The notes beneath the pieces are model-generated. The model did no database searches. It worked only from the letters and a program-made list of their open reading frames with translations, and had not been told where the DNA came from. Positions 1 through 64,000 of a stretch of DNA of 64,000 bases are shown piece by piece (positions within the stretch are counted from its first letter, which is position 1; each line of letters begins with the position of its first letter). Both the position numbers and the translations under genes were made by a program. Origin of the DNA: an uncultured Acidobacteriota bacterium (GTDB taxonomy: Bacteria; Acidobacteriota; Thermoanaerobaculia; Gp7-AA8); assembly GCA_963741955.1 (NCBI GenBank), contig CAVUKB010000010.1:480001-544000 (forward strand), given 5' to 3'.

Positions 1-2101
1 ACATCTCCGCCGCGTCCATGGTCGATCCCTTCGAGAGGATCATGTCGCGGAAGCGTTGACCGTTCTCCCGCGTCATCCCGCCGTGCTCCTTGAACCAGTA
101 GTACGCGTCCTGGTCGATCACCTCGCTCCAGAGATACGCGTAATACCCGGCCGAATAGCCGCCGGCCCAGATGTGCGAGAAGTACGTGGTGTGGTACCGC
201 GGCGGAACCTCCGCGAGGTCGACCTTGTACTTCGCGAGCGCGTCGCGCTCGAACTTCACCGGATCCTGCTGCGGCGCGTCGGCCGGAAGGCTGTGCCACG
301 CCATGTCGAGAAGTGCCGCTTCGAGATATTCGGTTGTCGCGAAGCCCTGGTTGAACGTCTTGACGCTCTTGATCCGCTCGACCAGTTCCTTCGGCATCGG
401 CTTGCCCGTCTCGTAGTGCTTCGCGTAGTTCGCGAACACCGATGGCTCGAGCGCCCAGTGCTCATTGAACTGCGACGGCACTTCGACGAAGTCGCGCGAC
501 AATCCGCCGTTCTGCGAGGGATAGGTCACATTCGAGAAAAGACTGTTCAGCGCGTGGCCGAACTCGTGGAACAGAGTGCCCACCTCGTCGAATGTGAGGA
601 GCGCCGGTTGGCCGTCCGCCGGCCTGGTGATGTTGAGATTGTTCGTGACGATCGGTTTCGTCCCGAGGAGTTTGCTCTGGCCGACGAAGCCGCTGGACCA
701 CGCGCCGCCGGCCTTGCCGGGGCGGGAGAAGTAGTCGCCGTAGAAGAGCGCGAGAGGCTTGCCGTCCTTGTCGAAGACCTCCCAGACCTTCACGTCGGGG
801 TCGTAGACCGGGATGTCCTTCCGCGGCTTGAACGTGATTCCGTAGAGGCGGTTCGCGGCGTAGAAGACGCCGTCGTTCACGACCCGACTGAGCTCGAAGT
901 AGGGGCGGACCGCCGCCTCATCGAGGTCGAAGTCGGCTTTTCGAACTTCCTCTGCGTAGAAGTCCCAATCCTGAGGAGCGAGTTTGAAGTCACCCTTCTG
1001 TGCATCGATCAGTTGCTGCATCCGCGCTGCTTCGGCGCGAGCCTTGTTCGTCGCGGCCGGAGCGATGTCGGTCAGGAGTTTGATGGCGTTCTCGGGGGTC
1101 TTGGCCATCCGGTCGTCGAGCTCGTACGCGGCGTGGGAGGAAAACCCCAGGAGCTTCGCCCTCTCTGCGCGGAGCTGGGCGAGGCGCGCCACGATCGGCC
1201 TGGTGTCGTACTCACCCTCGGTTCCGCGGGCGGAGGAGACGGCGAGAAGCCGTTCGCGCAGCGCGCGGTCGCGAAGAGAGGTGAGCGCCGGCTGGTGGGT
1301 GGTGTTCTGAAGGGTGATCACGTACTTCCCAGCGAGGCCTCGCGCCTTCGCCTTGGCGGCTGCGGTCGCGATGTCTGCATCGGAGAGGCCCTCGAGAAGA
1401 GCCTTGTCGTCGATCACGAGGGCCCCCGCGTTCGTCGCGGCGAGCACCTTCTGACGGAATTCGTTGGTGAGTTTCGACTGCTCTTTGTTGAGCTCACGGA
1501 GCTTCGACTTGTCGTCTTCGGAGAGAAGGGCGCCGGAGCGGACGAAGTCCTTGTAGTACGTCTCCACCAGCCGCTTCTGCTCGGGATTCAGCTTCAGCGT
1601 GTCGCGCTGGTCGTAGACCGCCTTGATCCGGGCGAAGAGCTTCGCGTTCAGATTGATCGCGTCGCGGTGCGCCGCCATCTCCGGCGCGAGGACGGTCTGG
1701 ACCTTCTGGATGTTCGGGTTGGTGTTCGACTGTGCGATCCCGAAGAAGACGCGTCCGACGCGGCGCAGCAGCTCGCCCGACTTCTCCATCGGAACGATGG
1801 TGTTGTCGAACGTCGGCGCTGTAGAGGCGTTGGCGATCGCCTCCACCTCGGCGAGCTCCTGCCGCATTCCTTCTTCGATGGCGGGCTGGAAGTCGCCATC
1901 CTTGATCTTGTCGAAGGGAGGGGCCTGGTAGGGGAGCGTACTCGCTTTGGCGAAGGGGTTGTTCTCGGTGAATGCAGGAGTATCCGACGGAGTGGCGGTC
2001 TGCAGCTTCGCGTCGGCCGACGGAGTCGGCGGTTTCTGGCCGAGTGCGACCACAGCGATGAAACAGAGCGCGAGGACGAGGGTGATGCGGAGATGATTCA
2101 T
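1..2101 (-). CDS. dcp: M3-family metallopeptidase (peptidyl-dipeptidase Dcp-like), secreted; 3' end runs off the window
   Basis: Manual translation from ATG 2101 (RBS GGAAGG): signal-like MNHLRITLVLALCFIAVVALG, then NPFAKASTLPYQAPPFDKIK, HEFGH zinc motif, DFVEVPSQFNEHW and MTRENGQRFRDMILS at the edge; clear paralog of 5350..7515. Confidence 0.9.
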   Translation of the reverse strand, partial: MNHLRITLVLALCFIAVVALGQKPPTPSADAKLQTATPSDTPAFTENNPFAKASTLPYQAPPFDKIKDGDFQPAIEEGMRQELAEVEAIANASTAPTFDNTIVPMEKSGELLRRVGRVFFGIAQSNTNPNIQKVQTVLAPEMAAHRDAINLNAKLFARIKAVYDQRDTLKLNPEQKRLVETYYKDFVRSGALLSEDDKSKLRELNKEQSKLTNEFRQKVLAATNAGALVIDDKALLEGLSDADIATAAAKAKARGLAGKYVITLQNTTHQPALTSLRDRALRERLLAVSSARGTEGEYDTRPIVARLAQLRAERAKLLGFSSHAAYELDDRMAKTPENAIKLLTDIAPAATNKARAEAARMQQLIDAQKGDFKLAPQDWDFYAEEVRKADFDLDEAAVRPYFELSRVVNDGVFYAANRLYGITFKPRKDIPVYDPDVKVWEVFDKDGKPLALFYGDYFSRPGKAGGAWSSGFVGQSKLLGTKPIVTNNLNITRPADGQPALLTFDEVGTLFHEFGHALNSLFSNVTYPSQNGGLSRDFVEVPSQFNEHWALEPSVFANYAKHYETGKPMPKELVERIKSVKTFNQGFATTEYLEAALLDMAWHSLPADAPQQDPVKFERDALAKYKVDLAEVPPRYHTTYFSHIWAGGYSAGYYAYLWSEVIDQDAYYWFKEHGGMTRENGQRFRDMILSKGSTMDAAEM

Positions 2102-2226
2102 TCGGCGTTTCCTTCCACTGGCCGTACGGGGTCGATTCCCCGGTGGGCGCGCAAAGAATACGCCGGTTGCCCCCTCCGCGTCTGTGACGCTGCCGGCGGA
2201 CCGCAGCCCGGGCGGCTAACCCCAAT

Positions 2227-2436
2227 GGCCCGAACTTCAGGGGCGCTGTGGGTGTCCACAGAGCAGATGCGCGGAGTTACTGCGCATCTGCCGCAGGTGT
2301 CGTCTCGTTGCGTTCTGAAGGCGATCTGCGCGGCCACGGCGGGAGCCGTGGCGCCCCTCGGAGAGGGGATCCTTTACTGCCCAGCAAGCTCGCGTCGACT
2401 CCCGGCTGACACGCTGATTTTGCTTAAGTTCGGGCC
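2227..2436. repeat. 210-bp structured element with 11-bp terminal inverted repeats (possible MITE or ncRNA)
   Basis: GGCCCGAACTT at 2227 and AAGTTCGGGCC at 2426-2436; direct repeat GCCCGGGCGGCTAACCC at 2206 and 2434; four internal hairpins. Confidence 0.5.
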
Positions 2437-2443
2437 CGGGCGG

Positions 2444-2503
2444 CTAACCCGCACTTCTTACAACGTCTCTTCGCGACGAGACGTTGTGAGAAATGCGGGT
2501 TAA
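2444..2503. mobile_element. Collapsed 60-bp copy of palindromic MITE-like family B
   Basis: CTAACCCGCACTTCTTACAACGTCTC...GAGACGTTGTGAGAAATGCGGGTTAA is an inverted repeat matching the ends of 55919..56103. Confidence 0.75.
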
Positions 2504-2526
2504 GGTCCCGCCGGCGAAAGGGTGCC

Positions 2527-2778
2527 CTACGCGAAATGCGCTTCGTTGGCGGCGATGGACGCCTGCTTGTCGGCCGGGACCTCGTCGAGTGCGAAGATCG
2601 CATCCGAGGTACAGGCGGGAACGCACGCGCCGCAGTCGAGGCATTCGGCGGGATTGATGTAGAGCTGCGTCGCCGTCTCGTAGTCGGGCTCGTCGGTGAG
2701 CGGACGGATCGACTCGTTGGGACACGTTTCGAGACAGAGACCGTCTTTGATGCAGTTGTCGGTGATTACGTAGGCCAT
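2527..2778 (-). CDS. Dicluster (7Fe/8Fe-type) ferredoxin
   Basis: MAYVITDNCIKDGLCLETCP...QLYINPAECLDCGACVPAC; RBS AGGAG. Confidence 0.92.
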   Translation of the reverse strand: MAYVITDNCIKDGLCLETCPNESIRPLTDEPDYETATQLYINPAECLDCGACVPACTSDAIFALDEVPADKQASIAANEAHFA

Positions 2779-3062
2779 GTTCGCTCCTGGTCGTCGAATT
2801 TTCGAATCGATGGTAGCGAAACGAGCCGGGAGACGGTGTCAGACGGATCACTGATCCGTATGACGGACGTCACGTTGGGGATAGAAGGGCTGCCGGAGAG
2901 CCGAGAAAGGGGTTCTGGAGCAGTCGGTGAGGAGTCGGGAACGGCCGCGGCTTCCGCCGTACGGCCCGCGGCGGCCCTCGGATGCAGACCAGAGCGCGGA
3001 TCGCTCGTCACGACCGGGGAGAGATACCGGCGGCTCCTTCCGGGGCGCCCGCGGAGGGTTCA

Positions 3063-3243
3063 GTTGGCGGCGCAACGAGATCGAGCCTTTCCCGGATCCC
3101 GTCTTCGGTGCGGCGCGAGACATCGAAGACCTTCATTCCCGCTCTCACCGACTGGCTGTTCCGCATCATCGTCGCGGTCGAAGTCGACGCCCCGCGCGAG
3201 ATCGAGTTTGGTCACCACGGCGGCGTCGGTGGTGTTGAACGAT
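3063..3243 (-). pseudogene. hypB: Frameshifted C-terminal remnant of HypB-like Ni GTPase
   Basis: Manual translation FNTTDAAVVTKLDLARGVDFDRD / frameshift / MMRNSQSVRAGMKVFDVSRRTEDGIRERLDL resembles the HypB C-terminus (G4 TKxD, G5 VS-x-x-TG region); no N-terminal half. Confidence 0.65.
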
Positions 3244-3282
3244 CAATTCTCGGGTCGGGAGAGCGGAGACGCTCGCGAGACG

Positions 3283-3747
3283 CTACGGCCTGTAACCCGG
3301 GTCGGGGGTCAGGTCTTCACGGCAGGAGGCGTCGACGGCGAGCGCGTCGCAGCGCTCGTTCTCCGGATCGCCGGCGTGGCCGCGAACCCATTCGAAACGG
3401 ACTTCGTGCGTTTCGCAGAGGTCCAGCAGCGCTCCCCAGAGGTCGGGATTGGCGGCATGCTCCTTCGCGTTCCGGCGCCATCCTCTTGCGCGCCATTTCT
3501 TCGCCCATCCTTTGCTCATCGCGTCGACCACGTAGCGTGAGTCGGAATGAACCGTGACCCGGCAGGGCCGCTTCAGCGTGCGGAGCGCGGTGATCACGGC
3601 GAGCATCTCCATGCGGTTGTTAGTCGTTTCGAGATGTCCGCCGGCGATCTCCCGCCTATGTCCGGCGAAGAGGAGGACTGCGCCCCATCCTCCCGGTCCC
3701 GGGTTCCCGCGGCAGGCTCCGTCGGTATAGATCGTGACGTCCGGCAT
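3283..3747 (-). CDS. rnhA: Ribonuclease HI
   Basis: [40 protein letters not shown]. Confidence 0.97.
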
Positions 3748-3784
3748 CGGCGGCCGAGGATAGCAGAACCCGGCCGGGAGCGGC

Positions 3785-4342
3785 TCATGCGTTGACGGGT
3801 GCGGTCTCGACCGCCTGGACCTCCAGCTCGATCTTCACGTTGTTGCCGACGAGAATCCCACCGGTCTCGAGGGCCTGGTTCCACTTCAGTCCCCACTCGC
3901 GACGGTCGATCTCCGTCTTCGCGCTGATGCCGATGCGCTGCTTCCCCCAGGGATCCTTTCCCTTTCCGTCGAAGACGCACTCGAGGGTCACTTCGATCGC
4001 TTTCCCGCGAATGGTGAGCTCGCCGGTCACGCGGAAGCGGTCGCCTTCTTTCGACGTCGCCCCCTCCACTCGCTTGCTCCGGAACGTGATCTTCGGGTGA
4101 TTCTCGACGTCGAGGAAGTCCGCGGAGCGTAGGTGCGTGTCACGGTCGGTCACTCCGGTGTCGATGCTCGATGCGTCGATCTCGACCTCGACGTGCGATT
4201 TGTCGGCGTAGGGCTCGTCGACCTCGATCGCTCCAATCACGTTCTTGAAACGACCGCGGACCGTGGTGAACATCATGTGCTTGACCGCGAACTCGATGGT
4301 CGTGTGCGCGGGATCGATCTCCCATCTGCTGGTGCCTGCCAT
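3785..4342 (-). CDS. YceI-family polyisoprenoid-binding protein
   Basis: [34 protein letters not shown]; ATG 4342 with RBS GGAGG. Confidence 0.92.
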
Positions 4343-4446
4343 GCTTGCCTCCAATCCGTGCAGAAGTGTCCCGTCGGGCGAGCGGCGGGAATCGCAAAGA
4401 ACCGAGCGAGCAGCGTGCCAGGGGGAAACCTGATCGTTCCGATCGT

Positions 4447-4800
4447 TCACCAAACGGATGAAGGGAGAGACGATGACCGTCGGGTGGCCGCGGGAGTGCT
4501 CGGTATACCGTGGCGGGGAGCCGCTCGCCGACGAGAGCCGAGTTCGCTCCTGGCGCACATCCGCCGGATGAGCGCGTTGTATCGCGAGTGCGCGGAGTCG
4601 GAATCCTCCCGTGCGAGGAGATCGTACAGGCGGTGCTCCGGAAACTCGATACCGCGGTCAGGGACGTCGAGCCCGATCTCCCGGAGTCGCGGAGCGCCCA
4701 CGAGCAGGAGGAGCGCTTCGACCGACTCGTGGCCGTTCGCGAGGTCCTCGAGACCGGTGCGGACGAGCTCTTCTCCGGGGAGGGAGGTGATGTCGAACAC
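4447..4800 (-). CDS. Small hypothetical protein, probably C-terminally truncated (antitoxin-like family)
   Basis: GTG start; LPGEELVRTGLEDL...GAPRLR...PEHRLY...AHSRYNALIRR is a family I recall upstream of DUF6036 nucleotidyltransferases; the tail after NALIRR looks unrelated. Confidence 0.5.
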   Translation of the reverse strand: MFDITSLPGEELVRTGLEDLANGHESVEALLLLVGAPRLREIGLDVPDRGIEFPEHRLYDLLAREDSDSAHSRYNALIRRMCARSELGSRRRAAPRHGIPSTPAATRRSSSLPSSVW

Positions 4801-4829
4801 GAGAAGATTATACGTGCGGACGGCGCCGC

Positions 4830-5280
4830 GGCAGGGATGCCGGCGGTCCATGGAGCGTCCGCCACGAGTGGGCAGAGCCGAGGAGCGCCGGCTTCAAGCC
4901 GGCTGCGGTCAGGCCTCCGCGCCTGACCGGGAGGAGCTCGGGAGGTCTGATTGGATCTCGCATCGTGCAAGTTGGTGGTCTGTGGCGAAAAGGGGTGACG
5001 AGCACGGGATGCTCGCCACGAGCCGGCAGGGATGCCGGCGGTCCATGGAGCGTCCGCCACGAGTGGGCAGAGCCGAGGAGCGCCGGCTTCAAGCCGGCTG
5101 CGGTCAGGCCTCCGCGCCTGACCGCGAGGAGCTCGGGAGGTCTGATTGGATCTCGCATCGTGCAAGTTGGTGGTCTGTGGCGAAAAGGGGTGACGAGCAC
5201 GGGATGCTCGCCACGAGCCGGCAGGGATGCCGGCGGTCCGTGGAGCGTCCGCCACGACCCGGCAGGGATGCCGGCGATCC
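4830..5280. repeat. 195-bp tandem repeat built from inverted REP-like palindromes (BIME/REPIN-like)
   Basis: GGCAGGGATGCCGGCG recurs at 4830, 5025, 5220 and 5261; two nearly identical 195-bp units, each also containing the opposite-orientation GGAGCGCCGGCTTCAAGCCGGCT. Confidence 0.9.
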
Positions 5281-5291
5281 TCAGCGCGACG

Positions 5292-5323
5292 AAAGAAAAG
5301 CCCCGCGACCGGAGTCGCGGGGC
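5292..5323 (-). terminator. Intrinsic terminator after dcp
   Basis: Minus strand GCCCCGCGAC-TCCG-GTCGCGGGGC followed by TTTTCTTT. Confidence 0.8.
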
Positions 5324-5349
5324 CGGGTCTACAGCATCAAGGATCGGGG

Positions 5350-7515
5350 TTACTCCACCGTCTTGGTGGCGGACTTCTGCAGCCCGCGCTCTTCGATCAG
5401 CGGCTCGACGCTCGGGTCGTGGCCCGCGAAGTCGCGGTACATCTTCGCCGCGTCTTCCGTCGATCCCTGCGACAGAATCATGTCGCGGAAACGTTGACCG
5501 TTCTCCCTCGTCATTCCGCCGTGATCGCGGAACCAGTAATAGGCGTCGTCGTCGAGTACTTCACTCCAGAGGTAGGAGTAGTAGCCCGCCGAGTAGCCCC
5601 CTCCCCAGATGTGGGAGAAGTACGTCGTGTGATACCGCGGTGGCACCTGCGCCATGTCGATGTTGAAGCGTTTCAGCGCAGCCGGCTCGAAGGTGTTCAC
5701 GTCCTGCAACGGCTGTCCCGGCGCGATGGTGTGCCAGGCCATGTCGAGCAGCGCCGCGGAGAGGTACTCGGTCGTGGCGTATCCCTGATTGAACGTCTTC
5801 GCTTTCTTGATCTTCTCCACCAGCTCCTGCGGCATCGGCTCCCCGGTCTTGTAGTGCTTCGCGTAGTTCGCGAAGACCGACGGCTCGAGAGCCCAGTGCT
5901 CGTTGAACTGGGAGGGGAACTCGACGAAGTCGCGCGGGACGTTCGTACCGGCGAGCGTCGGATACTTCACGTTGGAAAACATCCCGTGGAGCGCGTGACC
6001 GAACTCGTGGAACATGGTCGAGACGTCGTCGAAGCTCAGAAGGGCGGGCTGTCCCGGCGCAGGCTTCGTGAAGTTGGTCACGTTGAAGACGACGGGCTTC
6101 GTCCCGGTCAGGCTGTTCTGGTCGACGAAACTATCCATCCACGCGCCACCGCTCTTGTTCGGCCGCGCGAAGTAATCGCCGTAGAAGAGGGCCAGCGGCT
6201 TGCCGTCGGCGTCATAGACTTCGAACACCCGCACGTCCGGCTGGTAGACCGGGATGTCGTGGCGTTCCTTGAACGTGATGCCGTACATCTTGTTCGCGGC
6301 GTAGAAGACGCCGTTCTCCAGAACGTTGTTGAGCTCGAGGTACGGCTTGATCTGGGATTCATCCAGGTCGTACTCGGCTTTGCGCACCTTCTCGGCGTAG
6401 AACTCCCAGTCCTGCGGCCCGAGTGTGAACCCACCGTTCTGCGCGTCGATGATCTTCTGCATCGCCGCGGCCTCGGCGCGTGCCCTGGCGGTCGACGCGG
6501 GAACCAGGTCGGTCATCAGCTTGATCGCGTTGGCGGGTGTCTTCGCCATCTGGTCGTCGAGGACGTACGCGGCCCAGTCGGTGTATCCGAGGATCTTCGC
6601 CTTTTCGGCGCGGAGCTGGGCGAGACGCTCGACGATCGCCTTCGTATCGTACTTTCCGCCGTGGTTTCCTCGCGCGACGGAGGCGGCGAAAAGCTTCGTC
6701 CGCAGATCGCGGTTCTCAAGTGAGCCGAGGGCCGGCTGCTGGGTGGTGTTCTGGAGGGCGATGACCCACTTCCCGTCGAGTCCGCGCTCCTTCGCACGCT
6801 GTGCCGCGGCGGCGACGTCGCTCTCGGAGAGACCGCCGAGCTGCGAGCGGTCACTGACCACGACGGCGGAGTCCTTCGTATCGCCGAGGACGTGGTCGCG
6901 GAACTCGGTGGTGAGCGTCGATTCTTCCTTGTTCAGCTCACGAAGCCGTGCCTTCTGATCCTCGGGGAGCTCGGCTCCGGCGCGGACGAAGTTCTTGTAG
7001 TAGCGTTCGACGAGCCGCTGTTCTTCGGCGCCGAGGGAGGAACGGTCGTCGTAAATCGCCTTGACGCGCGCGAAGAGCGTCGGGTTGAGGTAGATCGCGT
7101 CCTGGTGTGCGGCGAACTTCGGCGCGACGTCCGCTTCGACTTTCTGGAGCGTGTCGTTGGTGTTCGCGCCGGTGAGGGCGAAGAAGACCTTCGCCACGCG
7201 GGTCAGGAGTGCCCCGGAACGCTCCATCGCGACGATCGTGTTGTCGAACGTCGCCGGCTCGGGGTCGTTGGCGATGTTCTCGATTTCTGCGATCTGCTGC
7301 TTCATCCCCTCTTCGAGGGCGGGCTGGTAGTCGCTGTCCTTGATCTGGTCGAAGGGGGGGGCCTGGAAGGGAAGAGTGCTTGCGGTGAAAAAGGGATTGG
7401 TGCGTGCTGGTGTCGTGGCGGCGGCCTCCGGTGCTGGTGTCGGTGTGGTTCCCTGCTGTGCGCAGGCGGCAAGAGCGAGTGAGGTCGCGATGGCTAGAAC
7501 GATTCGCGATTTCAT
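5350..7515 (-). CDS. dcp: M3-family metallopeptidase (Dcp-like), lipoprotein
   Basis: Lipobox LAAC; FHEFGHALH, DFVEFPSQFNEHW, GYSAGYYSYLWSEVLD. Confidence 0.95.
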   Translation of the reverse strand: MKSRIVLAIATSLALAACAQQGTTPTPAPEAAATTPARTNPFFTASTLPFQAPPFDQIKDSDYQPALEEGMKQQIAEIENIANDPEPATFDNTIVAMERSGALLTRVAKVFFALTGANTNDTLQKVEADVAPKFAAHQDAIYLNPTLFARVKAIYDDRSSLGAEEQRLVERYYKNFVRAGAELPEDQKARLRELNKEESTLTTEFRDHVLGDTKDSAVVVSDRSQLGGLSESDVAAAAQRAKERGLDGKWVIALQNTTQQPALGSLENRDLRTKLFAASVARGNHGGKYDTKAIVERLAQLRAEKAKILGYTDWAAYVLDDQMAKTPANAIKLMTDLVPASTARARAEAAAMQKIIDAQNGGFTLGPQDWEFYAEKVRKAEYDLDESQIKPYLELNNVLENGVFYAANKMYGITFKERHDIPVYQPDVRVFEVYDADGKPLALFYGDYFARPNKSGGAWMDSFVDQNSLTGTKPVVFNVTNFTKPAPGQPALLSFDDVSTMFHEFGHALHGMFSNVKYPTLAGTNVPRDFVEFPSQFNEHWALEPSVFANYAKHYKTGEPMPQELVEKIKKAKTFNQGYATTEYLSAALLDMAWHTIAPGQPLQDVNTFEPAALKRFNIDMAQVPPRYHTTYFSHIWGGGYSAGYYSYLWSEVLDDDAYYWFRDHGGMTRENGQRFRDMILSQGSTEDAAKMYRDFAGHDPSVEPLIEERGLQKSATKTVE

Positions 7516-7594
7516 TCAGATCCTTTCGTGAGCTGAATTGACCCCGCGGGGCGGGGTCAGGCCTCATGTGCTAACGGCGCGAGGGGCATGACGA

Positions 7595-7622
7595 ATTTCG
7601 GATTCCGGATTTCGGATTTTGG
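7595..7622. repeat. Heptamer tandem array (ATTTCGG-like x4)
   Basis: ATTTCGG ATTCCGG ATTTCGG ATTTTGG. Confidence 0.7.
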
Positions 7623-7684
7623 AAACGAGCTCGAGGCCGGCAAAACGGATCCGGCCGGCTGACGTCGATGACGCGCCAGAACGG

Positions 7685-7714
7685 AGAAACGCCGGCGGGG
7701 GGAGACCGCCGGCG
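7685..7714 (-). terminator. Probable intrinsic terminator of the VPS10-like gene
   Basis: Minus strand CGCCGGCGG-loop-CCGCCGGCG followed by TTTCT. Confidence 0.55.
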
Positions 7715-7721
7715 CCTCATC

Positions 7722-7759
7722 CGTCGATCTACGTCGATCTACGTCGATCTACGTCGATC
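7722..7759. repeat. 10-bp tandem repeat (ACGTCGATCT x~4)
   Basis: Directly visible; the same 10-mer occurs in the last codons of the adjacent gene. Confidence 0.8.
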
Positions 7760-10700
7760 ACTTCACGTCGATCTTCTTCAGCCCCGCCTTCTCGAGCCGC
7801 GCGTTCAGCTGAGCGAGGTCGTTCGCCTTGTACTCGGACCACGCCTTCATCGCGGCGTCGCTGGCGGCCTTCGCTTTCGCCCATCCGGCACGCGCGTCGG
7901 GAGTGGGAGCACCGTCGGCCCCGTCGACGGCGCGGTCGAGAGTGCGGAGCTCGCCGGCCAGGAAACGGAGGCTCGTGGTATGGGCCGGAGGGACCCACCA
8001 CGCGTTCGCGGCGTTGCCGGTGACGACGTCGGAGATCGCGGTGGCGCGATCCATGGCGGCGTCGATCGCCGACGCGAGCTCGCCCTTCGCCGAATCCCGC
8101 AATTGCTGGAGCTGATCGAGAACGCTCGAGGCTTCGGTATTCGCGGCGGAGATGGCGCCGCTGGTCGCTTCGATGTTCCGCGCGAGATCGAATTGCTCGA
8201 GATACGCGCTCTGCGGAACGTTCACCCGCGGGTCGGGGGCGACCACGAGCGGTCGTGTCATCCGGTTCCCGTCTACGGTCAGCGCGACCGTGTAGTTCCC
8301 GGGCGGGGCCCAGACGCCGTCGCTCCACGGAGTGGAAGAATCCGCTGCGGGGTAGCGGAGTGGCCAGACGAAGCGATGCATTCCGGCCGCGGCAGAGAGC
8401 GTCGTCGGAGTGGTGAACCACTCCGGTGCCGTGCGGAGGCGTGCCGGATTCATTTTCGGCGGCTCGTCCGCGCTGCTGTATCGACGGACCAGCGTTCCGT
8501 TCGGATCGAGAATCTCCACCGTGACCGGGTGGCTCGCTGCATTCCGGAGAACGTAATCGATGTACGCGCCGGAAGGAGGATTGTCCGCCATCGGCTCGTC
8601 TTTCGGGAGGGGAGTGCCGGTGAAGCCGGCGGGCCGGAGGCGGATCGCCGTCGCCGGCGTGTAGAGCCAGGCATCCGCGCTCGCAACATCCGCGTCGATC
8701 TGACGGAGCGGCGCGACGTCGTCCATGATCCAGAACGCGCGGCCGTGCGTGGCGATCACCAGGTCGTCGCCGTGGACGTCGATGTCGCGCACCGACGTGA
8801 CGGGGAGATTTTCCTGGAGCGACTGCCAGTGGTCGCCGTCGTCGAACGAGACGTACATCCCCTTCTCCGTTCCGGCGTAGAGAAGGCCCTTCCGGACCGG
8901 ATCCTCGCGGACCACGTTCACGAAGCTGCCGTCGGGGATACCCGACGCGACCGCCTGCCACGTCTTTCCGCCGTCGTGGGTGCGGTAGACGTAGGGACGG
9001 AAATCGTCGAGGCGGTGACGGTCGATCGCGGCGTAGGCCGTGTCGGGATCGAAGTGCGAGGTCTCGATGATCCCGACCTTGGACCATGCGGTGAGCCCCG
9101 CCGGGGTGAGGTTCGTCCAGTGTGCCCCTTCGTCCTTCGTCCGCCAGATCTGTCCATCGTCGGTGCCGACCCAGACGTCATGGGCGACGAGACGGGAGGG
9201 GGCGATGGTGTAGATCACGCCGTGACGCGTCCCGGATCCGGGGGTCAGTGCTGCAGTGACTGGATCGAGGTTCGACGGCACGCCCGGATTCTCGCGGGTG
9301 AGGTCGGGACTGATCACGTCCCAGTGCTCTCCACCGTCTGCGGTCCGGTAGAGTTTCTGGTTCGCGAAATAGAGGACGCTCGGATCGCGGTGGGAGAAGA
9401 CCAGAGGAAGCGTCCAGGTGCGGCGGTCGTGACCCGGATAGGCGAGAGTCGGATCGATGTTCCGGGTCTGCTGGGTCCGGGTGTTCAGCTTCTCGACCCG
9501 GCCGCCATAGATGATGTCGTGGTCTTTCGGATCGGGGGCGATGTTGTCGCTCTCGCCGCCTGCGGTGACCTCGTGGAAATTCATCATGTTGATTCCGTCG
9601 CGGGTGTTGGTGCGGCTCGGAATCGCGGCGCTTCCGGAGTCCTGCTGGGATCCGTAGATCCAATAGGGGAACTGGTCGTCCGTGATGACGTGGTAGAACT
9701 GTCCGGTAGGCTGGTTGTACCAGGAGCTCCAGCTCTGACCCCCGTCGAGGGAGATGACGGTTCCCTGGTCCACGCCGAGGATCCGGCGCTCGGGATGGTC
9801 GGGATCGATCCAGAGCTGGTGGTAGTCGTCGCCTCCCGGGGCGCCCTTGACCGGCATCCACGTCTTCCCGGCATCGTCCGAGCGGTAGAGATTGATGTTC
9901 GCCGAGTAGACCACGTCTGCGTTCTGCGGCTCGACGGTGACTCCGCCGAAGTACCAGCCGCGTCCCCAAATCCGGTCGTCGCCACTGGTGTGGATCCACG
10001 TCGATCCACCGTCGTCGGAGCGGTACATCCCGCCGCCATCCTCGGTGTCGACGATCGCGTAGACGCGCTGCGGGTTGGTCGGAGCGAGGGCGATGCCGAC
10101 GCGGCCGGGATGCGCGGGAAAGCCGTTTCCGCGGAGAGCGACCCAGTGGTCCCCGCCGTCGGTCGATTTGTAGAGTCCACTGCCGGGACCGTTCGATGGA
10201 GGATAGACGCTCCACGGCGTGCGGCGGGTCTGCCAGAGCGCCGCGTAGAGGACGTCCGGGTTGCCCGGCTCGAAGGCGATGTCGACGGCCCCTGTGTTCT
10301 CATCCGGCCCGAGAACTTTCGTCCAGCTCTTGCCTCCGTCTTTCGAACGGAACACGCCGCGTTCGGGGTTCGGTCCGTACGGATGTCCGAGCGCCGCGAC
10401 GTAAACCAGATCCGGATTGCGCGGATGGACGATCACGCGCGCGATCTGCTGTGAGTCGTCGAGCCCGATGTGGCTCCACGTCTCGCCCCCATCGGTCGAC
10501 TTGTACATTCCGTCGCCCTGGGCGATGTCGGAGCGCATGTCCGCCTCGCCCGTGCCGACGTAGAGAATCTCGGAATTCGAAGGAGCGACCGCGATGGCAC
10601 CGATCGAGCCGACCGGCTGCGAATCGAAAATCGGATTCCACGTACGCCCGGCGTCCGTGGTCTCCCAGACGCCGCCGTCGACGCTGCCGAAGTAGAAGTG

Positions 10701-10859
10701 TGCCGGCTGACCGGGAACTCCGGTCACCGCGAGGACGCGTCCGGCGCGGAACGGACCGGCGAGCCGCCAATGGAGGTCCTGGAAGAGCGTGGGATCGACC
10801 GCCGCGGTGGCATTGACGCAGGCGAGGAACAGAAGAAATCCGAACAGACGACGGATCAT
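7758..10859 (-). CDS. Secreted VPS10/BNR-repeat beta-propeller protein (glycosyl hydrolase/sortilin-like)
   Basis: Signal peptide; many Asp-box repeats (TTDAGRTW, STDGGETW, SKDGGKSW, SDDGGSTW); C-terminal helical tail; ATG 10859 with RBS GGAGG. Confidence 0.88.
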   Translation of the reverse strand: MIRRLFGFLLFLACVNATAAVDPTLFQDLHWRLAGPFRAGRVLAVTGVPGQPAHFYFGSVDGGVWETTDAGRTWNPIFDSQPVGSIGAIAVAPSNSEILYVGTGEADMRSDIAQGDGMYKSTDGGETWSHIGLDDSQQIARVIVHPRNPDLVYVAALGHPYGPNPERGVFRSKDGGKSWTKVLGPDENTGAVDIAFEPGNPDVLYAALWQTRRTPWSVYPPSNGPGSGLYKSTDGGDHWVALRGNGFPAHPGRVGIALAPTNPQRVYAIVDTEDGGGMYRSDDGGSTWIHTSGDDRIWGRGWYFGGVTVEPQNADVVYSANINLYRSDDAGKTWMPVKGAPGGDDYHQLWIDPDHPERRILGVDQGTVISLDGGQSWSSWYNQPTGQFYHVITDDQFPYWIYGSQQDSGSAAIPSRTNTRDGINMMNFHEVTAGGESDNIAPDPKDHDIIYGGRVEKLNTRTQQTRNIDPTLAYPGHDRRTWTLPLVFSHRDPSVLYFANQKLYRTADGGEHWDVISPDLTRENPGVPSNLDPVTAALTPGSGTRHGVIYTIAPSRLVAHDVWVGTDDGQIWRTKDEGAHWTNLTPAGLTAWSKVGIIETSHFDPDTAYAAIDRHRLDDFRPYVYRTHDGGKTWQAVASGIPDGSFVNVVREDPVRKGLLYAGTEKGMYVSFDDGDHWQSLQENLPVTSVRDIDVHGDDLVIATHGRAFWIMDDVAPLRQIDADVASADAWLYTPATAIRLRPAGFTGTPLPKDEPMADNPPSGAYIDYVLRNAASHPVTVEILDPNGTLVRRYSSADEPPKMNPARLRTAPEWFTTPTTLSAAAGMHRFVWPLRYPAADSSTPWSDGVWAPPGNYTVALTVDGNRMTRPLVVAPDPRVNVPQSAYLEQFDLARNIEATSGAISAANTEASSVLDQLQQLRDSAKGELASAIDAAMDRATAISDVVTGNAANAWWVPPAHTTSLRFLAGELRTLDRAVDGADGAPTPDARAGWAKAKAASDAAMKAWSEYKANDLAQLNARLEKAGLKKIDVK

Positions 10860-10985
10860 CAAAACCTCCGGAGGAGAAGTGCGCACTCGAACCGCTCGCG
10901 CGAGCGGCCGCGAGCATGATAGCGCAGGGAGGGAGAGAGGACTGCGGTATTCATTCGCGCAATTCGCGCAATTCCTCGATTCTCC

Positions 10986-11714
10986 TCAGCTCTCGCGCCG
11001 GTCCTTCACGCCGGATCTTCGTTCACCGACACCGGGGACGTCTGTGCCGGGGCGATCCCGCTCGGGGCGCCCGCTGCGGCGCGGAAGAATCATGTGTAGG
11101 GCCGCATACCCGAGTGTGAGCCCGACTCCGTAGATGAGAGTGACGCCGAGAACTCTCGGATGCTCGAGTGGATGAGTCCAGGGCGTGATTGCGTCCTCGA
11201 GGAGCGCACGAGCATGCGCCAGGGTGTCCCAGCTGTTCCATCGGAGAAACCGGCCCAGATAGATGCCGAAGCCGGAGAGAAGAAACGCGAGGACGACCAC
11301 CGCCCAGCCGGTGGCGGGGTTACTCTCGTCGGTGACGACCCTCTGGACGGCCGCGGTGGAAGCGAACGCGAACAGCATTCCGGTGCCGGCAGCCGAGCCG
11401 AGAAGGGCGATGTCGTACCAGAGAGGCATGGGTGGGCTCGGCGCCAGGTGGATGAAATCGGTGAGGATGTAAGGAGCATTGGGAAGAAACAGCAGCCAGA
11501 TCGCGAACCACGCCACCTGCACCACGGGCGGCGTACGACGGCGCCATGCAGCGAGGAGGAGTGAGCTCGCGATCAGCGGTACGGCGGCGAGAAAGAGATT
11601 CCACGCGAGAAACCCGTACTGGAGCGTATGTGTTCTCCAGATCCGGAAGATCAGTAGAACCCCGCACCAGAGAAGCAGAATCGAATACGCGAGCGCACGC
11701 CTGAGGCCGGACAT
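10986..11714 (-). CDS. DUF1361-family membrane protein
   Basis: FLAWNLFLA, WLLFLPNAPYILTD, GIYLGRFLRWNSWD. Confidence 0.88.
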   Translation of the reverse strand: MSGLRRALAYSILLLWCGVLLIFRIWRTHTLQYGFLAWNLFLAAVPLIASSLLLAAWRRRTPPVVQVAWFAIWLLFLPNAPYILTDFIHLAPSPPMPLWYDIALLGSAAGTGMLFAFASTAAVQRVVTDESNPATGWAVVVLAFLLSGFGIYLGRFLRWNSWDTLAHARALLEDAITPWTHPLEHPRVLGVTLIYGVGLTLGYAALHMILPRRSGRPERDRPGTDVPGVGERRSGVKDRRES

Positions 11715-11851
11715 CGGGAGAATCTGATTGCACGAGGCGGACCGGGCTCTTGATTGCCGGGATGAAATGGCGGCTGCCGTTCGCTCGAGGAGTCCCGCTC
11801 TGCGGGAATGGTACGTGCTTCGAACGACCCTCGGGGCGAGGAGGCAATGGG

Positions 11852-12736
11852 ATGAGGTTGCGCGAGAAGAGATGGATTTCCGGTGTCCTGTTTCTTCTTC
11901 TTGCCGGATGTGGCAGCTCCGTCACGTCGACGCCGGCGAAGGAGGCGGTTTCCGCCTTCGGGAGCGCCGGATTCAAGCACGTCTTCGTGATCGTGCTGGA
12001 GAACGCGAATGCGGACGAGGCGCTCCGGCAGCCGTTCCTCGCGAAGCTGGCGCACGAAGGAGCGTACCTCGCCCGCTACTACGCCGTCGCGCATCCATCG
12101 CAGCCGAATTACATCGCTCTGGTTTCGGGGAGTACCGACGGCGTACCCGGCGACGGTCCGGTGACTCTGGACCGGCAACACCTCGGCGACCTTCTCGACC
12201 GGAGACATCTGACCTGGAAGTCGTATGCGGAGGGATATCCCGGGCATTGCAGTCTCGCGGCGCGCTCCGGTGATTACGCGCGGAAGCACGAACCGTTCAT
12301 CAGCTTCGACGACGTCCAGTCGAGTCCCGTCGAGTGCGCGCATATCGTCGCTGCGTCGACCCTGCAGAGTGACATCGAAACGGGGAATCTCGCCGCCTTC
12401 TCTCTGTACGTCCCGAACATGAAGCACGACGGTCACGACACGAGCGTCGTCGCGGCCGACCGGTGGCTGGCCTCGGCGTTCGGTCCGCGCCTCTCCGACC
12501 CGCGGTTCACGAAAGATCTTCTCTTCGTCGTCACATTCGACGAGGCCGAGCGCGGAGGGAGCAACCGCGTCTACACGGTTCTCTGGGGAGACAGCGTGAA
12601 GCCGGGGACGGTGTCGAATGCGGTGTACGACCACTACGATCTTCTCCGGACCATCGAAGTCGCGTTCGGTCTCGGCACACTCGGAACGCACGACGAAGAT
12701 CCGACCACGCGTCCGATCGGCGGCATCTGGAAGTGA
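11852..12736 (+). CDS. Phosphoesterase/acid phosphatase-family lipoprotein
   Basis: Lipobox LAGC; FKHVFVIVLEN, HPSQPNYIAL, YARKHEPF, HDGHD, TFDE, YDHYDLLRTIE. Confidence 0.88.
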   Translation: MRLREKRWISGVLFLLLAGCGSSVTSTPAKEAVSAFGSAGFKHVFVIVLENANADEALRQPFLAKLAHEGAYLARYYAVAHPSQPNYIALVSGSTDGVPGDGPVTLDRQHLGDLLDRRHLTWKSYAEGYPGHCSLAARSGDYARKHEPFISFDDVQSSPVECAHIVAASTLQSDIETGNLAAFSLYVPNMKHDGHDTSVVAADRWLASAFGPRLSDPRFTKDLLFVVTFDEAERGGSNRVYTVLWGDSVKPGTVSNAVYDHYDLLRTIEVAFGLGTLGTHDEDPTTRPIGGIWK

Positions 12737-12902
12737 GGCGAGAGGCGGGAGGAGAACCCCGGTCGGACACGTCCGACAAGTCAGACGAGTCCGACAGGTC
12801 TGACAGTTCCAGCCGTCCCTCTCCTGGAATCGTCTCGCTCCTCTCGCCTCTCGCCTCTCGCCTCTCGTCTCTCGTCTCTCGTCTCTCACCTCTCGCCTCT
12901 CC
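12735..12902. repeat. Inverted heptamer arrays enclosing a 9-mer array
   Basis: GAGGCGA-like x3 (12735-12755), GTCnGACnn x5 (12762-12806), TCTCGCC/TCTCGTC-like x~10 (12831-12902). Confidence 0.8.
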
Positions 12903-12928
12903 TGTAGACTATCCGCCGGAGGTACGCC

Positions 12929-14878
12929 ATGACCCGCTCGATTTTTGCCGCCGTGATCCTCTGTGTCGCGCTGCCGATCTTTGCGCAGGTGCGGACGGAG
13001 AAGCCGCCGCTCCATGGAAAGAAATGGATGGCGATCACCGGAAAGCCACTCGCGGCGACTGCCGGCGCGATGGTTTTCCAGAAGGGAGGCAACGCCGTCG
13101 ATGCCGCGTGCGCGATGATCGCCGCGACCTCGACGATGTGGGACACCCTCAGCTGGGGAGGAGAGACCCAGGCGCTGATCTACAATCCGAAGACGAAGAA
13201 GGTGATCGGGATCGATGCGCTCGGCGTCGCTCCGACCGGCGCCACCCCGGAGTTCTTCCGGAGCAAGGGAATGAAAGTTCCTCCGGAGTGGGGGCCACTC
13301 GCCGCGGTCACCCCCGGCACGCCGGGTGGAATCATGGTCATGCTCGCCGAGTACGGACGACTCTCGCTCGCCGACGTTCTCCAGCCGGCCATCGACATGG
13401 CGGACGGGTATCCGATCGAAGCGCAGGCGGCGAACACCATCGAGCGGAACAAGGCCATGATCAAGCAGTGGCCCTATTCGAAAGCCGTCTTCCTCACGCA
13501 CCTCGACGAGAGCGTGAAGGGCGACGCGGCCGCGCCGACCGAGTCCGGAAGTGCGATGCCCGCTCACGATCGCGCGGTCGGAGCGGTCAGCGCCTCGCAT
13601 CGCGAAGCGCCCGAGCCGGGTGAGATCTTCCGTCAGCCGGACCTCGCGGCGACCCTGCGGAAGCTGGTCGAGACCGAACGTGAAGCGCTGAAGGCCGGGA
13701 AATCGCGGAAAGAAGCGATCTACGCTGCGTACGACCGATTCTACAAGGGAGACATCGCGAAGGAGATCGCCCGGAGCACCCAGGAGCAGGGAGGGCTGAT
13801 CACCACGCAGGACCTGGCAAACTGGCAGGTGAAGATCGAAGAGCCGGTGACGACGAACTACAAAGGGATCGACGTTTACAAGCTCACCGTCTGGACCCAG
13901 GGTCCGGCGATGCTTCAGGCGCTGAACATCCTCGAGAACTTCGACGTGAAGTCGATGGGCTACAACACGTCGCGCTACATCAACACCGTCTACCAGGCGA
14001 TGAGTCTCGCCTTCGCCGATCGCGACTTCTATTACGGTGATCCGTATTTCCCGCCGGAGGAACCGGTGCAGGGACTCCTCTCGAAGGAGTATGCGAAACA
14101 GCGGGCGAAGCTCGTCGATCCCGATCACGCGAACAACGACGTCGCTCCGGGCAACCCGTACGAGTTCCAGGCGGGAACGAACCCGTTCCTCCAGTATCTC
14201 CGCAGCTGGAAAACGAGCGCGGCCTTCGTCGCTCCGAACACGGAGTTCGGCGAAAAGCTCGCCGAGGACGTGAATCGGTTCGATGACGGCTTCTATGCCG
14301 GAACGACCTCGGTCGAAGCCGCGGATGCAGAAGGATGGGTCGTCTCGGTGACCCCGAGCGGTGGCTGGATCCCGGCGGTGATCGCGGGCCACACCGGGAT
14401 CGGTCTCAGCCAGCGGATGCAGTCGTTCGTCCTCACGCCCGAGGAGAACCCGTACAACGTCGTGGAGCCGGGCAAACGCCCGCGAGTCACACTGACACCC
14501 TCGATGGCGTTGAAGGAGGGACATCCCTTCCTCTCTTTCGCGGTGCAGGGTGGCGACACGCAGGACCAGAATCTGCTGCAGTTCTTTCTGAACGTCGTCG
14601 AGTTCGGAATGACGGTGCAGGAAGCGACCGAGGCGGCGAACTTCAACAGCTTCCAGATGCGGAGCTCGTTCGGCGAGCACGAGTCGCGTCCGGGAAGAAT
14701 CCTGCTCAACGATTCGACTCCGCCGTGGGTTCGCAGCGAACTGCGCAAGATGGGCTACCAGGAGATTTTCGAAGAGCGTACTTCGGGTCCGATCAACGCG
14801 ATTTACCTCGACCGGAAGCACGGCACGCTCTGGGGAGGGTCGAGCAATCACGGCGAAGACTACGGGATCGGGTGGTGA
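12929..14878 (+). CDS. ggt: Gamma-glutamyltransferase-family protein, secreted
   Basis: KGGNAVDAA, VTPGTPGG, FYKGDIA, nucleophile-region GTTS, PGKRPRVTLTP, QGGDTQDQ. Confidence 0.9.
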   Translation: MTRSIFAAVILCVALPIFAQVRTEKPPLHGKKWMAITGKPLAATAGAMVFQKGGNAVDAACAMIAATSTMWDTLSWGGETQALIYNPKTKKVIGIDALGVAPTGATPEFFRSKGMKVPPEWGPLAAVTPGTPGGIMVMLAEYGRLSLADVLQPAIDMADGYPIEAQAANTIERNKAMIKQWPYSKAVFLTHLDESVKGDAAAPTESGSAMPAHDRAVGAVSASHREAPEPGEIFRQPDLAATLRKLVETEREALKAGKSRKEAIYAAYDRFYKGDIAKEIARSTQEQGGLITTQDLANWQVKIEEPVTTNYKGIDVYKLTVWTQGPAMLQALNILENFDVKSMGYNTSRYINTVYQAMSLAFADRDFYYGDPYFPPEEPVQGLLSKEYAKQRAKLVDPDHANNDVAPGNPYEFQAGTNPFLQYLRSWKTSAAFVAPNTEFGEKLAEDVNRFDDGFYAGTTSVEAADAEGWVVSVTPSGGWIPAVIAGHTGIGLSQRMQSFVLTPEENPYNVVEPGKRPRVTLTPSMALKEGHPFLSFAVQGGDTQDQNLLQFFLNVVEFGMTVQEATEAANFNSFQMRSSFGEHESRPGRILLNDSTPPWVRSELRKMGYQEIFEERTSGPINAIYLDRKHGTLWGGSSNHGEDYGIGW

Positions 14879-14885
14879 CGGAGGG

Positions 14886-15126
14886 AAGACGAATGCAGAC
14901 GGCAGACCGCAGAATCCAGGATTGAGAAAGGAGGACGAGGAGCGCCCGGGGCTCACTCTTGCGTCCCTCCCCGACCGGCACCGCGAGCGGTGCGGGGGTG
15001 CAGGAGGTCGCGTCGGACTCTCGAGTCCGGAATTGTGGAATAATCGAAGCACACAAAGTCGTGCGGGTTCTCCATCTGAATTCTTCTGAATTCCGAATTC
15101 TGAACTCTGCATTCTGCATTCGTCTT
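14886..15126. repeat. Inverted heptamer arrays (GAATGCA / TGCATTC) bracketing ~160 bp
   Basis: Perfect 14-bp inverted repeat AAGACGAATGCAGA (14886) / TCTGCATTCGTCTT (15113); arrays at 14891-14918 and 15077-15121. Confidence 0.75.
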
Positions 15127-15145
15127 TTCTTTCGAGGCCACGGCG

Positions 15146-17140
15146 ATGTCAGACTCGCAGTCGGATCCGGTCGGCGTCTCTCCACTTTCGGGTGCCTGCC
15201 CGAAATGCGGTTCGACGATCGCACCCGACGCGAACCTCTGTACCACCTGCGGATTCGATCTTCGCCGCACGGTGATGCAGCCGGGAACGGTGATCGACGA
15301 GAAGTACGAGATCATCAGCGTCCTCGGCGTGGGGGGGATGGGCGAAGTCTACAAGGCGCGCCACACGCATCTCCACAGCCTTCGCTGCATCAAGGTGATG
15401 AAGCGGGACCTCGTCGCGGATGAAGGCTTCCGCGCCCGGTTCCTGAGGGAGGCCCGGCTCGCGACCCGTCTCCATCATCCGAATCTCGCGATCGTCCACG
15501 ATTTCTCGACCCTCCCGGACGGCGGATACTACATGGTCTCGGAGCTGGTCGACGGGATCACGCTCCGCCGATGGACGCAGCTGAACGGGCGTTTCCCGGT
15601 CGCCCTCGCGTGCGACCTCATCCTGCAGGTTCTCGACGCGCTCGACTACTGCCATCGCCGCGGACTGCTGCACCGGGACATCTCTGCCGACAACATCATG
15701 GTCGAAGTGGACGAGGACGGACGGCAGGTCGCGCGCATCATCGATCTGGGGATCGCGAAGCTCGTGACGGCTCCGGCGTCGGAAACGACCCAGGTCGGAG
15801 TCTTCGTGGGGAATCCGAAGTACAGCTCACCCGAGCAGCTCGGGATGATTCCCGAGGGGGAGTCGATCGATCACCGTTCCGACCTCTACAGTCTCGGCGT
15901 GGTCTTCTACGAGATGATCGCAGGCGTCCAACCGTACGGGAACACCACGCCTCAGGGTTACATCGTTCAGCATCTGACGAAGCCGCCGGTGCCGATCTCG
16001 CGGGCGGCTGCCGATCTCGATCTTCCGATGGGACTCGAAGCCGTGATCCTGAAAGCTCTGGAGAAGGACAGGCGCGTCCGGTGGCAGAACGCCCGGGAGT
16101 TCGCCGAGGCATTGCGGCGGGTGATGGGTGCAGCCAGAACGCTCGTCCTGGAGAAGGCGCCGGAGATCACCGAAGAGGTGAACCTGCCGGTGGCGCCGGA
16201 GCTGCGGAAGACGGTCGAGACGCCTCTTCCTCCCGACCCGGAGGAGTCTGCGTGGATCCGGGCGCGTCGATCCCGTGAAGTGGGAGCGTATCGCGATTAT
16301 CTGCGACGGTTCCCCGACGGCCGCTGGGCGACCGACGCGCGGAAGACACTCGAAGAGATGCTCCTCGAGAGAATCGGGGAGCTCGAACAGGAGCGGCGGC
16401 TCGGTGAGCTCGAAGGAATCGCGGTGGAATGGGCGGGAGACGACACGATCGGCCGCGCCGCGCGAAGGGCGCGAACCCTTCTGTGGGAGACGATCGCCGG
16501 AGAAGAGCGTCACGAGCGAAGCGAATGGGAGCGTGCGTGGCGGGAAGGGACGGTCGTCGCGTTCGGCGGCTTCATCGAAGCGCATCCCGACTCGGGTCGA
16601 AAAGACGAAGCGGAACGGGCTCTCGCCGAGGCGGCGGACTTCGAGTCGGCACTCGAGAAGCCGACTGTGGAACGGTGGAAAGAGTTCCGCACGAAATGGC
16701 CCGAAGGTCGTCACCGCATCGAGGCGGAGATCGAATACGTCCGCTCGCGGGAGGCAGCGCATCCCAGGCGGAGTCCCGAGGAGAAGGAAAAGATCCGTGC
16801 GGAGGCCGAGATCGTTGCCCGGTCGATCGTCGAGGACTCTCTGAAAACAAAAGCTCCGAAGAAGTCACCGGCGGAACGGCGACGCCCGCTCGACGAAGCG
16901 ACGGAATGGCAGAAAGCGTGGGAGAGCGGGACGGCGGACGCGTGGAGTGCGTTTCTGGAGGCGTTTCCCGGATCAGCGAAGCGCGAAGGCGCTGCCGCGG
17001 CGCGGAACGAGGCCGAAGCGTTCCATCGAGCAGTGGATGCCCGCTCGGCTGCGATCTGGCGGGCCTTCCTCGCGACCTTTCCCGACGGCCGCCACCATCT
17101 CGAAGCGATGCTTCACCTCGAAAACCTCAAGGGCAACTGA
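15146..17140 (+). CDS. Hanks-type Ser/Thr protein kinase with N-terminal zinc ribbon and C-terminal helical repeats
   Basis: CPKCG...CTTCG; GVGGMGEVY, CIKVM, HRDISADN, DLGIAK, YSSPEQ, SDLYSLG. Confidence 0.92.
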   Translation: MSDSQSDPVGVSPLSGACPKCGSTIAPDANLCTTCGFDLRRTVMQPGTVIDEKYEIISVLGVGGMGEVYKARHTHLHSLRCIKVMKRDLVADEGFRARFLREARLATRLHHPNLAIVHDFSTLPDGGYYMVSELVDGITLRRWTQLNGRFPVALACDLILQVLDALDYCHRRGLLHRDISADNIMVEVDEDGRQVARIIDLGIAKLVTAPASETTQVGVFVGNPKYSSPEQLGMIPEGESIDHRSDLYSLGVVFYEMIAGVQPYGNTTPQGYIVQHLTKPPVPISRAAADLDLPMGLEAVILKALEKDRRVRWQNAREFAEALRRVMGAARTLVLEKAPEITEEVNLPVAPELRKTVETPLPPDPEESAWIRARRSREVGAYRDYLRRFPDGRWATDARKTLEEMLLERIGELEQERRLGELEGIAVEWAGDDTIGRAARRARTLLWETIAGEERHERSEWERAWREGTVVAFGGFIEAHPDSGRKDEAERALAEAADFESALEKPTVERWKEFRTKWPEGRHRIEAEIEYVRSREAAHPRRSPEEKEKIRAEAEIVARSIVEDSLKTKAPKKSPAERRRPLDEATEWQKAWESGTADAWSAFLEAFPGSAKREGAAAARNEAEAFHRAVDARSAAIWRAFLATFPDGRHHLEAMLHLENLKGN

Positions 17141-17243
17141 CTCCGGCGCCGATCATCTGCAATGCCCGCACGCCATTGCATCCATCTGAATACCAATTAA
17201 CGCAATCGATACCGTATCTATATATCGCCACATCTTCCCCATC

Positions 17244-17285
17244 GATAACAGATAACAGATAACAGATAACAGATAACAGATATCA
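17244..17285. repeat. Heptamer tandem array (GATAACA x5 plus one variant)
   Basis: Directly visible in an AT-rich gap between convergent genes. Confidence 0.9.
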
Positions 17286-17294
17286 GATGCTTTT

Positions 17295-18785
17295 TCAGCT
17301 TACCGGGACGAAGCGGCCGCGCGCTTCGGTGCGGAGCGCTTCGATGTCCTCCCGTCTCGACTTCGACAGGGGGACCGTCGCGGCGATCTCCGCCAGCATC
17401 AGGTCGGTCGAGAGGTTCTGACTCTGCTGGATCGAGCGGTAGAGTGACGAGATCACGACCTGCTCGATCTCCGCTCCACTGAAGCCCGCCGTCGCCGCCG
17501 AGAGCCTGCCGAGATCGAACTGTGAGGGTGTCTGTCTGCGGAGCCGGAGGTGGATCCGGAGGATCTCTTCCCGCTCCGCCGGCTCGGGAAGATCGACGAA
17601 GAAGATCTCGTCGAAGCGTCCCTTCCGGAGCAGTTCGGGGGGGACGATCGAAAGATCGTTCGCGGCTCCCACTACGAAGACCCCGCTGCGCCGTTCCTGG
17701 AGCCAGCTGAGAAAGGTACCCAGCACGCGGCGGGAGAGGCCTCCGTCGGCCTCGGCGGATCCTCCCATCGCGAACGCTTTCTCGATCTCGTCGATCCAGA
17801 GAATGGCGGGAGACATCGACTCGGCGACGGTGATGGCGCGTCGGAGATTCTTTTCCGTCTCGCCGATGTACTTGTCGTAAAGACCTCCGGCGTCGAGCTT
17901 CAGGAGCGGCATCTTCCACTGGCTTGCGACGAACTTGGCGGCGAGGGACTTTCCGCAGCCCTGTACGCCCACGAGGAGGATTCCCCGGGGTGGCGGGAGA
18001 TTCAGCTCGCGCGCGCGGGGGGAGAAGCCCACTCTGGCTCGGTCGAGCCATTCCTTCAGACGGGCGAATCCACCGATCTCGAAAGCGTCGTGGTCGGCAG
18101 GACGGAATTCGAGGACTCCCCCTTCGCTGATGATCTCCGCCTTCCGTCGCAGGACTCCGTCGATGTCACGGGAATCGAGGCAGCCGTCCTCGATAGCGGC
18201 GTACGCGAGAGTCTGGCGTGCCTGCGCGAGGGTCAGGCCGGCGAGCGCCCGGGTGAGCTGCTCGACGTCCTCGCCGGTCAGTTCGACCCGGATGCGCGCG
18301 CGGCTTCTCAGAGTACGCACGACGCCATCGAGAACGCGTCTGAGCTCGGCCGGAGTGGGAAGCTGCCAGGCGAGATTGACCGCCATCGAGCGGATCTCCT
18401 CCGGAAGATCGAGCGAGGTTCCCGACAGGATCAAGGTCGACCGCGTGCCGGCGAAGCGCTGAGCCGTTTCCCGCAGTGACCGGCGGACGGAGGGGGTCTC
18501 GAGGAAAGGGGCGAAGTCCTTCAGGTGGACGATCGATTCGACTGAAAGGCCGTCTACGTGCTGGAGTGCGCCTAGAGGTTCCACCGTTCCGAAGAAAGCG
18601 GCGGTGCCGGGAACGCGTACCAGACCCTGGGTTGCCGACCAGTCGAAGAGGATCATCCGGAGCTGAGTGGCGATGTTCCGGAGGAGTGCACCAAGCCGCT
18701 CTTCCTCGGCGGTCTCGATCGTGACGATCGGATGATACGAGAGGATCAGTGCCTCGAGCTCGTGATCGATCGCAGCCGGCTGCAT
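17295..18785 (-). CDS. Ycf46-like AAA+ ATPase
   Basis: Degenerate N-terminal AAA module; Walker A GVQGCGKS, Walker B LWIDEIEK, PPELLRKGRFDEIFFVDLP. Confidence 0.9.
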   Translation of the reverse strand: MQPAAIDHELEALILSYHPIVTIETAEEERLGALLRNIATQLRMILFDWSATQGLVRVPGTAAFFGTVEPLGALQHVDGLSVESIVHLKDFAPFLETPSVRRSLRETAQRFAGTRSTLILSGTSLDLPEEIRSMAVNLAWQLPTPAELRRVLDGVVRTLRSRARIRVELTGEDVEQLTRALAGLTLAQARQTLAYAAIEDGCLDSRDIDGVLRRKAEIISEGGVLEFRPADHDAFEIGGFARLKEWLDRARVGFSPRARELNLPPPRGILLVGVQGCGKSLAAKFVASQWKMPLLKLDAGGLYDKYIGETEKNLRRAITVAESMSPAILWIDEIEKAFAMGGSAEADGGLSRRVLGTFLSWLQERRSGVFVVGAANDLSIVPPELLRKGRFDEIFFVDLPEPAEREEILRIHLRLRRQTPSQFDLGRLSAATAGFSGAEIEQVVISSLYRSIQQSQNLSTDLMLAEIAATVPLSKSRREDIEALRTEARGRFVPVS

Positions 18786-18947
18786 GGGCAGTGTCGAGAG
18801 CGTATCACAACGGCCGGAGGGAAGCCGTGCGATACCGGGCCCTTGCGTTTAGCTCGCGCCGTATTACGATAGTCGGCAGCTGAAGAGCGCCCGAGGGGCG
18901 ACTTTGCGAGCCCGCCGCCCGGATCTCGCCTGCTACCGGAGTCGCGA

Positions 18948-19688
18948 GTGGCAAAATACGCAACCAAGAGGAAAGTGGAGAGGATTCCGCTCACGCTGCC
19001 GATTCTCGGTCGCGCCGGGAATCTGGATGTCGTCATACTCGACATCAGCCTCAACGGCTGTCTCCTCGAGCACAACGCGCCCCTCCGCGTGGGAAGTGAG
19101 CTCGTGCTCGGTTTCGAGTGGAACGGCCGCGAGGTCACGTTCCGGACGACGGTGGTGCGCTGCAGTCTCGGGGCTTACGGAACCACGGACGATTCAATGA
19201 CCGTCTACCACTCGGGGTTGCTTTTCCTCGAAGGGATCGACGGATCTTCCGTGGTCCTGCGGCAGGTGATCGCATCGCAGGTCACCAAGGCGCTGGAAGA
19301 GCAGAAGGCGAACGCGCGGGGCGAGCTACCATCGTTTCTCCAGATCATCGCTGATCTGACCCTCGAGGGGATCCAGCCGATGACGCCGGAGCTGAGGGAC
19401 GAGTACGAACGACGCACTTCCGTTCGCTACTATCAGCTCGCCCGGGGACGCGGGTACGTCAACTATTCGTTCGACGGGAACCGATGGAAGCGGGTCCGGA
19501 CGAAGAAACCGGAACAGCCGGACGAAGGGTTCACCATCTGGGCGTTCGAGGACAGCGGCGAGGTGGAGCGGCTTCAGCGTGCTTACGAGCGCGGTGATGA
19601 CGTCCTGAAGAAGCTGATCCGGATCTGTGCGGAGCTGAGTCTCGCGCCGGCAGACGACGAGATGCCACCACAACGGTTCGAGCCGTGA
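18948..19688 (+). CDS. PilZ-domain protein with an unknown C-terminal domain
   Basis: RKVER (RxxxR) and DISLNG (DxSxxG) c-di-GMP motifs; GTG start. Confidence 0.8.
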   Translation: MAKYATKRKVERIPLTLPILGRAGNLDVVILDISLNGCLLEHNAPLRVGSELVLGFEWNGREVTFRTTVVRCSLGAYGTTDDSMTVYHSGLLFLEGIDGSSVVLRQVIASQVTKALEEQKANARGELPSFLQIIADLTLEGIQPMTPELRDEYERRTSVRYYQLARGRGYVNYSFDGNRWKRVRTKKPEQPDEGFTIWAFEDSGEVERLQRAYERGDDVLKKLIRICAELSLAPADDEMPPQRFEP

Positions 19689-19785
19689 ATCGCTCCGCGA
19701 AGTCGTGAAATAATCCGGCCCACGTTCCGGGGCGTGAATCCACGCTGCAGGACGGACGCGAAAACAAGGACAGGAGCAAAGCCGG

Positions 19786-20523
19786 ATGAAGTCGTACCGA
19801 ATCGCCACAGTCGCCGTCGTCGTGTTGCTCGCATTCCCGCTGTCGTCCATGGGTGCGGACGAAGAAAAACCGAAGCCGCTCTGGTCGGGAACCGCGGAGC
19901 TCTCGTATGTTTCGACCTCGGGAAATACGAAGACGCAGACGGTCGGAACCGCGACCGGGGTTCACTATCGCCCGGGAGCCTGGGACACTCAGCTCGAGGC
20001 TTCGTTCGTTCGGAGCGAATCCGACGGCGAGGAGAAAGCGCGAACGCTCACCGCGATGCTCGGAGCGGCTCGGACGATTCACAACCGGCTCCGCGGGTTC
20101 GGAGAGATCGACTACCTGAAGAACCGCTTCGCCGGCATTAACCAACGGATCTCCGAAGACGTCGGAGTGGCTTATCAGGTCGTCTCGACGGACTCGAACG
20201 ACCTGAGCATCAACGCCGGAATCGGACATACCCGGGAGGATCGCATCGAAGGAGAGGATCAGTCTTATGCGAACGGGAGGGGGGGGCTGAAGTACGCGTG
20301 GAAGTTTTCCGCGACGGCATCGCTCTCCGAAGACGCACTCTTCACGCAGAGCTTCAGCGACTCGAGGAACTGGCGGGTGGAGAACGCCCTCTCGCTCTCT
20401 GCGAAGGTCAACTCGTTTCTGTCGCTCAAGGTCTCTCACATCTTGAACTACGTGAACGCACCGGTTCCCGGATTCGGACGCACCGACACCACCACCGCCG
20501 CAGCTCTGGTGGCGAAGTTCTGA
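19786..20523 (+). CDS. DUF481 (YdiY-like) outer-membrane beta-barrel
   Basis: Signal peptide; WSGTAELSYVSTSGNT, amphipathic strands, C-terminal Phe. Confidence 0.85.
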   Translation: MKSYRIATVAVVVLLAFPLSSMGADEEKPKPLWSGTAELSYVSTSGNTKTQTVGTATGVHYRPGAWDTQLEASFVRSESDGEEKARTLTAMLGAARTIHNRLRGFGEIDYLKNRFAGINQRISEDVGVAYQVVSTDSNDLSINAGIGHTREDRIEGEDQSYANGRGGLKYAWKFSATASLSEDALFTQSFSDSRNWRVENALSLSAKVNSFLSLKVSHILNYVNAPVPGFGRTDTTTAAALVAKF

Positions 20524-20543
20524 CCTGCGCGACCCATAATGTC

Positions 20544-21467
20544 TTGAAGACCACCATCCCATTGTCGGCAGTCACTGCGATCGCGATTCTCTCGACGCAT
20601 CTGCTCGCGGCCGCAGTGCCACCGCCGCGACTGGAGATCGAAGCGCCTCCCTCTCTCGAGGGCGACGCACGACGGGCGTCGCAGATCAGCGCGGCGCGAC
20701 TCGAACTACTGACCTCGATCATCGGGTTGGAGGAGCCGGGCCCGCCGATCGTGGTGGTGCTCGCCCCGGAAACAACGCCGCTCGCCCATTCGACTCCGCC
20801 GTGGATCTCGGGGTTCGCAGTTCCGGATCAGAATGTGGTGGTGCTCTTCCCGGCGCGGGCGCACTCGTATCCCGACGACGGGTTCGAGGAACTGCTGCTG
20901 CATGAGATCACCCACGTGCTGGTGTACCGGGCCGCGGGTGGACGGGATCTCCCGCGATGGTTCCAGGAGGGGGTGGCGACGACCACAGGGCGGTCGTGGC
21001 AGCTCGAAGACCGCACGCGCTTTGCCATCGAGACCCTGGCGACGGGTGACGTGTCGCTGGCGACGATCAGCTCGATGTTCGAACGTCCGCCGCCGCAGAT
21101 CACCCGCGCCTATGCGTTCGCCGGTGCCTTCGTTCACGACCTCTTCGTCACGCGTGGAGCAGAATCGATCCGGAAGATCCTGTCGGGTGTGCGGGAGGGC
21201 GAAGATTTCCCCGTTGCGTTCCGGCAGGCGACATCGATGACCCTCGCAGACGCCGAGGCCGATTTCTGGAAACGTCATCGGAGGACGCGTTGGATCCTGA
21301 TGCTCACGAGCTCCATGGTGCTCTGGATCGTGATCACTCTTCTCGCGTTGGTGGCGATGACGGTCGCCCGAATCCGGCGGGCACGACAGCCGGACCTCGA
21401 GCTGGTCGAGATGCCTCGAGAGAGTGGGCCTCCCGAAGAGCCGGAAGATGACGAACCGGTGAACTGA
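20544..21467 (+). CDS. Peptidase MA-like zinc metalloprotease with a C-terminal TM anchor
   Basis: LLHEITH, PRWFQEGVA; start uncertain (TTG 20544). Confidence 0.8.
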   Translation: MKTTIPLSAVTAIAILSTHLLAAAVPPPRLEIEAPPSLEGDARRASQISAARLELLTSIIGLEEPGPPIVVVLAPETTPLAHSTPPWISGFAVPDQNVVVLFPARAHSYPDDGFEELLLHEITHVLVYRAAGGRDLPRWFQEGVATTTGRSWQLEDRTRFAIETLATGDVSLATISSMFERPPPQITRAYAFAGAFVHDLFVTRGAESIRKILSGVREGEDFPVAFRQATSMTLADAEADFWKRHRRTRWILMLTSSMVLWIVITLLALVAMTVARIRRARQPDLELVEMPRESGPPEEPEDDEPVN

Positions 21468-21540
21468 GATCGTTTCTGCGGAGCGGTATCGTACGCGGGA
21501 CCCGAGACGCGGAGAGGGCGCGCGAGAATGCGTACGCGGT

Positions 21541-22398
21541 GTGGTCGCGTTCTCGAATCTCGTGAGCGCGTCCACGATTTTCAGCGGGGAAACGAACCTG
21601 GCGCGACTCCGGGCGATCGTCGGGAAGTGCCGTCGTCTTCTCGTTCTGACGGGCGCCGGATGCAGCACGGAATCCGGAATTCCGGACTATCGCGATGCGG
21701 ACGGGAAGTGGAAGAAGCGCCGCCCGGTCTACTTTCAGGAGTTCATCCGGAGCCACGAAATTCGCCAGTACTACTGGGCCCGGAGCTTCCGCGGATGGCC
21801 GGAATTCTCGTGCTCCCGGCCCAACTCCGCCCACGCCGCCATCGCCGCGCTCGAGACGCAGGGGATCATCGGCGGCGTCATCACCCAGAACGTCGACCGT
21901 CTTCACCAGAAAGCGGGAAGCCGGAGGGTCATCGATCTGCACGGGCGGCTCGATCGGGTGCTCTGCCTCGACTGCGGTGCGCGAAGCGAGCGAGACGCCT
22001 TGCAGAAGAGATTGGAAGCGATGAACTCCCATTTCCAGGCGAGTGCGCGATGGGTGGCGCCGGACGGAGACGCGGAGCTTTCCCGTGACGAAGCGGCGGA
22101 GTTCCAGGTCGCGGAATGTACCGAGTGCGGCGGAATGCTCAAGCCGGATGTGGTTTTCTTCGGGGAGAACGTGCCGCTCTCTCGCGTGGAGGAATCGATC
22201 GCGCTGGTCGAGGCTGCCGATGCGCTTCTGGTTGCGGGATCATCGCTGATGGTCTGGTCGGGCTACCGCTTCGTCCGTGCAGCTGCAGCGCGCGGACTGC
22301 CGATCGCGATCGTGAACCGCGGGCTGACGCGCGCAGACGCGCTCGCGACGGTGAAAGTCTCCGAGGGGTGCGGATCGGTTCTGAGCGCGCTGATTTGA
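21541..22398 (+). CDS. cobB: NAD-dependent protein deacylase (sirtuin, SIRT4/CobB-like)
   Basis: TGAGCSTESGIPDYR, ITQNVDRLH, LHG..CLDC, APDGDA, CTECGG.LKPDVVFFGE, GSSLMV. Confidence 0.92.
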   Translation: MVAFSNLVSASTIFSGETNLARLRAIVGKCRRLLVLTGAGCSTESGIPDYRDADGKWKKRRPVYFQEFIRSHEIRQYYWARSFRGWPEFSCSRPNSAHAAIAALETQGIIGGVITQNVDRLHQKAGSRRVIDLHGRLDRVLCLDCGARSERDALQKRLEAMNSHFQASARWVAPDGDAELSRDEAAEFQVAECTECGGMLKPDVVFFGENVPLSRVEESIALVEAADALLVAGSSLMVWSGYRFVRAAAARGLPIAIVNRGLTRADALATVKVSEGCGSVLSALI

Positions 22399-22425
22399 CC
22401 GGGAGCGGTGGCACGGGGAGTGCGG

Positions 22426-23394
22426 TCACGACGCGCTTTCTGACCGGCTCCACATTTCGATCCGCCCTTTCCCGTTCCGCTTCGCCTGATACATGGCGGC
22501 GTCGGCGCGGCGGATCGCGTCGTCGGCGTCCGATGGTGGCTCGTGAAAACATGCGAGGCCGATACTGACGTCAAGCGCCGCGTCGGGCCAGGCCGATGCC
22601 GCGCGCCGAACCTGTTCCGCGATGCGCCCGGCGATCGCGACGAATCCGGCGGTATCGATCTCGTTCAGAACGATCGCAAATTCGTCTCCGGCGAGACGTG
22701 AAGCGACGTCGGTCGGACGGACCGACTCGCGGATCGCACGGGCAATGATCCGGAGAGCGTCGTCTCCGGCGAAATGACCGTAGCGGTCGTTCACCTGTTT
22801 GAAGTTGTCGACGTCGAGATAGGCGACGCAGAGTGCCGTCGAGGTGCGCCGGGATTCTTCGATCCGCCGCGTGAGATCTTCGTAGAACGCGCGAGAGTTC
22901 GGCAGCCCGGTGAGCGTGTCCGTTCGCGAAAGCTCCGTTTCGTGGCGGAGCAGCTCGTTGAGCCGGAGATTCATCCGGGCGAGGCCGTCGCGGTCACGAC
23001 GGGCCAGGAGGACGAGCTGCCCGATCGCGACGAAAATGACCAGCCGCGTGAATCCGTTCCAGTAGGAGAGGGAAGCGAGCTCCACGTGTCTCCACGCGAT
23101 GTCTGCGGCGAACCAGGCGATCCCGGAAGCGATCGACGTCACGGTCCCGGGAACTTCTCCGACGAACCAGCACGCTGCGACGATCGGAACGAGGTAGGCG
23201 AGAGACATGGCGAGATCGGGACCGGTGACGTAGTCGAACCAGCCGATCCCTCCGGTAACCAGGATCAGCGCGGTCGACATGAGGATCTGAGCGAGAGACC
23301 CTCGCAACACGATCTGCTTCGCGATCGCGCCTCCAGGAGTCCCGTCGCGATCAGAGTCCCCGAGATCCGACGATCGCCTCCGCGGCGAGCTCAT
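22426..23394 (-). CDS. Membrane-bound diguanylate cyclase (GGDEF domain)
   Basis: N-terminal TM helices; TDTLTGLPNSR, DVDNFKQVNDRYGH, RPTD I-site, RLAGDEF; ATG overlaps the upstream stop (ATGA). Confidence 0.88.
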   Translation of the reverse strand: MSSPRRRSSDLGDSDRDGTPGGAIAKQIVLRGSLAQILMSTALILVTGGIGWFDYVTGPDLAMSLAYLVPIVAACWFVGEVPGTVTSIASGIAWFAADIAWRHVELASLSYWNGFTRLVIFVAIGQLVLLARRDRDGLARMNLRLNELLRHETELSRTDTLTGLPNSRAFYEDLTRRIEESRRTSTALCVAYLDVDNFKQVNDRYGHFAGDDALRIIARAIRESVRPTDVASRLAGDEFAIVLNEIDTAGFVAIAGRIAEQVRRAASAWPDAALDVSIGLACFHEPPSDADDAIRRADAAMYQAKRNGKGRIEMWSRSESAS

Positions 23395-24725
23395 TGCCGC
23401 GGCTCGGGAGGCTGCTGATCGGAAGGCGTGGTCGAGCCCCGGGGCGCCTGTTCCGAATCTTCGAGATGTTCCGCCTTCCATCGCATGGCCATCAGAATCC
23501 GGTTCCGGCCGCTCGGGTGATCGAAGAAGAGGGTCTCCTCGACCGGTCCCGGAGCGAGCTTTCGATATTCGCCGAGCTTCAGGGAGATCGTGGCGAACCC
23601 GTCCGGCTGCCGGGCGAGATTCAGGCCGAACGCATCGGCCTCGATCTCCTGAACCCGGATGATTCCGTTGGTGACGGGAGTGAAGACGAACATCACCGCG
23701 GAGAGGAGGAGAGCGAGCAGCGGAAGTCCGGCGGGATCCGCGACCCCTTCGATCCTCCACCGGTCCCCCTTCCGCCGGAGAATCGCCTCCATTCCGTACT
23801 TCAGGATCGCGAAGGCGACCAGCACGACGATGCCGAAGAAGACGAGCATCTTGTAGACGTGGTTCAGGACGTAGTGGCCCATCTCGTGGGCCATGACCGC
23901 TTCGATCTCGGGGAGCGTCGCACGGCGTAGAAGGTTGTCGTTCAACGTGATCCGCTGTGTGCCGAAAAGGCCGCTGACGTTTGCGCTGATCCGTTTCGAC
24001 TGACGCGAGGCATCGACGACCCAGACGTCTTTCGCATCGATGCCGTTCGAGCGCGCCATCTGGAGAATGGGACCGCGGACACGCGGATCCTCGAGTTTCG
24101 TGTACTTGTTGAACAACGGCGCGATGTAAACCGGTCCGATCGCAGCGCCGAAGGTGATGAATGCGATCACCGTCACTGCACCCCAGAGCCACCATCGGCG
24201 GGGAGAGCGCCGGATCACGGCGTAGAGCGCAGCGATCAGGAGCGAACCGAAGATCGCACCGACCAGTAGCGACTTGAGCTCGTCGCCTCCCCACGCCCCG
24301 AAGGTCTGGTTGGACAACCCGTACTGGTGCTCTCGGAAGTAGCCGGAGTAGATGGAGAGAGGAAACATGAGAATCGTGGTGACGAGGAGAAATTGCAGCC
24401 AGTAGAAGACGGATTGAAGGGTCTTTCGCCGCGTGATCCGGGTCGCGACATCGCGCAGTCGCGCAGAGAGACCGGTCATGAGAAGGACGAGGTAGACCGC
24501 CGCGCCGTAAAGAAAGCTCCAGAGTTGCAGCCACTCGCCGCCCTCGAAATACGCATCGGAGCGCGCCCTCTCGGCGGGAGTGAGCGACGCGAGATAGGCG
24601 TCCGTGGCGTGGACCGCGTCGAATTTCGGAGTGCTGGCCGGCGGCTGTGCGGCCGTTGCTCCCGTCGCGATCAGGGTGAGGAGCAGCCACAGTCCCAGCA
24701 CCAGAGTCGTCGTCGATCTCGGCAT
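23391..24725 (-). CDS. M48-family (Ste24/CAAX-like) membrane metalloprotease
   Basis: TM helices; ANVSGLFGTQRITLND, AHEMGH, EIEAD, DHPSGRNRI. Confidence 0.92.
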   Translation of the reverse strand: MPRSTTTLVLGLWLLLTLIATGATAAQPPASTPKFDAVHATDAYLASLTPAERARSDAYFEGGEWLQLWSFLYGAAVYLVLLMTGLSARLRDVATRITRRKTLQSVFYWLQFLLVTTILMFPLSIYSGYFREHQYGLSNQTFGAWGGDELKSLLVGAIFGSLLIAALYAVIRRSPRRWWLWGAVTVIAFITFGAAIGPVYIAPLFNKYTKLEDPRVRGPILQMARSNGIDAKDVWVVDASRQSKRISANVSGLFGTQRITLNDNLLRRATLPEIEAVMAHEMGHYVLNHVYKMLVFFGIVVLVAFAILKYGMEAILRRKGDRWRIEGVADPAGLPLLALLLSAVMFVFTPVTNGIIRVQEIEADAFGLNLARQPDGFATISLKLGEYRKLAPGPVEETLFFDHPSGRNRILMAMRWKAEHLEDSEQAPRGSTTPSDQQPPEPRQ

Positions 24726-24890
24726 GCGGACCTCCTGAATGTCGTGCCGATCATACCGCGACTGCGAGCCGTCCGGTCTCCCCGGTCGTGGTTACCACCG
24801 TCACCGGATCGGATGCATAATTGTTCTGAATCCCGGTTCTCGGCACCCGATCGGACCAGCCATGCACCACGGCAATCGCAGGGGGAATTC

Positions 24891-25454
24891 ATGAATCAGC
24901 AGGTGAAGGTGAAAGCGGTACCGGTCAATGGTCTCGTGGAGTTCGTCGAGCGGGAGCTGACGCCCCAGCAGATTCAGTCCGTGCTGGCGAAGATGCCGCC
25001 CGAAGAGGGACGCTACTTCACCGGACATCTGCTCGCGCACGAACAGGTCCCGCTCGCGGCCGTGAATCGATACACCAGGCTCGCGGCTCAGGAGCGGGGC
25101 GAAGCGGTGACGACGTTCGCCGAGCGCGCGGGAAGATTCGGTGCGAAGCAGGGTCTGAAGACCGTCTACAAGTTCATCCTGCTGATGATCTCTCCTGAAG
25201 CCGCGCTGAAGAAGGCTCCACTGATGTGGAGCCGGGTCTACGACAGTGGCGAGATGAGCGTGGAGTCGGAGCAGGGGCACGCATTCATCCACATCAGGAA
25301 CTTCGCTCCCGACGAAGCGGGATGCGGTCGCATCACCGGATGGTTCGAGACGATCGGCGAGGCCACCGGTGCGAAGTCGATGACCGTCTCGCACGCGAAG
25401 TGCGCGGCCCACGGCGCATCCGAATGCGTCTGGGAATTCACCTGGAAGCCGTGA
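24891..25454 (+). CDS. Hypothetical protein, DUF2378/V4R-like
   Basis: ATG 24891 with GGGGG RBS; PLMWSRVYDSG, CGRITGW, C-terminal HAKCAAHGASECVWEFTW. Confidence 0.7.
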   Translation: MNQQVKVKAVPVNGLVEFVERELTPQQIQSVLAKMPPEEGRYFTGHLLAHEQVPLAAVNRYTRLAAQERGEAVTTFAERAGRFGAKQGLKTVYKFILLMISPEAALKKAPLMWSRVYDSGEMSVESEQGHAFIHIRNFAPDEAGCGRITGWFETIGEATGAKSMTVSHAKCAAHGASECVWEFTWKP

Positions 25455-25605
25455 TTCGTCACGGTCTGCGCGGCGACGCTCCCGTTACTGCCGACGGAGC
25501 GCCGCGGCTCACGCCGCGGCCGGCGGCGGAAGCCGTGCCGCACCAGTTGCGAAATTCCGAGTCAACGGATCTGCCTTCGCTGCTCCACGTACGTGACGGA
25601 GATTC

Positions 25606-27120
25606 TTACTGCGGAGGCGCGGGCGCGCCATGCTCCTTCCGCAATCTGCTGTGACGGAAGCCGTAGAATACGTAGACCACCATTCCCACCGCGAGCCAGA
25701 GGACGAAGCGGAACCAGGAGCTCGGCGGCAGATACCAGATCAGCCCCATGCAGGAGAGAACCCCGAGGATCGGGACGAGAAGCGGCCCTCCGGGAACACG
25801 GAACGGCCTTCTCCGGTCCGGATCCTTGAAACGCAGCACCGCGATTCCGATGCAGACCAGGATGAACGCGAAGAGCGTCCCGATATTCGTGAGGTCGACC
25901 ATTTCGTCGAGTGAGGTGAAGGATGCAGTCACGCCGACGGCGACGCCGGTCACGATGGTACTGACGTGCGGCGTTCCGAACTTCGGATGAACTTTGGCGA
26001 AGACCTTCGGCAGGAGTCCGTCACGGGACATGGCGAAGAAGATCCGCGGCTGACCGAGCTGGAACACCAGAAGAACCGCGGTGTGCGCGATCACCGAGCC
26101 GAGAGCGACGATCCCCACCATCCAGTTCGGCATTTCGACGAACTTCATCGCGAGCGTGAGTGGCTCTGCCTGCTGGTTGCCGAGGGTGTGTTTCAGGGCC
26201 GGGAAGGGAATCATCCCGGTGAAGACGGCTGCGACGACGATGTAGATCACGGTACAGATGATCAGCGATCCGATGATTCCGATCGGCATGTCGCGTTGAG
26301 GGTTCTTCGCCTCTTCCGCGGTCGTCGAGATCGCGTCGAAGCCGATGTAGGCGAAGAAGACGATCGCCGCGCCGGCCGCGACCCCGGTGAATCCGTTGGG
26401 AGCGAAGGGAGTCCAGTTCGCCGGCTTTACGAACTTGAAGCTGACGAACACGAAGAAGCCGAGAACCATCAGCTTCAGGACGACCATGATCAGGTTGAAG
26501 CGTGCCGACTCGCGGATCCCCCAGACCAGGATGATGGTGATGAACGCCACGATGGCGATGGCGAGAATGTTGAAAACGATCGGGACGCCGAAGACGTGAG
26601 GCGCCGAGGCGATCAGCTCGGGCATCTTCAGCGCGGCGGTGTGGTAGTCGATCGTCAGCCAGCGCGGGATGTGGATCCCGAGTCCTTCGAGGAGGGTGTT
26701 GAAGTAGTTGGCCCAGGAGATGGCGACCGCCACGTTGCCGATCGCGTATTCGAGAATGAGATCCCAGCCGATGATCCAGGCGATCAGCTCGCCCAGGGTG
26801 GCGTACGAGTACGTGTAGGCGGAACCGGCGACCGGAACCATCGACGCGAACTCGGCATAGCAGAGGGCCGTGAATCCGCAGACGATGGCAGTGATGACGA
26901 ACGAGACCATCAAAGCCGGACCCGCACCGGGACGGAGATGGTCGCCGGCGGCGGCCGTACCGATGGTGGCGAAGATTCCGGCGCCGATGATCGCGCCGAT
27001 CCCGAGGGCGATCAGATTCACCGGCCCGAGGGCCTTCTTCAGTTCGTGGCCCTTCTCGTGGGTTTCGGCGACCATTTCGTCGAGCGATTTGGTCTTGAAG
27101 AGTTGCGAGAGAAAGGACAT
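25606..27120 (-). CDS. APC-superfamily amino acid permease
   Basis: LGIGAIIGAGIF, CYAEFASMVPVAGSAYTY, FFAYIGFDA, PRIFFAMSRDGLLP. Confidence 0.95.
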   Translation of the reverse strand: MSFLSQLFKTKSLDEMVAETHEKGHELKKALGPVNLIALGIGAIIGAGIFATIGTAAAGDHLRPGAGPALMVSFVITAIVCGFTALCYAEFASMVPVAGSAYTYSYATLGELIAWIIGWDLILEYAIGNVAVAISWANYFNTLLEGLGIHIPRWLTIDYHTAALKMPELIASAPHVFGVPIVFNILAIAIVAFITIILVWGIRESARFNLIMVVLKLMVLGFFVFVSFKFVKPANWTPFAPNGFTGVAAGAAIVFFAYIGFDAISTTAEEAKNPQRDMPIGIIGSLIICTVIYIVVAAVFTGMIPFPALKHTLGNQQAEPLTLAMKFVEMPNWMVGIVALGSVIAHTAVLLVFQLGQPRIFFAMSRDGLLPKVFAKVHPKFGTPHVSTIVTGVAVGVTASFTSLDEMVDLTNIGTLFAFILVCIGIAVLRFKDPDRRRPFRVPGGPLLVPILGVLSCMGLIWYLPPSSWFRFVLWLAVGMVVYVFYGFRHSRLRKEHGAPAPPQ

Positions 27121-27262
27121 TCGTTCTCCTCGTTCTTCAGTCGAACCGCCCGAAGTGCTCAGCCGCTGTTCCGGACTTTCGGACGAGTCCGGCGAGCCTA
27201 TCGTAAAATCGCGCCGGCTGCATCCCCCGCGCGCAGATCCGGCCACGAAGGAGGACCCGAAG

Positions 27263-27544
27263 ATGATACCGAAAGCTCCATTGAAACAGCGAGCGGCGGA
27301 CGTCGCGACCGAGCTGCTCGCGTTCGCCGGCGAGCACCCGGAGGGAGATGCGAACGGCGAGGGAGGGATTCCGTTGCGAAACATTCCATTCGCGCTTCGA
27401 GGGCGTTTCATCGACGTCCGCTCGGCGCTCTTCGAGCGCGGAGTGTACGACCCGATCCTCGCGCGCTTCGACAGCTTCACGGTCCAGCAGGCGTCGACGA
27501 AGAGGGTCGCGGAAGCACTCCGCAATGTTGGGGCGACTCTGTAG
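27263..27544 (+). CDS. Small hypothetical protein (93 aa)
   Basis: RBS AAGGAGG before ATG 27263; protein-like composition. Confidence 0.6.
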   Translation: MIPKAPLKQRAADVATELLAFAGEHPEGDANGEGGIPLRNIPFALRGRFIDVRSALFERGVYDPILARFDSFTVQQASTKRVAEALRNVGATL

Positions 27545-27652
27545 CGCGGATCTCTCACGCCGTTTCTGCGCGGAGGCGGATCGCACTCTCTGCTGTTGTC
27601 GTTGCATCAGGACGACTCATCACGTCTTCGCGACGGAGGTGAGTCCGGCCAG
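27542..27652. mobile_element. Degenerate, internally deleted copy of MITE-like family B
   Basis: TAGCGCGGATCTCTCACGCCGTTTCTGCGCGGAGGCGGAT...TTGCATCAGG...TCGCGACG.AGGTGAG aligns by eye to both arms of 55919..56103. Confidence 0.5.
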
Positions 27653-27809
27653 GAGGAATGGACGTGTCGGGTTCACATGACGGCGCTCGGAGACGTTGGT
27701 GCTTACGGAAAGGGCCACACGCTCTCTCGGGCTCACGCTCTCTGAGAACGGAACCCCGAGGCTCTCGGATCGGCGCAGCCGTCGATTCCCGCCACCGGCA
27801 CGCCCGATC

Positions 27810-29012
27810 ATGAACTTCTCGAGACGCACGAACTGGGCGGCCGGGACGAACCGGATCACGCTGGCGATCGAGGCGCGGCGACGCGCCGGGTACGAGATTC
27901 TCGACCTGACGGAAACGAACCCCACCCGGGTCGGACTCGAATATCCGGACGACGAGCTCGCATCGATTCTCGGACGCTCCAGCCGCGCGCGCTATGCGCC
28001 CGAATCGCTCGGGCTCTCGTCCGCACGGGAGTCGCTCGCAGCGAACATTCGAGCCGCCGGATTCGAGATCGATCCCGGCCGGATCGTCCTCACCGCGTCC
28101 ACCAGCGAGGCGTACAGCTTTCTCTTCCGCCTTCTCTGCGATCCCGGCGACTCGGTGCTCACCGGAGTTCCCTCCTACCCGCTGCTCGACCATCTCACCG
28201 CGCTCGACTCGGTGCGGCTCCTCCAGTTCCAGTTCCGCTGGCACGGCCGGTGGGAGCCGGACCTCCTCTCTCTGGCGGAGACGCTGGAAGAGCGAAGTCG
28301 CGCGCTCGTCGCGGTCCATCCGAACAATCCGACCGGAACGTATCTCGATCCGACGGAGCAGGACGCACTCGCAGCAGTCGCGCGCGAGAAGAAGATGGCG
28401 CTCGTCTCGGACGAAGTCTTCTTCGACTTTCCCCTGATGGACGGCGTCTCTCGAGCGCTCCCGGCATTCCTCCGGGAGGATGTGCTCGCGTTTTCACTCG
28501 GCGGGCTCTCCAAGAGTGCGGGCCTGCCGCACTGGAAACTCGGATGGATTCTCGTCGGCGGGCCGGAGGATCTCCGGCGCCGGGCGCTCGCGGGTCTCGA
28601 GCTGATTGCGGACACGTTCCTTTCCGTCTCCACGCCCGTTCAGGCCGCGCTTCCGGAGGTGTTGCGCGTCGCGCCCTCGATTCGCGACTCCATCACGGCG
28701 AGAACGCGCGCGAACCTCGCAGCGCTTCGAGAGGCTCTCGGGTTTTTGCCGGCCGTGGAGGTGCTGCCGGTGGAGGGAGGGTGGATGGCCGTGGTGCGCA
28801 TTCCGCGGACGTGCACGGATGAGGAGCTGGTGATCGATCTCCTGGAGCGGAGCGGGGTTGTAGTCCAGCCCGGCTATCTCTTCGACTTCGCTCGGGACGG
28901 GTTTCTGGTGCTCTCGCTCCTCCCGCCGCTCGATCGGTTCCGGGAGGGAGTGGCCCGGCTTGCTGCATATCTGGCAGGGCGGACGGAAGAAATGGACATT
29001 CCCCTGGATTAA
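27810..29012 (+). CDS. PLP-dependent aminotransferase class I/II
   Basis: DLTETNPT, TASTSEAY, PSYPL, HPNNPTG, DEVF, GLSKSAGLP.WKLGW. Confidence 0.92.
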   Translation: MNFSRRTNWAAGTNRITLAIEARRRAGYEILDLTETNPTRVGLEYPDDELASILGRSSRARYAPESLGLSSARESLAANIRAAGFEIDPGRIVLTASTSEAYSFLFRLLCDPGDSVLTGVPSYPLLDHLTALDSVRLLQFQFRWHGRWEPDLLSLAETLEERSRALVAVHPNNPTGTYLDPTEQDALAAVAREKKMALVSDEVFFDFPLMDGVSRALPAFLREDVLAFSLGGLSKSAGLPHWKLGWILVGGPEDLRRRALAGLELIADTFLSVSTPVQAALPEVLRVAPSIRDSITARTRANLAALREALGFLPAVEVLPVEGGWMAVVRIPRTCTDEELVIDLLERSGVVVQPGYLFDFARDGFLVLSLLPPLDRFREGVARLAAYLAGRTEEMDIPLD

Positions 29013-29021
29013 GCTATTGAA

Positions 29022-30032
29022 ATGATCTCGCCCGCCGACACTCTCGGCAGACCGCTTCGTGATCTGCGGATCTCGGTCACCGATCGCTGCAACTTTCGCT
29101 GTGTGTACTGCATGCCGCGGGAGGTGTTCGGGCGCGACTTTCACTTTCTTCCACCCGAAATGCTCCTCTCTTTCGAGGAGATCACCCGGTTAGCGCGAAT
29201 TTTCGTGTCGCTCGGCGTGGTGAAGATCCGCATCACCGGCGGCGAGCCTCTGCTGCGTCACGATCTGGAGAGGTTGGTCGCGATGCTCGCCCGCATCGAA
29301 GGGCTCCAGGATCTGACCCTCACCACCAACGGCTCGCTGCTGGAACAGAAGGCCGGGGTGCTCCGAGAGGCCGGGCTGAAACGGGTGACGGTGAGCCTCG
29401 ACTCGCTCGACGACGACGTCTTCCGGAGGATGAACGACGTCGACTTCGGGGTCGATCGCGTTCTGCGCGGCATCGACGCGGCGGTCCGGGCGGGCTTCTC
29501 GCCGGTCAAGATCAACATGGTTCTTCGTCGCGGATTGAACGACGGCACGGTCGTCGACGTGGCGCGCTTTTTCCGCGGGCCTGGATTCGTGGTCCGGTTC
29601 ATCGAGTACATGGACGTCGGAAACACGAACGGCTGGAGGCTCGACGACGTCGTGCCCTCCGCCGAAGTGCTGGAGCGGATCGCACGGGAGCTGCCGCTCG
29701 AACCGATGGAAGGATCGTATCGGGGGGAAGTCGCCGAGCGGTACCGCTACCGGGATGGAGGAGGCGAGATCGGCTTCATCTCATCGGTCACGCGTCCGTT
29801 CTGCGGCGATTGTACCCGGGCCCGCCTTTCGTCGGACGGGATGCTCTACAGCTGTCTTTTCGCCTCCCAGGGGACGGATCTCCGTTCCCTCCTCAGGGGA
29901 GCGGCCGGCGATGCGGAAGTCGCCGACGTGCTGCGACAGATCTGGATCTCGCGAACCGATCGATACTCCGAGCTCCGGACTGCAGAGACCAGTGGTCTCC
30001 CGAAGGTGGAGATGTCCCGGGTCGGCGGATAA
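29022..30032 (+). CDS. moaA: GTP 3',8-cyclase
   Basis: [37 protein letters not shown]-terminal GG. Confidence 0.97.
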
Positions 30033-30045
30033 GTCGTGACTCCAT

Positions 30046-30234
30046 GGGGTGCGGCTCATCCGATCCGCCGCGAGAATCGTCTCGTGCGCGACGAATACGG
30101 AGCCTGTGGCTGCGCGCGAAGCGTCGGTGGCGGTGGTCGAGTCGTCGCGTCGGCCGGGCTCCGCTTCTGCCACAGAGCTCGTCACGATCGGCTCCGAACA
30201 CGATTGCCGCGGCGGATCAGAGGATCCGCGCCCC
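30046..30234. repeat. 189-nt imperfect long hairpin between convergent genes
   Basis: Nested arms GGGGTGCGG/CCGCGCCCC, GATCCGCCGCG/CGCGGCGGATC, AATCGT/ACGATT, GACGA/TCGTC, CTGTGGC/GCCACAG. Confidence 0.6.
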
Positions 30235-30328
30235 TCGGCGAGGAGTGACGCTACGGATACGGACCCCGCCCAGCGGGATTCGCGACGATCGCGTTGAATA
30301 GCCCGGTGAGCACATTGCAGACCGCACA

Positions 30329-30907
30329 TCATACCGAGCCGCCGAATTTCGGCGCGAGCCGTTCCGCCTTTGCCTGAACATCCTGGATGACGGGGAGGTT
30401 GGTTGCCGCGAAGTTCCTCACGTCAGCGTCCTGTAACCGGTTGATCCCCTCGTCGAAGCTGATGGATTCCGTCTGGTGCGTTTTTGCCACGAGCTCCGTG
30501 AAGCGGCGGTCGAAGCCATCGCTCCGGAGTGTTTTCACCTCTTCGATCTGCGAGGCGACGTCTGCGGCGGGAGTGAGGGGGAGCGGGACGTGCTTCCGCG
30601 TGGCGAGCTCCCTCAGCTCGGAATCGAAGCTCTGATACGAGTCGAGCATGGTCCGGGCGAGCTGACGGACGTCCGGATCCGTCGAGCTCATCAGACCGAT
30701 TCGCGCGAGATCGATCTGCGCGACACCGAACCGAGCGGCACCGACGAGGAACTGCCGGTCGAGGGATGACGGCGGCGGCGGGGCTTTCTTCCGTGTGGTG
30801 GCAGCAGTTCTTCGCCTCTGTTCGCTCATTGTCGCTCCGCCGTTGCAGGCGACTGCGGACGTGAGGAGAATGACCGCGATCAGGAAGAGCGAGAGAGGTC
30901 GGGACAT
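30329..30907 (-). CDS. DUF4142-domain lipoprotein
   Basis: Lipobox AVAC; DRQFLVGAA, DPDVRQLARTM, FDRRF, DADVRNFAATNLPVIQ. Confidence 0.8.
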   Translation of the reverse strand: MSRPLSLFLIAVILLTSAVACNGGATMSEQRRRTAATTRKKAPPPPSSLDRQFLVGAARFGVAQIDLARIGLMSSTDPDVRQLARTMLDSYQSFDSELRELATRKHVPLPLTPAADVASQIEEVKTLRSDGFDRRFTELVAKTHQTESISFDEGINRLQDADVRNFAATNLPVIQDVQAKAERLAPKFGGSV

Positions 30908-31067
30908 CGGAGGCGGCGGGTGCAACAGACTTGCCCGCCGGTATCGCGGAGCTCGCACACCCTTCGGCAGCGCAGACGTGACGAATCCGGAACAACATGG
31001 AGCGGCTCCTCTGTCACCTCCATCCGCGGCGTACAATCAGATCCATCGCAGAAAAGAGGAGATTTGC

Positions 31068-31592
31068 ATGAAAAAACGCTGGGTTCATGGGATCGTCGCG
31101 TCTCTGTTCATCGCTTCGGCCGCGTTCGCCGCCGCTCCGCAGGTGGGGCAGCAGGCTCCCGACTTCAGTCTGGTGAGCAGCGAAGGGAAACCGACGTCGC
31201 TGAAAGACTTCCGCGGGAAATGGGTGGTGCTCTATTTCTACCCGAAGGACTTCACCAGCGGCTGCACGCTGGAGGCGAAGAGCTTTCAACGCGATCTCGC
31301 CGAGTACGAGAAGGCGAACGCAGTGATCGTTGGAGTGAGCGTCGACAGCGCGGAGTCTCACAAGAGCTTCTGCGCGAAGGAAGGATTGCGGTTCCACCTC
31401 CTCTCCGATCCGGCCGGGAAGGTGTCGACGACGTACGGCTCGGTCATGGAGTACGAGGGATCGACCTACTCGGCCCGCAACACGTTCCTGATCGACCCGG
31501 AGGGGCGGATCGTGAAGACCTTCATGGGAGTCAAGCCGGCGGGACACAGCGAAGAGGTGCTCGCTGCGCTGGCGGAGCTCGAAAAGAAGTAG
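31068..31592 (+). CDS. bcp: Peroxiredoxin (BCP/PrxQ) with a signal peptide
   Basis: APDFSL, GKWVVLYFYPKDFTSGCTLEA, RNTFLIDPEG; N-terminal Sec signal ending AFA. Confidence 0.92.
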   Translation: MKKRWVHGIVASLFIASAAFAAAPQVGQQAPDFSLVSSEGKPTSLKDFRGKWVVLYFYPKDFTSGCTLEAKSFQRDLAEYEKANAVIVGVSVDSAESHKSFCAKEGLRFHLLSDPAGKVSTTYGSVMEYEGSTYSARNTFLIDPEGRIVKTFMGVKPAGHSEEVLAALAELEKK

Positions 31593-31620
31593 CGGGATCG
31601 CCGACCGCGGGGAAGAAACA

Positions 31621-31649
31621 GAACGCCCCGGGAGAACCCCGGGGCGTTC
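31621..31649. terminator. Hairpin between convergent genes (probably bidirectional terminator)
   Basis: GAACGCCCCGGG-AGAAC-CCCGGGGCGTTC. Confidence 0.7.
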
Positions 31650-31671
31650 ACCTGCTTCGTTCGCTCTGCTG

Positions 31672-32553
31672 CTATTTCGTTTTCACACAGCCGCCGTTCG
31701 CGTTCGACCATTCGTACTGGTACGCATACCCACCGGTGCCGATGAACGGCGTCGGCGACCAGGCGCACTTGTCGTCCGCTTCGTAGCCCCGGCGGTCGAA
31801 CCAGGCATTGCCGAGTGCGTCGGTGACCGCTTCGCGGGTCTCGTGGGTGGCGAAATGCTCCTGGTTCTGCGCGGCAGTGAAGCCGCTGACCTGGCAGCCG
31901 CTGCACCCCGGATACGGTTCGATCGAGTACTTCACGTTCTTGCCGGATCCATCGACGTAATGGCTGTGGTACGCGCAGTACGCGAGAGAGAACCCGGAGG
32001 TCGCGCCGCAGGAAGCCTGGCTTCCGTCGGACGAGAACGACGTCTTCGGGAGGTAGACTTCGTAGACCGTGTTGTAGTCGACTCCGTGGGCCGCAACGTA
32101 CCTCTGCACTTCCGACTGAACGGTGGCGTCGGTCACGTTCTGGGGAGGCGTCGAGGTGTCGAACCAGTCGGCCTGATTCACGAGACTCCCCTGGGCGATG
32201 TTGCCGTATCCGGAGACGGGGTCTTCACCGTAGTACTGCGTGATGGTGTTGTACTCGGGAGTGGTTCCGAACTGGTTCCGGAACGACTGGAGCTCCTGCG
32301 CGTACGCGTTGTCGGCCGACCCGGCCTGGTTGAACGTCGGTCCCCAGAAGATCATCACGACATTGGCATTCCGGATGACCGTGCCGCCATTGTGGTAGTT
32401 CAGGTTCGATCCGCCACCTCCGGAAGGCTTGGCGTAGCCGCGCATGTAGAACTTCTTCGCATGGGAATTCGAAGTGTTGGTCTCGGGGGCACTCTGGGCG
32501 AAGGCGGAAGCGGCGAGAAGAGAAACGAACAGCACCGAAAGAAGCTTTTTCAT
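31672..32553 (-). CDS. Secreted Cys-containing protein, Phi-1/EXORDIUM-like
   Basis: Signal peptide; LNYHNGG, IFWGP, CAYHSH, HETREAVTD..NAWFD..GYEADDKCAW. Confidence 0.7.
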   Translation of the reverse strand: MKKLLSVLFVSLLAASAFAQSAPETNTSNSHAKKFYMRGYAKPSGGGGSNLNYHNGGTVIRNANVVMIFWGPTFNQAGSADNAYAQELQSFRNQFGTTPEYNTITQYYGEDPVSGYGNIAQGSLVNQADWFDTSTPPQNVTDATVQSEVQRYVAAHGVDYNTVYEVYLPKTSFSSDGSQASCGATSGFSLAYCAYHSHYVDGSGKNVKYSIEPYPGCSGCQVSGFTAAQNQEHFATHETREAVTDALGNAWFDRRGYEADDKCAWSPTPFIGTGGYAYQYEWSNANGGCVKTK

Positions 32554-32615
32554 TCTTTGTCCCTTTCTGTGAACGTCCGTCGAATCCCCTGCGACGTTCT
32601 GAGCGGCGCTCCATC

Positions 32616-32660
32616 AGCGAGGGTTGTGCCAGGGGACTTCTGGTGTGTAACTCATTGAAA
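32616..32660 (-). promoter_or_regulatory. Candidate sigma54 (-24/-12) promoter with an adjacent IHF-like site
   Basis: Minus strand TGGCACAACCCTCGCT (GG-N10-GC) at 32631-32616 and TTTCAATGAGTTA (WATCAA-N4-TTR-like) at 32660-32648. Confidence 0.55.
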
Positions 32661-32833
32661 ATACAGACAGCTATCCGGACGCTGGCTCAGTTTCTGGACC
32701 GTCACGAGCCGAAGTGACGGGTCCATCACTGACCATTGTGATCAGAAACTGATCCAGGAGCTCCAAATAAGAGTGGGCTCCCGAACGGCGGGCGATTACA
32801 TTCGGGACACCTTCGATCGGAGGAGGGAGAAGG

Positions 32834-33000
32834 CTAGGAGTCTGCGCGGTAGGAACGTCCGTAGCGAGAAAGCGGAGCAGCGAGGCCAAATTCGTTCGGA
32901 TTTGAGGTGCGTAGCGGTGGCTACTCGCCGAAAATCCGGACGGATTTGGACCGCTGATCTGCTTTCGCAGTAGGACAGTTTCTATCGCGCAGACTCCTAG
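32834..33000. mobile_element. 167-bp CTAG-bounded palindromic MITE-like element, family A
   Basis: Ends CTAGGAGTCTGCGCG...CGCGCAGACTCCTAG; near-identical copy at 55756..55922. Confidence 0.88.
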
Positions 33001-33004
33001 GGAC

Positions 33005-33035
33005 AAAATGAAAACGCCGGCGTTGCCGTCGGCGT
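33005..33035 (-). terminator. Intrinsic terminator of the sdh operon
   Basis: Minus strand ACGCCGACG-GCAA-CGCCGGCGT followed by TTTCATTTT. Confidence 0.65.
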
Positions 33036-33058
33036 GATCTCGAAGCGTTGAGCTAGGC

Positions 33059-33822
<764 letters not shown>

Positions 33823-33823
<1 letters not shown>

Positions 33824-35736
33824 TACTTGTAGCTCCTTTGGGTCAGATGGACGTTCTCGAATTCGAGAGTCTCCTTGTGGAGGGCGGGGGCGTTCCCCTG
33901 ACCTTTCCACTCCCAGGCGGCGACGTAGGCGAACTTCTCGTCATCGCGCCTGGCCTCTCCCTCCGGGGTCTGGTGCTCGACCCGGAAGTGGCCACCGGCG
34001 GATTCCTCGCGATGGAGAGCGTCGATGCACATCAGCTCCGCCAGGTCGAAGTAGTCGATGACACGGCCGGCCTTCTCGAGGTTCTGGTTGAGCTCTTCAC
34101 CTCCGCCCACGACCGCGACGTTCTTCCAGAAGTCGTCGCGAAGCTGACGGATCTTTCCAAGGGCGAGCTCCAGTCCTTCCCTGCTGCGGGCCATGCCGCA
34201 GTACTCCCAGGTGATCTGGCCGAGCTCTTTGTGGAACGAGTCGACGGTCCGGTTGCCTTTGTTCTCCAGCAATCGTCTGGTGATCCTGCGTACGCCCTCC
34301 TCGGCTTCCCGGAATTCGTCGTCGCCGGCGGGACGGATCTTGTTGAGCTTCGTCGCGAGGAAATTCGCGACGGTGTTCGGAACGACGAAGTAGCCGTCCG
34401 CGAGTCCCTGCATCAGTGCGGACGCGCCGAGGCGGTTCGCACCGTGATCGGAGAAATTCGCTTCGCCGATCACGAAGAGTCCCGGGATACTGCTCTGGAG
34501 GTTGTAGTCGACCCACAGACCGCCCATGGTGTAGTGCGGCGCGGGATAGATCCGCATCGGAACCTCGTAGGGATCCTCGTCGGTGATGTCGTGGTACATC
34601 TCGAAGAGATTTCCGTAGCGCTCTTCGATCACCGGACGACCGAGTCGTTCGATGGCGTCGGCGAAGTCGAGATACACGCCGCGGCCGCTCGGGCCGACGC
34701 CGCGACCTTCGTCGCAGACTTCCTTCGCGTTCCGGGAAGCGACGTCGCGGGGGACCAGATTGCCGAACCCGGGATACTTCCGTTCGAGGTAGTAATCGCG
34801 ATCCGCCTCGGGGATGTCGTTCGGCTTGCGCGTCTCGCCCTGCTTCTTCGGCACCCAGATCCGGCCGTCGTTGCGGAGCGACTCCGACATCAGTGTGAGC
34901 TTGGACTGGAAGTCGCCGCTCTGCGGGATGCAGGTCGGGTGGATCTGCGTGTAGCAGGGGTTGGCGAAGTAAGCGCCGCGCTTGTGAGCTCGCCAGATCG
35001 CCGTGGCGTTGCTCTGCTTGGCGTTGGTCGAGAGATAGAAGACGTTGGCGTATCCGCCGGTGCCGAGGATCACCGCATCGGCCTTGTGGGTCTCGATTCT
35101 TCCGGTGATCAGGTTTCGGGTGACGATTCCCCGGGCTTCGCCGTCGACCACCACCAAGTCGAGCATCTCGGTGCGGGTGAGCATCTCCACGGTTCCTGCG
35201 TCGATCTGGCGCTCGAGCGCCTGATACGCGCCGAGGAGCAGCTGCTGTCCGGTCTGGCCGCGTGCGTAGAACGTGCGCGAGACCTGCACGCCGCCGAAGG
35301 AGCGGTTGTCGAGGAGACCGCCGTACTCACGCGCAAAGGGAACGCCCTGAGCCACGCACTGGTCGATGATGTTCACGCTGACCTGGGCGAGCCGGTAGAC
35401 GTTGGCCTCGCGGGAGCGGTAGTCGCCTCCCTTGACCGTGTCGTAGAAGAGCCGCCAGATGCTGTCGCCGTCGTTCCGGTAATTCTTCGCCGCGTTGATT
35501 CCCCCCTGCGCTGCGATGCTGTGCGCGCGCCGGGGCGAGTCGTGGTAAACGACGCATTTGACCTTGTAGCCGAGCTCTCCGAGAGTGGCTGCGGCGGAGG
35601 CTCCGGCAAGACCGGCTCCGACCACGATGATCTCGAACTTTCGGCGGTTCGACGGGTTGACGAGTTTGTAGTCGAATCTGACCTTGTCCCACTTCTCCGG
35701 CAGAGGGCCGGCAGGGATATTCGAATTCAGTTCCAT
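33823..35736 (-). CDS. sdhA: Succinate dehydrogenase/fumarate reductase flavoprotein
   Basis: [40 protein letters not shown]; true start MELNSNIP at 35736. Confidence 0.97.
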
Positions 35737-35753
35737 CGAGCCTGACTCCTGAC

Positions 35754-36431
35754 CTATCTGACCCATCCGGCGAGTACCGAGACCGGAATCGAGATGTTGC
35801 CGATCGCGATGATCAGCGCGAAGGCGGTCGCGAAGTAGCGACGCCAGAGATTGAATCGCGGATTGTTCCAGCCGAGCGACTGGAAGAGGCTCCAGAGGCC
35901 GTGGTAGAGGTGAAAGCCGAGCGCGACGTTCGCGATGACGTAGAACGACGCGATCCACCAGACCGAGAACGAAGCGACCACATTGTGGTACGGATCGCCC
36001 TGGATGAAGTTGGGGTTCACCGTTCCGAAGGTCAGGTCCAGCAGGTGCCAGATCACGAAGAGGACGATGATCACTCCGCCCCATCTCATGGTGCGGGCCG
36101 CATAGGTCGCGGCGGGGTAGTCCCGATCCCGGTAGCCGACCGGACGAGCCTTCCAGTTCATCAGCGTCAGCTGCGTCGCAGCCTGGATGTGGAACCACGT
36201 CGCGACGATCAGCAGCGCCCGGGTGATCCAGAGGACCGCCGAAGTGGGGAATGCCGGCCCTCCGATGACTCTGAGCCATTCGGCATAGTGGTTGAGTGCT
36301 TGCGGTCCGAGATAGATCTTCAGATTGCCGACCATGTGCGCCGTGATCCAGGCAAAGATGAAAATGCCCGTCACGGCCATGACGGCCTTCTTACCGATGG
36401 CGGACCTGTAGAACTTCAGAAACCAAGGCAT
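35754..36431 (-). CDS. sdhC: Succinate dehydrogenase cytochrome b subunit
   Basis: [40 protein letters not shown]; five TM helices. Confidence 0.92.
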
Positions 36432-36651
36432 CGGCTGTTCACCTTTCGAAAGAACGAGGTTGTCGATGGGAGGAACCGGCCGCCCGACCGTGTCGTCCGG
36501 CGTCAGTCTGAGCTCCATGTCGGGCGTAATGATATCGAGCCGGGACGAACATGGAAAGTGCGCAAGCGCACGTCCTCTTGTGAGTTGTGGGCAGAGCGTG
36601 AAAAGAAGGAGTCGGGGGGTAGATGACAGAGCAGAAAGGAGGAGAGTGGGT

Positions 36652-37200
36652 TCAGGATCGGCCCAGGAGCCGCTCGATCTTCTCCAATGCCCGCTCCGAT
36701 CCTCGTTCGCCGAGCCTCTTCGAAGCCTCGTCGAGATCGAACCAGCGGAGCTCCACCGACTCGTCCGCCGATGTCCGGATCGATTCGGGTTCGGGAGTGG
36801 TGAAGAGAAACCTGACGTCGAAATGGAGATGAGGCGGCTCTCCGCGGCCGGCGGGGATCGGATGGATGTCGAGATCGAGAATCCGTCCGTCGACCGGGGT
36901 GATCGTCTCCAGTCCCGATTCCTCGAGAGCTTCCCGGCGTGCGGCGTCGAGCAGACTCTCGCCCTCCTCGATGTGACCTCCCAGCTGCAGCCACCGGTCG
37001 AGTCTGCGGTGGTGATGAAGCAGAAGGCGCCTCGCATCATCGACGACGAACGCACTCGCAGTGAAGTGTCCGGGGAAGAAATGCTCCCGCGAGAACGACG
37101 AAGGTGCGGTTTCCGCGAGGCGGACCATCGCATCGCGATGCCCGGCTTCGCGGTCGTCGGCGGGTACGTAACCGCGCAGCTGCCGGATCAGATCGTCCAC
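36652..37200 (-). CDS. NUDIX hydrolase
   Basis: GHFTASAFV, WLQLGGHIEEGESLLDAARREALEESGL (Nudix box), HLHFDVRF; GTG 37200 follows the upstream stop. Confidence 0.9.
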   Translation of the reverse strand: MDDLIRQLRGYVPADDREAGHRDAMVRLAETAPSSFSREHFFPGHFTASAFVVDDARRLLLHHHRRLDRWLQLGGHIEEGESLLDAARREALEESGLETITPVDGRILDLDIHPIPAGRGEPPHLHFDVRFLFTTPEPESIRTSADESVELRWFDLDEASKRLGERGSERALEKIERLLGRS

Positions 37201-37202
37201 GC

Positions 37203-39632
37203 TCAGGAGTTCGTCTTCCAGAAGATGGGGAAACGGGCCGGGGCCGCGTCGTGCATCAGCGCGTAAACCGCCTCGAAGATACTCTCGCGGTTTGGTTTCG
37301 ACCAGTAATCTCCATCCGAGCCGTATGCCGGCCGGTGCGGCTTTCCGGTGACGGTTCGCGGCTCCGAGTCGAGCAGCTCGTATCCGTGCTGCACCTCGAG
37401 CACGTTGCGCAGCATGAACGCCGTCGTCCCGCCGGGGACGTCCTCGTCGACGAAGACGACGCGGCTGGTCTTCTCCAGCGACTCCGAGATCTTCCCGTGA
37501 AGGTCGAACGGAAGGAGCGTCTGCACGTCGATCACTTCCGCGTGAATGCCGCTTCTCGCGAGGAGATCCGCTGCATCGAGGACGATCCGGCACGACGCGC
37601 CATAGGTGACGATCGTGACGTCGCTCCCTTCCCGGAGGATCTCCGGAGCCCCGAGTGGAACCGTGAAGTCCCCGATGTTGTTGGGACGTCTCTCCTTCGC
37701 ACGGTATCCGTTGAGCACTTCGACCAGAATCGCCGGATCGTCTCCGCGGAGGAGAGTGTTGTACATCCCCGCGGCCTGCTCCATGTTCCGCGGTACGCAG
37801 ACGTGCATTCCTCGCACGAGATTGAGGATTCCCGCCATCGGAGATCCTGAATGCCAGATTCCTTCGAGCCGGTGTCCGCGGGTGCGGATGATCACCGGAG
37901 CCTTCTGTCCCCCGCGGGTCCTCCAGCGAACGGTGGCAAGATCGTCGGACATGATCTGGAGCGCGTAAAGGACGTAGTCGAGGTACTGAATCTCCGCGAT
38001 CGGACGGAGACCGCGCAGGGCCATTCCGATCGCCTGACCGATGATGGTGCACTCGCGGATCCCGGTATCCGAGACCCGTAGCACACCGTATTTCTCCTGC
38101 AATCCGGCGCAGCCCTGGTTCACATCGCCGAGGTGCCCGACGTCTTCGCCCATGATGAAGAGGTTCGGCATCCGCTCGAGGGCGGCGTCGAAGCAGGCGT
38201 TGATCACTTCGAAACCGTTGACTACCGGCGAGCCGTCGCTGAACTGCGGTTCGACCGCCTCGATCTTCAAAGGCGATTCCTCGCTCTCGCTGTAAAGATC
38301 CGAATCGTACCGATCCGCGTTCACTCTCTGCTGCCGGTTGCGCCATTCGACGAGCGCGGACAGCTCGGGAGTCGAGTCGGTCCTGGCCTCGAAGATCACT
38401 TCCGTCGCGGTGCGCATCAGATCGCGTCGCATCGGGGTCTGGATCCGCTCGAGAGCGGAGCGTACCGCCGCGATCTTCTCCCGGTTCGCACTCGCACTCT
38501 CGACTCCGGCAATCATCCCCAGCAGCTCGTTCATCTCGGCCATCACCGGGGCGCGGTAGCTCTCCCACGCGCTCTTCTGCGCATGGCGGACGTGCTCGCG
38601 CTCCTCGGCTTCGATCCGGTCGAGCTCATCCCCCCCGGCGATTCCCCGGAAGATCATCCACTCCCGCATCTGCCGGATGCAGTCGTACTCCTCTTCCCAT
38701 TCCAGCCGCTCGCGCGACTTGTAGCGCTCGTGGCTTCCGGACGTGGAATGCCCCTGCGGCTGGGTGAGCTCGACCACGTGAAGGATCGCAGGAACGTGCT
38801 CCATCCGGACGATGGCGGCGGCGTTGATGTACGTCTCGCAGAGCGACGGATAGTCCCAGCCACGGACGGTGTAGAGGTCGAATCCCTGACGCGATTCCGA
38901 TCGCCGCTGAAATCCGCTGAGCACTTCGGAGAGATTTCCTTTCGCGATCTGGAATTCGTTCGGAACGGAGATCCCGTAGTTGTCGTCCCAGATCGACAGA
39001 ATCACCGGCGCACCGAGGACTCCGATCGCGTTGACCGACTCCCAGAACATCCCCTCGGCGCAGCTCGCGTTGCCGATCGTGCCGAAGGCGACCTCGTCGC
39101 CGTTGTGTGAGAAGCGGGTGAACGAGCGAAGCTCTTCGATCTCGCGGTAGAGCCGCGAAGCGTAGCCGAGGCCGACGAGGCGAGGCATCTGCGAGCCGGT
39201 GGGGGAGAGGTCGGGCGAGGAGACCGGCATCCCGGTCAGGTCGCGCCAGGAGCCGTCGGGCTCCAGGGTGCGGCTGGCGAAATGGCAGTTCATCGAACGA
39301 CCGCCCGACGCGGGATCGCACGCGATGTCGGGATTCGCATAGAGCTGGGCGAAGAACTCTTCGACCGTGGTCATTCCGGCCGCGAGCATGAAGGTCTGAT
39401 CGCGGTAGTAGCCGGAGCGGAGATCTCCCTTCCGGAACGCCCGGGCCATCGCCAGCTGCGCGACCTCTTTTCCATCGCCGAAGATTCCGAACTTCGCCTT
39501 CCCGGTCAGGACTTCTTTCCGTCCGATCAGACTCGCCTGGCGGCTGCGGTATCCGATGCGGAAATCGTGAACGATGCTCTCTCTGCTGAACTCGACGCTG
39601 GCCGGTTCGGTGGTCTGCTTTTCGGTCTGCAT
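37203..39632 (-). CDS. Fused alpha/beta 2-oxoacid dehydrogenase E1 (ThDP-dependent)
   Basis: GKAKFGIFGDGKE, TIGNASCAEG..WDDNYGISVP, GEDVGHLGDVNQG, DTGIRECTI, EIQYLDY. Confidence 0.93.
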   Translation of the reverse strand: MQTEKQTTEPASVEFSRESIVHDFRIGYRSRQASLIGRKEVLTGKAKFGIFGDGKEVAQLAMARAFRKGDLRSGYYRDQTFMLAAGMTTVEEFFAQLYANPDIACDPASGGRSMNCHFASRTLEPDGSWRDLTGMPVSSPDLSPTGSQMPRLVGLGYASRLYREIEELRSFTRFSHNGDEVAFGTIGNASCAEGMFWESVNAIGVLGAPVILSIWDDNYGISVPNEFQIAKGNLSEVLSGFQRRSESRQGFDLYTVRGWDYPSLCETYINAAAIVRMEHVPAILHVVELTQPQGHSTSGSHERYKSRERLEWEEEYDCIRQMREWMIFRGIAGGDELDRIEAEEREHVRHAQKSAWESYRAPVMAEMNELLGMIAGVESASANREKIAAVRSALERIQTPMRRDLMRTATEVIFEARTDSTPELSALVEWRNRQQRVNADRYDSDLYSESEESPLKIEAVEPQFSDGSPVVNGFEVINACFDAALERMPNLFIMGEDVGHLGDVNQGCAGLQEKYGVLRVSDTGIRECTIIGQAIGMALRGLRPIAEIQYLDYVLYALQIMSDDLATVRWRTRGGQKAPVIIRTRGHRLEGIWHSGSPMAGILNLVRGMHVCVPRNMEQAAGMYNTLLRGDDPAILVEVLNGYRAKERRPNNIGDFTVPLGAPEILREGSDVTIVTYGASCRIVLDAADLLARSGIHAEVIDVQTLLPFDLHGKISESLEKTSRVVFVDEDVPGGTTAFMLRNVLEVQHGYELLDSEPRTVTGKPHRPAYGSDGDYWSKPNRESIFEAVYALMHDAAPARFPIFWKTNS

Positions 39633-39855
39633 TGCTTCTCCGACGATGATCTGCAGGTTCTCCCGGATCCCGATCCGCAGCAGGGGGGCGCTGTTCGTGC
39701 GGGTTGCTGCCGCTCTGACAGCGCACCCGTCCTGCGAGCGGCAGAGCCGCCTGCCGGCGAGCCCGGGGATGAAGATTTATACCATGATCGGCAGATTCGG
39801 CGGTGCGGCGGCCTGATCCAAGGAAGCGCCGGCCGCGACTCGGATTCGTTTCGAC

Positions 39856-40539
39856 TCAGACTTTGCGGCGGCGGACGGAAGTGGAAGACGTTTTCCGGGA
39901 GGCTGGCCGGCTCCGCTTCGGCTTGTCCACGCGGAGCATTCCGTTCCGGAGCATGTCCGCGATCTCCCGGATCACCGACTCGCTGTCTTTCCCGAAATGG
40001 TCTTTCACGCCGAAGAGAATCTCGACCGAGAAGTAGTTGAGATAGAAGCGGGTGGCGAGCATGAGAGCCGAGACCGGCGAGATGCCGGAGCGGAGCTTCT
40101 TTTCGATCTTCTGGCGCCGCCCGTCCTGAGCGAGGAAGGCCTCGTAACGCTTCCACATTTCGGAGTAGAACTTCCGGATGTGGCTTCCGTCGAACTCCAC
40201 GACGTCGACATAGATCAGCGCGACGTACTTCCTGTAACGCGACACGCTCTCGCGGGAGGCGAAACCGACGATCTCGAGGTTGTCCGGGAACTCGCCCCTG
40301 GCCAGGGCGGCGTTGAGCGGAAAATCGGGTTGCGCGATCGCGCTCCAGTATTCGTCGAGGAGCTCTCGGAAGATGGTCTCCTTGTCCGGGAAGTGGTGGT
40401 ACACGTTTCCCGTGGAGACTGCGGCGGCCTCGGCGATCTCCCTCACGCTGGTCGCTCGGTATCCCTGATGGGAGAAGAGAATCAGTGCTGAGTCGAGGAT
40501 CTGACGGCGGCTCCGTTCGGAGCGTTCTTCCTGAAGCAT
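39856..40539 (-). CDS. TetR/AcrR-family transcriptional regulator
   Basis: ILDSALILFSHQGYRATSVREIAEAAAVSTGNVYHHFPDKETIF. Confidence 0.93.
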   Translation of the reverse strand: MLQEERSERSRRQILDSALILFSHQGYRATSVREIAEAAAVSTGNVYHHFPDKETIFRELLDEYWSAIAQPDFPLNAALARGEFPDNLEIVGFASRESVSRYRKYVALIYVDVVEFDGSHIRKFYSEMWKRYEAFLAQDGRRQKIEKKLRSGISPVSALMLATRFYLNYFSVEILFGVKDHFGKDSESVIREIADMLRNGMLRVDKPKRSRPASRKTSSTSVRRRKV

Positions 40540-40689
40540 AAAAACCGACCAGGTGTCAGGTTAACTGCCGGGTCGGAGCCGGTCAAGGAAAGGTTTCGGT
40601 TCGAGAGTCGACGATCTCCGGTGGAGGGTCAGACGTTCAAAGCGACGGCGGAGACCGCTAGAAGAGACGTGCGCGAGTGCAATCCCGGA

Positions 40690-40965
40690 TCAGAAGATCA
40701 GATGCGCCCCGACGAAGACGATCATGGCCAGGAACAGCAGCGGAATCATCACCGCAGCGATCGTCAACAGAATCGGGATGACCACCGACGCGACGACGGT
40801 CAGCACCACGAGAACGATGAGCCACTTGAGAAGAACGAAGACGAGGCTGATCGGGAAGAAGATGATCTTCATCGTCGCGCCGATCAGCGACGCGATCAGG
40901 ACGAGACCGAAGAGGACCACTCCGGCCACTGCCATGGCGACGAGAACTCCGAAAAGCTCCAGCAT
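40690..40965 (-). CDS. Small, very hydrophobic membrane protein
   Basis: RBS GAGGAGG; 91 aa, almost entirely hydrophobic. Confidence 0.7.
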   Translation of the reverse strand: MLELFGVLVAMAVAGVVLFGLVLIASLIGATMKIIFFPISLVFVLLKWLIVLVVLTVVASVVIPILLTIAAVMIPLLFLAMIVFVGAHLIF

Positions 40966-41022
40966 CTCGACCTCCTCGTCAGGAGATACGGAAGGACGGC
41001 TGGTTTGTTTCGTCCGCCGCGG

Positions 41023-41253
41023 CTACCAGGGAGGGGTCTCGTCCGCGATCCGGGCGATCTCTTCGGGGGTGAGCTCCGGCTCGAGATCGACCGCCGGGCC
41101 GGAGCTCTCGCCGCTGTGCTCTTCGCGGCCGCTGCCGCTGTAGCCGAGAACTTCGGAACCGTCGGCCCAGAGAATCTTCTGCATCTCGTTCTCCACCGCT
41201 CCCTTTTCGTCGCCGGCGCGCTCGATGACGGGCGCTTCCAGTAATGTGGCCAT
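41023..41253 (-). CDS. Small acidic hypothetical protein (76 aa)
   Basis: RBS AGGAGG before ATG 41253; MATLLEAPVIE...IADETPPW. Confidence 0.6.
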   Translation of the reverse strand: MATLLEAPVIERAGDEKGAVENEMQKILWADGSEVLGYSGSGREEHSGESSGPAVDLEPELTPEEIARIADETPPW

Positions 41254-41417
41254 CACGTTCCTCCTGAGCCAATCTGTGTCAGCAGTGGCGGAGCGTACAA
41301 GTCCCGGGATCACGGTTGGATGTGACGGGAGGTTCGGGGGTCGAGGATTCGCAGGAAGGATCCGGGGTCGTTCCGAGTCGTCGCAGGACGTCAGAACCGG
41401 CCTGAACGTCCTCGAAA

Positions 41418-41465
41418 TTGTGGGTTGTGGAACCTCTGAGACTGTCTCGATCCCACAACCCACAA
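41418..41465. repeat. Inverted heptamer pair forming a hairpin downstream of ompW
   Basis: TTGTGGGTTGTGG ... CCACAACCCACAA, a perfect 13-bp inverted repeat. Confidence 0.75.
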
Positions 41466-41472
41466 CCAGCGC

Positions 41473-42132
41473 TCAGAACTGGAACGAAAGCCCCGCCGCC
41501 ACCATCAGCGGATTGATGTCGACCTTGGTGGTCTGCCCCGGCCCTGATGCGAATTCCGCCTTCGCTGAAGAGCGGACCGGAACGTATTTGACGTCACCGA
41601 GAATCGCGAGATGCGGAGAGAGGTCGAAACTCAGCCCGGCATTGGCGACGAATCCGCCGTCGTCCTGAAAGTCGATCTTCCGCAGCGTGACGTTGTTCAG
41701 ATCACTGATGTTGTCGACGTTGTCGAACAGCACGTACGCCACTCCGGCGCCGAGGTATGGATCGACGCGGCCGTTCGGGTTGAAGTGGTACTGCAGAGTT
41801 CCGGTGATCGGAATCATCTGCAGACTCCCTCCGGTGAATGCGGGGACGGCCGGGTTGTTCGATGTGAACGCAACGTCGGGATTCACCACCGACACCGCGA
41901 ACTCGGTCGAGATCCGGTCTGCCCAGAACACGTTGATCGCTGCGCCGTACCCGACTTTCGAATTGAAGTTCAGGTTGGCGTTGTCGATGGCATTCGGCCC
42001 CTGGAACGTGTGATCTCCACTCAGATCGACCCAGTTCGCGAATGCGCTGACGTCGACCGAGCGGCTCTGTGCAAAGATCGGAACTGCCACGAATGCGGCG
42101 ATGACGAACATACTGACGATGGTTTTCTTCAT
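41473..42132 (-). CDS. OmpW-family outer-membrane beta-barrel
   Basis: Signal peptide; PITGTLQYHF, PYLGAGVAY, DVKYV, DINPL, C-terminal FQF. Confidence 0.88.
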   Translation of the reverse strand: MKKTIVSMFVIAAFVAVPIFAQSRSVDVSAFANWVDLSGDHTFQGPNAIDNANLNFNSKVGYGAAINVFWADRISTEFAVSVVNPDVAFTSNNPAVPAFTGGSLQMIPITGTLQYHFNPNGRVDPYLGAGVAYVLFDNVDNISDLNNVTLRKIDFQDDGGFVANAGLSFDLSPHLAILGDVKYVPVRSSAKAEFASGPGQTTKVDINPLMVAAGLSFQF

Positions 42133-42318
42133 AAGTCCTCCCAAAGTTATTCGGATCGGGAGGAAAGCAAGATCGCGGCCCGACTGATCGTTGGGTCCGC
42201 GTATCTTTTTTGAGTTGTTCCGGCCGAGGTCGCGGGCCGGGAGTTTGCGCGGCAGAAATGTCGAGCGCTCGAGGGCATCGCGGTGACGTTCCCGCCCGCA
42301 ATCCGCAGCCCAACAGCC

Positions 42319-43263
42319 TCAAGGCTGGCGCCCGGGACGTGCGTTCTCCGCTCCGGCGATGGCCATCCGCGCCGCTCCGTCGACCGGCATCTCGCGCGGC
42401 GGGGCGAGCCACATGTTCGGACAGGCCTCGCGAATGGTGCGCTCCATCGGGTCGATGAGAAACGCGCCGGCGTGGAACGCCCCTCCGACGTAGGCCACCG
42501 CACAGGTGTGGCTCTTCATCTCCAGCTGACCCGCTACTGCGACCACCGCTTGCCCCAGCTCGTCTCCGGCTTCGCGCAGGATCTGTACCGCGACGTCGTC
42601 TCCCTTGTTCGCCGCCTCGATGATCAGCCGGGTGTACGCCGCGATGTCGTATGCGCGCGTGGTCGGCGCATACACGAAGAGGGGGAGATCGCGCGGCTCG
42701 CAGAGGTCGTGATGTGCGCAGACGAGATCGGTGATGATGGTCTGCGGTCCGCGCCCGTCGAATGCTCGCACCACCGCGGAGAGTCCTTCGCGCGCGATGG
42801 AGTAACCGCTTCCTTCGTCTCCGATGGTCGGTCCCCATCCGCCAGCTCTCGCTTCGTCTCCTCGGTCGTTGCGACCGAACGCGACCGATCCGGTGCCGGA
42901 GATGATCACGATTCCTTCGCCGAGACCGATCCCCGCGGTCAGTGCGATGCGTGCGTCGCTGGCGACGGTGAAATTTCCGCGGGGAAAGAACGAGCCGAGC
43001 GCGCCGACCAGGCGCTTCCTGTGCTCCGGATGATCGGCTCCGGCGATCCCGCAGTAGGTGAAGGCCACCTGCTCGAAGTCCGCGTCCGCCGCCCGCACCG
43101 CCTGGAGGATGGCCTTTTCGAGCTCGATCCGCGCGGAGTCGAGACCGACGCGGAGGAAATTCGAAGGACCTGCTTCGCCGCGCCCCAGCGGATGCATCGA
43201 TTCGTCGACGACGATCGAGCTGGTTTTCGAACCGCCGCCGTCGACTCCGATGTACAGACTCAT
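42319..43263 (-). CDS. BadF/BadG/BcrA/BcrD ATPase family (N-acetylglucosamine/MurNAc kinase-like)
   Basis: IGVDGGGSKT, GPSN, GIAGAD, ISGTGS, RAGGWG..IGDEGSGY. Confidence 0.9.
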   Translation of the reverse strand: MSLYIGVDGGGSKTSSIVVDESMHPLGRGEAGPSNFLRVGLDSARIELEKAILQAVRAADADFEQVAFTYCGIAGADHPEHRKRLVGALGSFFPRGNFTVASDARIALTAGIGLGEGIVIISGTGSVAFGRNDRGDEARAGGWGPTIGDEGSGYSIAREGLSAVVRAFDGRGPQTIITDLVCAHHDLCEPRDLPLFVYAPTTRAYDIAAYTRLIIEAANKGDDVAVQILREAGDELGQAVVAVAGQLEMKSHTCAVAYVGGAFHAGAFLIDPMERTIREACPNMWLAPPREMPVDGAARMAIAGAENARPGRQP

Positions 43264-43372
43264 CACTCTCCTCACCCGTGACGGTATCGCTGTTGCACAG
43301 TATGAGCCCGCCGGCGTGCACCGGACATCCGAACTCTCTGCGCGAGCCGGCAGAAAGACAGGAGGACGATTC

Positions 43373-43858
43373 ATGATACCGAAAGTAGTGAAGAGTATGG
43401 GAATCCTGGTCGGTCTCGTCGCCCTCGCGACGGTGGGATGCAAGTCATCCGGCACCGCGGTGACCCAGCGGGGTCAGGTGATGAAGATCTCGATCGATGG
43501 CCCATCCTCGATGGCCGAAGGAGAGACATCCGACATCCGGGTGAACGTAGCGAATTACGGCGTGAACAAACTCTCCAACGTGGTGTATCAGGTGGAAGTT
43601 CCGCCGCGGCTGGTGGTGCTGGAAGAGAATCACGGTGCAGGGATGAACCTGACTGCAGCGATCACCCCGGACGGCTCGAAACTGTACGCGTACCGGATCG
43701 GAGGCCTCAATCCGGGAGAGAAGTCGGAAGCGCGTTTCAAAGTTCGCGCATCGTTCGGCTCGTTCGACACGAGCGGTGACATCAAAGTCACCGCCTGGCA
43801 GGAGGACCTTCCGAACAACAAGCTGATCGAAACGCACGCCATCAAACTCAAGAGTTGA
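43373..43858 (+). CDS. Lipoprotein with an Ig-like (DUF11-like) domain
   Basis: Lipobox TVGC; beta-rich, VANYG, GGLNPGEK; RBS AGGAGG. Confidence 0.75.
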   Translation: MIPKVVKSMGILVGLVALATVGCKSSGTAVTQRGQVMKISIDGPSSMAEGETSDIRVNVANYGVNKLSNVVYQVEVPPRLVVLEENHGAGMNLTAAITPDGSKLYAYRIGGLNPGEKSEARFKVRASFGSFDTSGDIKVTAWQEDLPNNKLIETHAIKLKS

Positions 43859-43867
43859 CCCTTATTT

Positions 43868-43991
43868 TGAGCGGTGAGCGGTGAGCGGTGAGCGCAGAAT
43901 GTTCTCGAGCCTGGTGTAGAAACAGAAGAGTCTTACGCTCGTCGCTCGTCGCTCGTCGCTCGTCGCTCGTCGCTCGTCGCTCGTCGCTCGC
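43868..43991. repeat. Opposed heptamer arrays (TGAGCGG x3 / CGCTCGT x7)
   Basis: Arrays at 43868-43894 and 43936-43991 share the complementary GAGCG/CGCTC core. Confidence 0.88.
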
Positions 43992-44023
43992 CTCCCGCCT
44001 CTCCCTCCCGTACAATTCCCGGC

Positions 44024-44776
44024 ATGGAATTGAAGCAGGAACAGAACAAGATCAAGATCCCCGGGAAACCTCGCGAGACGATGGAGGACCGGCATCTCCT
44101 CGACCGTCCCACTCTAGCCGCAACCCTGCAGAGCGACTCGTGGCGTGTGCTGCGGATCACCAGCGAGTTCGTGACGGGATTCGACCAGCTCTCGGATATC
44201 TATCCTGCAGTCTCGATCTTCGGCTCGGCGCGGACGCTCCCCGACAACCCCTACTACGAGAGGTGCGTCGCCACCGCAGAATGCCTCGGCCGTGCCGGCT
44301 TCGCCATCATCAGCGGCGGAGGACCGGGGATGATGGAAGCGGCGAACCGCGGCGCGCGCCAGGCGGGCGCACTCTCAGTCGGCTGCAACATCGAGCTGCC
44401 GTTCGAGCAGCAGGTGAATCCGTACGTCGACAAAGCACTGACGTTCCGCTATTTCTTCGTCCGCAAGACGATGTTCGTGAAGTACTCCGAGGCGTTCATC
44501 GCGTTTCCGGGGGGCTTCGGAACTCTCGACGAGCTGTTCGACGCGCTCACATTGATCCAGACCCAGAAGATCTCGGATTTTCCGGTGATCCTCTTCGGCG
44601 TCGATTACTGGAGTGGATTGATCGGGTGGCTTCGCGACACGGTGCTCGCTGCAGGAAACATCGTCAGCCAGGACGTCGACAGCATTCACGTTGTGGACGA
44701 CCCGGACGAGGTGGCGAATATCGTCTCCGATTACCACCGGCAGGCACTGGCGAACAACGGGAAGAGCTCACGCTGA
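44024..44776 (+). CDS. LOG-family (TIGR00730-like) nucleotide phosphoribohydrolase
   Basis: VSIFGSAR, SGGGPGMMEAANRG, FFVRKTMF, PGGFGTLDE. Confidence 0.93.
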   Translation: MELKQEQNKIKIPGKPRETMEDRHLLDRPTLAATLQSDSWRVLRITSEFVTGFDQLSDIYPAVSIFGSARTLPDNPYYERCVATAECLGRAGFAIISGGGPGMMEAANRGARQAGALSVGCNIELPFEQQVNPYVDKALTFRYFFVRKTMFVKYSEAFIAFPGGFGTLDELFDALTLIQTQKISDFPVILFGVDYWSGLIGWLRDTVLAAGNIVSQDVDSIHVVDDPDEVANIVSDYHRQALANNGKSSR

Positions 44777-47254
44777 GCCGGGCTCACCGCCCCTCGCATT
44801 TTCCAGACGCCTGCGGAGCGGGAACGCGATGGTCGCCAGCACCGCCGCAGCCGCGAAGAATGGCGCGGGAACGATTCCCCCCGTGAGCGCTGCGAGGGAG
44901 AGCGCGATCACGTTGAAGATGATCGCCAGCCGGATCCGCTTCCGGATCGAGCCGATCATCGCACGGGCGGTCTCGCAGATCTCGGCGAGGATTCCCGGCT
45001 CTTCGCCGGTGATGATCATGTCCGCGTCGAGATTCGATGCCGCCGGGCCGAATGCGATCCCGAGATCGGTCGCAGCGAGAAACTGAAGATCTCGAGGATC
45101 GGCGCTGACGCCGGCAACCGGCGACTCGCGCCGGAGAGACGTCGCGATCTCGATCCGTCGTCCGGACGATGCGGCGGCGGTGAAGGCGGCGATCCCTGCT
45201 GCGGATGCAATCGCACCCGCAGTCGCCACGTCTTCACCGGAGAGAATACGCGGTTCGAATCCGAGGGCTTCGATCCGGTGCATCGCGGCGGGAGCCGCGG
45301 GACGGGCGGCGTCCGACACGACGATCAGCCCCGACAGCTGCTGCTCGATGGCGATGCCGATCGTGTTCTTCCCCGCTGCCGTGAAGCCGGCGAGCTCTTC
45401 GGAGATTCCGCTGACGTCGATCCCCTCGGCGGCGAGAAATTCAATCCGGCCGACCCGCACCGTCCGTCCGTCGACCACCGAACGCACTCCTTTTCCTTCG
45501 CTGCCGTGGTAATCCCGGCGCTCGGCACCCGCCGCGACCGCGTTCCCTCGTGACGCGATCGCTCGCGCGACCGGATGATCGGCATTCTCTGCCGCAGCGG
45601 AAGCGACGCGGAGAAGCTCGCTCTGGCTGATGCCGCCGAGAAGCACGTACTCGGTGACGCGAGGATTCCCTCCCGTGATCACGCCACGCGGGCGCAGCAG
45701 GAGAGCCTGGACGCGACCGAGCACGTCGTAGCAGCTCGCGCTGCGCGCGTACACTCCGATCTCCGTCCCACGGCGGAGTGCCGCGTCGTGAAATGCTGCC
45801 GAAACGAGTGAGACTGCACGCGGCGCCACCGCGACGAGGACCGCGGCGAACGCGGCGATGGCATACGACCACGGATGCGCCGGTGTGAGGATCGCCCATC
45901 CGGCAAGTGCAGCCGGCGCCAGCAGCGCCGTTGCCACCATCAACGCACGCGACGCCTTCATCTCCGCCGGGCCGACGGGGCGTGAGAGCACCGCCGCCAT
46001 TCGTTTGTGCATCGTCTCGTTCGCCGCCGCCGTAACGCGTACTCGCAGTGTTCCTTCGACGATCCGGCAACCGGAGAAGAGCGGGTCACCGGTCGACTTC
46101 GAGACGGCGTTCGGCTCGCCGGCCGTCATCTCTTCGACACGCGCTTCCCCCTCCACCACCGTCCCGTCGATCCACGCCTGGTCACCTTTGCGCAGCTCGA
46201 CGACGTCGTCCGTCGAGATCTCCGCAGCGGGAACCTCGACGACACGATCTCCTTTCACCAGGCGCGTCTCGCCGCCGTCGAGCTTCGCGAACCGATTGCT
46301 CCAGGAAGCTGCGCGCTGCCGCGCCGTCGTGTCGGCCCTCACTGCAATCAGCCACACCAGTACCAGCCACGAAGCGGTGACATAGTGCAGCCCGGTCACG
46401 ACTCCCGCGTCTGGCGCGAGGAGCGAAACGAAGGTTTGGGCCATCGAGGCCAGCAGCAGAGTCGCAACCGACACGGTGTACAGCAATCCGGCGGAGATCC
46501 GCCCTCTCCGCAGTGACGCCCATCCTACGATCGCAGCGTCCTTCATCAGCCATCCGAGGAGGAGAGCGATCGCGATCAGGGCGCCGCCCGCGACTCCCGC
46601 GCGAAGAAGTCCGAGCGAAGGCCAGGACGAGAGTGCCGCCGTTCGGATCCAGGCGTATGCGGCTCCGGAATCGCCGAATGTCGCGAGCGACACTTCGAGC
46701 AGAGTCGCACCGCCGGCTGCGAGGAACGCGAGGATGATCGCGCCCCACCCGATTCCGCTCCGGACTTTCTGTTCTTTGTCGACTGCGGCGTAGCCCGATC
46801 TCCGGATTGCGGCGTGAATCGCCTGGATGTCGGTCTGAACCGGATCGTACTCGACGAGGATCTCGTCGCGGAGAAGGTCGATCTCGACCGCGCTGACACC
46901 GTGGAGCGATTCGATCGACCGCCGGATGGAAAGAGCGTCGGGAGCGTCGAAGGAGACGCCGCGGAGGTGAAGGCGAGTCCTTGATCGGCCGGGATCGAAT
47001 CCGGCCGATTCGATCAGCGGCAGGAGTGACGGGAGGGCTTTTTCATCGTCCAGAGAAAGGGTCGCCTGCTGCTGGAAGAGGCTGACCCGGATGGACCGGA
47101 CTCCCGGTTCGCTCCCCAGTCTCGTCTCGAGCCGGCGCGCGCAGCACTGGCAATCGAGGCCTGGAAGCGAGAGGGTGAGCGTGACGGCCTTGGCTCCGGA
47201 GTCGTTCGCTCGAGGATCAGTCTGCCTGTGCATGTCAGCGCTGGTGCTTCGCAT
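44768..47254 (-). CDS. Heavy-metal P1B-type ATPase homolog with degenerate catalytic motifs
   Basis: HMA GLDCQCC, TM/A/N/P domain order, HP and GKGV retained; DKTGT, CPC and GDGxND absent; start 47254 or 47233. Confidence 0.8.
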   Translation of the reverse strand: MRSTSADMHRQTDPRANDSGAKAVTLTLSLPGLDCQCCARRLETRLGSEPGVRSIRVSLFQQQATLSLDDEKALPSLLPLIESAGFDPGRSRTRLHLRGVSFDAPDALSIRRSIESLHGVSAVEIDLLRDEILVEYDPVQTDIQAIHAAIRRSGYAAVDKEQKVRSGIGWGAIILAFLAAGGATLLEVSLATFGDSGAAYAWIRTAALSSWPSLGLLRAGVAGGALIAIALLLGWLMKDAAIVGWASLRRGRISAGLLYTVSVATLLLASMAQTFVSLLAPDAGVVTGLHYVTASWLVLVWLIAVRADTTARQRAASWSNRFAKLDGGETRLVKGDRVVEVPAAEISTDDVVELRKGDQAWIDGTVVEGEARVEEMTAGEPNAVSKSTGDPLFSGCRIVEGTLRVRVTAAANETMHKRMAAVLSRPVGPAEMKASRALMVATALLAPAALAGWAILTPAHPWSYAIAAFAAVLVAVAPRAVSLVSAAFHDAALRRGTEIGVYARSASCYDVLGRVQALLLRPRGVITGGNPRVTEYVLLGGISQSELLRVASAAAENADHPVARAIASRGNAVAAGAERRDYHGSEGKGVRSVVDGRTVRVGRIEFLAAEGIDVSGISEELAGFTAAGKNTIGIAIEQQLSGLIVVSDAARPAAPAAMHRIEALGFEPRILSGEDVATAGAIASAAGIAAFTAAASSGRRIEIATSLRRESPVAGVSADPRDLQFLAATDLGIAFGPAASNLDADMIITGEEPGILAEICETARAMIGSIRKRIRLAIIFNVIALSLAALTGGIVPAPFFAAAAVLATIAFPLRRRLENARGGEPGSA

Positions 47255-47346
47255 TCAACCACGACCTGATGTTATTTGTGGCATTTGTCTAGCACCGTTT
47301 TCTCCAGAGCACGAAGTCGTGTGCCCGGCCGTGGAGGGAGGATTAA

Positions 47347-47559
47347 ATGCGAATAGAAGAGACAAATCAAATTCTGAAAGATGCGAAGCAGCGGGGACAT
47401 TCCGTCCACGAGCAGAAGGGAACGGGAGCGCGGTTTTCCGAGGCGCTCCACAACCGTGGCGTGCAATCGGCTCTGACGGTGGCAGGTGTCGCTGCGGTGG
47501 TCGGACTCGGAAGCTGGTTGGCGCGATCGCGACGACCGCGACCCTGGTACGAGATCTGA
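47347..47559 (+). CDS. Small protein with a C-terminal membrane anchor
   Basis: RBS GGAGG; 70 aa ending ALTVAGVAAVVGLGSWLARSRR. Confidence 0.6.
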   Translation: MRIEETNQILKDAKQRGHSVHEQKGTGARFSEALHNRGVQSALTVAGVAAVVGLGSWLARSRRPRPWYEI

Positions 47560-47593
47560 CGGACGGCGAAGGACCACTCGCGGCCTCGGCGTG

Positions 47594-48904
47594 TCATGGC
47601 TCTCCGCTCCTCCTGGTGACCAGAACCCACCTCACTCTGTACCGCTCACCTTCGAGGACTTCGAGGGTCAGATCGCCGAGGTCGACCCGATCCCCGGGGG
47701 AGACCTCGCGTCCCAGTGTGGCCGCGACATATCCACCGATCGTTTCTTCGGGAGGCTCGCCGACGTCGATCTTGAGCCGGTCCGCCAGATCTTCGATCAG
47801 GTAGTCGCCGCGGATCCGGTAGCGGCCCTCGCCGAGACGCTCGACCTCGAGCCTCTCACGATCGAATTCGTCCTGAATCTGCCCGAAGAGCTCTTCGGTG
47901 ATGTTCTCCATCGAAACGATGCCGGATGCACCGCCATACTCGTCGAGGATCACCGCGAGATGGGTCCGGTGGTCGAGGAACTGGTGGAGGAGGTTCTCGA
48001 CCGTGGTGTTCTCCGGAACGAAGAGCGCCTCCCTCTTGAGGTCCATCAGCGTGCGACCCGGACCTTTGAGCTGGGCAAGAAAGAGGTCCTTCACGTGGAT
48101 GATCCCGACGACGTGATCGAGGTCGCCGTTGCAGAGTGGATAGCGGGTATGTCCGGTTTTGAGAATGGTGTCGAGATTCTCTTCGATGCTTCGGGTGACC
48201 GAGAGTATCACCACGTCCGTCCGCGGAACCATGATCTGACGCGCCGTCCGTCGCGAGAACTGGAAGACGCCTTCAATGATCTCGAGGTTCGGCTCGGAGA
48301 GGATTCCCGCCTGTTCCGAATGGGCCAGGATCAGGCGCAGCTCTTCCTGCGAATGAGCCACTTCGGCCTCACTTGCCGGGCGGATCCCGATCGTTCGGAG
48401 GACGAGATTGGAGAAACTGTTCAGGACGAAGATCGCGGGATACATCACGACGTAGAAGGCGTGGAGTGGGTGAGCGATCCAGAGGGCGGAGCTCACTGGT
48501 TTCTGGATTGCGAGGGACTTCGGTGCGAGCTCGCCGAACACGATATGGAGCACGGTGATGATCAGGAACGCGACTGACGCTGCGATGGAGTGAGCGACCG
48601 GGACGGCGAACGCTCCGAGCCGGACGAACCACGGCACGAGGAGGGAGGCGAACGCCGGTTCACCGATCCAGCCGAGAGCCAGGGATGCGAGCGTGATTCC
48701 GAGCTGGGTGGCCGAGAGATAGACATCCAGACGGCGGGTCAGGCGGAGTGCCATCTTCGCACGGGGGTCGTTCTTCGCCGCGAGCTCTGTGAGCTGCGTC
48801 GGCCGAACCTTCACGATCGCGAATTCGGCGGCGACGAAATAACCGTTGGCCAGGACGAAGAAAAAGGCCAGGACGAGATACCAGGCGCTCATTGGAGAGG
48901 CCAT
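47594..48904 (-). CDS. CNNM/CBS/CorC (TlyC-like) membrane protein
   Basis: NGYFVAAEFA, LSATQLGITLASLALGWIGEP, GELAPK, IMVPR, DEYGG. Confidence 0.94.
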   Translation of the reverse strand: MASPMSAWYLVLAFFFVLANGYFVAAEFAIVKVRPTQLTELAAKNDPRAKMALRLTRRLDVYLSATQLGITLASLALGWIGEPAFASLLVPWFVRLGAFAVPVAHSIAASVAFLIITVLHIVFGELAPKSLAIQKPVSSALWIAHPLHAFYVVMYPAIFVLNSFSNLVLRTIGIRPASEAEVAHSQEELRLILAHSEQAGILSEPNLEIIEGVFQFSRRTARQIMVPRTDVVILSVTRSIEENLDTILKTGHTRYPLCNGDLDHVVGIIHVKDLFLAQLKGPGRTLMDLKREALFVPENTTVENLLHQFLDHRTHLAVILDEYGGASGIVSMENITEELFGQIQDEFDRERLEVERLGEGRYRIRGDYLIEDLADRLKIDVGEPPEETIGGYVAATLGREVSPGDRVDLGDLTLEVLEGERYRVRWVLVTRRSGEP

Positions 48905-48938
48905 TGTAACGGGTTGCGCGGGTTTGGAGGTTCAGGCC

Positions 48939-50213
48939 TCAGCTGACCTGACTCCCCCTGATCTCATCCAGCGTTCGCCAGAACCGCGGATACGATTTCG
49001 ACACTACCTGATCGTGGTCGATGGTCACGTTACCGCGCGCGAGGCCGGAGATCGCGAACGCCATGGCGATTCGATGATCTTCGTGCGGGTCGATGGTGGC
49101 GGGGTCGTCGTTCCATCCCGGCTCGATCCGGAGGGAATCGGCTCCTTCGACGACGGTCACGCCGAGCTTCCGAAGCTCGGACGCGATCACGGCGATCCGG
49201 TCCGATTCCTTGATCCGCAGATTCGCGATATTCACGATCTCGACCGGAGAGGAGGCGAGAGGGGCAATCGCCGCGAGGGTCGGAACGACATCCGGGATGT
49301 CGCCGAGGTCGAATCGTCCGCCCTTCAGCGGCGACTTCGATTGCACGGTGACGACGGTTCCTTCGCGGCTGACCGCGACGCCCATGCTCTGGAGGAGGTC
49401 GAGAAACCGCCGGTCGCCCTGCGCGGAATCGGCGCGGAGGCCGGACACACGTACGGTCCCACCGGTCGCGATCGCGGCTGCGAACCAGTACGAAGCCGAC
49501 GAGTAGTCGCCTTCGACTTCGTAGTGGTTGCACTGAAGGCGGGAAGGTTCGACACGGTAATGGTCGGAAGCGATCTCTCGCACCGTCGCACCGAAATCGC
49601 GGAGGATGCGCGCGGTGATCTCGAGATACGGGCGGGAAACGAGAGAGCGGAGGCGGAGATCGAGCCCGTCCGGCAGAGCGGCACCCGCCATCATCAGCGC
49701 GGAAGCGAACTGGCTCGAGAGCCCTGCGTCGAGGACGACCTCGAAACCACCACGCATCTTCCTTCCGCGGATTCGTAGCGGCGGGAACCCTTCCTCACCC
49801 GCGTACTCCAGCTCCGTTCCGATCGAGACGAGAGCGTCCACGAGCCCTCCGATCGGCCGCTGGAGCATCCGCGACTCACCAGTGATCAGATATCGCCCGG
49901 GAGTGAACGCGAGAAACCCGGTCAGAAATCTCATCGCGGTACCGGCGTTCCCGACGAAGATCTCGACCTCGTTGGCAGACATGCTGATGCGTTCTCCGAT
50001 CGTGATCGCGTCGCGAAACGATCCGGAGACCTCGAAACCGGCTTTCCGGATCGCCTCGAGCATGTAGCGCGGATCGTCGCCATCGAGCGGATGCACCACG
50101 GTGGTCGGCCCCTCCGTCATCGCCGCCAGGAGCAGTGCCCGGGCGGTGACCGATTTCGACGGCGGAGCGGCGACGTCAGCATCGAGTGGAGAAGTGCGTT
50201 CGATCTTTTTCAT
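48939..50213 (-). CDS. aroA: 3-phosphoshikimate 1-carboxyvinyltransferase (EPSP synthase)
   Basis: PPSKSVTAR, GNAGTAMRF, SSQFASAL, LRIKESDR, DHRIAMAF, VSKSYPRF. Confidence 0.96.
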   Translation of the reverse strand: MKKIERTSPLDADVAAPPSKSVTARALLLAAMTEGPTTVVHPLDGDDPRYMLEAIRKAGFEVSGSFRDAITIGERISMSANEVEIFVGNAGTAMRFLTGFLAFTPGRYLITGESRMLQRPIGGLVDALVSIGTELEYAGEEGFPPLRIRGRKMRGGFEVVLDAGLSSQFASALMMAGAALPDGLDLRLRSLVSRPYLEITARILRDFGATVREIASDHYRVEPSRLQCNHYEVEGDYSSASYWFAAAIATGGTVRVSGLRADSAQGDRRFLDLLQSMGVAVSREGTVVTVQSKSPLKGGRFDLGDIPDVVPTLAAIAPLASSPVEIVNIANLRIKESDRIAVIASELRKLGVTVVEGADSLRIEPGWNDDPATIDPHEDHRIAMAFAISGLARGNVTIDHDQVVSKSYPRFWRTLDEIRGSQVS

Positions 50214-50977
50214 GGAAGCTCGAGTGTGAGACCGTCCCAGGCGAGACCAAAGCCGTCCGGGAGCGTGGCGTCGACGGTCTGATGGTCGACGTCGTGTGCG
50301 ATGTGGATGAGCCAGGTCTGGCGTGCGTTCACCACTCGCGCCTGTTCGACGGCTTCCGGAATGGTGAAGTGCGTCGGGTGGTGCGGACGGACCCGAAGTC
50401 CGTCAATGGCGAGCGTATCAATCCCGTCGAGAAGCGCGAGCGACGAATCAGGAATCCCGTTGGTGTCGGTGATGTAGGCGAAGGAACCGATCCGGTACCC
50501 GAGGATGGTCCAGTCGCCGTGACGCACCGGGATCGGAACGACCTCGATCCCTTCATGTGCGAACGGCTGCTCCACCTCGTTCAGGATGAGCTTCGGTTTT
50601 CCTCCTCCTTCCTGCGCCCGTTCATCCCAGATGTACGAGAATGCGCGACGGATGGCTTTGGCCGTCAGTGGACTGGCGTACGCGGTCATCGGTTTGCGAT
50701 GGAAGAAGTTGAAAGGCCGGATGTCGTCCAGCCCCATGATGTGGTCGGAATGGGAGTGGGTAAAGAGGATGAAATCGAGGTGCGGAATCGGATCGCGGAG
50801 GAGCTGGATGCGGAGATCCGGAGTGGTGTCGATGAGGATGTGCCGGCCGCCGATCTCGATCTTCAGCGATTGGCGGAGGCGCTGATTCTTCGGGTCTTTC
50901 GACGTGCAGACGTCGCAGTGGCAGCCGACCACCGGCACGCCCGTCGAGGTTCCGGTACCGAGAAAAGTGACTTTCAT
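50210..50977 (-). CDS. MBL-fold metallo-hydrolase (PhnP-like)
   Basis: LGTGTSTGVP..GCHCDVC, THSHSDH, AYITD, HPTH. Confidence 0.92.
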   Translation of the reverse strand: MKVTFLGTGTSTGVPVVGCHCDVCTSKDPKNQRLRQSLKIEIGGRHILIDTTPDLRIQLLRDPIPHLDFILFTHSHSDHIMGLDDIRPFNFFHRKPMTAYASPLTAKAIRRAFSYIWDERAQEGGGKPKLILNEVEQPFAHEGIEVVPIPVRHGDWTILGYRIGSFAYITDTNGIPDSSLALLDGIDTLAIDGLRVRPHHPTHFTIPEAVEQARVVNARQTWLIHIAHDVDHQTVDATLPDGFGLAWDGLTLELP

Positions 50978-50983
50978 TCCTGA

Positions 50984-51709
50984 TCAGACGATGTAGTAGG
51001 AGTATTCGCCGCTCTCCGGCGAGATGACCATTGCTTCACCCTGCTCGAACCACGCCGGGAGCACTTCGACCGTAGCGTTCCCCGCGGGGAGTGTCAACTT
51101 GCGGTGGAAGTGACCGAAGACGACGACATCGACGTTCTCTTTCTCCTGGCGTGCACATCCATATGCCTCCATCAGCTCGACGGGAAGGCGTCGCTTGTGC
51201 TTGAAGTTCGTCTTCGAGAGCTTCTGTTCGACCGAGTCGACGAAACGACGAGCGAGAGGCTTCGGTACCAGGCGAACCGCGAAACGCATGAACGCGTTCT
51301 TGGACACCGCGCGCCAGAAACGATACGGCCAGTCGCGGTCGTTGATCATGTCGCCGTGGACGATGAGAAACCGCTTTCCGCCCGCTTCGATCACTCTGCG
51401 AACGACGACCTCCGAGACCTGCGGCTCGGCTTCAGATCCTTTCACGAAGAAGTCGCGGTTCCCCTCGACGTAGTAGATCTCGATTCCGCGGTCGCGAAGC
51501 TCGCCGAGCTTGCGGAAAAAATTGCGAACGGGCGTGGTGTAGAACTTCGGATCTCCGATGAAATAGTGAAACACGTCGCCGTTGAGGTAGAGCGCCTTCG
51601 GGGCAAGCGCCGCGAGACGCTCCAGCCACTCCACGATCTCGCGCTCGTCTCCCTCGGCCAGACCGATGTGCGAGTCGCCGATCACGAAGATCCATCCGGC
51701 GGGAGGCAT
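50984..51709 (-). CDS. lpxH: UDP-2,3-diacylglucosamine diphosphatase-like metallophosphoesterase
   Basis: GDSHIG, NGDVF, EGNRDF, HGD, GHFH. Confidence 0.8.
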   Translation of the reverse strand: MPPAGWIFVIGDSHIGLAEGDEREIVEWLERLAALAPKALYLNGDVFHYFIGDPKFYTTPVRNFFRKLGELRDRGIEIYYVEGNRDFFVKGSEAEPQVSEVVVRRVIEAGGKRFLIVHGDMINDRDWPYRFWRAVSKNAFMRFAVRLVPKPLARRFVDSVEQKLSKTNFKHKRRLPVELMEAYGCARQEKENVDVVVFGHFHRKLTLPAGNATVEVLPAWFEQGEAMVISPESGEYSYYIV

Positions 51710-52215
51710 CACTGAGTCAGCTCCTCCAGCGCGCGTTGGAATTCGCGCAGTGCGTCGTGTCCGTAGAGACAGAAGACGACCCGTTCGAGATGGTGAGCGC
51801 GAGGGCGGAACGTCAGCGTCGTATCGAGCATGATCCGAGCGCATCGGGAGATCGGATATCCGAAGATCCCGGTGGAGATCGCGGGAAATGCGACCGAGGA
51901 GAGCTGGAGCTCCTCCGCTTTTTCCAGCGAGGAAAGAGTTGCGCGCCGGAGCTTGTCGTCTTCGTCGCCTTCCCCCATCCGAGGACCGACGGCGTGGATC
52001 ACGAACCTGGCCGGGAGATGTCCGGCGGAAGTGACCGCTGCTCCCCCGACCGGCACGAATCCGATGCGGTCGCTCTCCTGCTGGATCGCCGGGCCCCCTT
52101 TCCGGGAGATCGCTCCGGCGACGCCTCCACCGTGCTGAAGTTGCGAGTTCGCGGGGTTGACGATCGCGTCGACGTGGAGGGTGGTGATGTCGCCCTCCAT
52201 GAGCTCGATCTTCAT
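51709..52215 (-). CDS. Macro-domain protein (YmdB-like ADP-ribose hydrolase)
   Basis: [42 protein letters not shown]. Confidence 0.93.
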
Positions 52216-52217
52216 GC

Positions 52218-53258
52218 TCAGAGGCTCACTTTCAGGTTCGCCCGTGGGTTCTCCGGGTAGCATTGATCGATCCGATCCACCGCATCGGCGGCATCGGCGT
52301 TCAACGATTTCGGGATGGCGATCTGAACCCGGTAGTAATGATCGCCGCGCGCGCCCTTCCCCTTCTTCACGCCCTTGCCCGAGAGGCGGAATGTCTGTCC
52401 GCCCTGCGTTCCCGCGGGGATCTTTGCCCGGACCGGACCGTGGATGGTCGGGACCTCGATCTCCGCCCCGTGCACGGCTTCGCCGATGGTGATGGGAAGC
52501 TCGACGTGAATGTCGTCGCCCCGCCGCTCGAAGAAGGGATGCGGTCGGACGTGGATCAGCACGATCAGGTCGCCGGGAGGCGCACCGGCACTTCCGGCCG
52601 AACCCTTCCCTCGAAGGCGGATTCGCTGGCCATCGCGAACGCCTTCAGGGATTTTAGCTCTCACTGTTTCGCGGTGCGCCACCACCCCCGATCCGTGGCA
52701 GGTGGGGCAGACCTTACTGTTCACATTTCCGAGTCCCTCGCACGTGGGGCACTCCTTCTGGCGCTGGATTGCGAGCTGGACCGTGGTTCCGTGGACGGCG
52801 TCACGAAAGTCGATCGTGGTCGACGCTTCGATGTCGGTTCCGGCGCGGGGAGCATTCTCGAACGGCTGCCTTCCGCCGAACAGATCGGAGAAGAGATCCG
52901 TGAAATCGGCCGTGCTCGCGGTCCGGCGTCCTCCGCGGCGTCCGCCGCCTCCGGTGAATTGCGAGAAGTCGAAGTTGAAACCGTACGGCCCCTGTCCGGC
53001 GCCCTGGCCGCCGAACGGACCTCCGGGGCCGAAGTGGAAGGCCTCCCGACCCATCCGGTCGTACTGCTCGCGTTTTTCCTTGTCGCCGAGGATCGCGTAA
53101 GCCTCGCTGATCTCCTTGAAACTGGCTTCTGCTTCCTTATTGTCGGGATTCACGTCGGGGTGGTACTTGCGGGCGAGCTTTCGATAGGCTTTCTTGATCT
53201 CATCCTCGGATGCGTCTTTTTTCACTCCGAGGATGTCGTAGTAGCTTCGATCAGCCAT
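52218..53258 (-). CDS. dnaJ: DnaJ-family co-chaperone with a shortened zinc finger
   Basis: YYDILGV, HPD, G/F-rich linker, two CxxCxGxG motifs, C-terminal DnaJ domains. Confidence 0.9.
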
Positions 53259-53479
53259 GGCGCAGATTAGAACACAATTTTCGGGCCGAATATTGACGAG
53301 AAGGGCGGGTGAGCCCATGTCTTGCATAACGGCTACAGGGTTGGTGGAGTCATCGGCCCGTCGCTCTCGATGCACGATTCCGGCCCGCTCGGGTCAGGTC
53401 TTCATCTTTTTCTCGTGCAGACCGGCCAATGCGCTTACGATGGAAATCCGATTGAAATTCGACGAGACGGGTGGACGCA

Positions 53480-54763
53480 ATGCAGGGAGCACTGGCGCGT
53501 AGAAATGTTCTGACCATGATCCTCGCCGGAGGCATGGGTGAGAGGCTCTATCCCCTCACCCGGGACCGCGCCAAGCCCGCCGTCCCGTTCGGAGGGCGAT
53601 ACCGGATCATCGATTTCGTTCTGAACAACTTCATCAACTCCGGCTTTTTCAAGATCAAAGTGCTCACCCAGTTCAAATCGAACTCGCTCATCGAGCACGT
53701 CACGCGCACCTGGCGTCTGCCGTCCGAGATCGGACAGTACGTCGAAGTCGTTCCCGCTCAGATGAGAAAAGGGCCGTTCTGGTTCCGCGGAACGGCCGAC
53801 GCGGTGTACCAGAACCTCGAGCTGATCTTCGACGAGAATCCGGAGTACGTGTGTGTCTTCGGCGGCGATCACATCTACAAGATGGACGTGAACCAGATGC
53901 TCGAGTTTCACGTCGACATGAACGCGGACCTGACCATCGCTACCGTACCGGTCCACATTTCACAGGCGCACCATTTCGGGATCGTGGAGATCGACGAACG
54001 CTTCCGGGTCACCGGGTTCGTCGAAAAACCGAAGCATGGCGCGAAGACGATTCCCGGCCGGCCGGACACGGTCCTCGCATCGATGGGGAATTACATCTTC
54101 ACATCCAAGGTGATGACCGACGTTCTGGAGCGCAATGCACTGCGCGACGCCGCGCACGATTTCGGGAAGGAGATCATTCCGCAGATGTACGACGGGATGG
54201 ATGTCTACGCCTACGACTTCGGGACCAACATGGTTCCCGGCGAGACGCCGGAGTCGCATGCCTACTGGCGCGATGTCGGGACCGTCGAGTCGTACTTCGA
54301 GGCGTCGATGGATCTGATTGCGGTGACGCCGCCCTTCAGCCTCTACAACTCGCGATGGCCGTTCAAGACGGCACCGCTGAATCTTCCTCCCGCGAAATTC
54401 GTTTTCGCGGACGCCGAGCAGAGACGGATCGGCATCGCTACCGATTCGCTGGTCTCGTCCGGGGCGATCATTTCGGGAGGAAGCATCAACCGCACCATCG
54501 TCTTTCCCCGCGTACGCATCAATTCCTTCGCGGACGTCGACGAATCGATCCTGATGGACGGAGTCGACGTCGGACGGCACTCCCGCATCCGGCGGGCGAT
54601 CGTCGACAAGGGCGTTCACATCCCGCCGCACAGCGTGATCGGCTACGATCTCGAGCTCGACCGGCAGCGGTTCACGGTGACCGACAGCGACATCGTCGTG
54701 GTTGCGAAAGGGACGGTGATCCAGCCTGAGACCGTCATGGCGGGCGCCGACCCCTCGAACTGA
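53480..54763 (+). CDS. glgC: Glucose-1-phosphate adenylyltransferase
   Basis: ILAGGMGERLYPLTRDRAKPAVPFGG, GTADAVYQN, GDHIYKMD, SMGNY, YWRDVGT. Confidence 0.97.
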   Translation: MQGALARRNVLTMILAGGMGERLYPLTRDRAKPAVPFGGRYRIIDFVLNNFINSGFFKIKVLTQFKSNSLIEHVTRTWRLPSEIGQYVEVVPAQMRKGPFWFRGTADAVYQNLELIFDENPEYVCVFGGDHIYKMDVNQMLEFHVDMNADLTIATVPVHISQAHHFGIVEIDERFRVTGFVEKPKHGAKTIPGRPDTVLASMGNYIFTSKVMTDVLERNALRDAAHDFGKEIIPQMYDGMDVYAYDFGTNMVPGETPESHAYWRDVGTVESYFEASMDLIAVTPPFSLYNSRWPFKTAPLNLPPAKFVFADAEQRRIGIATDSLVSSGAIISGGSINRTIVFPRVRINSFADVDESILMDGVDVGRHSRIRRAIVDKGVHIPPHSVIGYDLELDRQRFTVTDSDIVVVAKGTVIQPETVMAGADPSN

Positions 54764-54844
54764 TAGAATGCGGCGCCGCTGCGCGCGCCGGCCGAGCCGA
54801 CCTGCCGCACGAACGCGGACTCTCCAGACGAAGGACGTACTCCG

Positions 54845-55627
54845 ATGAGCACCAGAATGCGACACGACGGCCGCGCGGCCGACCAGCTCCGCCCCGTAAT
54901 CGTGCGGCCCGATTTCATCAGACACGCTGAGGGCTCGGTTCTGATCGAAGTGGGCGACACTCGCGTGGTCTGCACCGCGTCGCTCGAGGAGCGGGTCCCT
55001 CCCTTCCTCCAGAAGAGCGGGAAAGGATGGGTCACCGCGGAGTACGGAATGCTACCGCGCTCGACCTCGGAGCGTTCCGCGCGTGAGGCCGCACGTGGGA
55101 AGCAGGGCGGCCGGACGATGGAAATTCAGCGCCTGATCGGCCGGGCACTGCGTGCGGCCGTCGACACCCAGCTGATGGGTGAGCGGACGATCTGGGTCGA
55201 CTGCGACGTCATCCAGGCGGACGGCGGAACACGGACCGCCTCCATCACCGGCGGGTTCGTCGCCCTGACCCTCGCTCTCGCGAAGCTCTACCTCGAGAAG
55301 CGCATCGTGAGCTGGCCGGTCCGGGAATGGGTCGCGGCAGTGTCGGTGGGAATGGTCGATGGAGTCCCGTCACTCGATCTCGACTACATCGAGGATTCCG
55401 GTGCCGAGGTCGACATGAACGTCGTCGCGACCGACAAGATGAGGTTCGTCGAGATCCAGGGAACCGCAGAGGGAAAGAGTTTCAGCGAGGACGAGATGAA
55501 TGCCATGACCGCTCTCGCGAAGAGCGGCATCTCGCAGCTGATCGAGAAGCAGCGGGAGATCCTCGGGCCGGTGATCCAGAAGGTCGACGCACTGGCGCTC
55601 GAGCGGCTCAACAAGAAATTCCGCTAG
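54845..55627 (+). CDS. rph: Ribonuclease PH
   Basis: [47 protein letters not shown]. Confidence 0.97.
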
Positions 55628-55755
55628 CCCGCAGGAAAGAGTCCTCGAGCGGCGCCGCTTCCGTCGTGCCGCTCGATGTGCCCGGTTCGGAAGAAACGGG
55701 AGAGTCGCCGGAAGGCAAACGGTGGGTTCCTGCGATTGCCTGATGCCCTTCGCGA

Positions 55756-55922
55756 CTAGGAGTCTGCGCGATAGGAACGTCCGTAGCGAGAAAGCGAAGC
55801 AGCGAGGCCAAATTCGATCGGATTTGAGGTGCGTAGCGGTGGCTACTCGCCGAGAATCCGGACGAATTTGGACCGCTGATCCGCTTTCGCAGTAGGACAG
55901 TTTCTACCGCGCAGACTCCTAG
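55756..55922. mobile_element. 167-bp CTAG-bounded palindromic MITE-like element, family A (second copy)
   Basis: Same length as, and near-identical to, 32834..33000. Confidence 0.88.
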
Positions 55923-56103
55923 CCCGCATTTCTCACATCGTCTCTGCTGCGGAGACGGATGGCGGCCTGTCTGCTGCGTTGCGCCCGGCTTCGGCTCCTC
56001 GACGTAGTCACCACTATGCCTTCGTCGCCGAAGCGAGGCGCGCCTTGCATCCAGGCCACTCTCCGCCTCCTCGCGACGAGATGGTGTGAGAAATGCGGGC
56101 TAG
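55919..56103. mobile_element. 185-bp CTAG-bounded palindromic MITE-like element, family B (full copy)
   Basis: CTAGCCCGCATTTCTCACA...TGTGAGAAATGCGGGCTAG terminal inverted repeats; shares its left CTAG with the family A copy. Confidence 0.85.
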
Positions 56104-56122
56104 ATTTCGCGAACAATCCCGG

Positions 56123-56869
56123 TTACTCGATCATCCCGTTCAGCGGACTCGACGCAGTGGCGTAGAGCTTCTTCTCGATCCGGCCGGCCCGGTACGCGAG
56201 ACGCCCCGCCTGGATTGCGTAATTCATCGCGCGCGACATCGCGATCGGGTCCTTCGCTCCTGCGATTCCGGTGTTCATCAGCACCGCATCTGCACCGAGC
56301 TCCATCGCCAGGGCCGCGTCCGACGCCGTTCCGACGCCGGCGTCGACGATCACCGGGACCTTCGAGAACTCACGGATGATCCGAATGTTGGTCGGATTGC
56401 GAATTCCCAGACCCGATCCGATCGGTGCAGCGAGAGGCATCACCGCGGCACAGCCGAGGTCCTCGAGTTTCCGGCAGGTGATCGGGTCGTCGCTGGTGTA
56501 CGGAAGAACCGTGAAGCCCTCTTTCAGCAGGGTCTCGGCGGCCTCGAGGAGCGCGACGTTGTCCGGAAAGAGCGTCTTCGGGTCGCCGATCACTTCGAGC
56601 TTCACCCAATCGGAGAGGCCGACCTCCCGTGCGAGACGCGCGTAGCGCACCGCCTCGGCAGCGGTGTAGCAGCCGGCGGTATTCGGAAGGACGAGGTACT
56701 TCTTCGGGTCGATGTAGTCGAACAGGCGCGGCTGGTTCGGATCGGCCACTGACGTGCGACGTACCGCGACCGTCACGATCTCTGCACCGGAGATCTCGAT
56801 CGCCTCCGCCATCTGTTCCATGGTGGCGTACTTGCCGGTGCCGACGAGGAGACGCGAGCGAAACGTCTT
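56123..56869 (-). CDS. thiG: Thiazole synthase, 5'-truncated at the junction
   Basis: [53 protein letters not shown]; no native start codon, in-frame stop just beyond the junction. Confidence 0.93.
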
Positions 56870-57428
56870 TGACCACCTCGACCCCGATCACCAGCTGTGC
56901 TGCGCGCACGCGCTGCGCGAACTGCAAGCCGTTACCGACACCGCCCCGACCGGGCACTGGTGCTGGGCCACCCAAGCCGCCGACGCCCTCGCCGCGATCC
57001 AGAAGCTGATCGCCGACGCCCGCGCCGCGACCGCCGACGTCGACCCCGCCGCGCTGGCCGCGCAGATCCAGCACTACCGCTGCGCCGCACAGATCGGCGC
57101 CAACCAGAACGCCGCCCGCACCGACAAGCTGATGAAGAAACACCACGCGCTGGCCCGCCGGCTGCTCGACCGCCAAGACCTGACTACCTGCGCTTCACCA
57201 AAGACTGGCGAATACCGCCGGACAACAACGGCTCCGAACGCGACATCCGGATGATCAAACTCCGGCAGAAGGTATCCGGCTGCCTACGCACCCTCACCGG
57301 CGCGAAGCAATTCTGCGCGATCCGCAGCTACCTATCCACCGCCGCCAAACACGGCCATACCTCATTCGACGCACTCGTCACGCTCGCCGAAGGTCAAGCG
57401 TGGATGCCGGCATGACCTGACCAGTTAC
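56870..57428 (+). mobile_element. IS66-family transposase, 3' half only, frameshifted, with right end
   Basis: HQLCCAHALRELQAV; frameshift at ~57180; YLRFT..PPDNNGSERDIRMIKLRQKVSG; ends CTGACCAGTTAC (GTAA-type terminus). Confidence 0.85.
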
Positions 57429-57463
57429 TTCCGACTATCGACGAAGGCGAAATACGACGACCC

Positions 57464-58009
57464 TGTGGGGCTCAATAACCTCGTCTCGGTCTTCTCGGAG
57501 CGTTCGGCATGATCATTTGGTGTTGTTGTCGATGGTGTATGCCGTTGTGCGGGCGGTGCTTGGCCTGGTCGCCGTTCGGGGTCGTAGTCGTGCGGTCAAG
57601 GATGTCGAACTGCTGGTGTTGCGGCATGAGGTAGCGGTGTTGCCTCGCCAGATCAGTCGTCCGCGATTGGAGCCGACAGATCGAGTGCTGCTGGCGGCAC
57701 TGTCGCGGCTGCTGCCTCGGCAGTCGTGGTCGAGCCGGATCGTCAGCCCGGCAACATTGGTGGGTTGGCATGGCGAACTGGTCGCGCGGCGGTGGACGTA
57801 TCCGAGAGTTCACGCCTCGGCAGGTGGTCGACGCCCGATCGCAGTTGTGATCCGGACGTTGGTCGCGGCTTGCGCGAGAGAATCCGACGTGGGGTCATCG
57901 CCGGATCCATGGCGAGCCGATCGGGCTCGGTTACCGTGTCGCGCCCTCGACGGTATGGAACATCCTGCGCCGGGCCGGTCTTGACCCAGCGCCTCGACGA
58001 ACGGGATCT
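57464..58009 (+). mobile_element. Left portion of an integrase-core (IS481/IS3-like) actinobacterial-type IS, degenerate
   Basis: Left end TGTGGGGCTCAATAACC; KDVELLVLRHEVAVL..RPRL..DRVLLAALSRLLPR..PATL.GWH; frameshifted and cut by the next element. Confidence 0.75.
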
Positions 58010-59186
58010 TGTGGGGCTCAAGAACCTCGGTGTGGGCGTCTTGGCGGGGGTCGGCGTGATCATTCGAGTGTTCTTGTCCGTCGTGTGCTTGGCCCTGCGG
58101 ACGCTGCTTGGCCTTCTGCTGATACGACGCCGCGACCGGATGGTGAACGACGTCGAGCTGCTAGTGCTGCGGCAGGAGGTAGCGGTGCTGCGTCGCCAAG
58201 TCACTCGTCCGCGGTTGGAGCCGAAAGATCGGTTGGTGTTGGCGGCGCTGGCTCGTCTGCTCCCGCGGCAGCTGCGGAGGACCCGGATTGTCGCGCCGGC
58301 GACACCGCTGCGGTGGCATCGCGGACTCGTTGCTCGCGCTGGACGTACCCGAGGAGAACAGCTGCGGTCGGCGGTCGACCACGCACCTGCGACGTTATCC
58401 GGGGCCTGGTGGTTCGGCTTGCACGGGAGAACCCGACCTGGGGTCACCGCCGCATCCACGGCGAGCTGGTCGGGCTCGGCTACCGGGTGGCCCGTGCGAC
58501 GGTGTGGAACATCCTCCATGAGGCAGGGCTGGATCCGGCGCCGCGACGGTCAGGGCCGACATGGCGGGAGTTTTGCCGCGCGCAAGCCCAGACGATGCTG
58601 GCGTGCGACTTCTTCACCGTCGACTCTGTGCTGCTGCCGAATCTACGTGTTCGTGGTGCTCGAGGTCGGCTCGCGCCGCGTCCACATCCTCGGGGTCACC
58701 AGGCATCCGACGGGTGACTGGTGACCTAGCAGGCACGCAACTTCCTCATGTCGCTGGGGGAGCGGACCGACGCCTTCCGGTTCCTGATCCGCGACCGCGA
58801 TACCAGGTTTACTGCCAGCTTCGACGCGGTGTTCGCCGGCGCACGCATCGCGGTCCTGCGCAGCCCACCGCGAGCTGCGAAGGCGAACGCCTCCGCCGAA
58901 CGGTGGGTCAGCCCCATCCGCCGCGACTGCCTGGACCGGATGCTGATCTTCCACCAGCTACAGCTTCTGCGTGTGCTGGCCCAATACGAGACGCACGACA
59001 CCAGCCATCGACCGCACCGAGCCCCACTAGTGGCCGCTGATCGCCGCCGCCGTCGGCGTTTCTGATCGAGGCGGCAGCACCGCGGTTCGGCGAACCGAGG
59101 TGCTCGGCGGCCTGAGCAACGAATACCGCCACGCCGCATGACCCCGGTCGCCCACATTGACAGCACTGAGGTTCTTGAGCCCCACA
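58010..59186 (+). mobile_element. 1177-bp integrase-core IS (IS481/IS3-like) with a pseudogenised transposase
   Basis: 19-bp perfect terminal inverted repeats TGTGGGGCTCAAGAACCTC; fragments LARENPTWGHRRIHGEL, ACDFFTVD, FLIRDRDTRF, AERWV spread across frames. Confidence 0.88.
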
Positions 59187-59202
59187 AGCCCATTTCGCCG
59201 GC

Positions 59203-59674
59203 CTAGGCACGCAGCGGAACCTGGCTGCCTTCTGGTGGCGTGCCGTAGGAGGCCCAGAGGCTGTTCAGCGACATCTGGTAGTAGAGGGAGTGCAGTCCGA
59301 GAATGAAGGCAAGGATCAGTCCGATCCACGGGTTGCATTGATCCAGTGATGATCCCGCAGCGGCTTGTGCCCGCCGGATCTGCGTCGCCTGTCTTCCACG
59401 CTGAGACGTATGGCGGAACCAGGATGATGGCTCCGGGAAAGAGGGCGAGAACTGCGACGCCAGGAGAGACCTCGATGCGCTGGTCGATGTCCCGGACCTC
59501 CCTGTTGATCTTGTACCACCACACAAGGTGATAGATGCCAAGTGTGATAAGCGGCCATACGAGCCATACCAGGAAGGGATTGCGGTGTTTACCGATCAAG
59601 CCCACTCCACCAGAGCCCGGCGGAGTGGGTGGCCCTCCCGGCGGTGTCGGCGGATAAGCCGGTGGCGTCGACAT
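59203..59674 (-). pseudogene. DUF4234-like membrane protein, copy 1, frameshifted
   Basis: Pro-rich N-terminus, GKHRNP..VWLVWPLITLGIYHLVWWYKINREV; frame changes after KTGD. Confidence 0.7.
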
Positions 59675-59806
59675 CTATCGTTTCCCCCATGCCTGAGTGA
59701 ACCGTCCCGGATTTCGCGCCGTCTTTGTTGGCGGCACCGGACGGTGAGCCGGTCTGTTGAGCGTAGTAGGCCTGCTCGACACACCACACCCGAGGAGTTC
59801 GAGAGC

Positions 59807-60275
59807 CTAGGCACGCAGCGGAACCTAGCTGCCTTCTGGTGGCGTGCCGTAGGAGGCCCAGAGGCTGTTCAGCGACATCTGGTAGTAGAGGGAGTGCAGT
59901 CAGAGAATGAAGGCCAGGATCAGTCCGATCCACGGGTTGCATTGATCCGGTGATCCCGCAGCGGCTTGAGCCCGCCGGATGCGATCGCCTGTCTTCCACG
60001 CTGAGATGTAGGGCGGAACCAGGATGATGGCTCCGGGAAAGAAGGGCAAGAACTGCGACGCCAGGAGAGACCTCGATGCGCTGGTCGAAGTCCCGGACCT
60101 CCCTGTTGATCTTGTACCACCACACAAGGTGATAGATGCCAAGTGTGATGAGCGGCCATACGAGCCATACCAGGAAGGGATTGCGGTGTTTACCGATCAA
60201 GCCCACTCCACCAGAGCCCGGCGGAGTGGGTGGCCCTCCCGGCGGTGTCGGTGGATGAGCCGGTGGCGTCGACAT
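59807..60275 (-). pseudogene. DUF4234-like membrane protein, copy 2, frameshifted
   Basis: Near-identical to copy 1; frameshift after VAVLAL. Confidence 0.7.
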
Positions 60276-60298
60276 CTATCGTTTCCCCCATGCCTGAG

Positions 60299-60580
60299 TG
60301 AACCGCCCGGATTTCGCGCCGTCTTCTTGTTGGCGGCACCGGACGGTGAGCCGGTCTGTTGAGCGTAGTAGGCCTGTTCGAACTCCTCGGGTGTGGTGTG
60401 TCGAGCAGGCTGTGCAGTCGCTGGTTGTCCAACCAGTCGACGTAGTTCGTCCGGGCTTCGACGTCGGCGAGGCTGCGCAGCGGGTCGGTGCGAAACGTGA
60501 TCGGGGAGCGACGGCCTCGCTCTTGAACGGTCCGATTAGCGACTCGGCGACGGCGTTGTCCCATGTCGTCGACTACTCCT
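60299..60580 (-). mobile_element. IS3-family (IS6110-like) 3' remnant with right inverted repeat
   Basis: End TGAACCGCCCGGATTT (also at 59698); residual PLRSLADVE..VDW..NQRLHSLL and EQAYYAQQ. Confidence 0.7.
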
Positions 60581-60599
60581 GATCGCGATGGTGAGCCCC

Positions 60600-60700
60600 G
60601 CTCTGTTGGGGTGACGCATCCGTTGCATCCGTGACGCGTCGCCGCCGTGGTCGGCTTCGGTCCTGTTGTTCGGGTACCGCTCGGTCGTGTCACGAAGGCC
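60600..60700 (-). pseudogene. Short IS6-family transposase fragment
   Basis: TERYPNNRTEADHG...MQRMR resembles the IS6 motif Y.NNR.E.DH...R.MRG. Confidence 0.5.
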
Positions 60701-60743
60701 CGGCGAACCGACATTCCGCGCGGCCCGCTTACGCTGCCACGCC

Positions 60744-62267
60744 ATGGAGTCATTCCCTGCGACGGTCACGTTGGATGTGCATATCGGTGCTCGGTCACCT
60801 GCATGGTGGGATGAGACGGAAGCCCAGGGGGCCGCCGCCATGGGTGATCATGCGCCGCTGGGCTTGGCGGACCCGCGCAATCGCCCCGCGATAACGCTCG
60901 AACCGATCAATTGGGACGAGCTTGGTTTCACGCCGCGCTGGCTGGGTGACGACTCAAGCGAGGCGGTCACAGCGATCGAACCCAGCATCTTCGCCGGTCA
61001 CGGGGCGCAGGAGTGGGAGCGTTTCGTGGAAGCCTCGCAGCGTCGACGCGAACTGGCGCTGGCCATATCGACCGTTGGCAGTCCACACGAGCCCGAAATC
61101 CAGTCTGGCTTGGCCAGCGGCGCTGCCAGCGTGCAGCTGCCGGGCACACGGTTGAGCAGCATCGGCGGTCATCGAGTCTCCCTGGCCTCACGGCCTGAGG
61201 CGGCCGAAGACTTGGGCCCCGCAGATCGCGATCTCGCGCTGCGACTGGCGGACACGCGCCCCACCGATCTGCCGTGGTGGCGGTTGACGCTGTCCGGAGC
61301 AACGTTGGAGGCTGCCTTCCAGCAGTCCGAAGTCGTGCCTGCGCAGGGCACGTTGACACCGCTGCTCCGTGGCCGCGCCGGCGAGGTCGTGGCAGCAATC
61401 TGGACGTCAGACGACGGCACGATCCGTCACTACGTGCTGCCGTACCTGCCGAAGTACGAGCCGGTGCTGGATTGGCTCGCGCGGCGAGGCTTGCCTGTGT
61501 TCAATCCAGCGGCGGCGCGACGCACGCGCACGTCACTGGCCACCGAACCTAAGCTGCAGACACCTGCGGAAACAACCGCCCGCGCGCGACTCGCCGAGCT
61601 GGAGACCGACTACCAGCGGCAGCGCGCGATAATCGAGGCTGAGTTGACCGCTGCTGTGAGCGCCGCCGACGAGGTACGCGACCCACTGCTGTACGGCAAG
61701 GACAAAGTGCTCGAGGACGCGGTCTCACGTGTGCTGAGGGACGCCGGCATGGAAGCGCGCAGTGTCGACGAGATGCTTTCCGCGACGGTCAACGCGGATC
61801 TGTTCGCCACATGGGCAGGCAATTCCGTGCTCGTCGAGGTCAAGGGAACGTCGGGTAACGCCCCGGAGAATCTGGCTGAGCCCGCGCGCCGGCACCTCAC
61901 TACGTGGCCCCAGCTGCGCCCGGACCTAACAGTCCGCGGCGTGGTGTTGATCGTGAATCACCAGGCGCGTACCCAACCGCTCGACCGGACACCTGCGCCG
62001 TTCAACCGCCGCGAGTTCGTTGAGTCGCTTACCTTCCCGGTGCTCAGCACGAGGCAGCTGTACGACTGGTGGCGCCGCGGCGAACACGCCGAGATCCGAT
62101 CCGCGTTGTTCGGCGACGCGGCACGGTCGACTGCCAATCAAGTGCCGCGGCCTGATGCCCAGCAGCGCGCGGACGGCGCTGGTCGCTCTGCGCCGGGCGA
62201 CCGTGCGCCCGCCCGGCGCAAGGGCCTGCTGCGCCGGCTATTCGCTCGACGTGATGTCGCCAGGTAA
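60744..62267 (+). CDS. Hypothetical protein with a coiled coil and a C-terminal PD-(D/E)XK nuclease-like domain
   Basis: Uninterrupted ORF of ~500 aa; LEDAVSRVLRDAG...NADLFATWAGNSVLVEVKG; start uncertain (60744 or 60840). Confidence 0.65.
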   Translation: MESFPATVTLDVHIGARSPAWWDETEAQGAAAMGDHAPLGLADPRNRPAITLEPINWDELGFTPRWLGDDSSEAVTAIEPSIFAGHGAQEWERFVEASQRRRELALAISTVGSPHEPEIQSGLASGAASVQLPGTRLSSIGGHRVSLASRPEAAEDLGPADRDLALRLADTRPTDLPWWRLTLSGATLEAAFQQSEVVPAQGTLTPLLRGRAGEVVAAIWTSDDGTIRHYVLPYLPKYEPVLDWLARRGLPVFNPAAARRTRTSLATEPKLQTPAETTARARLAELETDYQRQRAIIEAELTAAVSAADEVRDPLLYGKDKVLEDAVSRVLRDAGMEARSVDEMLSATVNADLFATWAGNSVLVEVKGTSGNAPENLAEPARRHLTTWPQLRPDLTVRGVVLIVNHQARTQPLDRTPAPFNRREFVESLTFPVLSTRQLYDWWRRGEHAEIRSALFGDAARSTANQVPRPDAQQRADGAGRSAPGDRAPARRKGLLRRLFARRDVAR

Positions 62268-62599
62268 GAGATCGGGGGCAGCCAGCCGCCGCTGCCGTCA
62301 TACCAACGGCGAGGCACACAACCGCGGCCCTCGCGCCAGGCACCACCCACGTCCGCCATTTCGGCGGTTCCGCGGGCCTGGTGCACCGTGGGTGTAAACC
62401 GGCGCCGGCCGAACGCGGGTGGCGGGTTACCTCGCGGTTGATGACCGGCTCCGGCACCAGGACAGCGCTGGCTTGGTGCCACAGCGCGCGCCGGGCTCAC
62501 TTACGTGCGAACACGTCGTCCGCGGTCGGCCGGGTGCTATGCCTCCGCGAAGGCGACCTCCCGGCCCAACGCCCCGAGACAGCACCACCTGCGGTAACT

Positions 62600-62970
62600 C
62601 AGGCGGGTCGCTGCTCAACACCGCCCTGCTGACCACCGCGACCATCGATCATCTGGGCGGGCAGCATCCGCCGGGGCGTTTCGAGGTGCGACGGTTGCGG
62701 CCGAAGATCGTGCTGTCCACCAGCCCAGAGCAGCACGGCTTCGTCGACAACGACTGGATCGGTCACACCATCACGATCGGCGACCAAGTCCGCCTGCGGG
62801 TCACCAGACCCGCGGTGCGTGATGACCACCCTGCCGCGAGCAGACCTGCCAATAGACGCTGGCATCCTGCGCACCGCCGCCCAGCACAACCAGGTCAATC
62901 TCGGGGTCTACGCCGACGTCCTCGCCGGCGGACCATCCGCCGCAGTGACCCGGTCACCCTCGCCGGGTAA
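62600..62970 (+). pseudogene. MOSC-domain protein C-terminal fragment, frameshifted
   Basis: LLTTATIDHL..FEVRRLRPKIV..WIGHTITIG..LRVT / VMTTL..LGVYADV / TIRRSDPV. Confidence 0.7.
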
Positions 62971-63366
62971 GGCCGCAAGTCCTAGGAACCGTGACGAGGT
63001 CGTAGCGTAATCCGCAGATTCACCGGGGCCGACGAATGTCGGGAGGGAGTTGACGCTCGGGCACTGGGCCCTAATAGTGGTGCGCTCCCGCGTCCCGGTC
63101 TGGCGCGACTTGGGTGCATGAGCGGTGCCTGGTCGAGTGACGACGCTGTCGGAGACGTCCGGCCGAATGTCAACGGCTTGCCTCGACGGCTGATCCGGAT
63201 AACCTGAATCGGGCTTGCTGTGGCGGCTGCCGACTTACCGACTCGCAACCCATCGACAGATCGGCATCGAGAGATCGCCCGACTGGTGGGCAGCGGTCCC
63301 CGCGCAGCGCCAGTCAGCAGGAGGGTGTTATGCGGTCTACGCGGATGGTTGAGCTGGCACTAGGGG

Positions 63367-64000
63367 CAATGCCATTCAATTACGCGGCTGTGATTTCGAC
63401 GGTGGCTGGCCCGGGGTAGAGGATTTCTCGATGTTCCGGGCGTTTGATCGGGCGGTAGCAGGGGCCGTAGCGTTTGATGACGCGGGGGTAGGCGCGGTGT
63501 CGGCGTGGTCGGAGCGGGAATCGGAGGATCTCCTCGATGACGCGGCGGTGCCGGTCATTGGTCTGGTGAGGGGGGAAAGTCCGCGGAGCCATCGGCTTCG
63601 CGGCGGATGACCCGCAGAGATCGGATGAACGATAACCGGTCGGGGTCAATGTCGGCGTCGTGCGCGGCTTCGGTCATGAGGGTTCGGATGGCGTAGTGGG
63701 CGAGGAGTATTCCCCAGATTTCTTGGCGCACCATCTGCGGCGACTTCGACCGCAGCACTCGGGAATGTGCGATCTGGTGTGTCTCGATCTCATCCAGCGC
63801 GATCTCGAATTCCCAGCGTTGGTGGTACGCGGCGGCCAGGTCGGGTGCCAGCGCATCTTCCCAGTCGGTGATCGTCGTGATCAGCCGGTAGGGATCGCCG
63901 CTGTCACGGTCGGTGATCTGGTACTCGATGACGCGGACGAGGATCGCCTGGTTTGTCGCAGCCCGCCACCGTGCTTCGTTCAGCGTGGCTGGTGTGCTGA
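63367..64000 (-). mobile_element. IS4-family element (actinobacterial type); transposase C-terminus and right end, runs off the window
   Basis: VRVIEYQI, YRLITTI, YHQRWEFE, RVLRSKSPQMVRQEIWG, DPDRLSF (ORF ends at 63555); terminus CAATGCCATTCAATTA at 63367. Confidence 0.88.

Follow-up and report, generated by a model that had tools for sequence, protein, structure and literature searches.

A CopA-derived membrane protein of Thermoanaerobaculia that has lost its catalytic motifs and may serve as a copper receiver or sensor

The window, a stretch of 64,000 nucleotides from an uncultured acidobacterium, encodes a full-length relative of the copper pump CopA (P0001) that has lost its phosphorylation, dephosphorylation and membrane metal sites and is, to judge from its sequence, catalytically dead. 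The gene and its orthologs bear the substitution pattern of purifying selection and the marks of a pseudoenzyme, with the fold kept and the catalytic residues lost. We tentatively read this pseudo-pump as a Cu(I) receiver or sensor anchored in the membrane, with the chaperone CopZ loading its CxxC motif. A copper receiver or sensor appears likelier than a pump because the residues for ATP and metal are lost, the gene is selected and it tracks a copper chaperone.

The reading frame of P0001 contains no stop across 828 codons, with an in-frame TGA immediately 5′ of its ATG; an alternative start at Met8, also called so in databases, gives 821 aa. Pfam identified two HMA domains, E1-E2_ATPase and Hydrolase. 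Among the NCBIfam models, the protein passed only the generic TIGR01494 and fell below the cut-off of every P1B model (TIGR01525, 202 vs 346 bits; TIGR01511, 152 vs 397), and its identity to CopA is 24-28%. The AlphaFold2 model (pLDDT 73.7, pTM 0.59) had ATP7B/CopA as its top Foldseek match (E 2.6e-36). Pfam, AlphaFold2 and Foldseek together indicate the A, N, P and membrane domains of the P-type fold (Table 1), which bears out the uninterrupted CopA-like layout read in the preliminary description and answers the comparison with CopA proposed there.

Table 1. Coordinates of the pseudo-pump gene, its domains and motifs, the adjoining genes and copZ
Feature	Position	Strand	Basis or remark
Pseudo-CopA ORF P0001, 828 aa	44768..47254	minus	ORF list, Pfam, NCBIfam, alignment, model
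HMA1, ferredoxin-fold, res 27-87	46994..47176	minus	Pfam HMA
CxxC (C35, C38)	47141..47152	minus	sole surviving canonical metal site
HMA2, cysteine-free	46787..46981	minus	Pfam
Membrane helices MA, MB, M1, M2, res 170-325	46280..46747	minus	model; family-specific L266, W296
Actuator domain, TGES to AGEP	45995..46270	minus	motif alignment
M3-M4	45761..45970	minus	CPC to APR at 45818-45826
Phosphorylation site, DKTGT to RPRGV	45680..45694	minus	CopA alignment
N domain	45314..45661	minus	family signatures L538, L539, G541, R569, E620
P domain, second part	44975..45313	minus	TGD to SGE, GDGxND to SADPRD
M5-M6	44789..44974	minus	YN to FN, MxxSS absent
LOG-family gene, downstream convergent	44024..44776	plus	overlaps pseudo-pump end by 9 nt
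Small gene, divergent	47347..47559	plus	no Pfam or NCBIfam match
CNNM-CBS-CorC (HlyC/CorC) gene, upstream syntenic marker	47594..48904	minus	
CopZ, window's genome	G000 C1, about 166395-166619		stand-alone ~70 aa HMA with CxxC, no signal peptide

The phosphorylated Asp of DKTG is described as invariant in P-type ATPases (PMC7558416, PMC13460109), and the CPC motif in M4 (TMH6) is given as part of the P1B-1 definition (PMC5552934). Alignment of P0001 with A. fulgidus CopA placed RPRG at DKTG, VAPR at ACPC, tAGEP at sGEP, SGED at TGDN, SADPRD at GDGIND and FN at YN, and no Met at the MxxSS position. The alignment and the motif table thus confirmed the replacements (DKTGT, CPC, TGDN, GDGxND, YN, MxxSS) that had been noticed in the preliminary description, and the first HMA CxxC, HP and GKG are present, as had also been stated. 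Among the P1B-1 features, P0001 therefore has the N-terminal HMA with CxxC and lacks CPC, YN and MxxSS.

The losses extend to the orthologs. None of the 11 aligned family rows keeps the phosphorylation Asp (an Asp occupies the adjacent column of G001, with KTGT missing), the first Cys of CPC or the Asn of GDGxND; in the YN/MxxSS columns, Asn is kept in 1/11, Met in 2/11 and Ser in 1/11. The GE of the actuator TGE(S) is retained in P0001 and lost in G001, and these two alone keep the domain, which is deleted in frame in 10/12 orthologs and so is dispensable. The canonical N-domain Glu occurs in 0/11 rows and the His and the Pro of HP in 6/11 each, and a deletion removes the GxG stretch in several members; the nucleotide sensor offered earlier as a possible role is thus not a family trait. 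The CxxC is kept in 10 of the 12 orthologs (lost in G022 and G025), both Cys being found in 9/9 aligned rows having the HMA1 column, plus G024. The frameshifted G024 was left out of alignments and gene trees, and the N-terminal piece of G022, on a separate contig, was dropped.

The pseudo-pump is unlikely to be the product of a sequence error. Run X1, which may be the source sample and would then not be independent, gave a separate contig spanning 44562-47437 with 0 differences to the window. Four short contigs of run X2 (same study, another sample) likewise show 0 differences; one crosses the CPC-to-APR codons, and the R521 codon lies outside the coverage of all four. The read errors that the preliminary description had named as a possible refutation are thus improbable. 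The surrounding DNA has the tetranucleotide signature of the host (r 0.98-0.99), and the gene lies well upstream of a chimeric junction near 56.9 kb.

Motif-less orthologs occupy one common chromosomal site in 12 of the 127 genomes of the order, these carriers being the window's acidobacterium and eleven relatives from 10 deep-branching genera of Thermoanaerobaculia. The pseudo-pump is absent from 31/31 non-carrier loci spanning the site, 8 of 39 loci having been dropped from the count as not spanning it. The homologs lacking the catalytic Asp, whose monophyly the preliminary description had proposed to examine, form one clade (FastTree 1.0; SH-aLRT 100). The sister group was not resolved by the trees, class-mate pumps being the most similar intact ones (26-27%); one outside row still joins the family in a mixture-model tree, and because long-branch attraction is possible there we name no donor. 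P0181, which grouped with the family in one tree, moved to the intact pumps with better sampling (99.7) and was rejected as a member. At the site itself, the small divergent gene is conserved in carriers and non-carriers alike, and HlyC/CorC was rejected as a specific partner because it is also present in non-carriers and is missing in G111/G112.

Wider searches enlarged the family little. A phmmer search of 1.84 billion proteins gave, among the 149 other matches listed, 5 without DKTG, two of which are family members. Word-indexed searches with P0001, A1 and A4 retrieved no family members beyond the known set, and are for that reason insensitive here. A metagenome scan with P0001 gave no matches, and one with P0181 gave 80 loci, relatives at 37-49% that are nearly all motif-intact, with P0181's own locus not returned. 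No further member was found in a class sample and a phylum sample (401 genomes each, 2 candidates scored per genome), and the five best phylum matches outside the family are intact pumps.

Selection was estimated on close pairs. The dN/dS (NG86) was 0.148 for G111/G112 (741 codons, 0 gaps) and 0.171 for G026/G113 (693 codons, 0 gaps; YN00 0.10), and that of neighbour genes 0.02-0.15; between-genus values of 0.39-0.57 are saturated and were not used, and YN00 was uninformative for most pairs. In simulated neutral drift the frame stayed open in 0/1000 runs at 0.25 changes per site. These values, far from the dN/dS near 1 named beforehand as the sign of a decaying gene, together with the single clade of motif-less orthologs, support the earlier suggestion that selection maintains a role other than pumping. 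A pseudogene in decay or an artefact of assembly is largely refuted and retains a very small probability. It would agree with the between-genus identity of 21-37%, against 55-80% for most neighbours, with the loss of the gene in most of the family, with the piecemeal loss of domains and of the CupA partner and with the frameshift in G024; however, frames are open in 10/12 orthologs, G022 is split only by contig ends, the contigs match the window, and the G024 frameshift points to assembly error because hlyC, phnP and murA are frameshifted there too.

Between genera, the identity of the N domain is 0.32 and that of HMA1 0.26, compared with 0.41 and 0.32 in 12 intact pumps, whereas the P domain and M3-M6 reach 0.23-0.26 compared with 0.60-0.67. 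In these alignments the HMA1 CxxC and the N domain are the best-kept parts relative to working pumps, the relative conservation of domains varying with the choice of intact comparison pumps. This pattern bears on an ATP-independent metal channel or uniporter, for example for copper import, whose core would no longer close once the actuator gate was lost, a reading we regard as improbable. The helical membrane core persists in the model and in the 5-7 hydrophobic segments that a simple scan found in each ortholog (660-860 aa), the actuator is mostly deleted, and the Asn of YN is replaced by His in 7/11 rows; against this, neither the CPC Cys nor MxxSS is retained, P0001, G001, G025 and G030 lack the M5 His, and M3-M6 rank with the least conserved parts when set against working pumps.

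The retained CxxC is accompanied by a putative cytoplasmic CopZ, encoded elsewhere in the genome, assigned as a chaperone from its sequence and scoring below the cut-off of the named CopZ models. Using a profile built from 5 of the 9 positives, copZ was found before an MBL-fold gene (murA-MBL site) in 9/9 assessable carriers with CxxC, in 0/2 carriers without it and in 0/40 assessable non-carriers, counts that leave out 4/44 non-carriers (<140 upstream bases) and G113 (site not assembled). G022 lost both the CxxC and copZ, and both are present in its sister G024 (node support 99.5); the link amounts to 2 independent pairs, or 3 with unsupported branches (sign test p 0.5). In G022, G025, G005 and G036, the remaining HMA proteins that were inspected have signal-peptide-like N-termini. 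The pseudo-pump as a substitute for CopZ was rejected, as carriers possess CopZ. Zn, Hg or Ag can also occupy CxxC sites, so we take the identity of the metal from the ancestry of the protein; and since the frame stays full-length in G022 and G025 despite the missing CxxC, copper binding is not the sole thing selected.

Downstream of the pseudo-pump, 8/12 orthologs have a CupA-like cupredoxin gene (PF13473 match), which is missing in the window's genome, G009, G024 and G025. Its Cys..CxMxM ligands are absent in 8/8 copies and retained in intact controls, yet it is selected (dN/dS 0.07 and 0.24). The predicted complex of the G111 pseudo-pump and CupA scored 0.37, compared with 0.01 for the best control, which supports the pairing weakly: the mark used was reached by 116/157 solved complexes and 2/215 mismatches, of which just 18 of the 157 and both mismatches reached it with scores of 0.60 or less. 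At least 83% of the contacts agreed between runs, and the partner pLDDT was at least 71. These observations, together with family-specific N-domain residues that suggest a binding surface and the retention of the gene in G022 and G025, would suit a metal-independent membrane scaffold, a docking fold mostly paired with the ligand-less CupA in which the CxxC is an optional leftover. We consider it rather unlikely, as it leaves unexplained the CxxC in 10/12 orthologs at about 23% background identity and the copZ match, the CupA gene is missing in four carriers, and the weak complex score may merely reflect ancestral-pair likeness.

The working CopA of the window's genome has no Pfam HMA, the only HMA matches there being the pseudo-pump and CopZ, and this would favour a regulatory or stabilising subunit that gives the YHS-type pump its missing HMA domains in trans. 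Against it, genomes that lost the pseudo-pump still carry the related clade of working CopA, G113 (85% complete) yielded no intact P1B, and the two genes are unlinked and, as far as their sequences indicate, not co-regulated. A CsoR-type operator precedes the working copA and is absent before the pseudo gene; a search of 11 pseudo-pump upstream regions found neither CsoR-type nor CueR-type operators and therefore gives no sign of copper induction, and a sigma-70 and terminator scan found nothing. The subunit is accordingly a poor candidate, and the obligatory partner of an active pump, proposed in the preliminary description, is disfavoured because intact P1B pumps remain in most of the 115 genomes that lack the pseudo-pump and because the working copA does not share its CsoR-type operator with the pseudo gene. 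Among the roles offered there, a metal sensor or scaffold fits best; the two partners that hint at function, the degenerate CupA of relatives and the co-occurring CopZ, lay beyond what that description could see.

The copper receiver or sensor could have arisen as follows. The ancestor would have been an ordinary copA-cupA export operon, whose export function would have been taken over by a different, YHS-type CopA, CsoR-controlled in the window's genome. The old pump would have kept the regulatory half, the contact between HMA1 and the N domain that copper opens in working CopA; in A. fulgidus CopA, the apo N-terminal sites are described as binding the N domain, and a possible role for them as a copper sensor loaded by CopZ is proposed (PMC7558416, section 5.1.2). 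CopZ would load or unload HMA1, so that the pseudo-pump holds copper at the membrane with a shape following copper status, and the change may be read by another protein, for which the ligand-less CupA is a candidate in genomes that have it. No output partner was found. More doubtful is a wider reading, in which this would be the first pseudo-P-type ATPase family, a copper receptor whose HMA1/N-domain latch opens on CopZ loading and which signals via the dead CupA or another partner, and one of several independent dead-pump lineages. It is likewise doubtful, all taken together, that these lineages include Nitrospinota P0268, metagenomic P0181, P0226 and actuator-less look-alike ESM Atlas clusters, annotated as pumps or hypothetical.

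Compared with P1B-1 CopA (A. fulgidus CopA, PDB 3j09/7r0g; ATP7B), the pseudo-pump shares the domain order, the fold, the HMA with CxxC and the membrane core, whereas CopA has DKTGT, TGE(S), TGD, GDGxND, CPC, YN and MxxSS, and the pseudo-pumps are mostly actuator-less with no CsoR-type operator. The order of a pump followed by a single-helix cupredoxin gene is that of copA-cupA operons (S. pneumoniae CupA), present as intact copies in class-mates (G058, G151, G223, G190, G361, G175) and phylum-mates (G565, G626, G766); unlike these, both genes of the pseudo-pump family have lost their copper ligands. The copA frameshift product of E. coli is a pump-derived copper chaperone. In plants, PCH1, derived from PAA1, is described as a case in which the HMA of a P1B gene has been recruited to a copper role other than pumping (PMC4709454). 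Both are short soluble pieces, whereas the pseudo-pump is a membrane protein with N and P domains. The CupA Cys..CxMxM motif has been described, and rhizobial CupA homologs without it noted (PMC5552934). The PacL scaffolds of mycobacterial P1B effluxosomes illustrate how membrane proteins without catalytic activity can be partners in metal handling (PMC13460109); they are small DUF1490 proteins whose genes adjoin that of an active pump, whereas here the dead pump itself is kept. As in descriptions of pseudokinases and pseudophosphatases, the fold is kept, catalytic residues are lost and selection is purifying. In the literature searched, we found no P-type ATPase pseudoenzyme and no selected motif-less full-length P1B family; sequences of this kind could appear in supplementary tables of P1B surveys.

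In the pseudo-pump family, the regulatory half of CopA (HMA, N domain, CopZ) stands apart from the half that pumps, which makes the family a natural experiment. It also cautions that copper pumps are overcounted when annotation relies on HMMs. Reviews still describe the role of the N-terminal metal-binding domains as debated (PMC7558416), and a protein that keeps only the regulatory half would make this question testable without transport interfering.

The preliminary description of the pseudo-pump gene as an unbroken CopA-like frame with its key motifs replaced was borne out: the product, P0001, carries two HMA, actuator, N and P domains (Pfam) and scores below all P1B-specific NCBIfam cut-offs. 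In an alignment with A. fulgidus CopA, P0001 has RPRG in place of DKTG, APR in place of CPC, SGE in place of TGD, SADPRD in place of GDGIND and FN in place of YN, MxxSS is absent, and GE is still present together with the first CxxC, HP and GKG, whose retention had also been proposed. The structures closest to the AlphaFold2 model (pLDDT 73.7, 10-row alignment) are ATP7B and CopA, and contigs of two runs within a single study (X1 possibly being the source sample) match P0001 with 0 differences. By the defining motifs, P0001 falls outside the active P-type and P1B-1 ATPases and within the sequence definition of a pseudoenzyme.

Coordinates of the features described (window positions unless another contig or locus is named)
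Feature	Position	Strand	Remark
Pseudo-pump P0001, 828 aa	44768-47254	minus	uninterrupted ORF
copZ-like gene and MBL-fold hydrolase gene	own genome (G000), C1 ~166395-167440 (L251)		overlap at hydrolase start
Nine-codon frame	47255-47284	minus	TGA in frame directly 5′ of pseudo-pump ATG
Small unannotated gene	47347-47559	plus	conserved N-terminal motif
DUF11-like probable lipoprotein	43328-43858	plus	conserved in 101/127 genomes of the order; not confidently assigned to a family
Short tandem 7-mer repeats	~43870-43990		LOG gene to lipoprotein gene interval
hlyC/corC remnant, 38 codons	L052:5727-5840		before G009 pseudo-pump
Cut 5′ end of thiG	~56870 (G000 C10 ~536.9 kb)		probable chimeric junction
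970-bp repeat	C1:1577-2546		identical copy of sequence at the junction
Transposase-like fragments, 580-bp duplication	~56870-64000		tail

Protein searches with P0001 found no relative above 34% identity. The names that relatives carry assign the lineage to Thermoanaerobaculia, Acidobacteriota. The best genome match, G001, holds a syntenic, likewise motif-less copy, and faint split matches in other genomes are additional members. A profile search placed the pseudo-pump in 12 of the order's 127 genomes, spread over 10 genera that all belong to one family; eleven carriers scored 581-909 bits, the frameshifted G024 copy 304 and the top intact pump 290, with a profile built from 10 members, which match by construction, G113 and G024 being outside it. 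Four genomes flagged as unpublished (G042, G076, G116, G117) contribute to tallies and background rows alone, and none of the claims depends on them. All 12 genes sit at one site, between aroA/hlyC and a LOG/lipoprotein/kinase/ompW block, and the pseudo-pump is absent from all 31 non-carrier loci spanning this site (39 retrieved). Carriers form the deep branches of the neighbour-gene trees, and 34 non-carriers make up a clade (support 100) that falls within this set. The pseudo-pump gene was therefore probably present in the family's ancestor and later lost on more than one occasion, under a root that depends on one outgroup.

The 11 aligned pseudo-pumps form one clade in four trees, with the caveat of long branches, which agrees with monophyly of these Asp-less homologs. 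Identity between genera is 18-37%, against 55-80% for most neighbour genes. Two within-genus pairs, both gapless, gave dN/dS values of 0.148 (G111/G112, 741 codons) and 0.171 (G026/G113, 693 codons), P0001's own branch being left out for want of a close relative; neighbour genes range from 0.02 to 0.15, and constraint is therefore relaxed but real. Of 1000 copies simulated under neutral evolution, 10 still had an open frame at 0.1 changes per site, and 0 of 1000 did at 0.25. A decaying gene or an artefact is thus very improbable, and we are highly confident that the pseudo-pump is a selected dead pump, whatever its role; the selection for a non-pumping role claimed earlier is supported by the two pairs.

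None of 11 pseudo-pumps retains the phosphorylated Asp, the first CPC Cys, the N-domain Glu or the GDGxND Asn; G001 has an Asp one column off, without KTGT. The actuator is deleted in frame in 10 of 12 members (at least two changes on the tree), making a catalytic cycle impossible in those members. HP and GxG are patchy, which, with the lost Glu, argues against ATP binding common to the family and against the nucleotide sensor proposed earlier. Conservation is inverted relative to 12 intact pumps, being best in the N domain and HMA1 and worst in the P domain and M3-M6; a passive channel, which would run through the membrane part, appears improbable. Family-specific residues are grouped in sequence at the N-domain start and in two N-domain helices. 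The HMA1 CxxC persists in 10 of 12, with SxSG in G022 and no domain in G025; a metal-independent scaffold is a rather unlikely alternative.

The same genome encodes five further P-type ATPases with DKTGT, one of them a YHS-type CopA preceded by a csoR-like gene and a palindrome which we take, from its motif, to be CsoR-type. That the pseudo-pump is a subunit of such a working pump seems quite improbable. No CsoR-type or CueR-type site occurs in 11 pseudo-pump upstream regions, so copper induction is not indicated. The nine-codon frame upstream may be chance or promoter sequence; G030 has a similar short upstream frame in a different reading frame. The small gene beyond it occupies the same site in about 24 family genomes, carriers or not, and in G001, G111 and G112 roughly its first nine codons, close to the upstream side of the pseudo-pump, are conserved while the rest has diverged, a pattern suggestive of a DNA or RNA element. 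Past the thiG cut, the tetranucleotide correlation is about 0.80 instead of 0.98, and features of the tail may belong to another organism.

A CopZ-like gene (~74 aa, predicted cytoplasmic) lies directly 5′ of an MBL-fold gene near murA. At these loci (55 read, 4 left out as too short) it is present in 9/9 carriers with CxxC, 0/2 carriers without it and 0/40 assessable non-carriers, and the top nine matches of a genome-wide copZ profile search are the same nine carriers, five of them by construction. In the clearest case, CxxC and copZ are both lost in G022 and both kept in its sister G024. After correction for kinship, the link has 2 independent pairs behind it, each of which agrees with it (p 0.5); that copZ tracks the CxxC is a strong lead, not proof. 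Because its pairing with copZ is kept in nine genomes, the hydrolase could be another client of this chaperone.

In 8 of 12 genomes the pseudo-pump is followed 3′ by a CupA-like gene for a single-helix cupredoxin without Cys..CxMxM, and this ligand-less gene is likewise under selection; the window's genome gave no Cupredoxin_1 match. Intact copA-cupA operons occur in class-mates and phylum-mates, and the intact pumps most similar to pseudo-pumps are those of class-mates, which suggests descent from such an operon. The predicted G111 pseudo-pump/CupA pair scored 0.37 against 0.01 for the best control (83% or more of contacts agreeing and a partner pLDDT of 71 or higher); the mark it reached is also reached by 116/157 solved complexes and 2/215 mismatches, and at 0.60 or below by just 18/157 solved complexes but both mismatches. 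The model thus weakly suggests a pairing.

In working CopA, according to PMC7558416 (section 5.1.2), the apo N-terminal domain contacts the N domain and is a proposed CopZ-loaded copper sensor. As the pseudo-pump keeps both domains and appears to track CopZ, we tentatively favour a role as a Cu(I) receiver or sensor anchored in the membrane. Such a protein would bind copper, would take part with CopZ in its transfer, and may use a latch between HMA1 and the N domain to give an output.

Among the nearest precedents is a short pump-derived chaperone reportedly made in E. coli by frameshift. Others are the short pump-derived chaperone PCH1 (PMC4709454) and the PacL scaffolds (PMC13460109). No described motif-less P1B family was found in the literature searched (mostly open-access, main texts). 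P0268 (Nitrospinota, a cluster of 11 members), P0181 and P0226, CopAs that lack the catalytic Asp and are partly degenerate, are separate cases placed elsewhere in the tree, and ESM Atlas look-alikes, as leads only, include unnamed clusters of 550-660 aa. The pseudo-pump family is real, conserved and narrow in range, an apparently undescribed pseudoenzyme derived from a P1B pump, with a putative role in copper handling.

Follow-up and report, generated by a model that had tools for sequence, protein, structure and literature searches.

As described in bioRxiv 10.1101/2025.04.22.649783, long-read metagenome assemblers yield chimeric contigs that contain sequence from multiple phyla, and these contigs are marked by shifts in GC content, coverage, and gene taxonomy. 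The preprint also describes contigs that follow a variant backed by few reads or by a single read. Contig C10 of the genome that we analyzed (G000, 5.44 Mb in 16 contigs) is similar to the multi-phylum chimeras in that preprint: it joins two phyla, with a sudden shift in GC content, coverage, and taxonomy. Unlike those chimeras, C10 has its true continuation in the same bin, on contig C1, and its foreign part is a 31-kb terminal overhang without a tRNA gene.

The window that we analyzed (64,000 nucleotides) is C10:480,001-544,000, out of a contig of 568,259 bp. An earlier note, made from the sequence alone, had described an abrupt junction at 56,860-56,890 and had suggested a chimeric assembly. 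The junction is there, and the exact break lies between positions 56,869 and 56,870 of the window (C10:536,869|536,870). It cuts two genes, thiG on the - strand and an IS66 transposase on the + strand. The join is blunt, with no shared repeat, no end of an insertion sequence (IS), no target duplication, and no evident microhomology (on the IS66 side, we compared to relatives from sequencing runs X2 and X4, not to the donor itself). We found no tRNA and no shared repeat at the join, and about 770 bp separate the join from the end of the nearest host repeat. We believe, with a probability of about 96%, that the junction is a cross-phylum assembly chimera, which is real in the file but not in the organism. 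The suggestion of a chimeric assembly holds up because another contig carries the alternative path with an intact thiG, because a contig from run X1 and the drop in depth agree, because the two sides belong to different phyla, and because the join is blunt.

The thiG gene in the window (56,123-56,869, - strand; PF05690, E = 6e-113 in Pfam) comprises just codons 20-267. As the earlier note had seen, the first codons and the start are missing; the loss is exactly codons 1-19 of a 267-amino-acid protein, along with the ribosome-binding site. If the frame is extended upstream, it reaches a stop without a start codon before it. The genome has two matches to thiG, one on C10 and one on C1. Over 970 bp, window 55,900-56,869 and C1:1,577-2,546 are 100% identical, and they diverge exactly at the join, with the true continuation on C1. 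There, the full 267-amino-acid thiG lies at 1,800-2,603, with its ATG at 2,603 and a ribosome-binding site (GAAGGAG), and it is followed by radC, a sirtuin, and, from 4,411, a multi-copy IS. C1 continues for 511 kb with host-like composition.

Comparison to relatives also supports the copy on C1. It is full-length and 80-82% identical to ThiG (PF05690) from five genomes from the same family and one from the same order, while the window's copy is the same gene minus codons 1-19 and is neither a second gene nor a pseudogene. Residues 13-19, which C1 restores, are conserved in five relatives from the same family or order. Of 92 thiG alignments (including the unpublished genome G024), 90 have their start no later than residue 19. 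The other two come from the window itself and from a locus that begins at the end of its contig. Pfam matched both copies of thiG, while the ThiG model in NCBIfam matched neither. The full-length protein is present in NCBI, ENA, and Logan, and the 229-amino-acid truncated form is in NCBI and ENA only, where its contig is 568,259 bp long, just like C10. Judging from the assembled sequence, thiG is intact in this organism and the join does not disable thiamine synthesis. The note's fallback, a cross-phylum transfer that disables this pathway, is not supported, given the full-length thiG on C1, and biologically the join has no consequence. We did not find thiG adjacent to radC in relatives (the two were on separate contigs in 5 of 5 fragmented genomes), and none of the 6 loci from relatives had DNA similarity to the region upstream of thiG on C1. 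Elsewhere in the genome, there are three matches to the ThiS family, which could be ThiS or MoaD.

On the host side, rph (RNase PH; 54,845-55,627, + strand) adjoins thiG in 3 of the 11 thiG loci from relatives that we examined. In loci L005, L008, and L009, glgC, rph, and thiG are linked; thiG is co-directional in two of them and, as in the window, convergent in the third. For naming the host, we set aside the search for thiG across genome contigs, which, with near relatives left out, gave a mixture of Acidobacteriota, Nitrospirota, and others at 61-73% identity among the matches listed. The ThiG or RNase PH proteins of four genomes from the same family are named Thermoanaerobaculia bacterium. 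The earlier note had also listed genes typical of diderms to the left of the join. A Pfam scan, which covered 21 of 51 candidate open reading frames, confirmed OmpW (41,476-42,144) and DUF481 (19,786-20,520); for the LpxH-like gene it supported just a calcineurin-like phosphoesterase.

Between rph and thiG lies a dispersed host repeat of 167 bp (55,756-55,922), which is MITE-like, has inverted ends bounded by CTAG, and has 25 copies of this size. A 1,599-bp element at C1:1-1,599 (L015) has 12 copies, a transposase-like frame of 440 amino acids, and the same CTAG-bounded inverted ends, so these are likely a MITE and its autonomous IS. The head of C1 has the 1,599-bp element where C10 has the 167-bp repeat. 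On the rph side, the last letters of the X1 contig are of the C10 type (the 167-bp repeat), and the head of C1 (its first 1.58 kb) is itself doubtful. A second dispersed host repeat, an imperfect palindrome of about 180 bp with many copies across the genome, directly follows the stop codon of thiG (55,922-56,104).

We also compared the locus to sequencing runs. Parts of 52,001-62,000 are present in seven soil runs, each with at most 48% of its words, and we compared four of them over 47,001-64,000. The run data are contigs and contig depths, not raw reads; rare variants are dropped, and the data show presence, not absence. To the left of the join, run X1 has long pieces with no differences from the window, at about 9-12x. 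Its depth is 9.1-11.8 in 14 bins across 47,001-54,938 and 0-1.1 in 12 bins from 57,207 onwards. The bin that contains the join has a depth of 4.34, which equals 10.7 x 230/567, or in other words zero to the right of the join. Record 8 of X1 (2,689 nt, depth 10.7) matches 56,075-56,869 without differences and then has 1,894 further letters that are not in the window. By counts of 31-mers, C1 has flanking repeats on either side of 1,752-4,440, an interval that is also 2,689 nt long, and C1 position 1,752 corresponds to window position 56,075. The length and both end positions of record 8 thus fit the C1 path, so most of the data appears to continue into another contig. X1 may be the window's own sample, in which case it is not independent.

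Runs X2 and X4 show the reverse. They have less than 1x to the left of the join, and they have pieces of about 1 kb with about 99% identity between 59,800 and 62,900. Beyond 56,875 on the left, their copies of IS66 continue with letters that resemble a transposase and not thiG; these letters (His-Asp-Ala-Trp-Ala-Pro-Tyr-Asp-Thr) are presumably IS66 transposase sequence. In the three runs other than X1, the tail is present without the host side at similar depth. At the level of contig depth, then, coverage changes at the join as expected for a chimeric contig, from about 11x to about 0x in X1 and in the opposite direction in X2 and X4. Among the pieces listed for the four runs, none bridges the join.

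The sequence immediately to the right of the join is the 3' part of an IS66 transposase (56,870-57,428, + strand; NF033517 and PF03050). The match starts at position 222 of 387 in NF033517 and at position 146 of 284 in PF03050, so roughly the last 40% of the transposase is present. At about 57,180, the frame is disrupted by 2 inserted nucleotides, as compared to a plasmid copy and to runs X2-X4. The fragment shares with the IS66 family the 3' part of the DDE transposase and a right terminal repeat (57,413-57,428) that begins with GTAA, and it is 81% identical to a copy on a plasmid from Candidatus Mycobacterium. IS66 elements make an 8-bp target duplication. An IS66 insertion would have both terminal repeats and this duplication, while the fragment lacks the left end, the 5' part of the transposase, and the duplication, and the break falls within the gene. 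The flanking 8 bp are not the same (AACGTCTT on one side vs. TTCCGACT on the other), and we found no second copy of the 16-mer terminal repeat, allowing up to 2 mismatches, in window 55,000-64,000 or in the 31-kb tail. The note had made these same points (a start in mid-protein, no left inverted repeat, no target duplication). We found no other copies of this IS66 in the genome.

The foreign tail starts at the join and occupies 31,390 bp up to the end of C10, 24 kb past the end of the window, with no return to host sequence. Aside from its internal repeats, it has just two matches to the rest of the genome, of 56 bp each. A genomic island would have two junctions, with the host sequence resuming, and often a tRNA or an attachment repeat; the tail has one junction and no tRNA gene. 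Beyond IS66, its first 7.1 kb (56,870-64,000) contains two degraded fragments of integrase-core transposases (57,464-59,065, + strand), which are 73% identical to each other, and a tandem pair of DUF4234 genes (59,201-60,381, - strand), which are 96% identical. The DUF4234 pair has a period of 604 bp, both genes are apparently frameshifted, and there is a 33-bp inverted repeat at about 59,770-59,802 and 60,378-60,410. At the edge of the window is the 3' part of an IS4 transposase (63,555-64,000, - strand), which continues past the window and is intact (413 amino acids). The exact sequence of this transposase (L001:7,555-8,796) is found on 10 contigs in the public collection.

Several comparisons link the tail to the Actinomycetota. 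All 69 of the plasmid records that match its first 7.1 kb are from genera that we take, from their names, to be Actinomycetota (the lineage was shown for one). For three further 8-kb pieces of the tail, the best-ranked plasmid rows are from actinomycetes. The wider plasmid lists for the distal tail include many Proteobacteria (for example, Ralstonia accounts for 137 of 759 and 104 of 168), though the 25 best rows of each list are from actinomycetes; the plasmid collection is not a fair classifier of lineage. The tail's TetR regulator is in the same 90%-identity cluster as a protein from Jatrophihabitantaceae. Among the 120 listed homologs of its MFS transporter, all four with an organism name are from Actinomycetota (79-89%). 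Across 40 related genomes, the first 7.1 kb has matches of 27-98 bp in 12 and nothing in 28. Overall, the taxonomy of the genes differs across the join, with Thermoanaerobaculia on the left and Actinomycetota on the right. The earlier note's impression of frameshifted, Actinomycetota-type IS on the right was sound: the IS66 is frameshifted, the integrase-core transposases are degraded, and the plasmid records agree.

Over 4.6 kb, the tail's chromosome-like genes share 91% identity with another metagenome contig (L096). Relative to L096, these 4.6 kb have one uncompensated frameshift in coding sequence and two compensating pairs, none of which are in the TetR or MFS genes. A tblastx comparison of L096 to the tail gave noise only. 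There is a second abrupt break within a gene at C10:562,788 (L002:10,788), where a rhamnogalacturonidase-like glycoside hydrolase is missing about 275 N-terminal codons that L096 has. The tail may itself be a patchwork, with a second chimeric join at this site, although a natural deletion in the donor would give the same picture. Also in the tail, L002:4,745-6,265 encodes part of a sensor kinase and a NarL-type response regulator in one frame of 506 amino acids, which is probably a frameshift fusion.

The composition of the DNA changes as well. The GC content of the tail is 67.7%, as compared to 62.9% for the rest of C10; within the window alone, the GC profile shows just a mild rise. By tetranucleotides, all five complete 5-kb windows from C10:540,001 onwards are outliers beyond the 95th percentile. 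In a Markov comparison of host and donor across 1,079 5-kb windows, the five with the most donor-like scores all lie in the tail. The cumulative minimum placed the change-point at 61,031, about 4 kb from the join; the mean shift, which we selected after the cumulative minimum missed the join, placed it at 56,869-56,871 in 12 of 12 settings. The mean-shift estimate carries two caveats: C1's 970-bp copy of thiG is part of its host model, and its donor model was built from loci that were found with a tail gene. We also considered the lack of dispersed host repeats in the tail as evidence, but we rejected this because 48 of 200 gaps between these repeats are longer than 31,390 bp. Of five signs of a chimeric contig, C10 shows four (taxonomy, coverage, composition, and an alternative contig); the fifth is read clipping.

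If the junction is an assembly chimera, then the true chromosome would run from glgC through rph, the repeats, and thiG, and would continue along C1 from 2,547 (the start of thiG, radC, the sirtuin, and the IS). The assembler would instead have closed C10 with 31.4 kb of DNA that belongs to a soil actinomycete of low abundance. A plausible cause is that the assembler extended C10 through a single chimeric long molecule or very few of them, either because two fragments were ligated during library preparation or because a read was not split. We favor a chimeric molecule over a mis-join at a repeat because there is no repeat or microhomology at the join; going by the sequence, a repeat-driven mis-join seems less likely, as the nearest host repeat lies about 770 bp off and the genome contains this IS66 just once. 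Contigs of megabase size without N, together with redundant haplotigs, suggest that the platform was long reads.

Could the insertion be real instead? A rare subpopulation of the host might have taken up at least 31 kb from an actinomycete, inserted into thiG by illegitimate (non-homologous) recombination, with C10 as that allele and C1 as the majority. The assembly does retain alternative haplotypes: C2 duplicates C1:317.8-326.5 kb at 99.9% identity, C12 duplicates part of C7, and the head of C1 and C10 differ at the repeat below thiG. Also, IS elements are abundant in the first 8 kb of the tail, and contig data cannot show that something is absent. We nevertheless consider this very unlikely, because an IS end, a target duplication, a tRNA, and a shared repeat are all lacking at the join, and 31,390 bp pass without a second junction to host DNA. 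Furthermore, X1 has a depth of about 0 on the tail, three other runs contain the tail without the host side at similar depth, and the similarity to L096 extends across chromosome-like genes. (If the insertion were real, then a minority lineage of thiazole auxotrophs would live beside prototrophic siblings, and a cross-phylum transfer would have been caught in the act, as a recent and unameliorated block with an efflux pump and several IS.)

Even less probable is that C10 is the true path and that the start of thiG on C1 is a mis-join or belongs to another strain. The first 1.58 kb of C1 does differ from C10 (an IS replaces the 167-bp repeat), and the X1 contig on the rph side does end with C10-type letters; but the X1 contig takes the C1 path through the join, with the same depth as the host flanks (10.7x), and C1 restores conserved residues 13-19 of ThiG and runs on for 511 kb with host-like composition. 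The least credible scenario is that IS66 itself made the join in vivo, by one-ended transposition or by an adjacent deletion. An IS66 fragment does adjoin the join, but joins that are made by transposases occur at the ends of elements. This one is inside the coding region of the transposase, 559 bp from the sole terminal repeat, which largely refutes the idea, and the genome has no other copy of this IS66.

If we are correct that C10 is chimeric, then a genome that is listed as 99.1% complete and 0.17% contaminated nonetheless holds 31.4 kb of Actinomycetota DNA, and the truncated 229-amino-acid ThiG in public protein sources comes from a chimeric contig. Features to the right of window position 56,870 or in C10:544,001-568,259, including a DHA2 efflux transporter near the end of C10, would belong to another organism and would reflect neither the biology of Acidobacteriota nor horizontal transfer. 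Because the true path (C1) is in the same bin, C10 is a clean test case for the detection of chimeras.

Elsewhere in the genome, several small contigs (C2, C12, C14, C15, and C11) duplicate parts of C1, C7, C5, C13, or one another at 97-99.98% identity; by this similarity, they are redundant haplotigs that were retained in the bin. Outside of the tail, the only region with a donor-like 5-kb window (score above 0) is C5:1,110,001-1,125,000. This region is also an outlier by tetranucleotides, and it is a candidate for an island or for a second foreign stretch.
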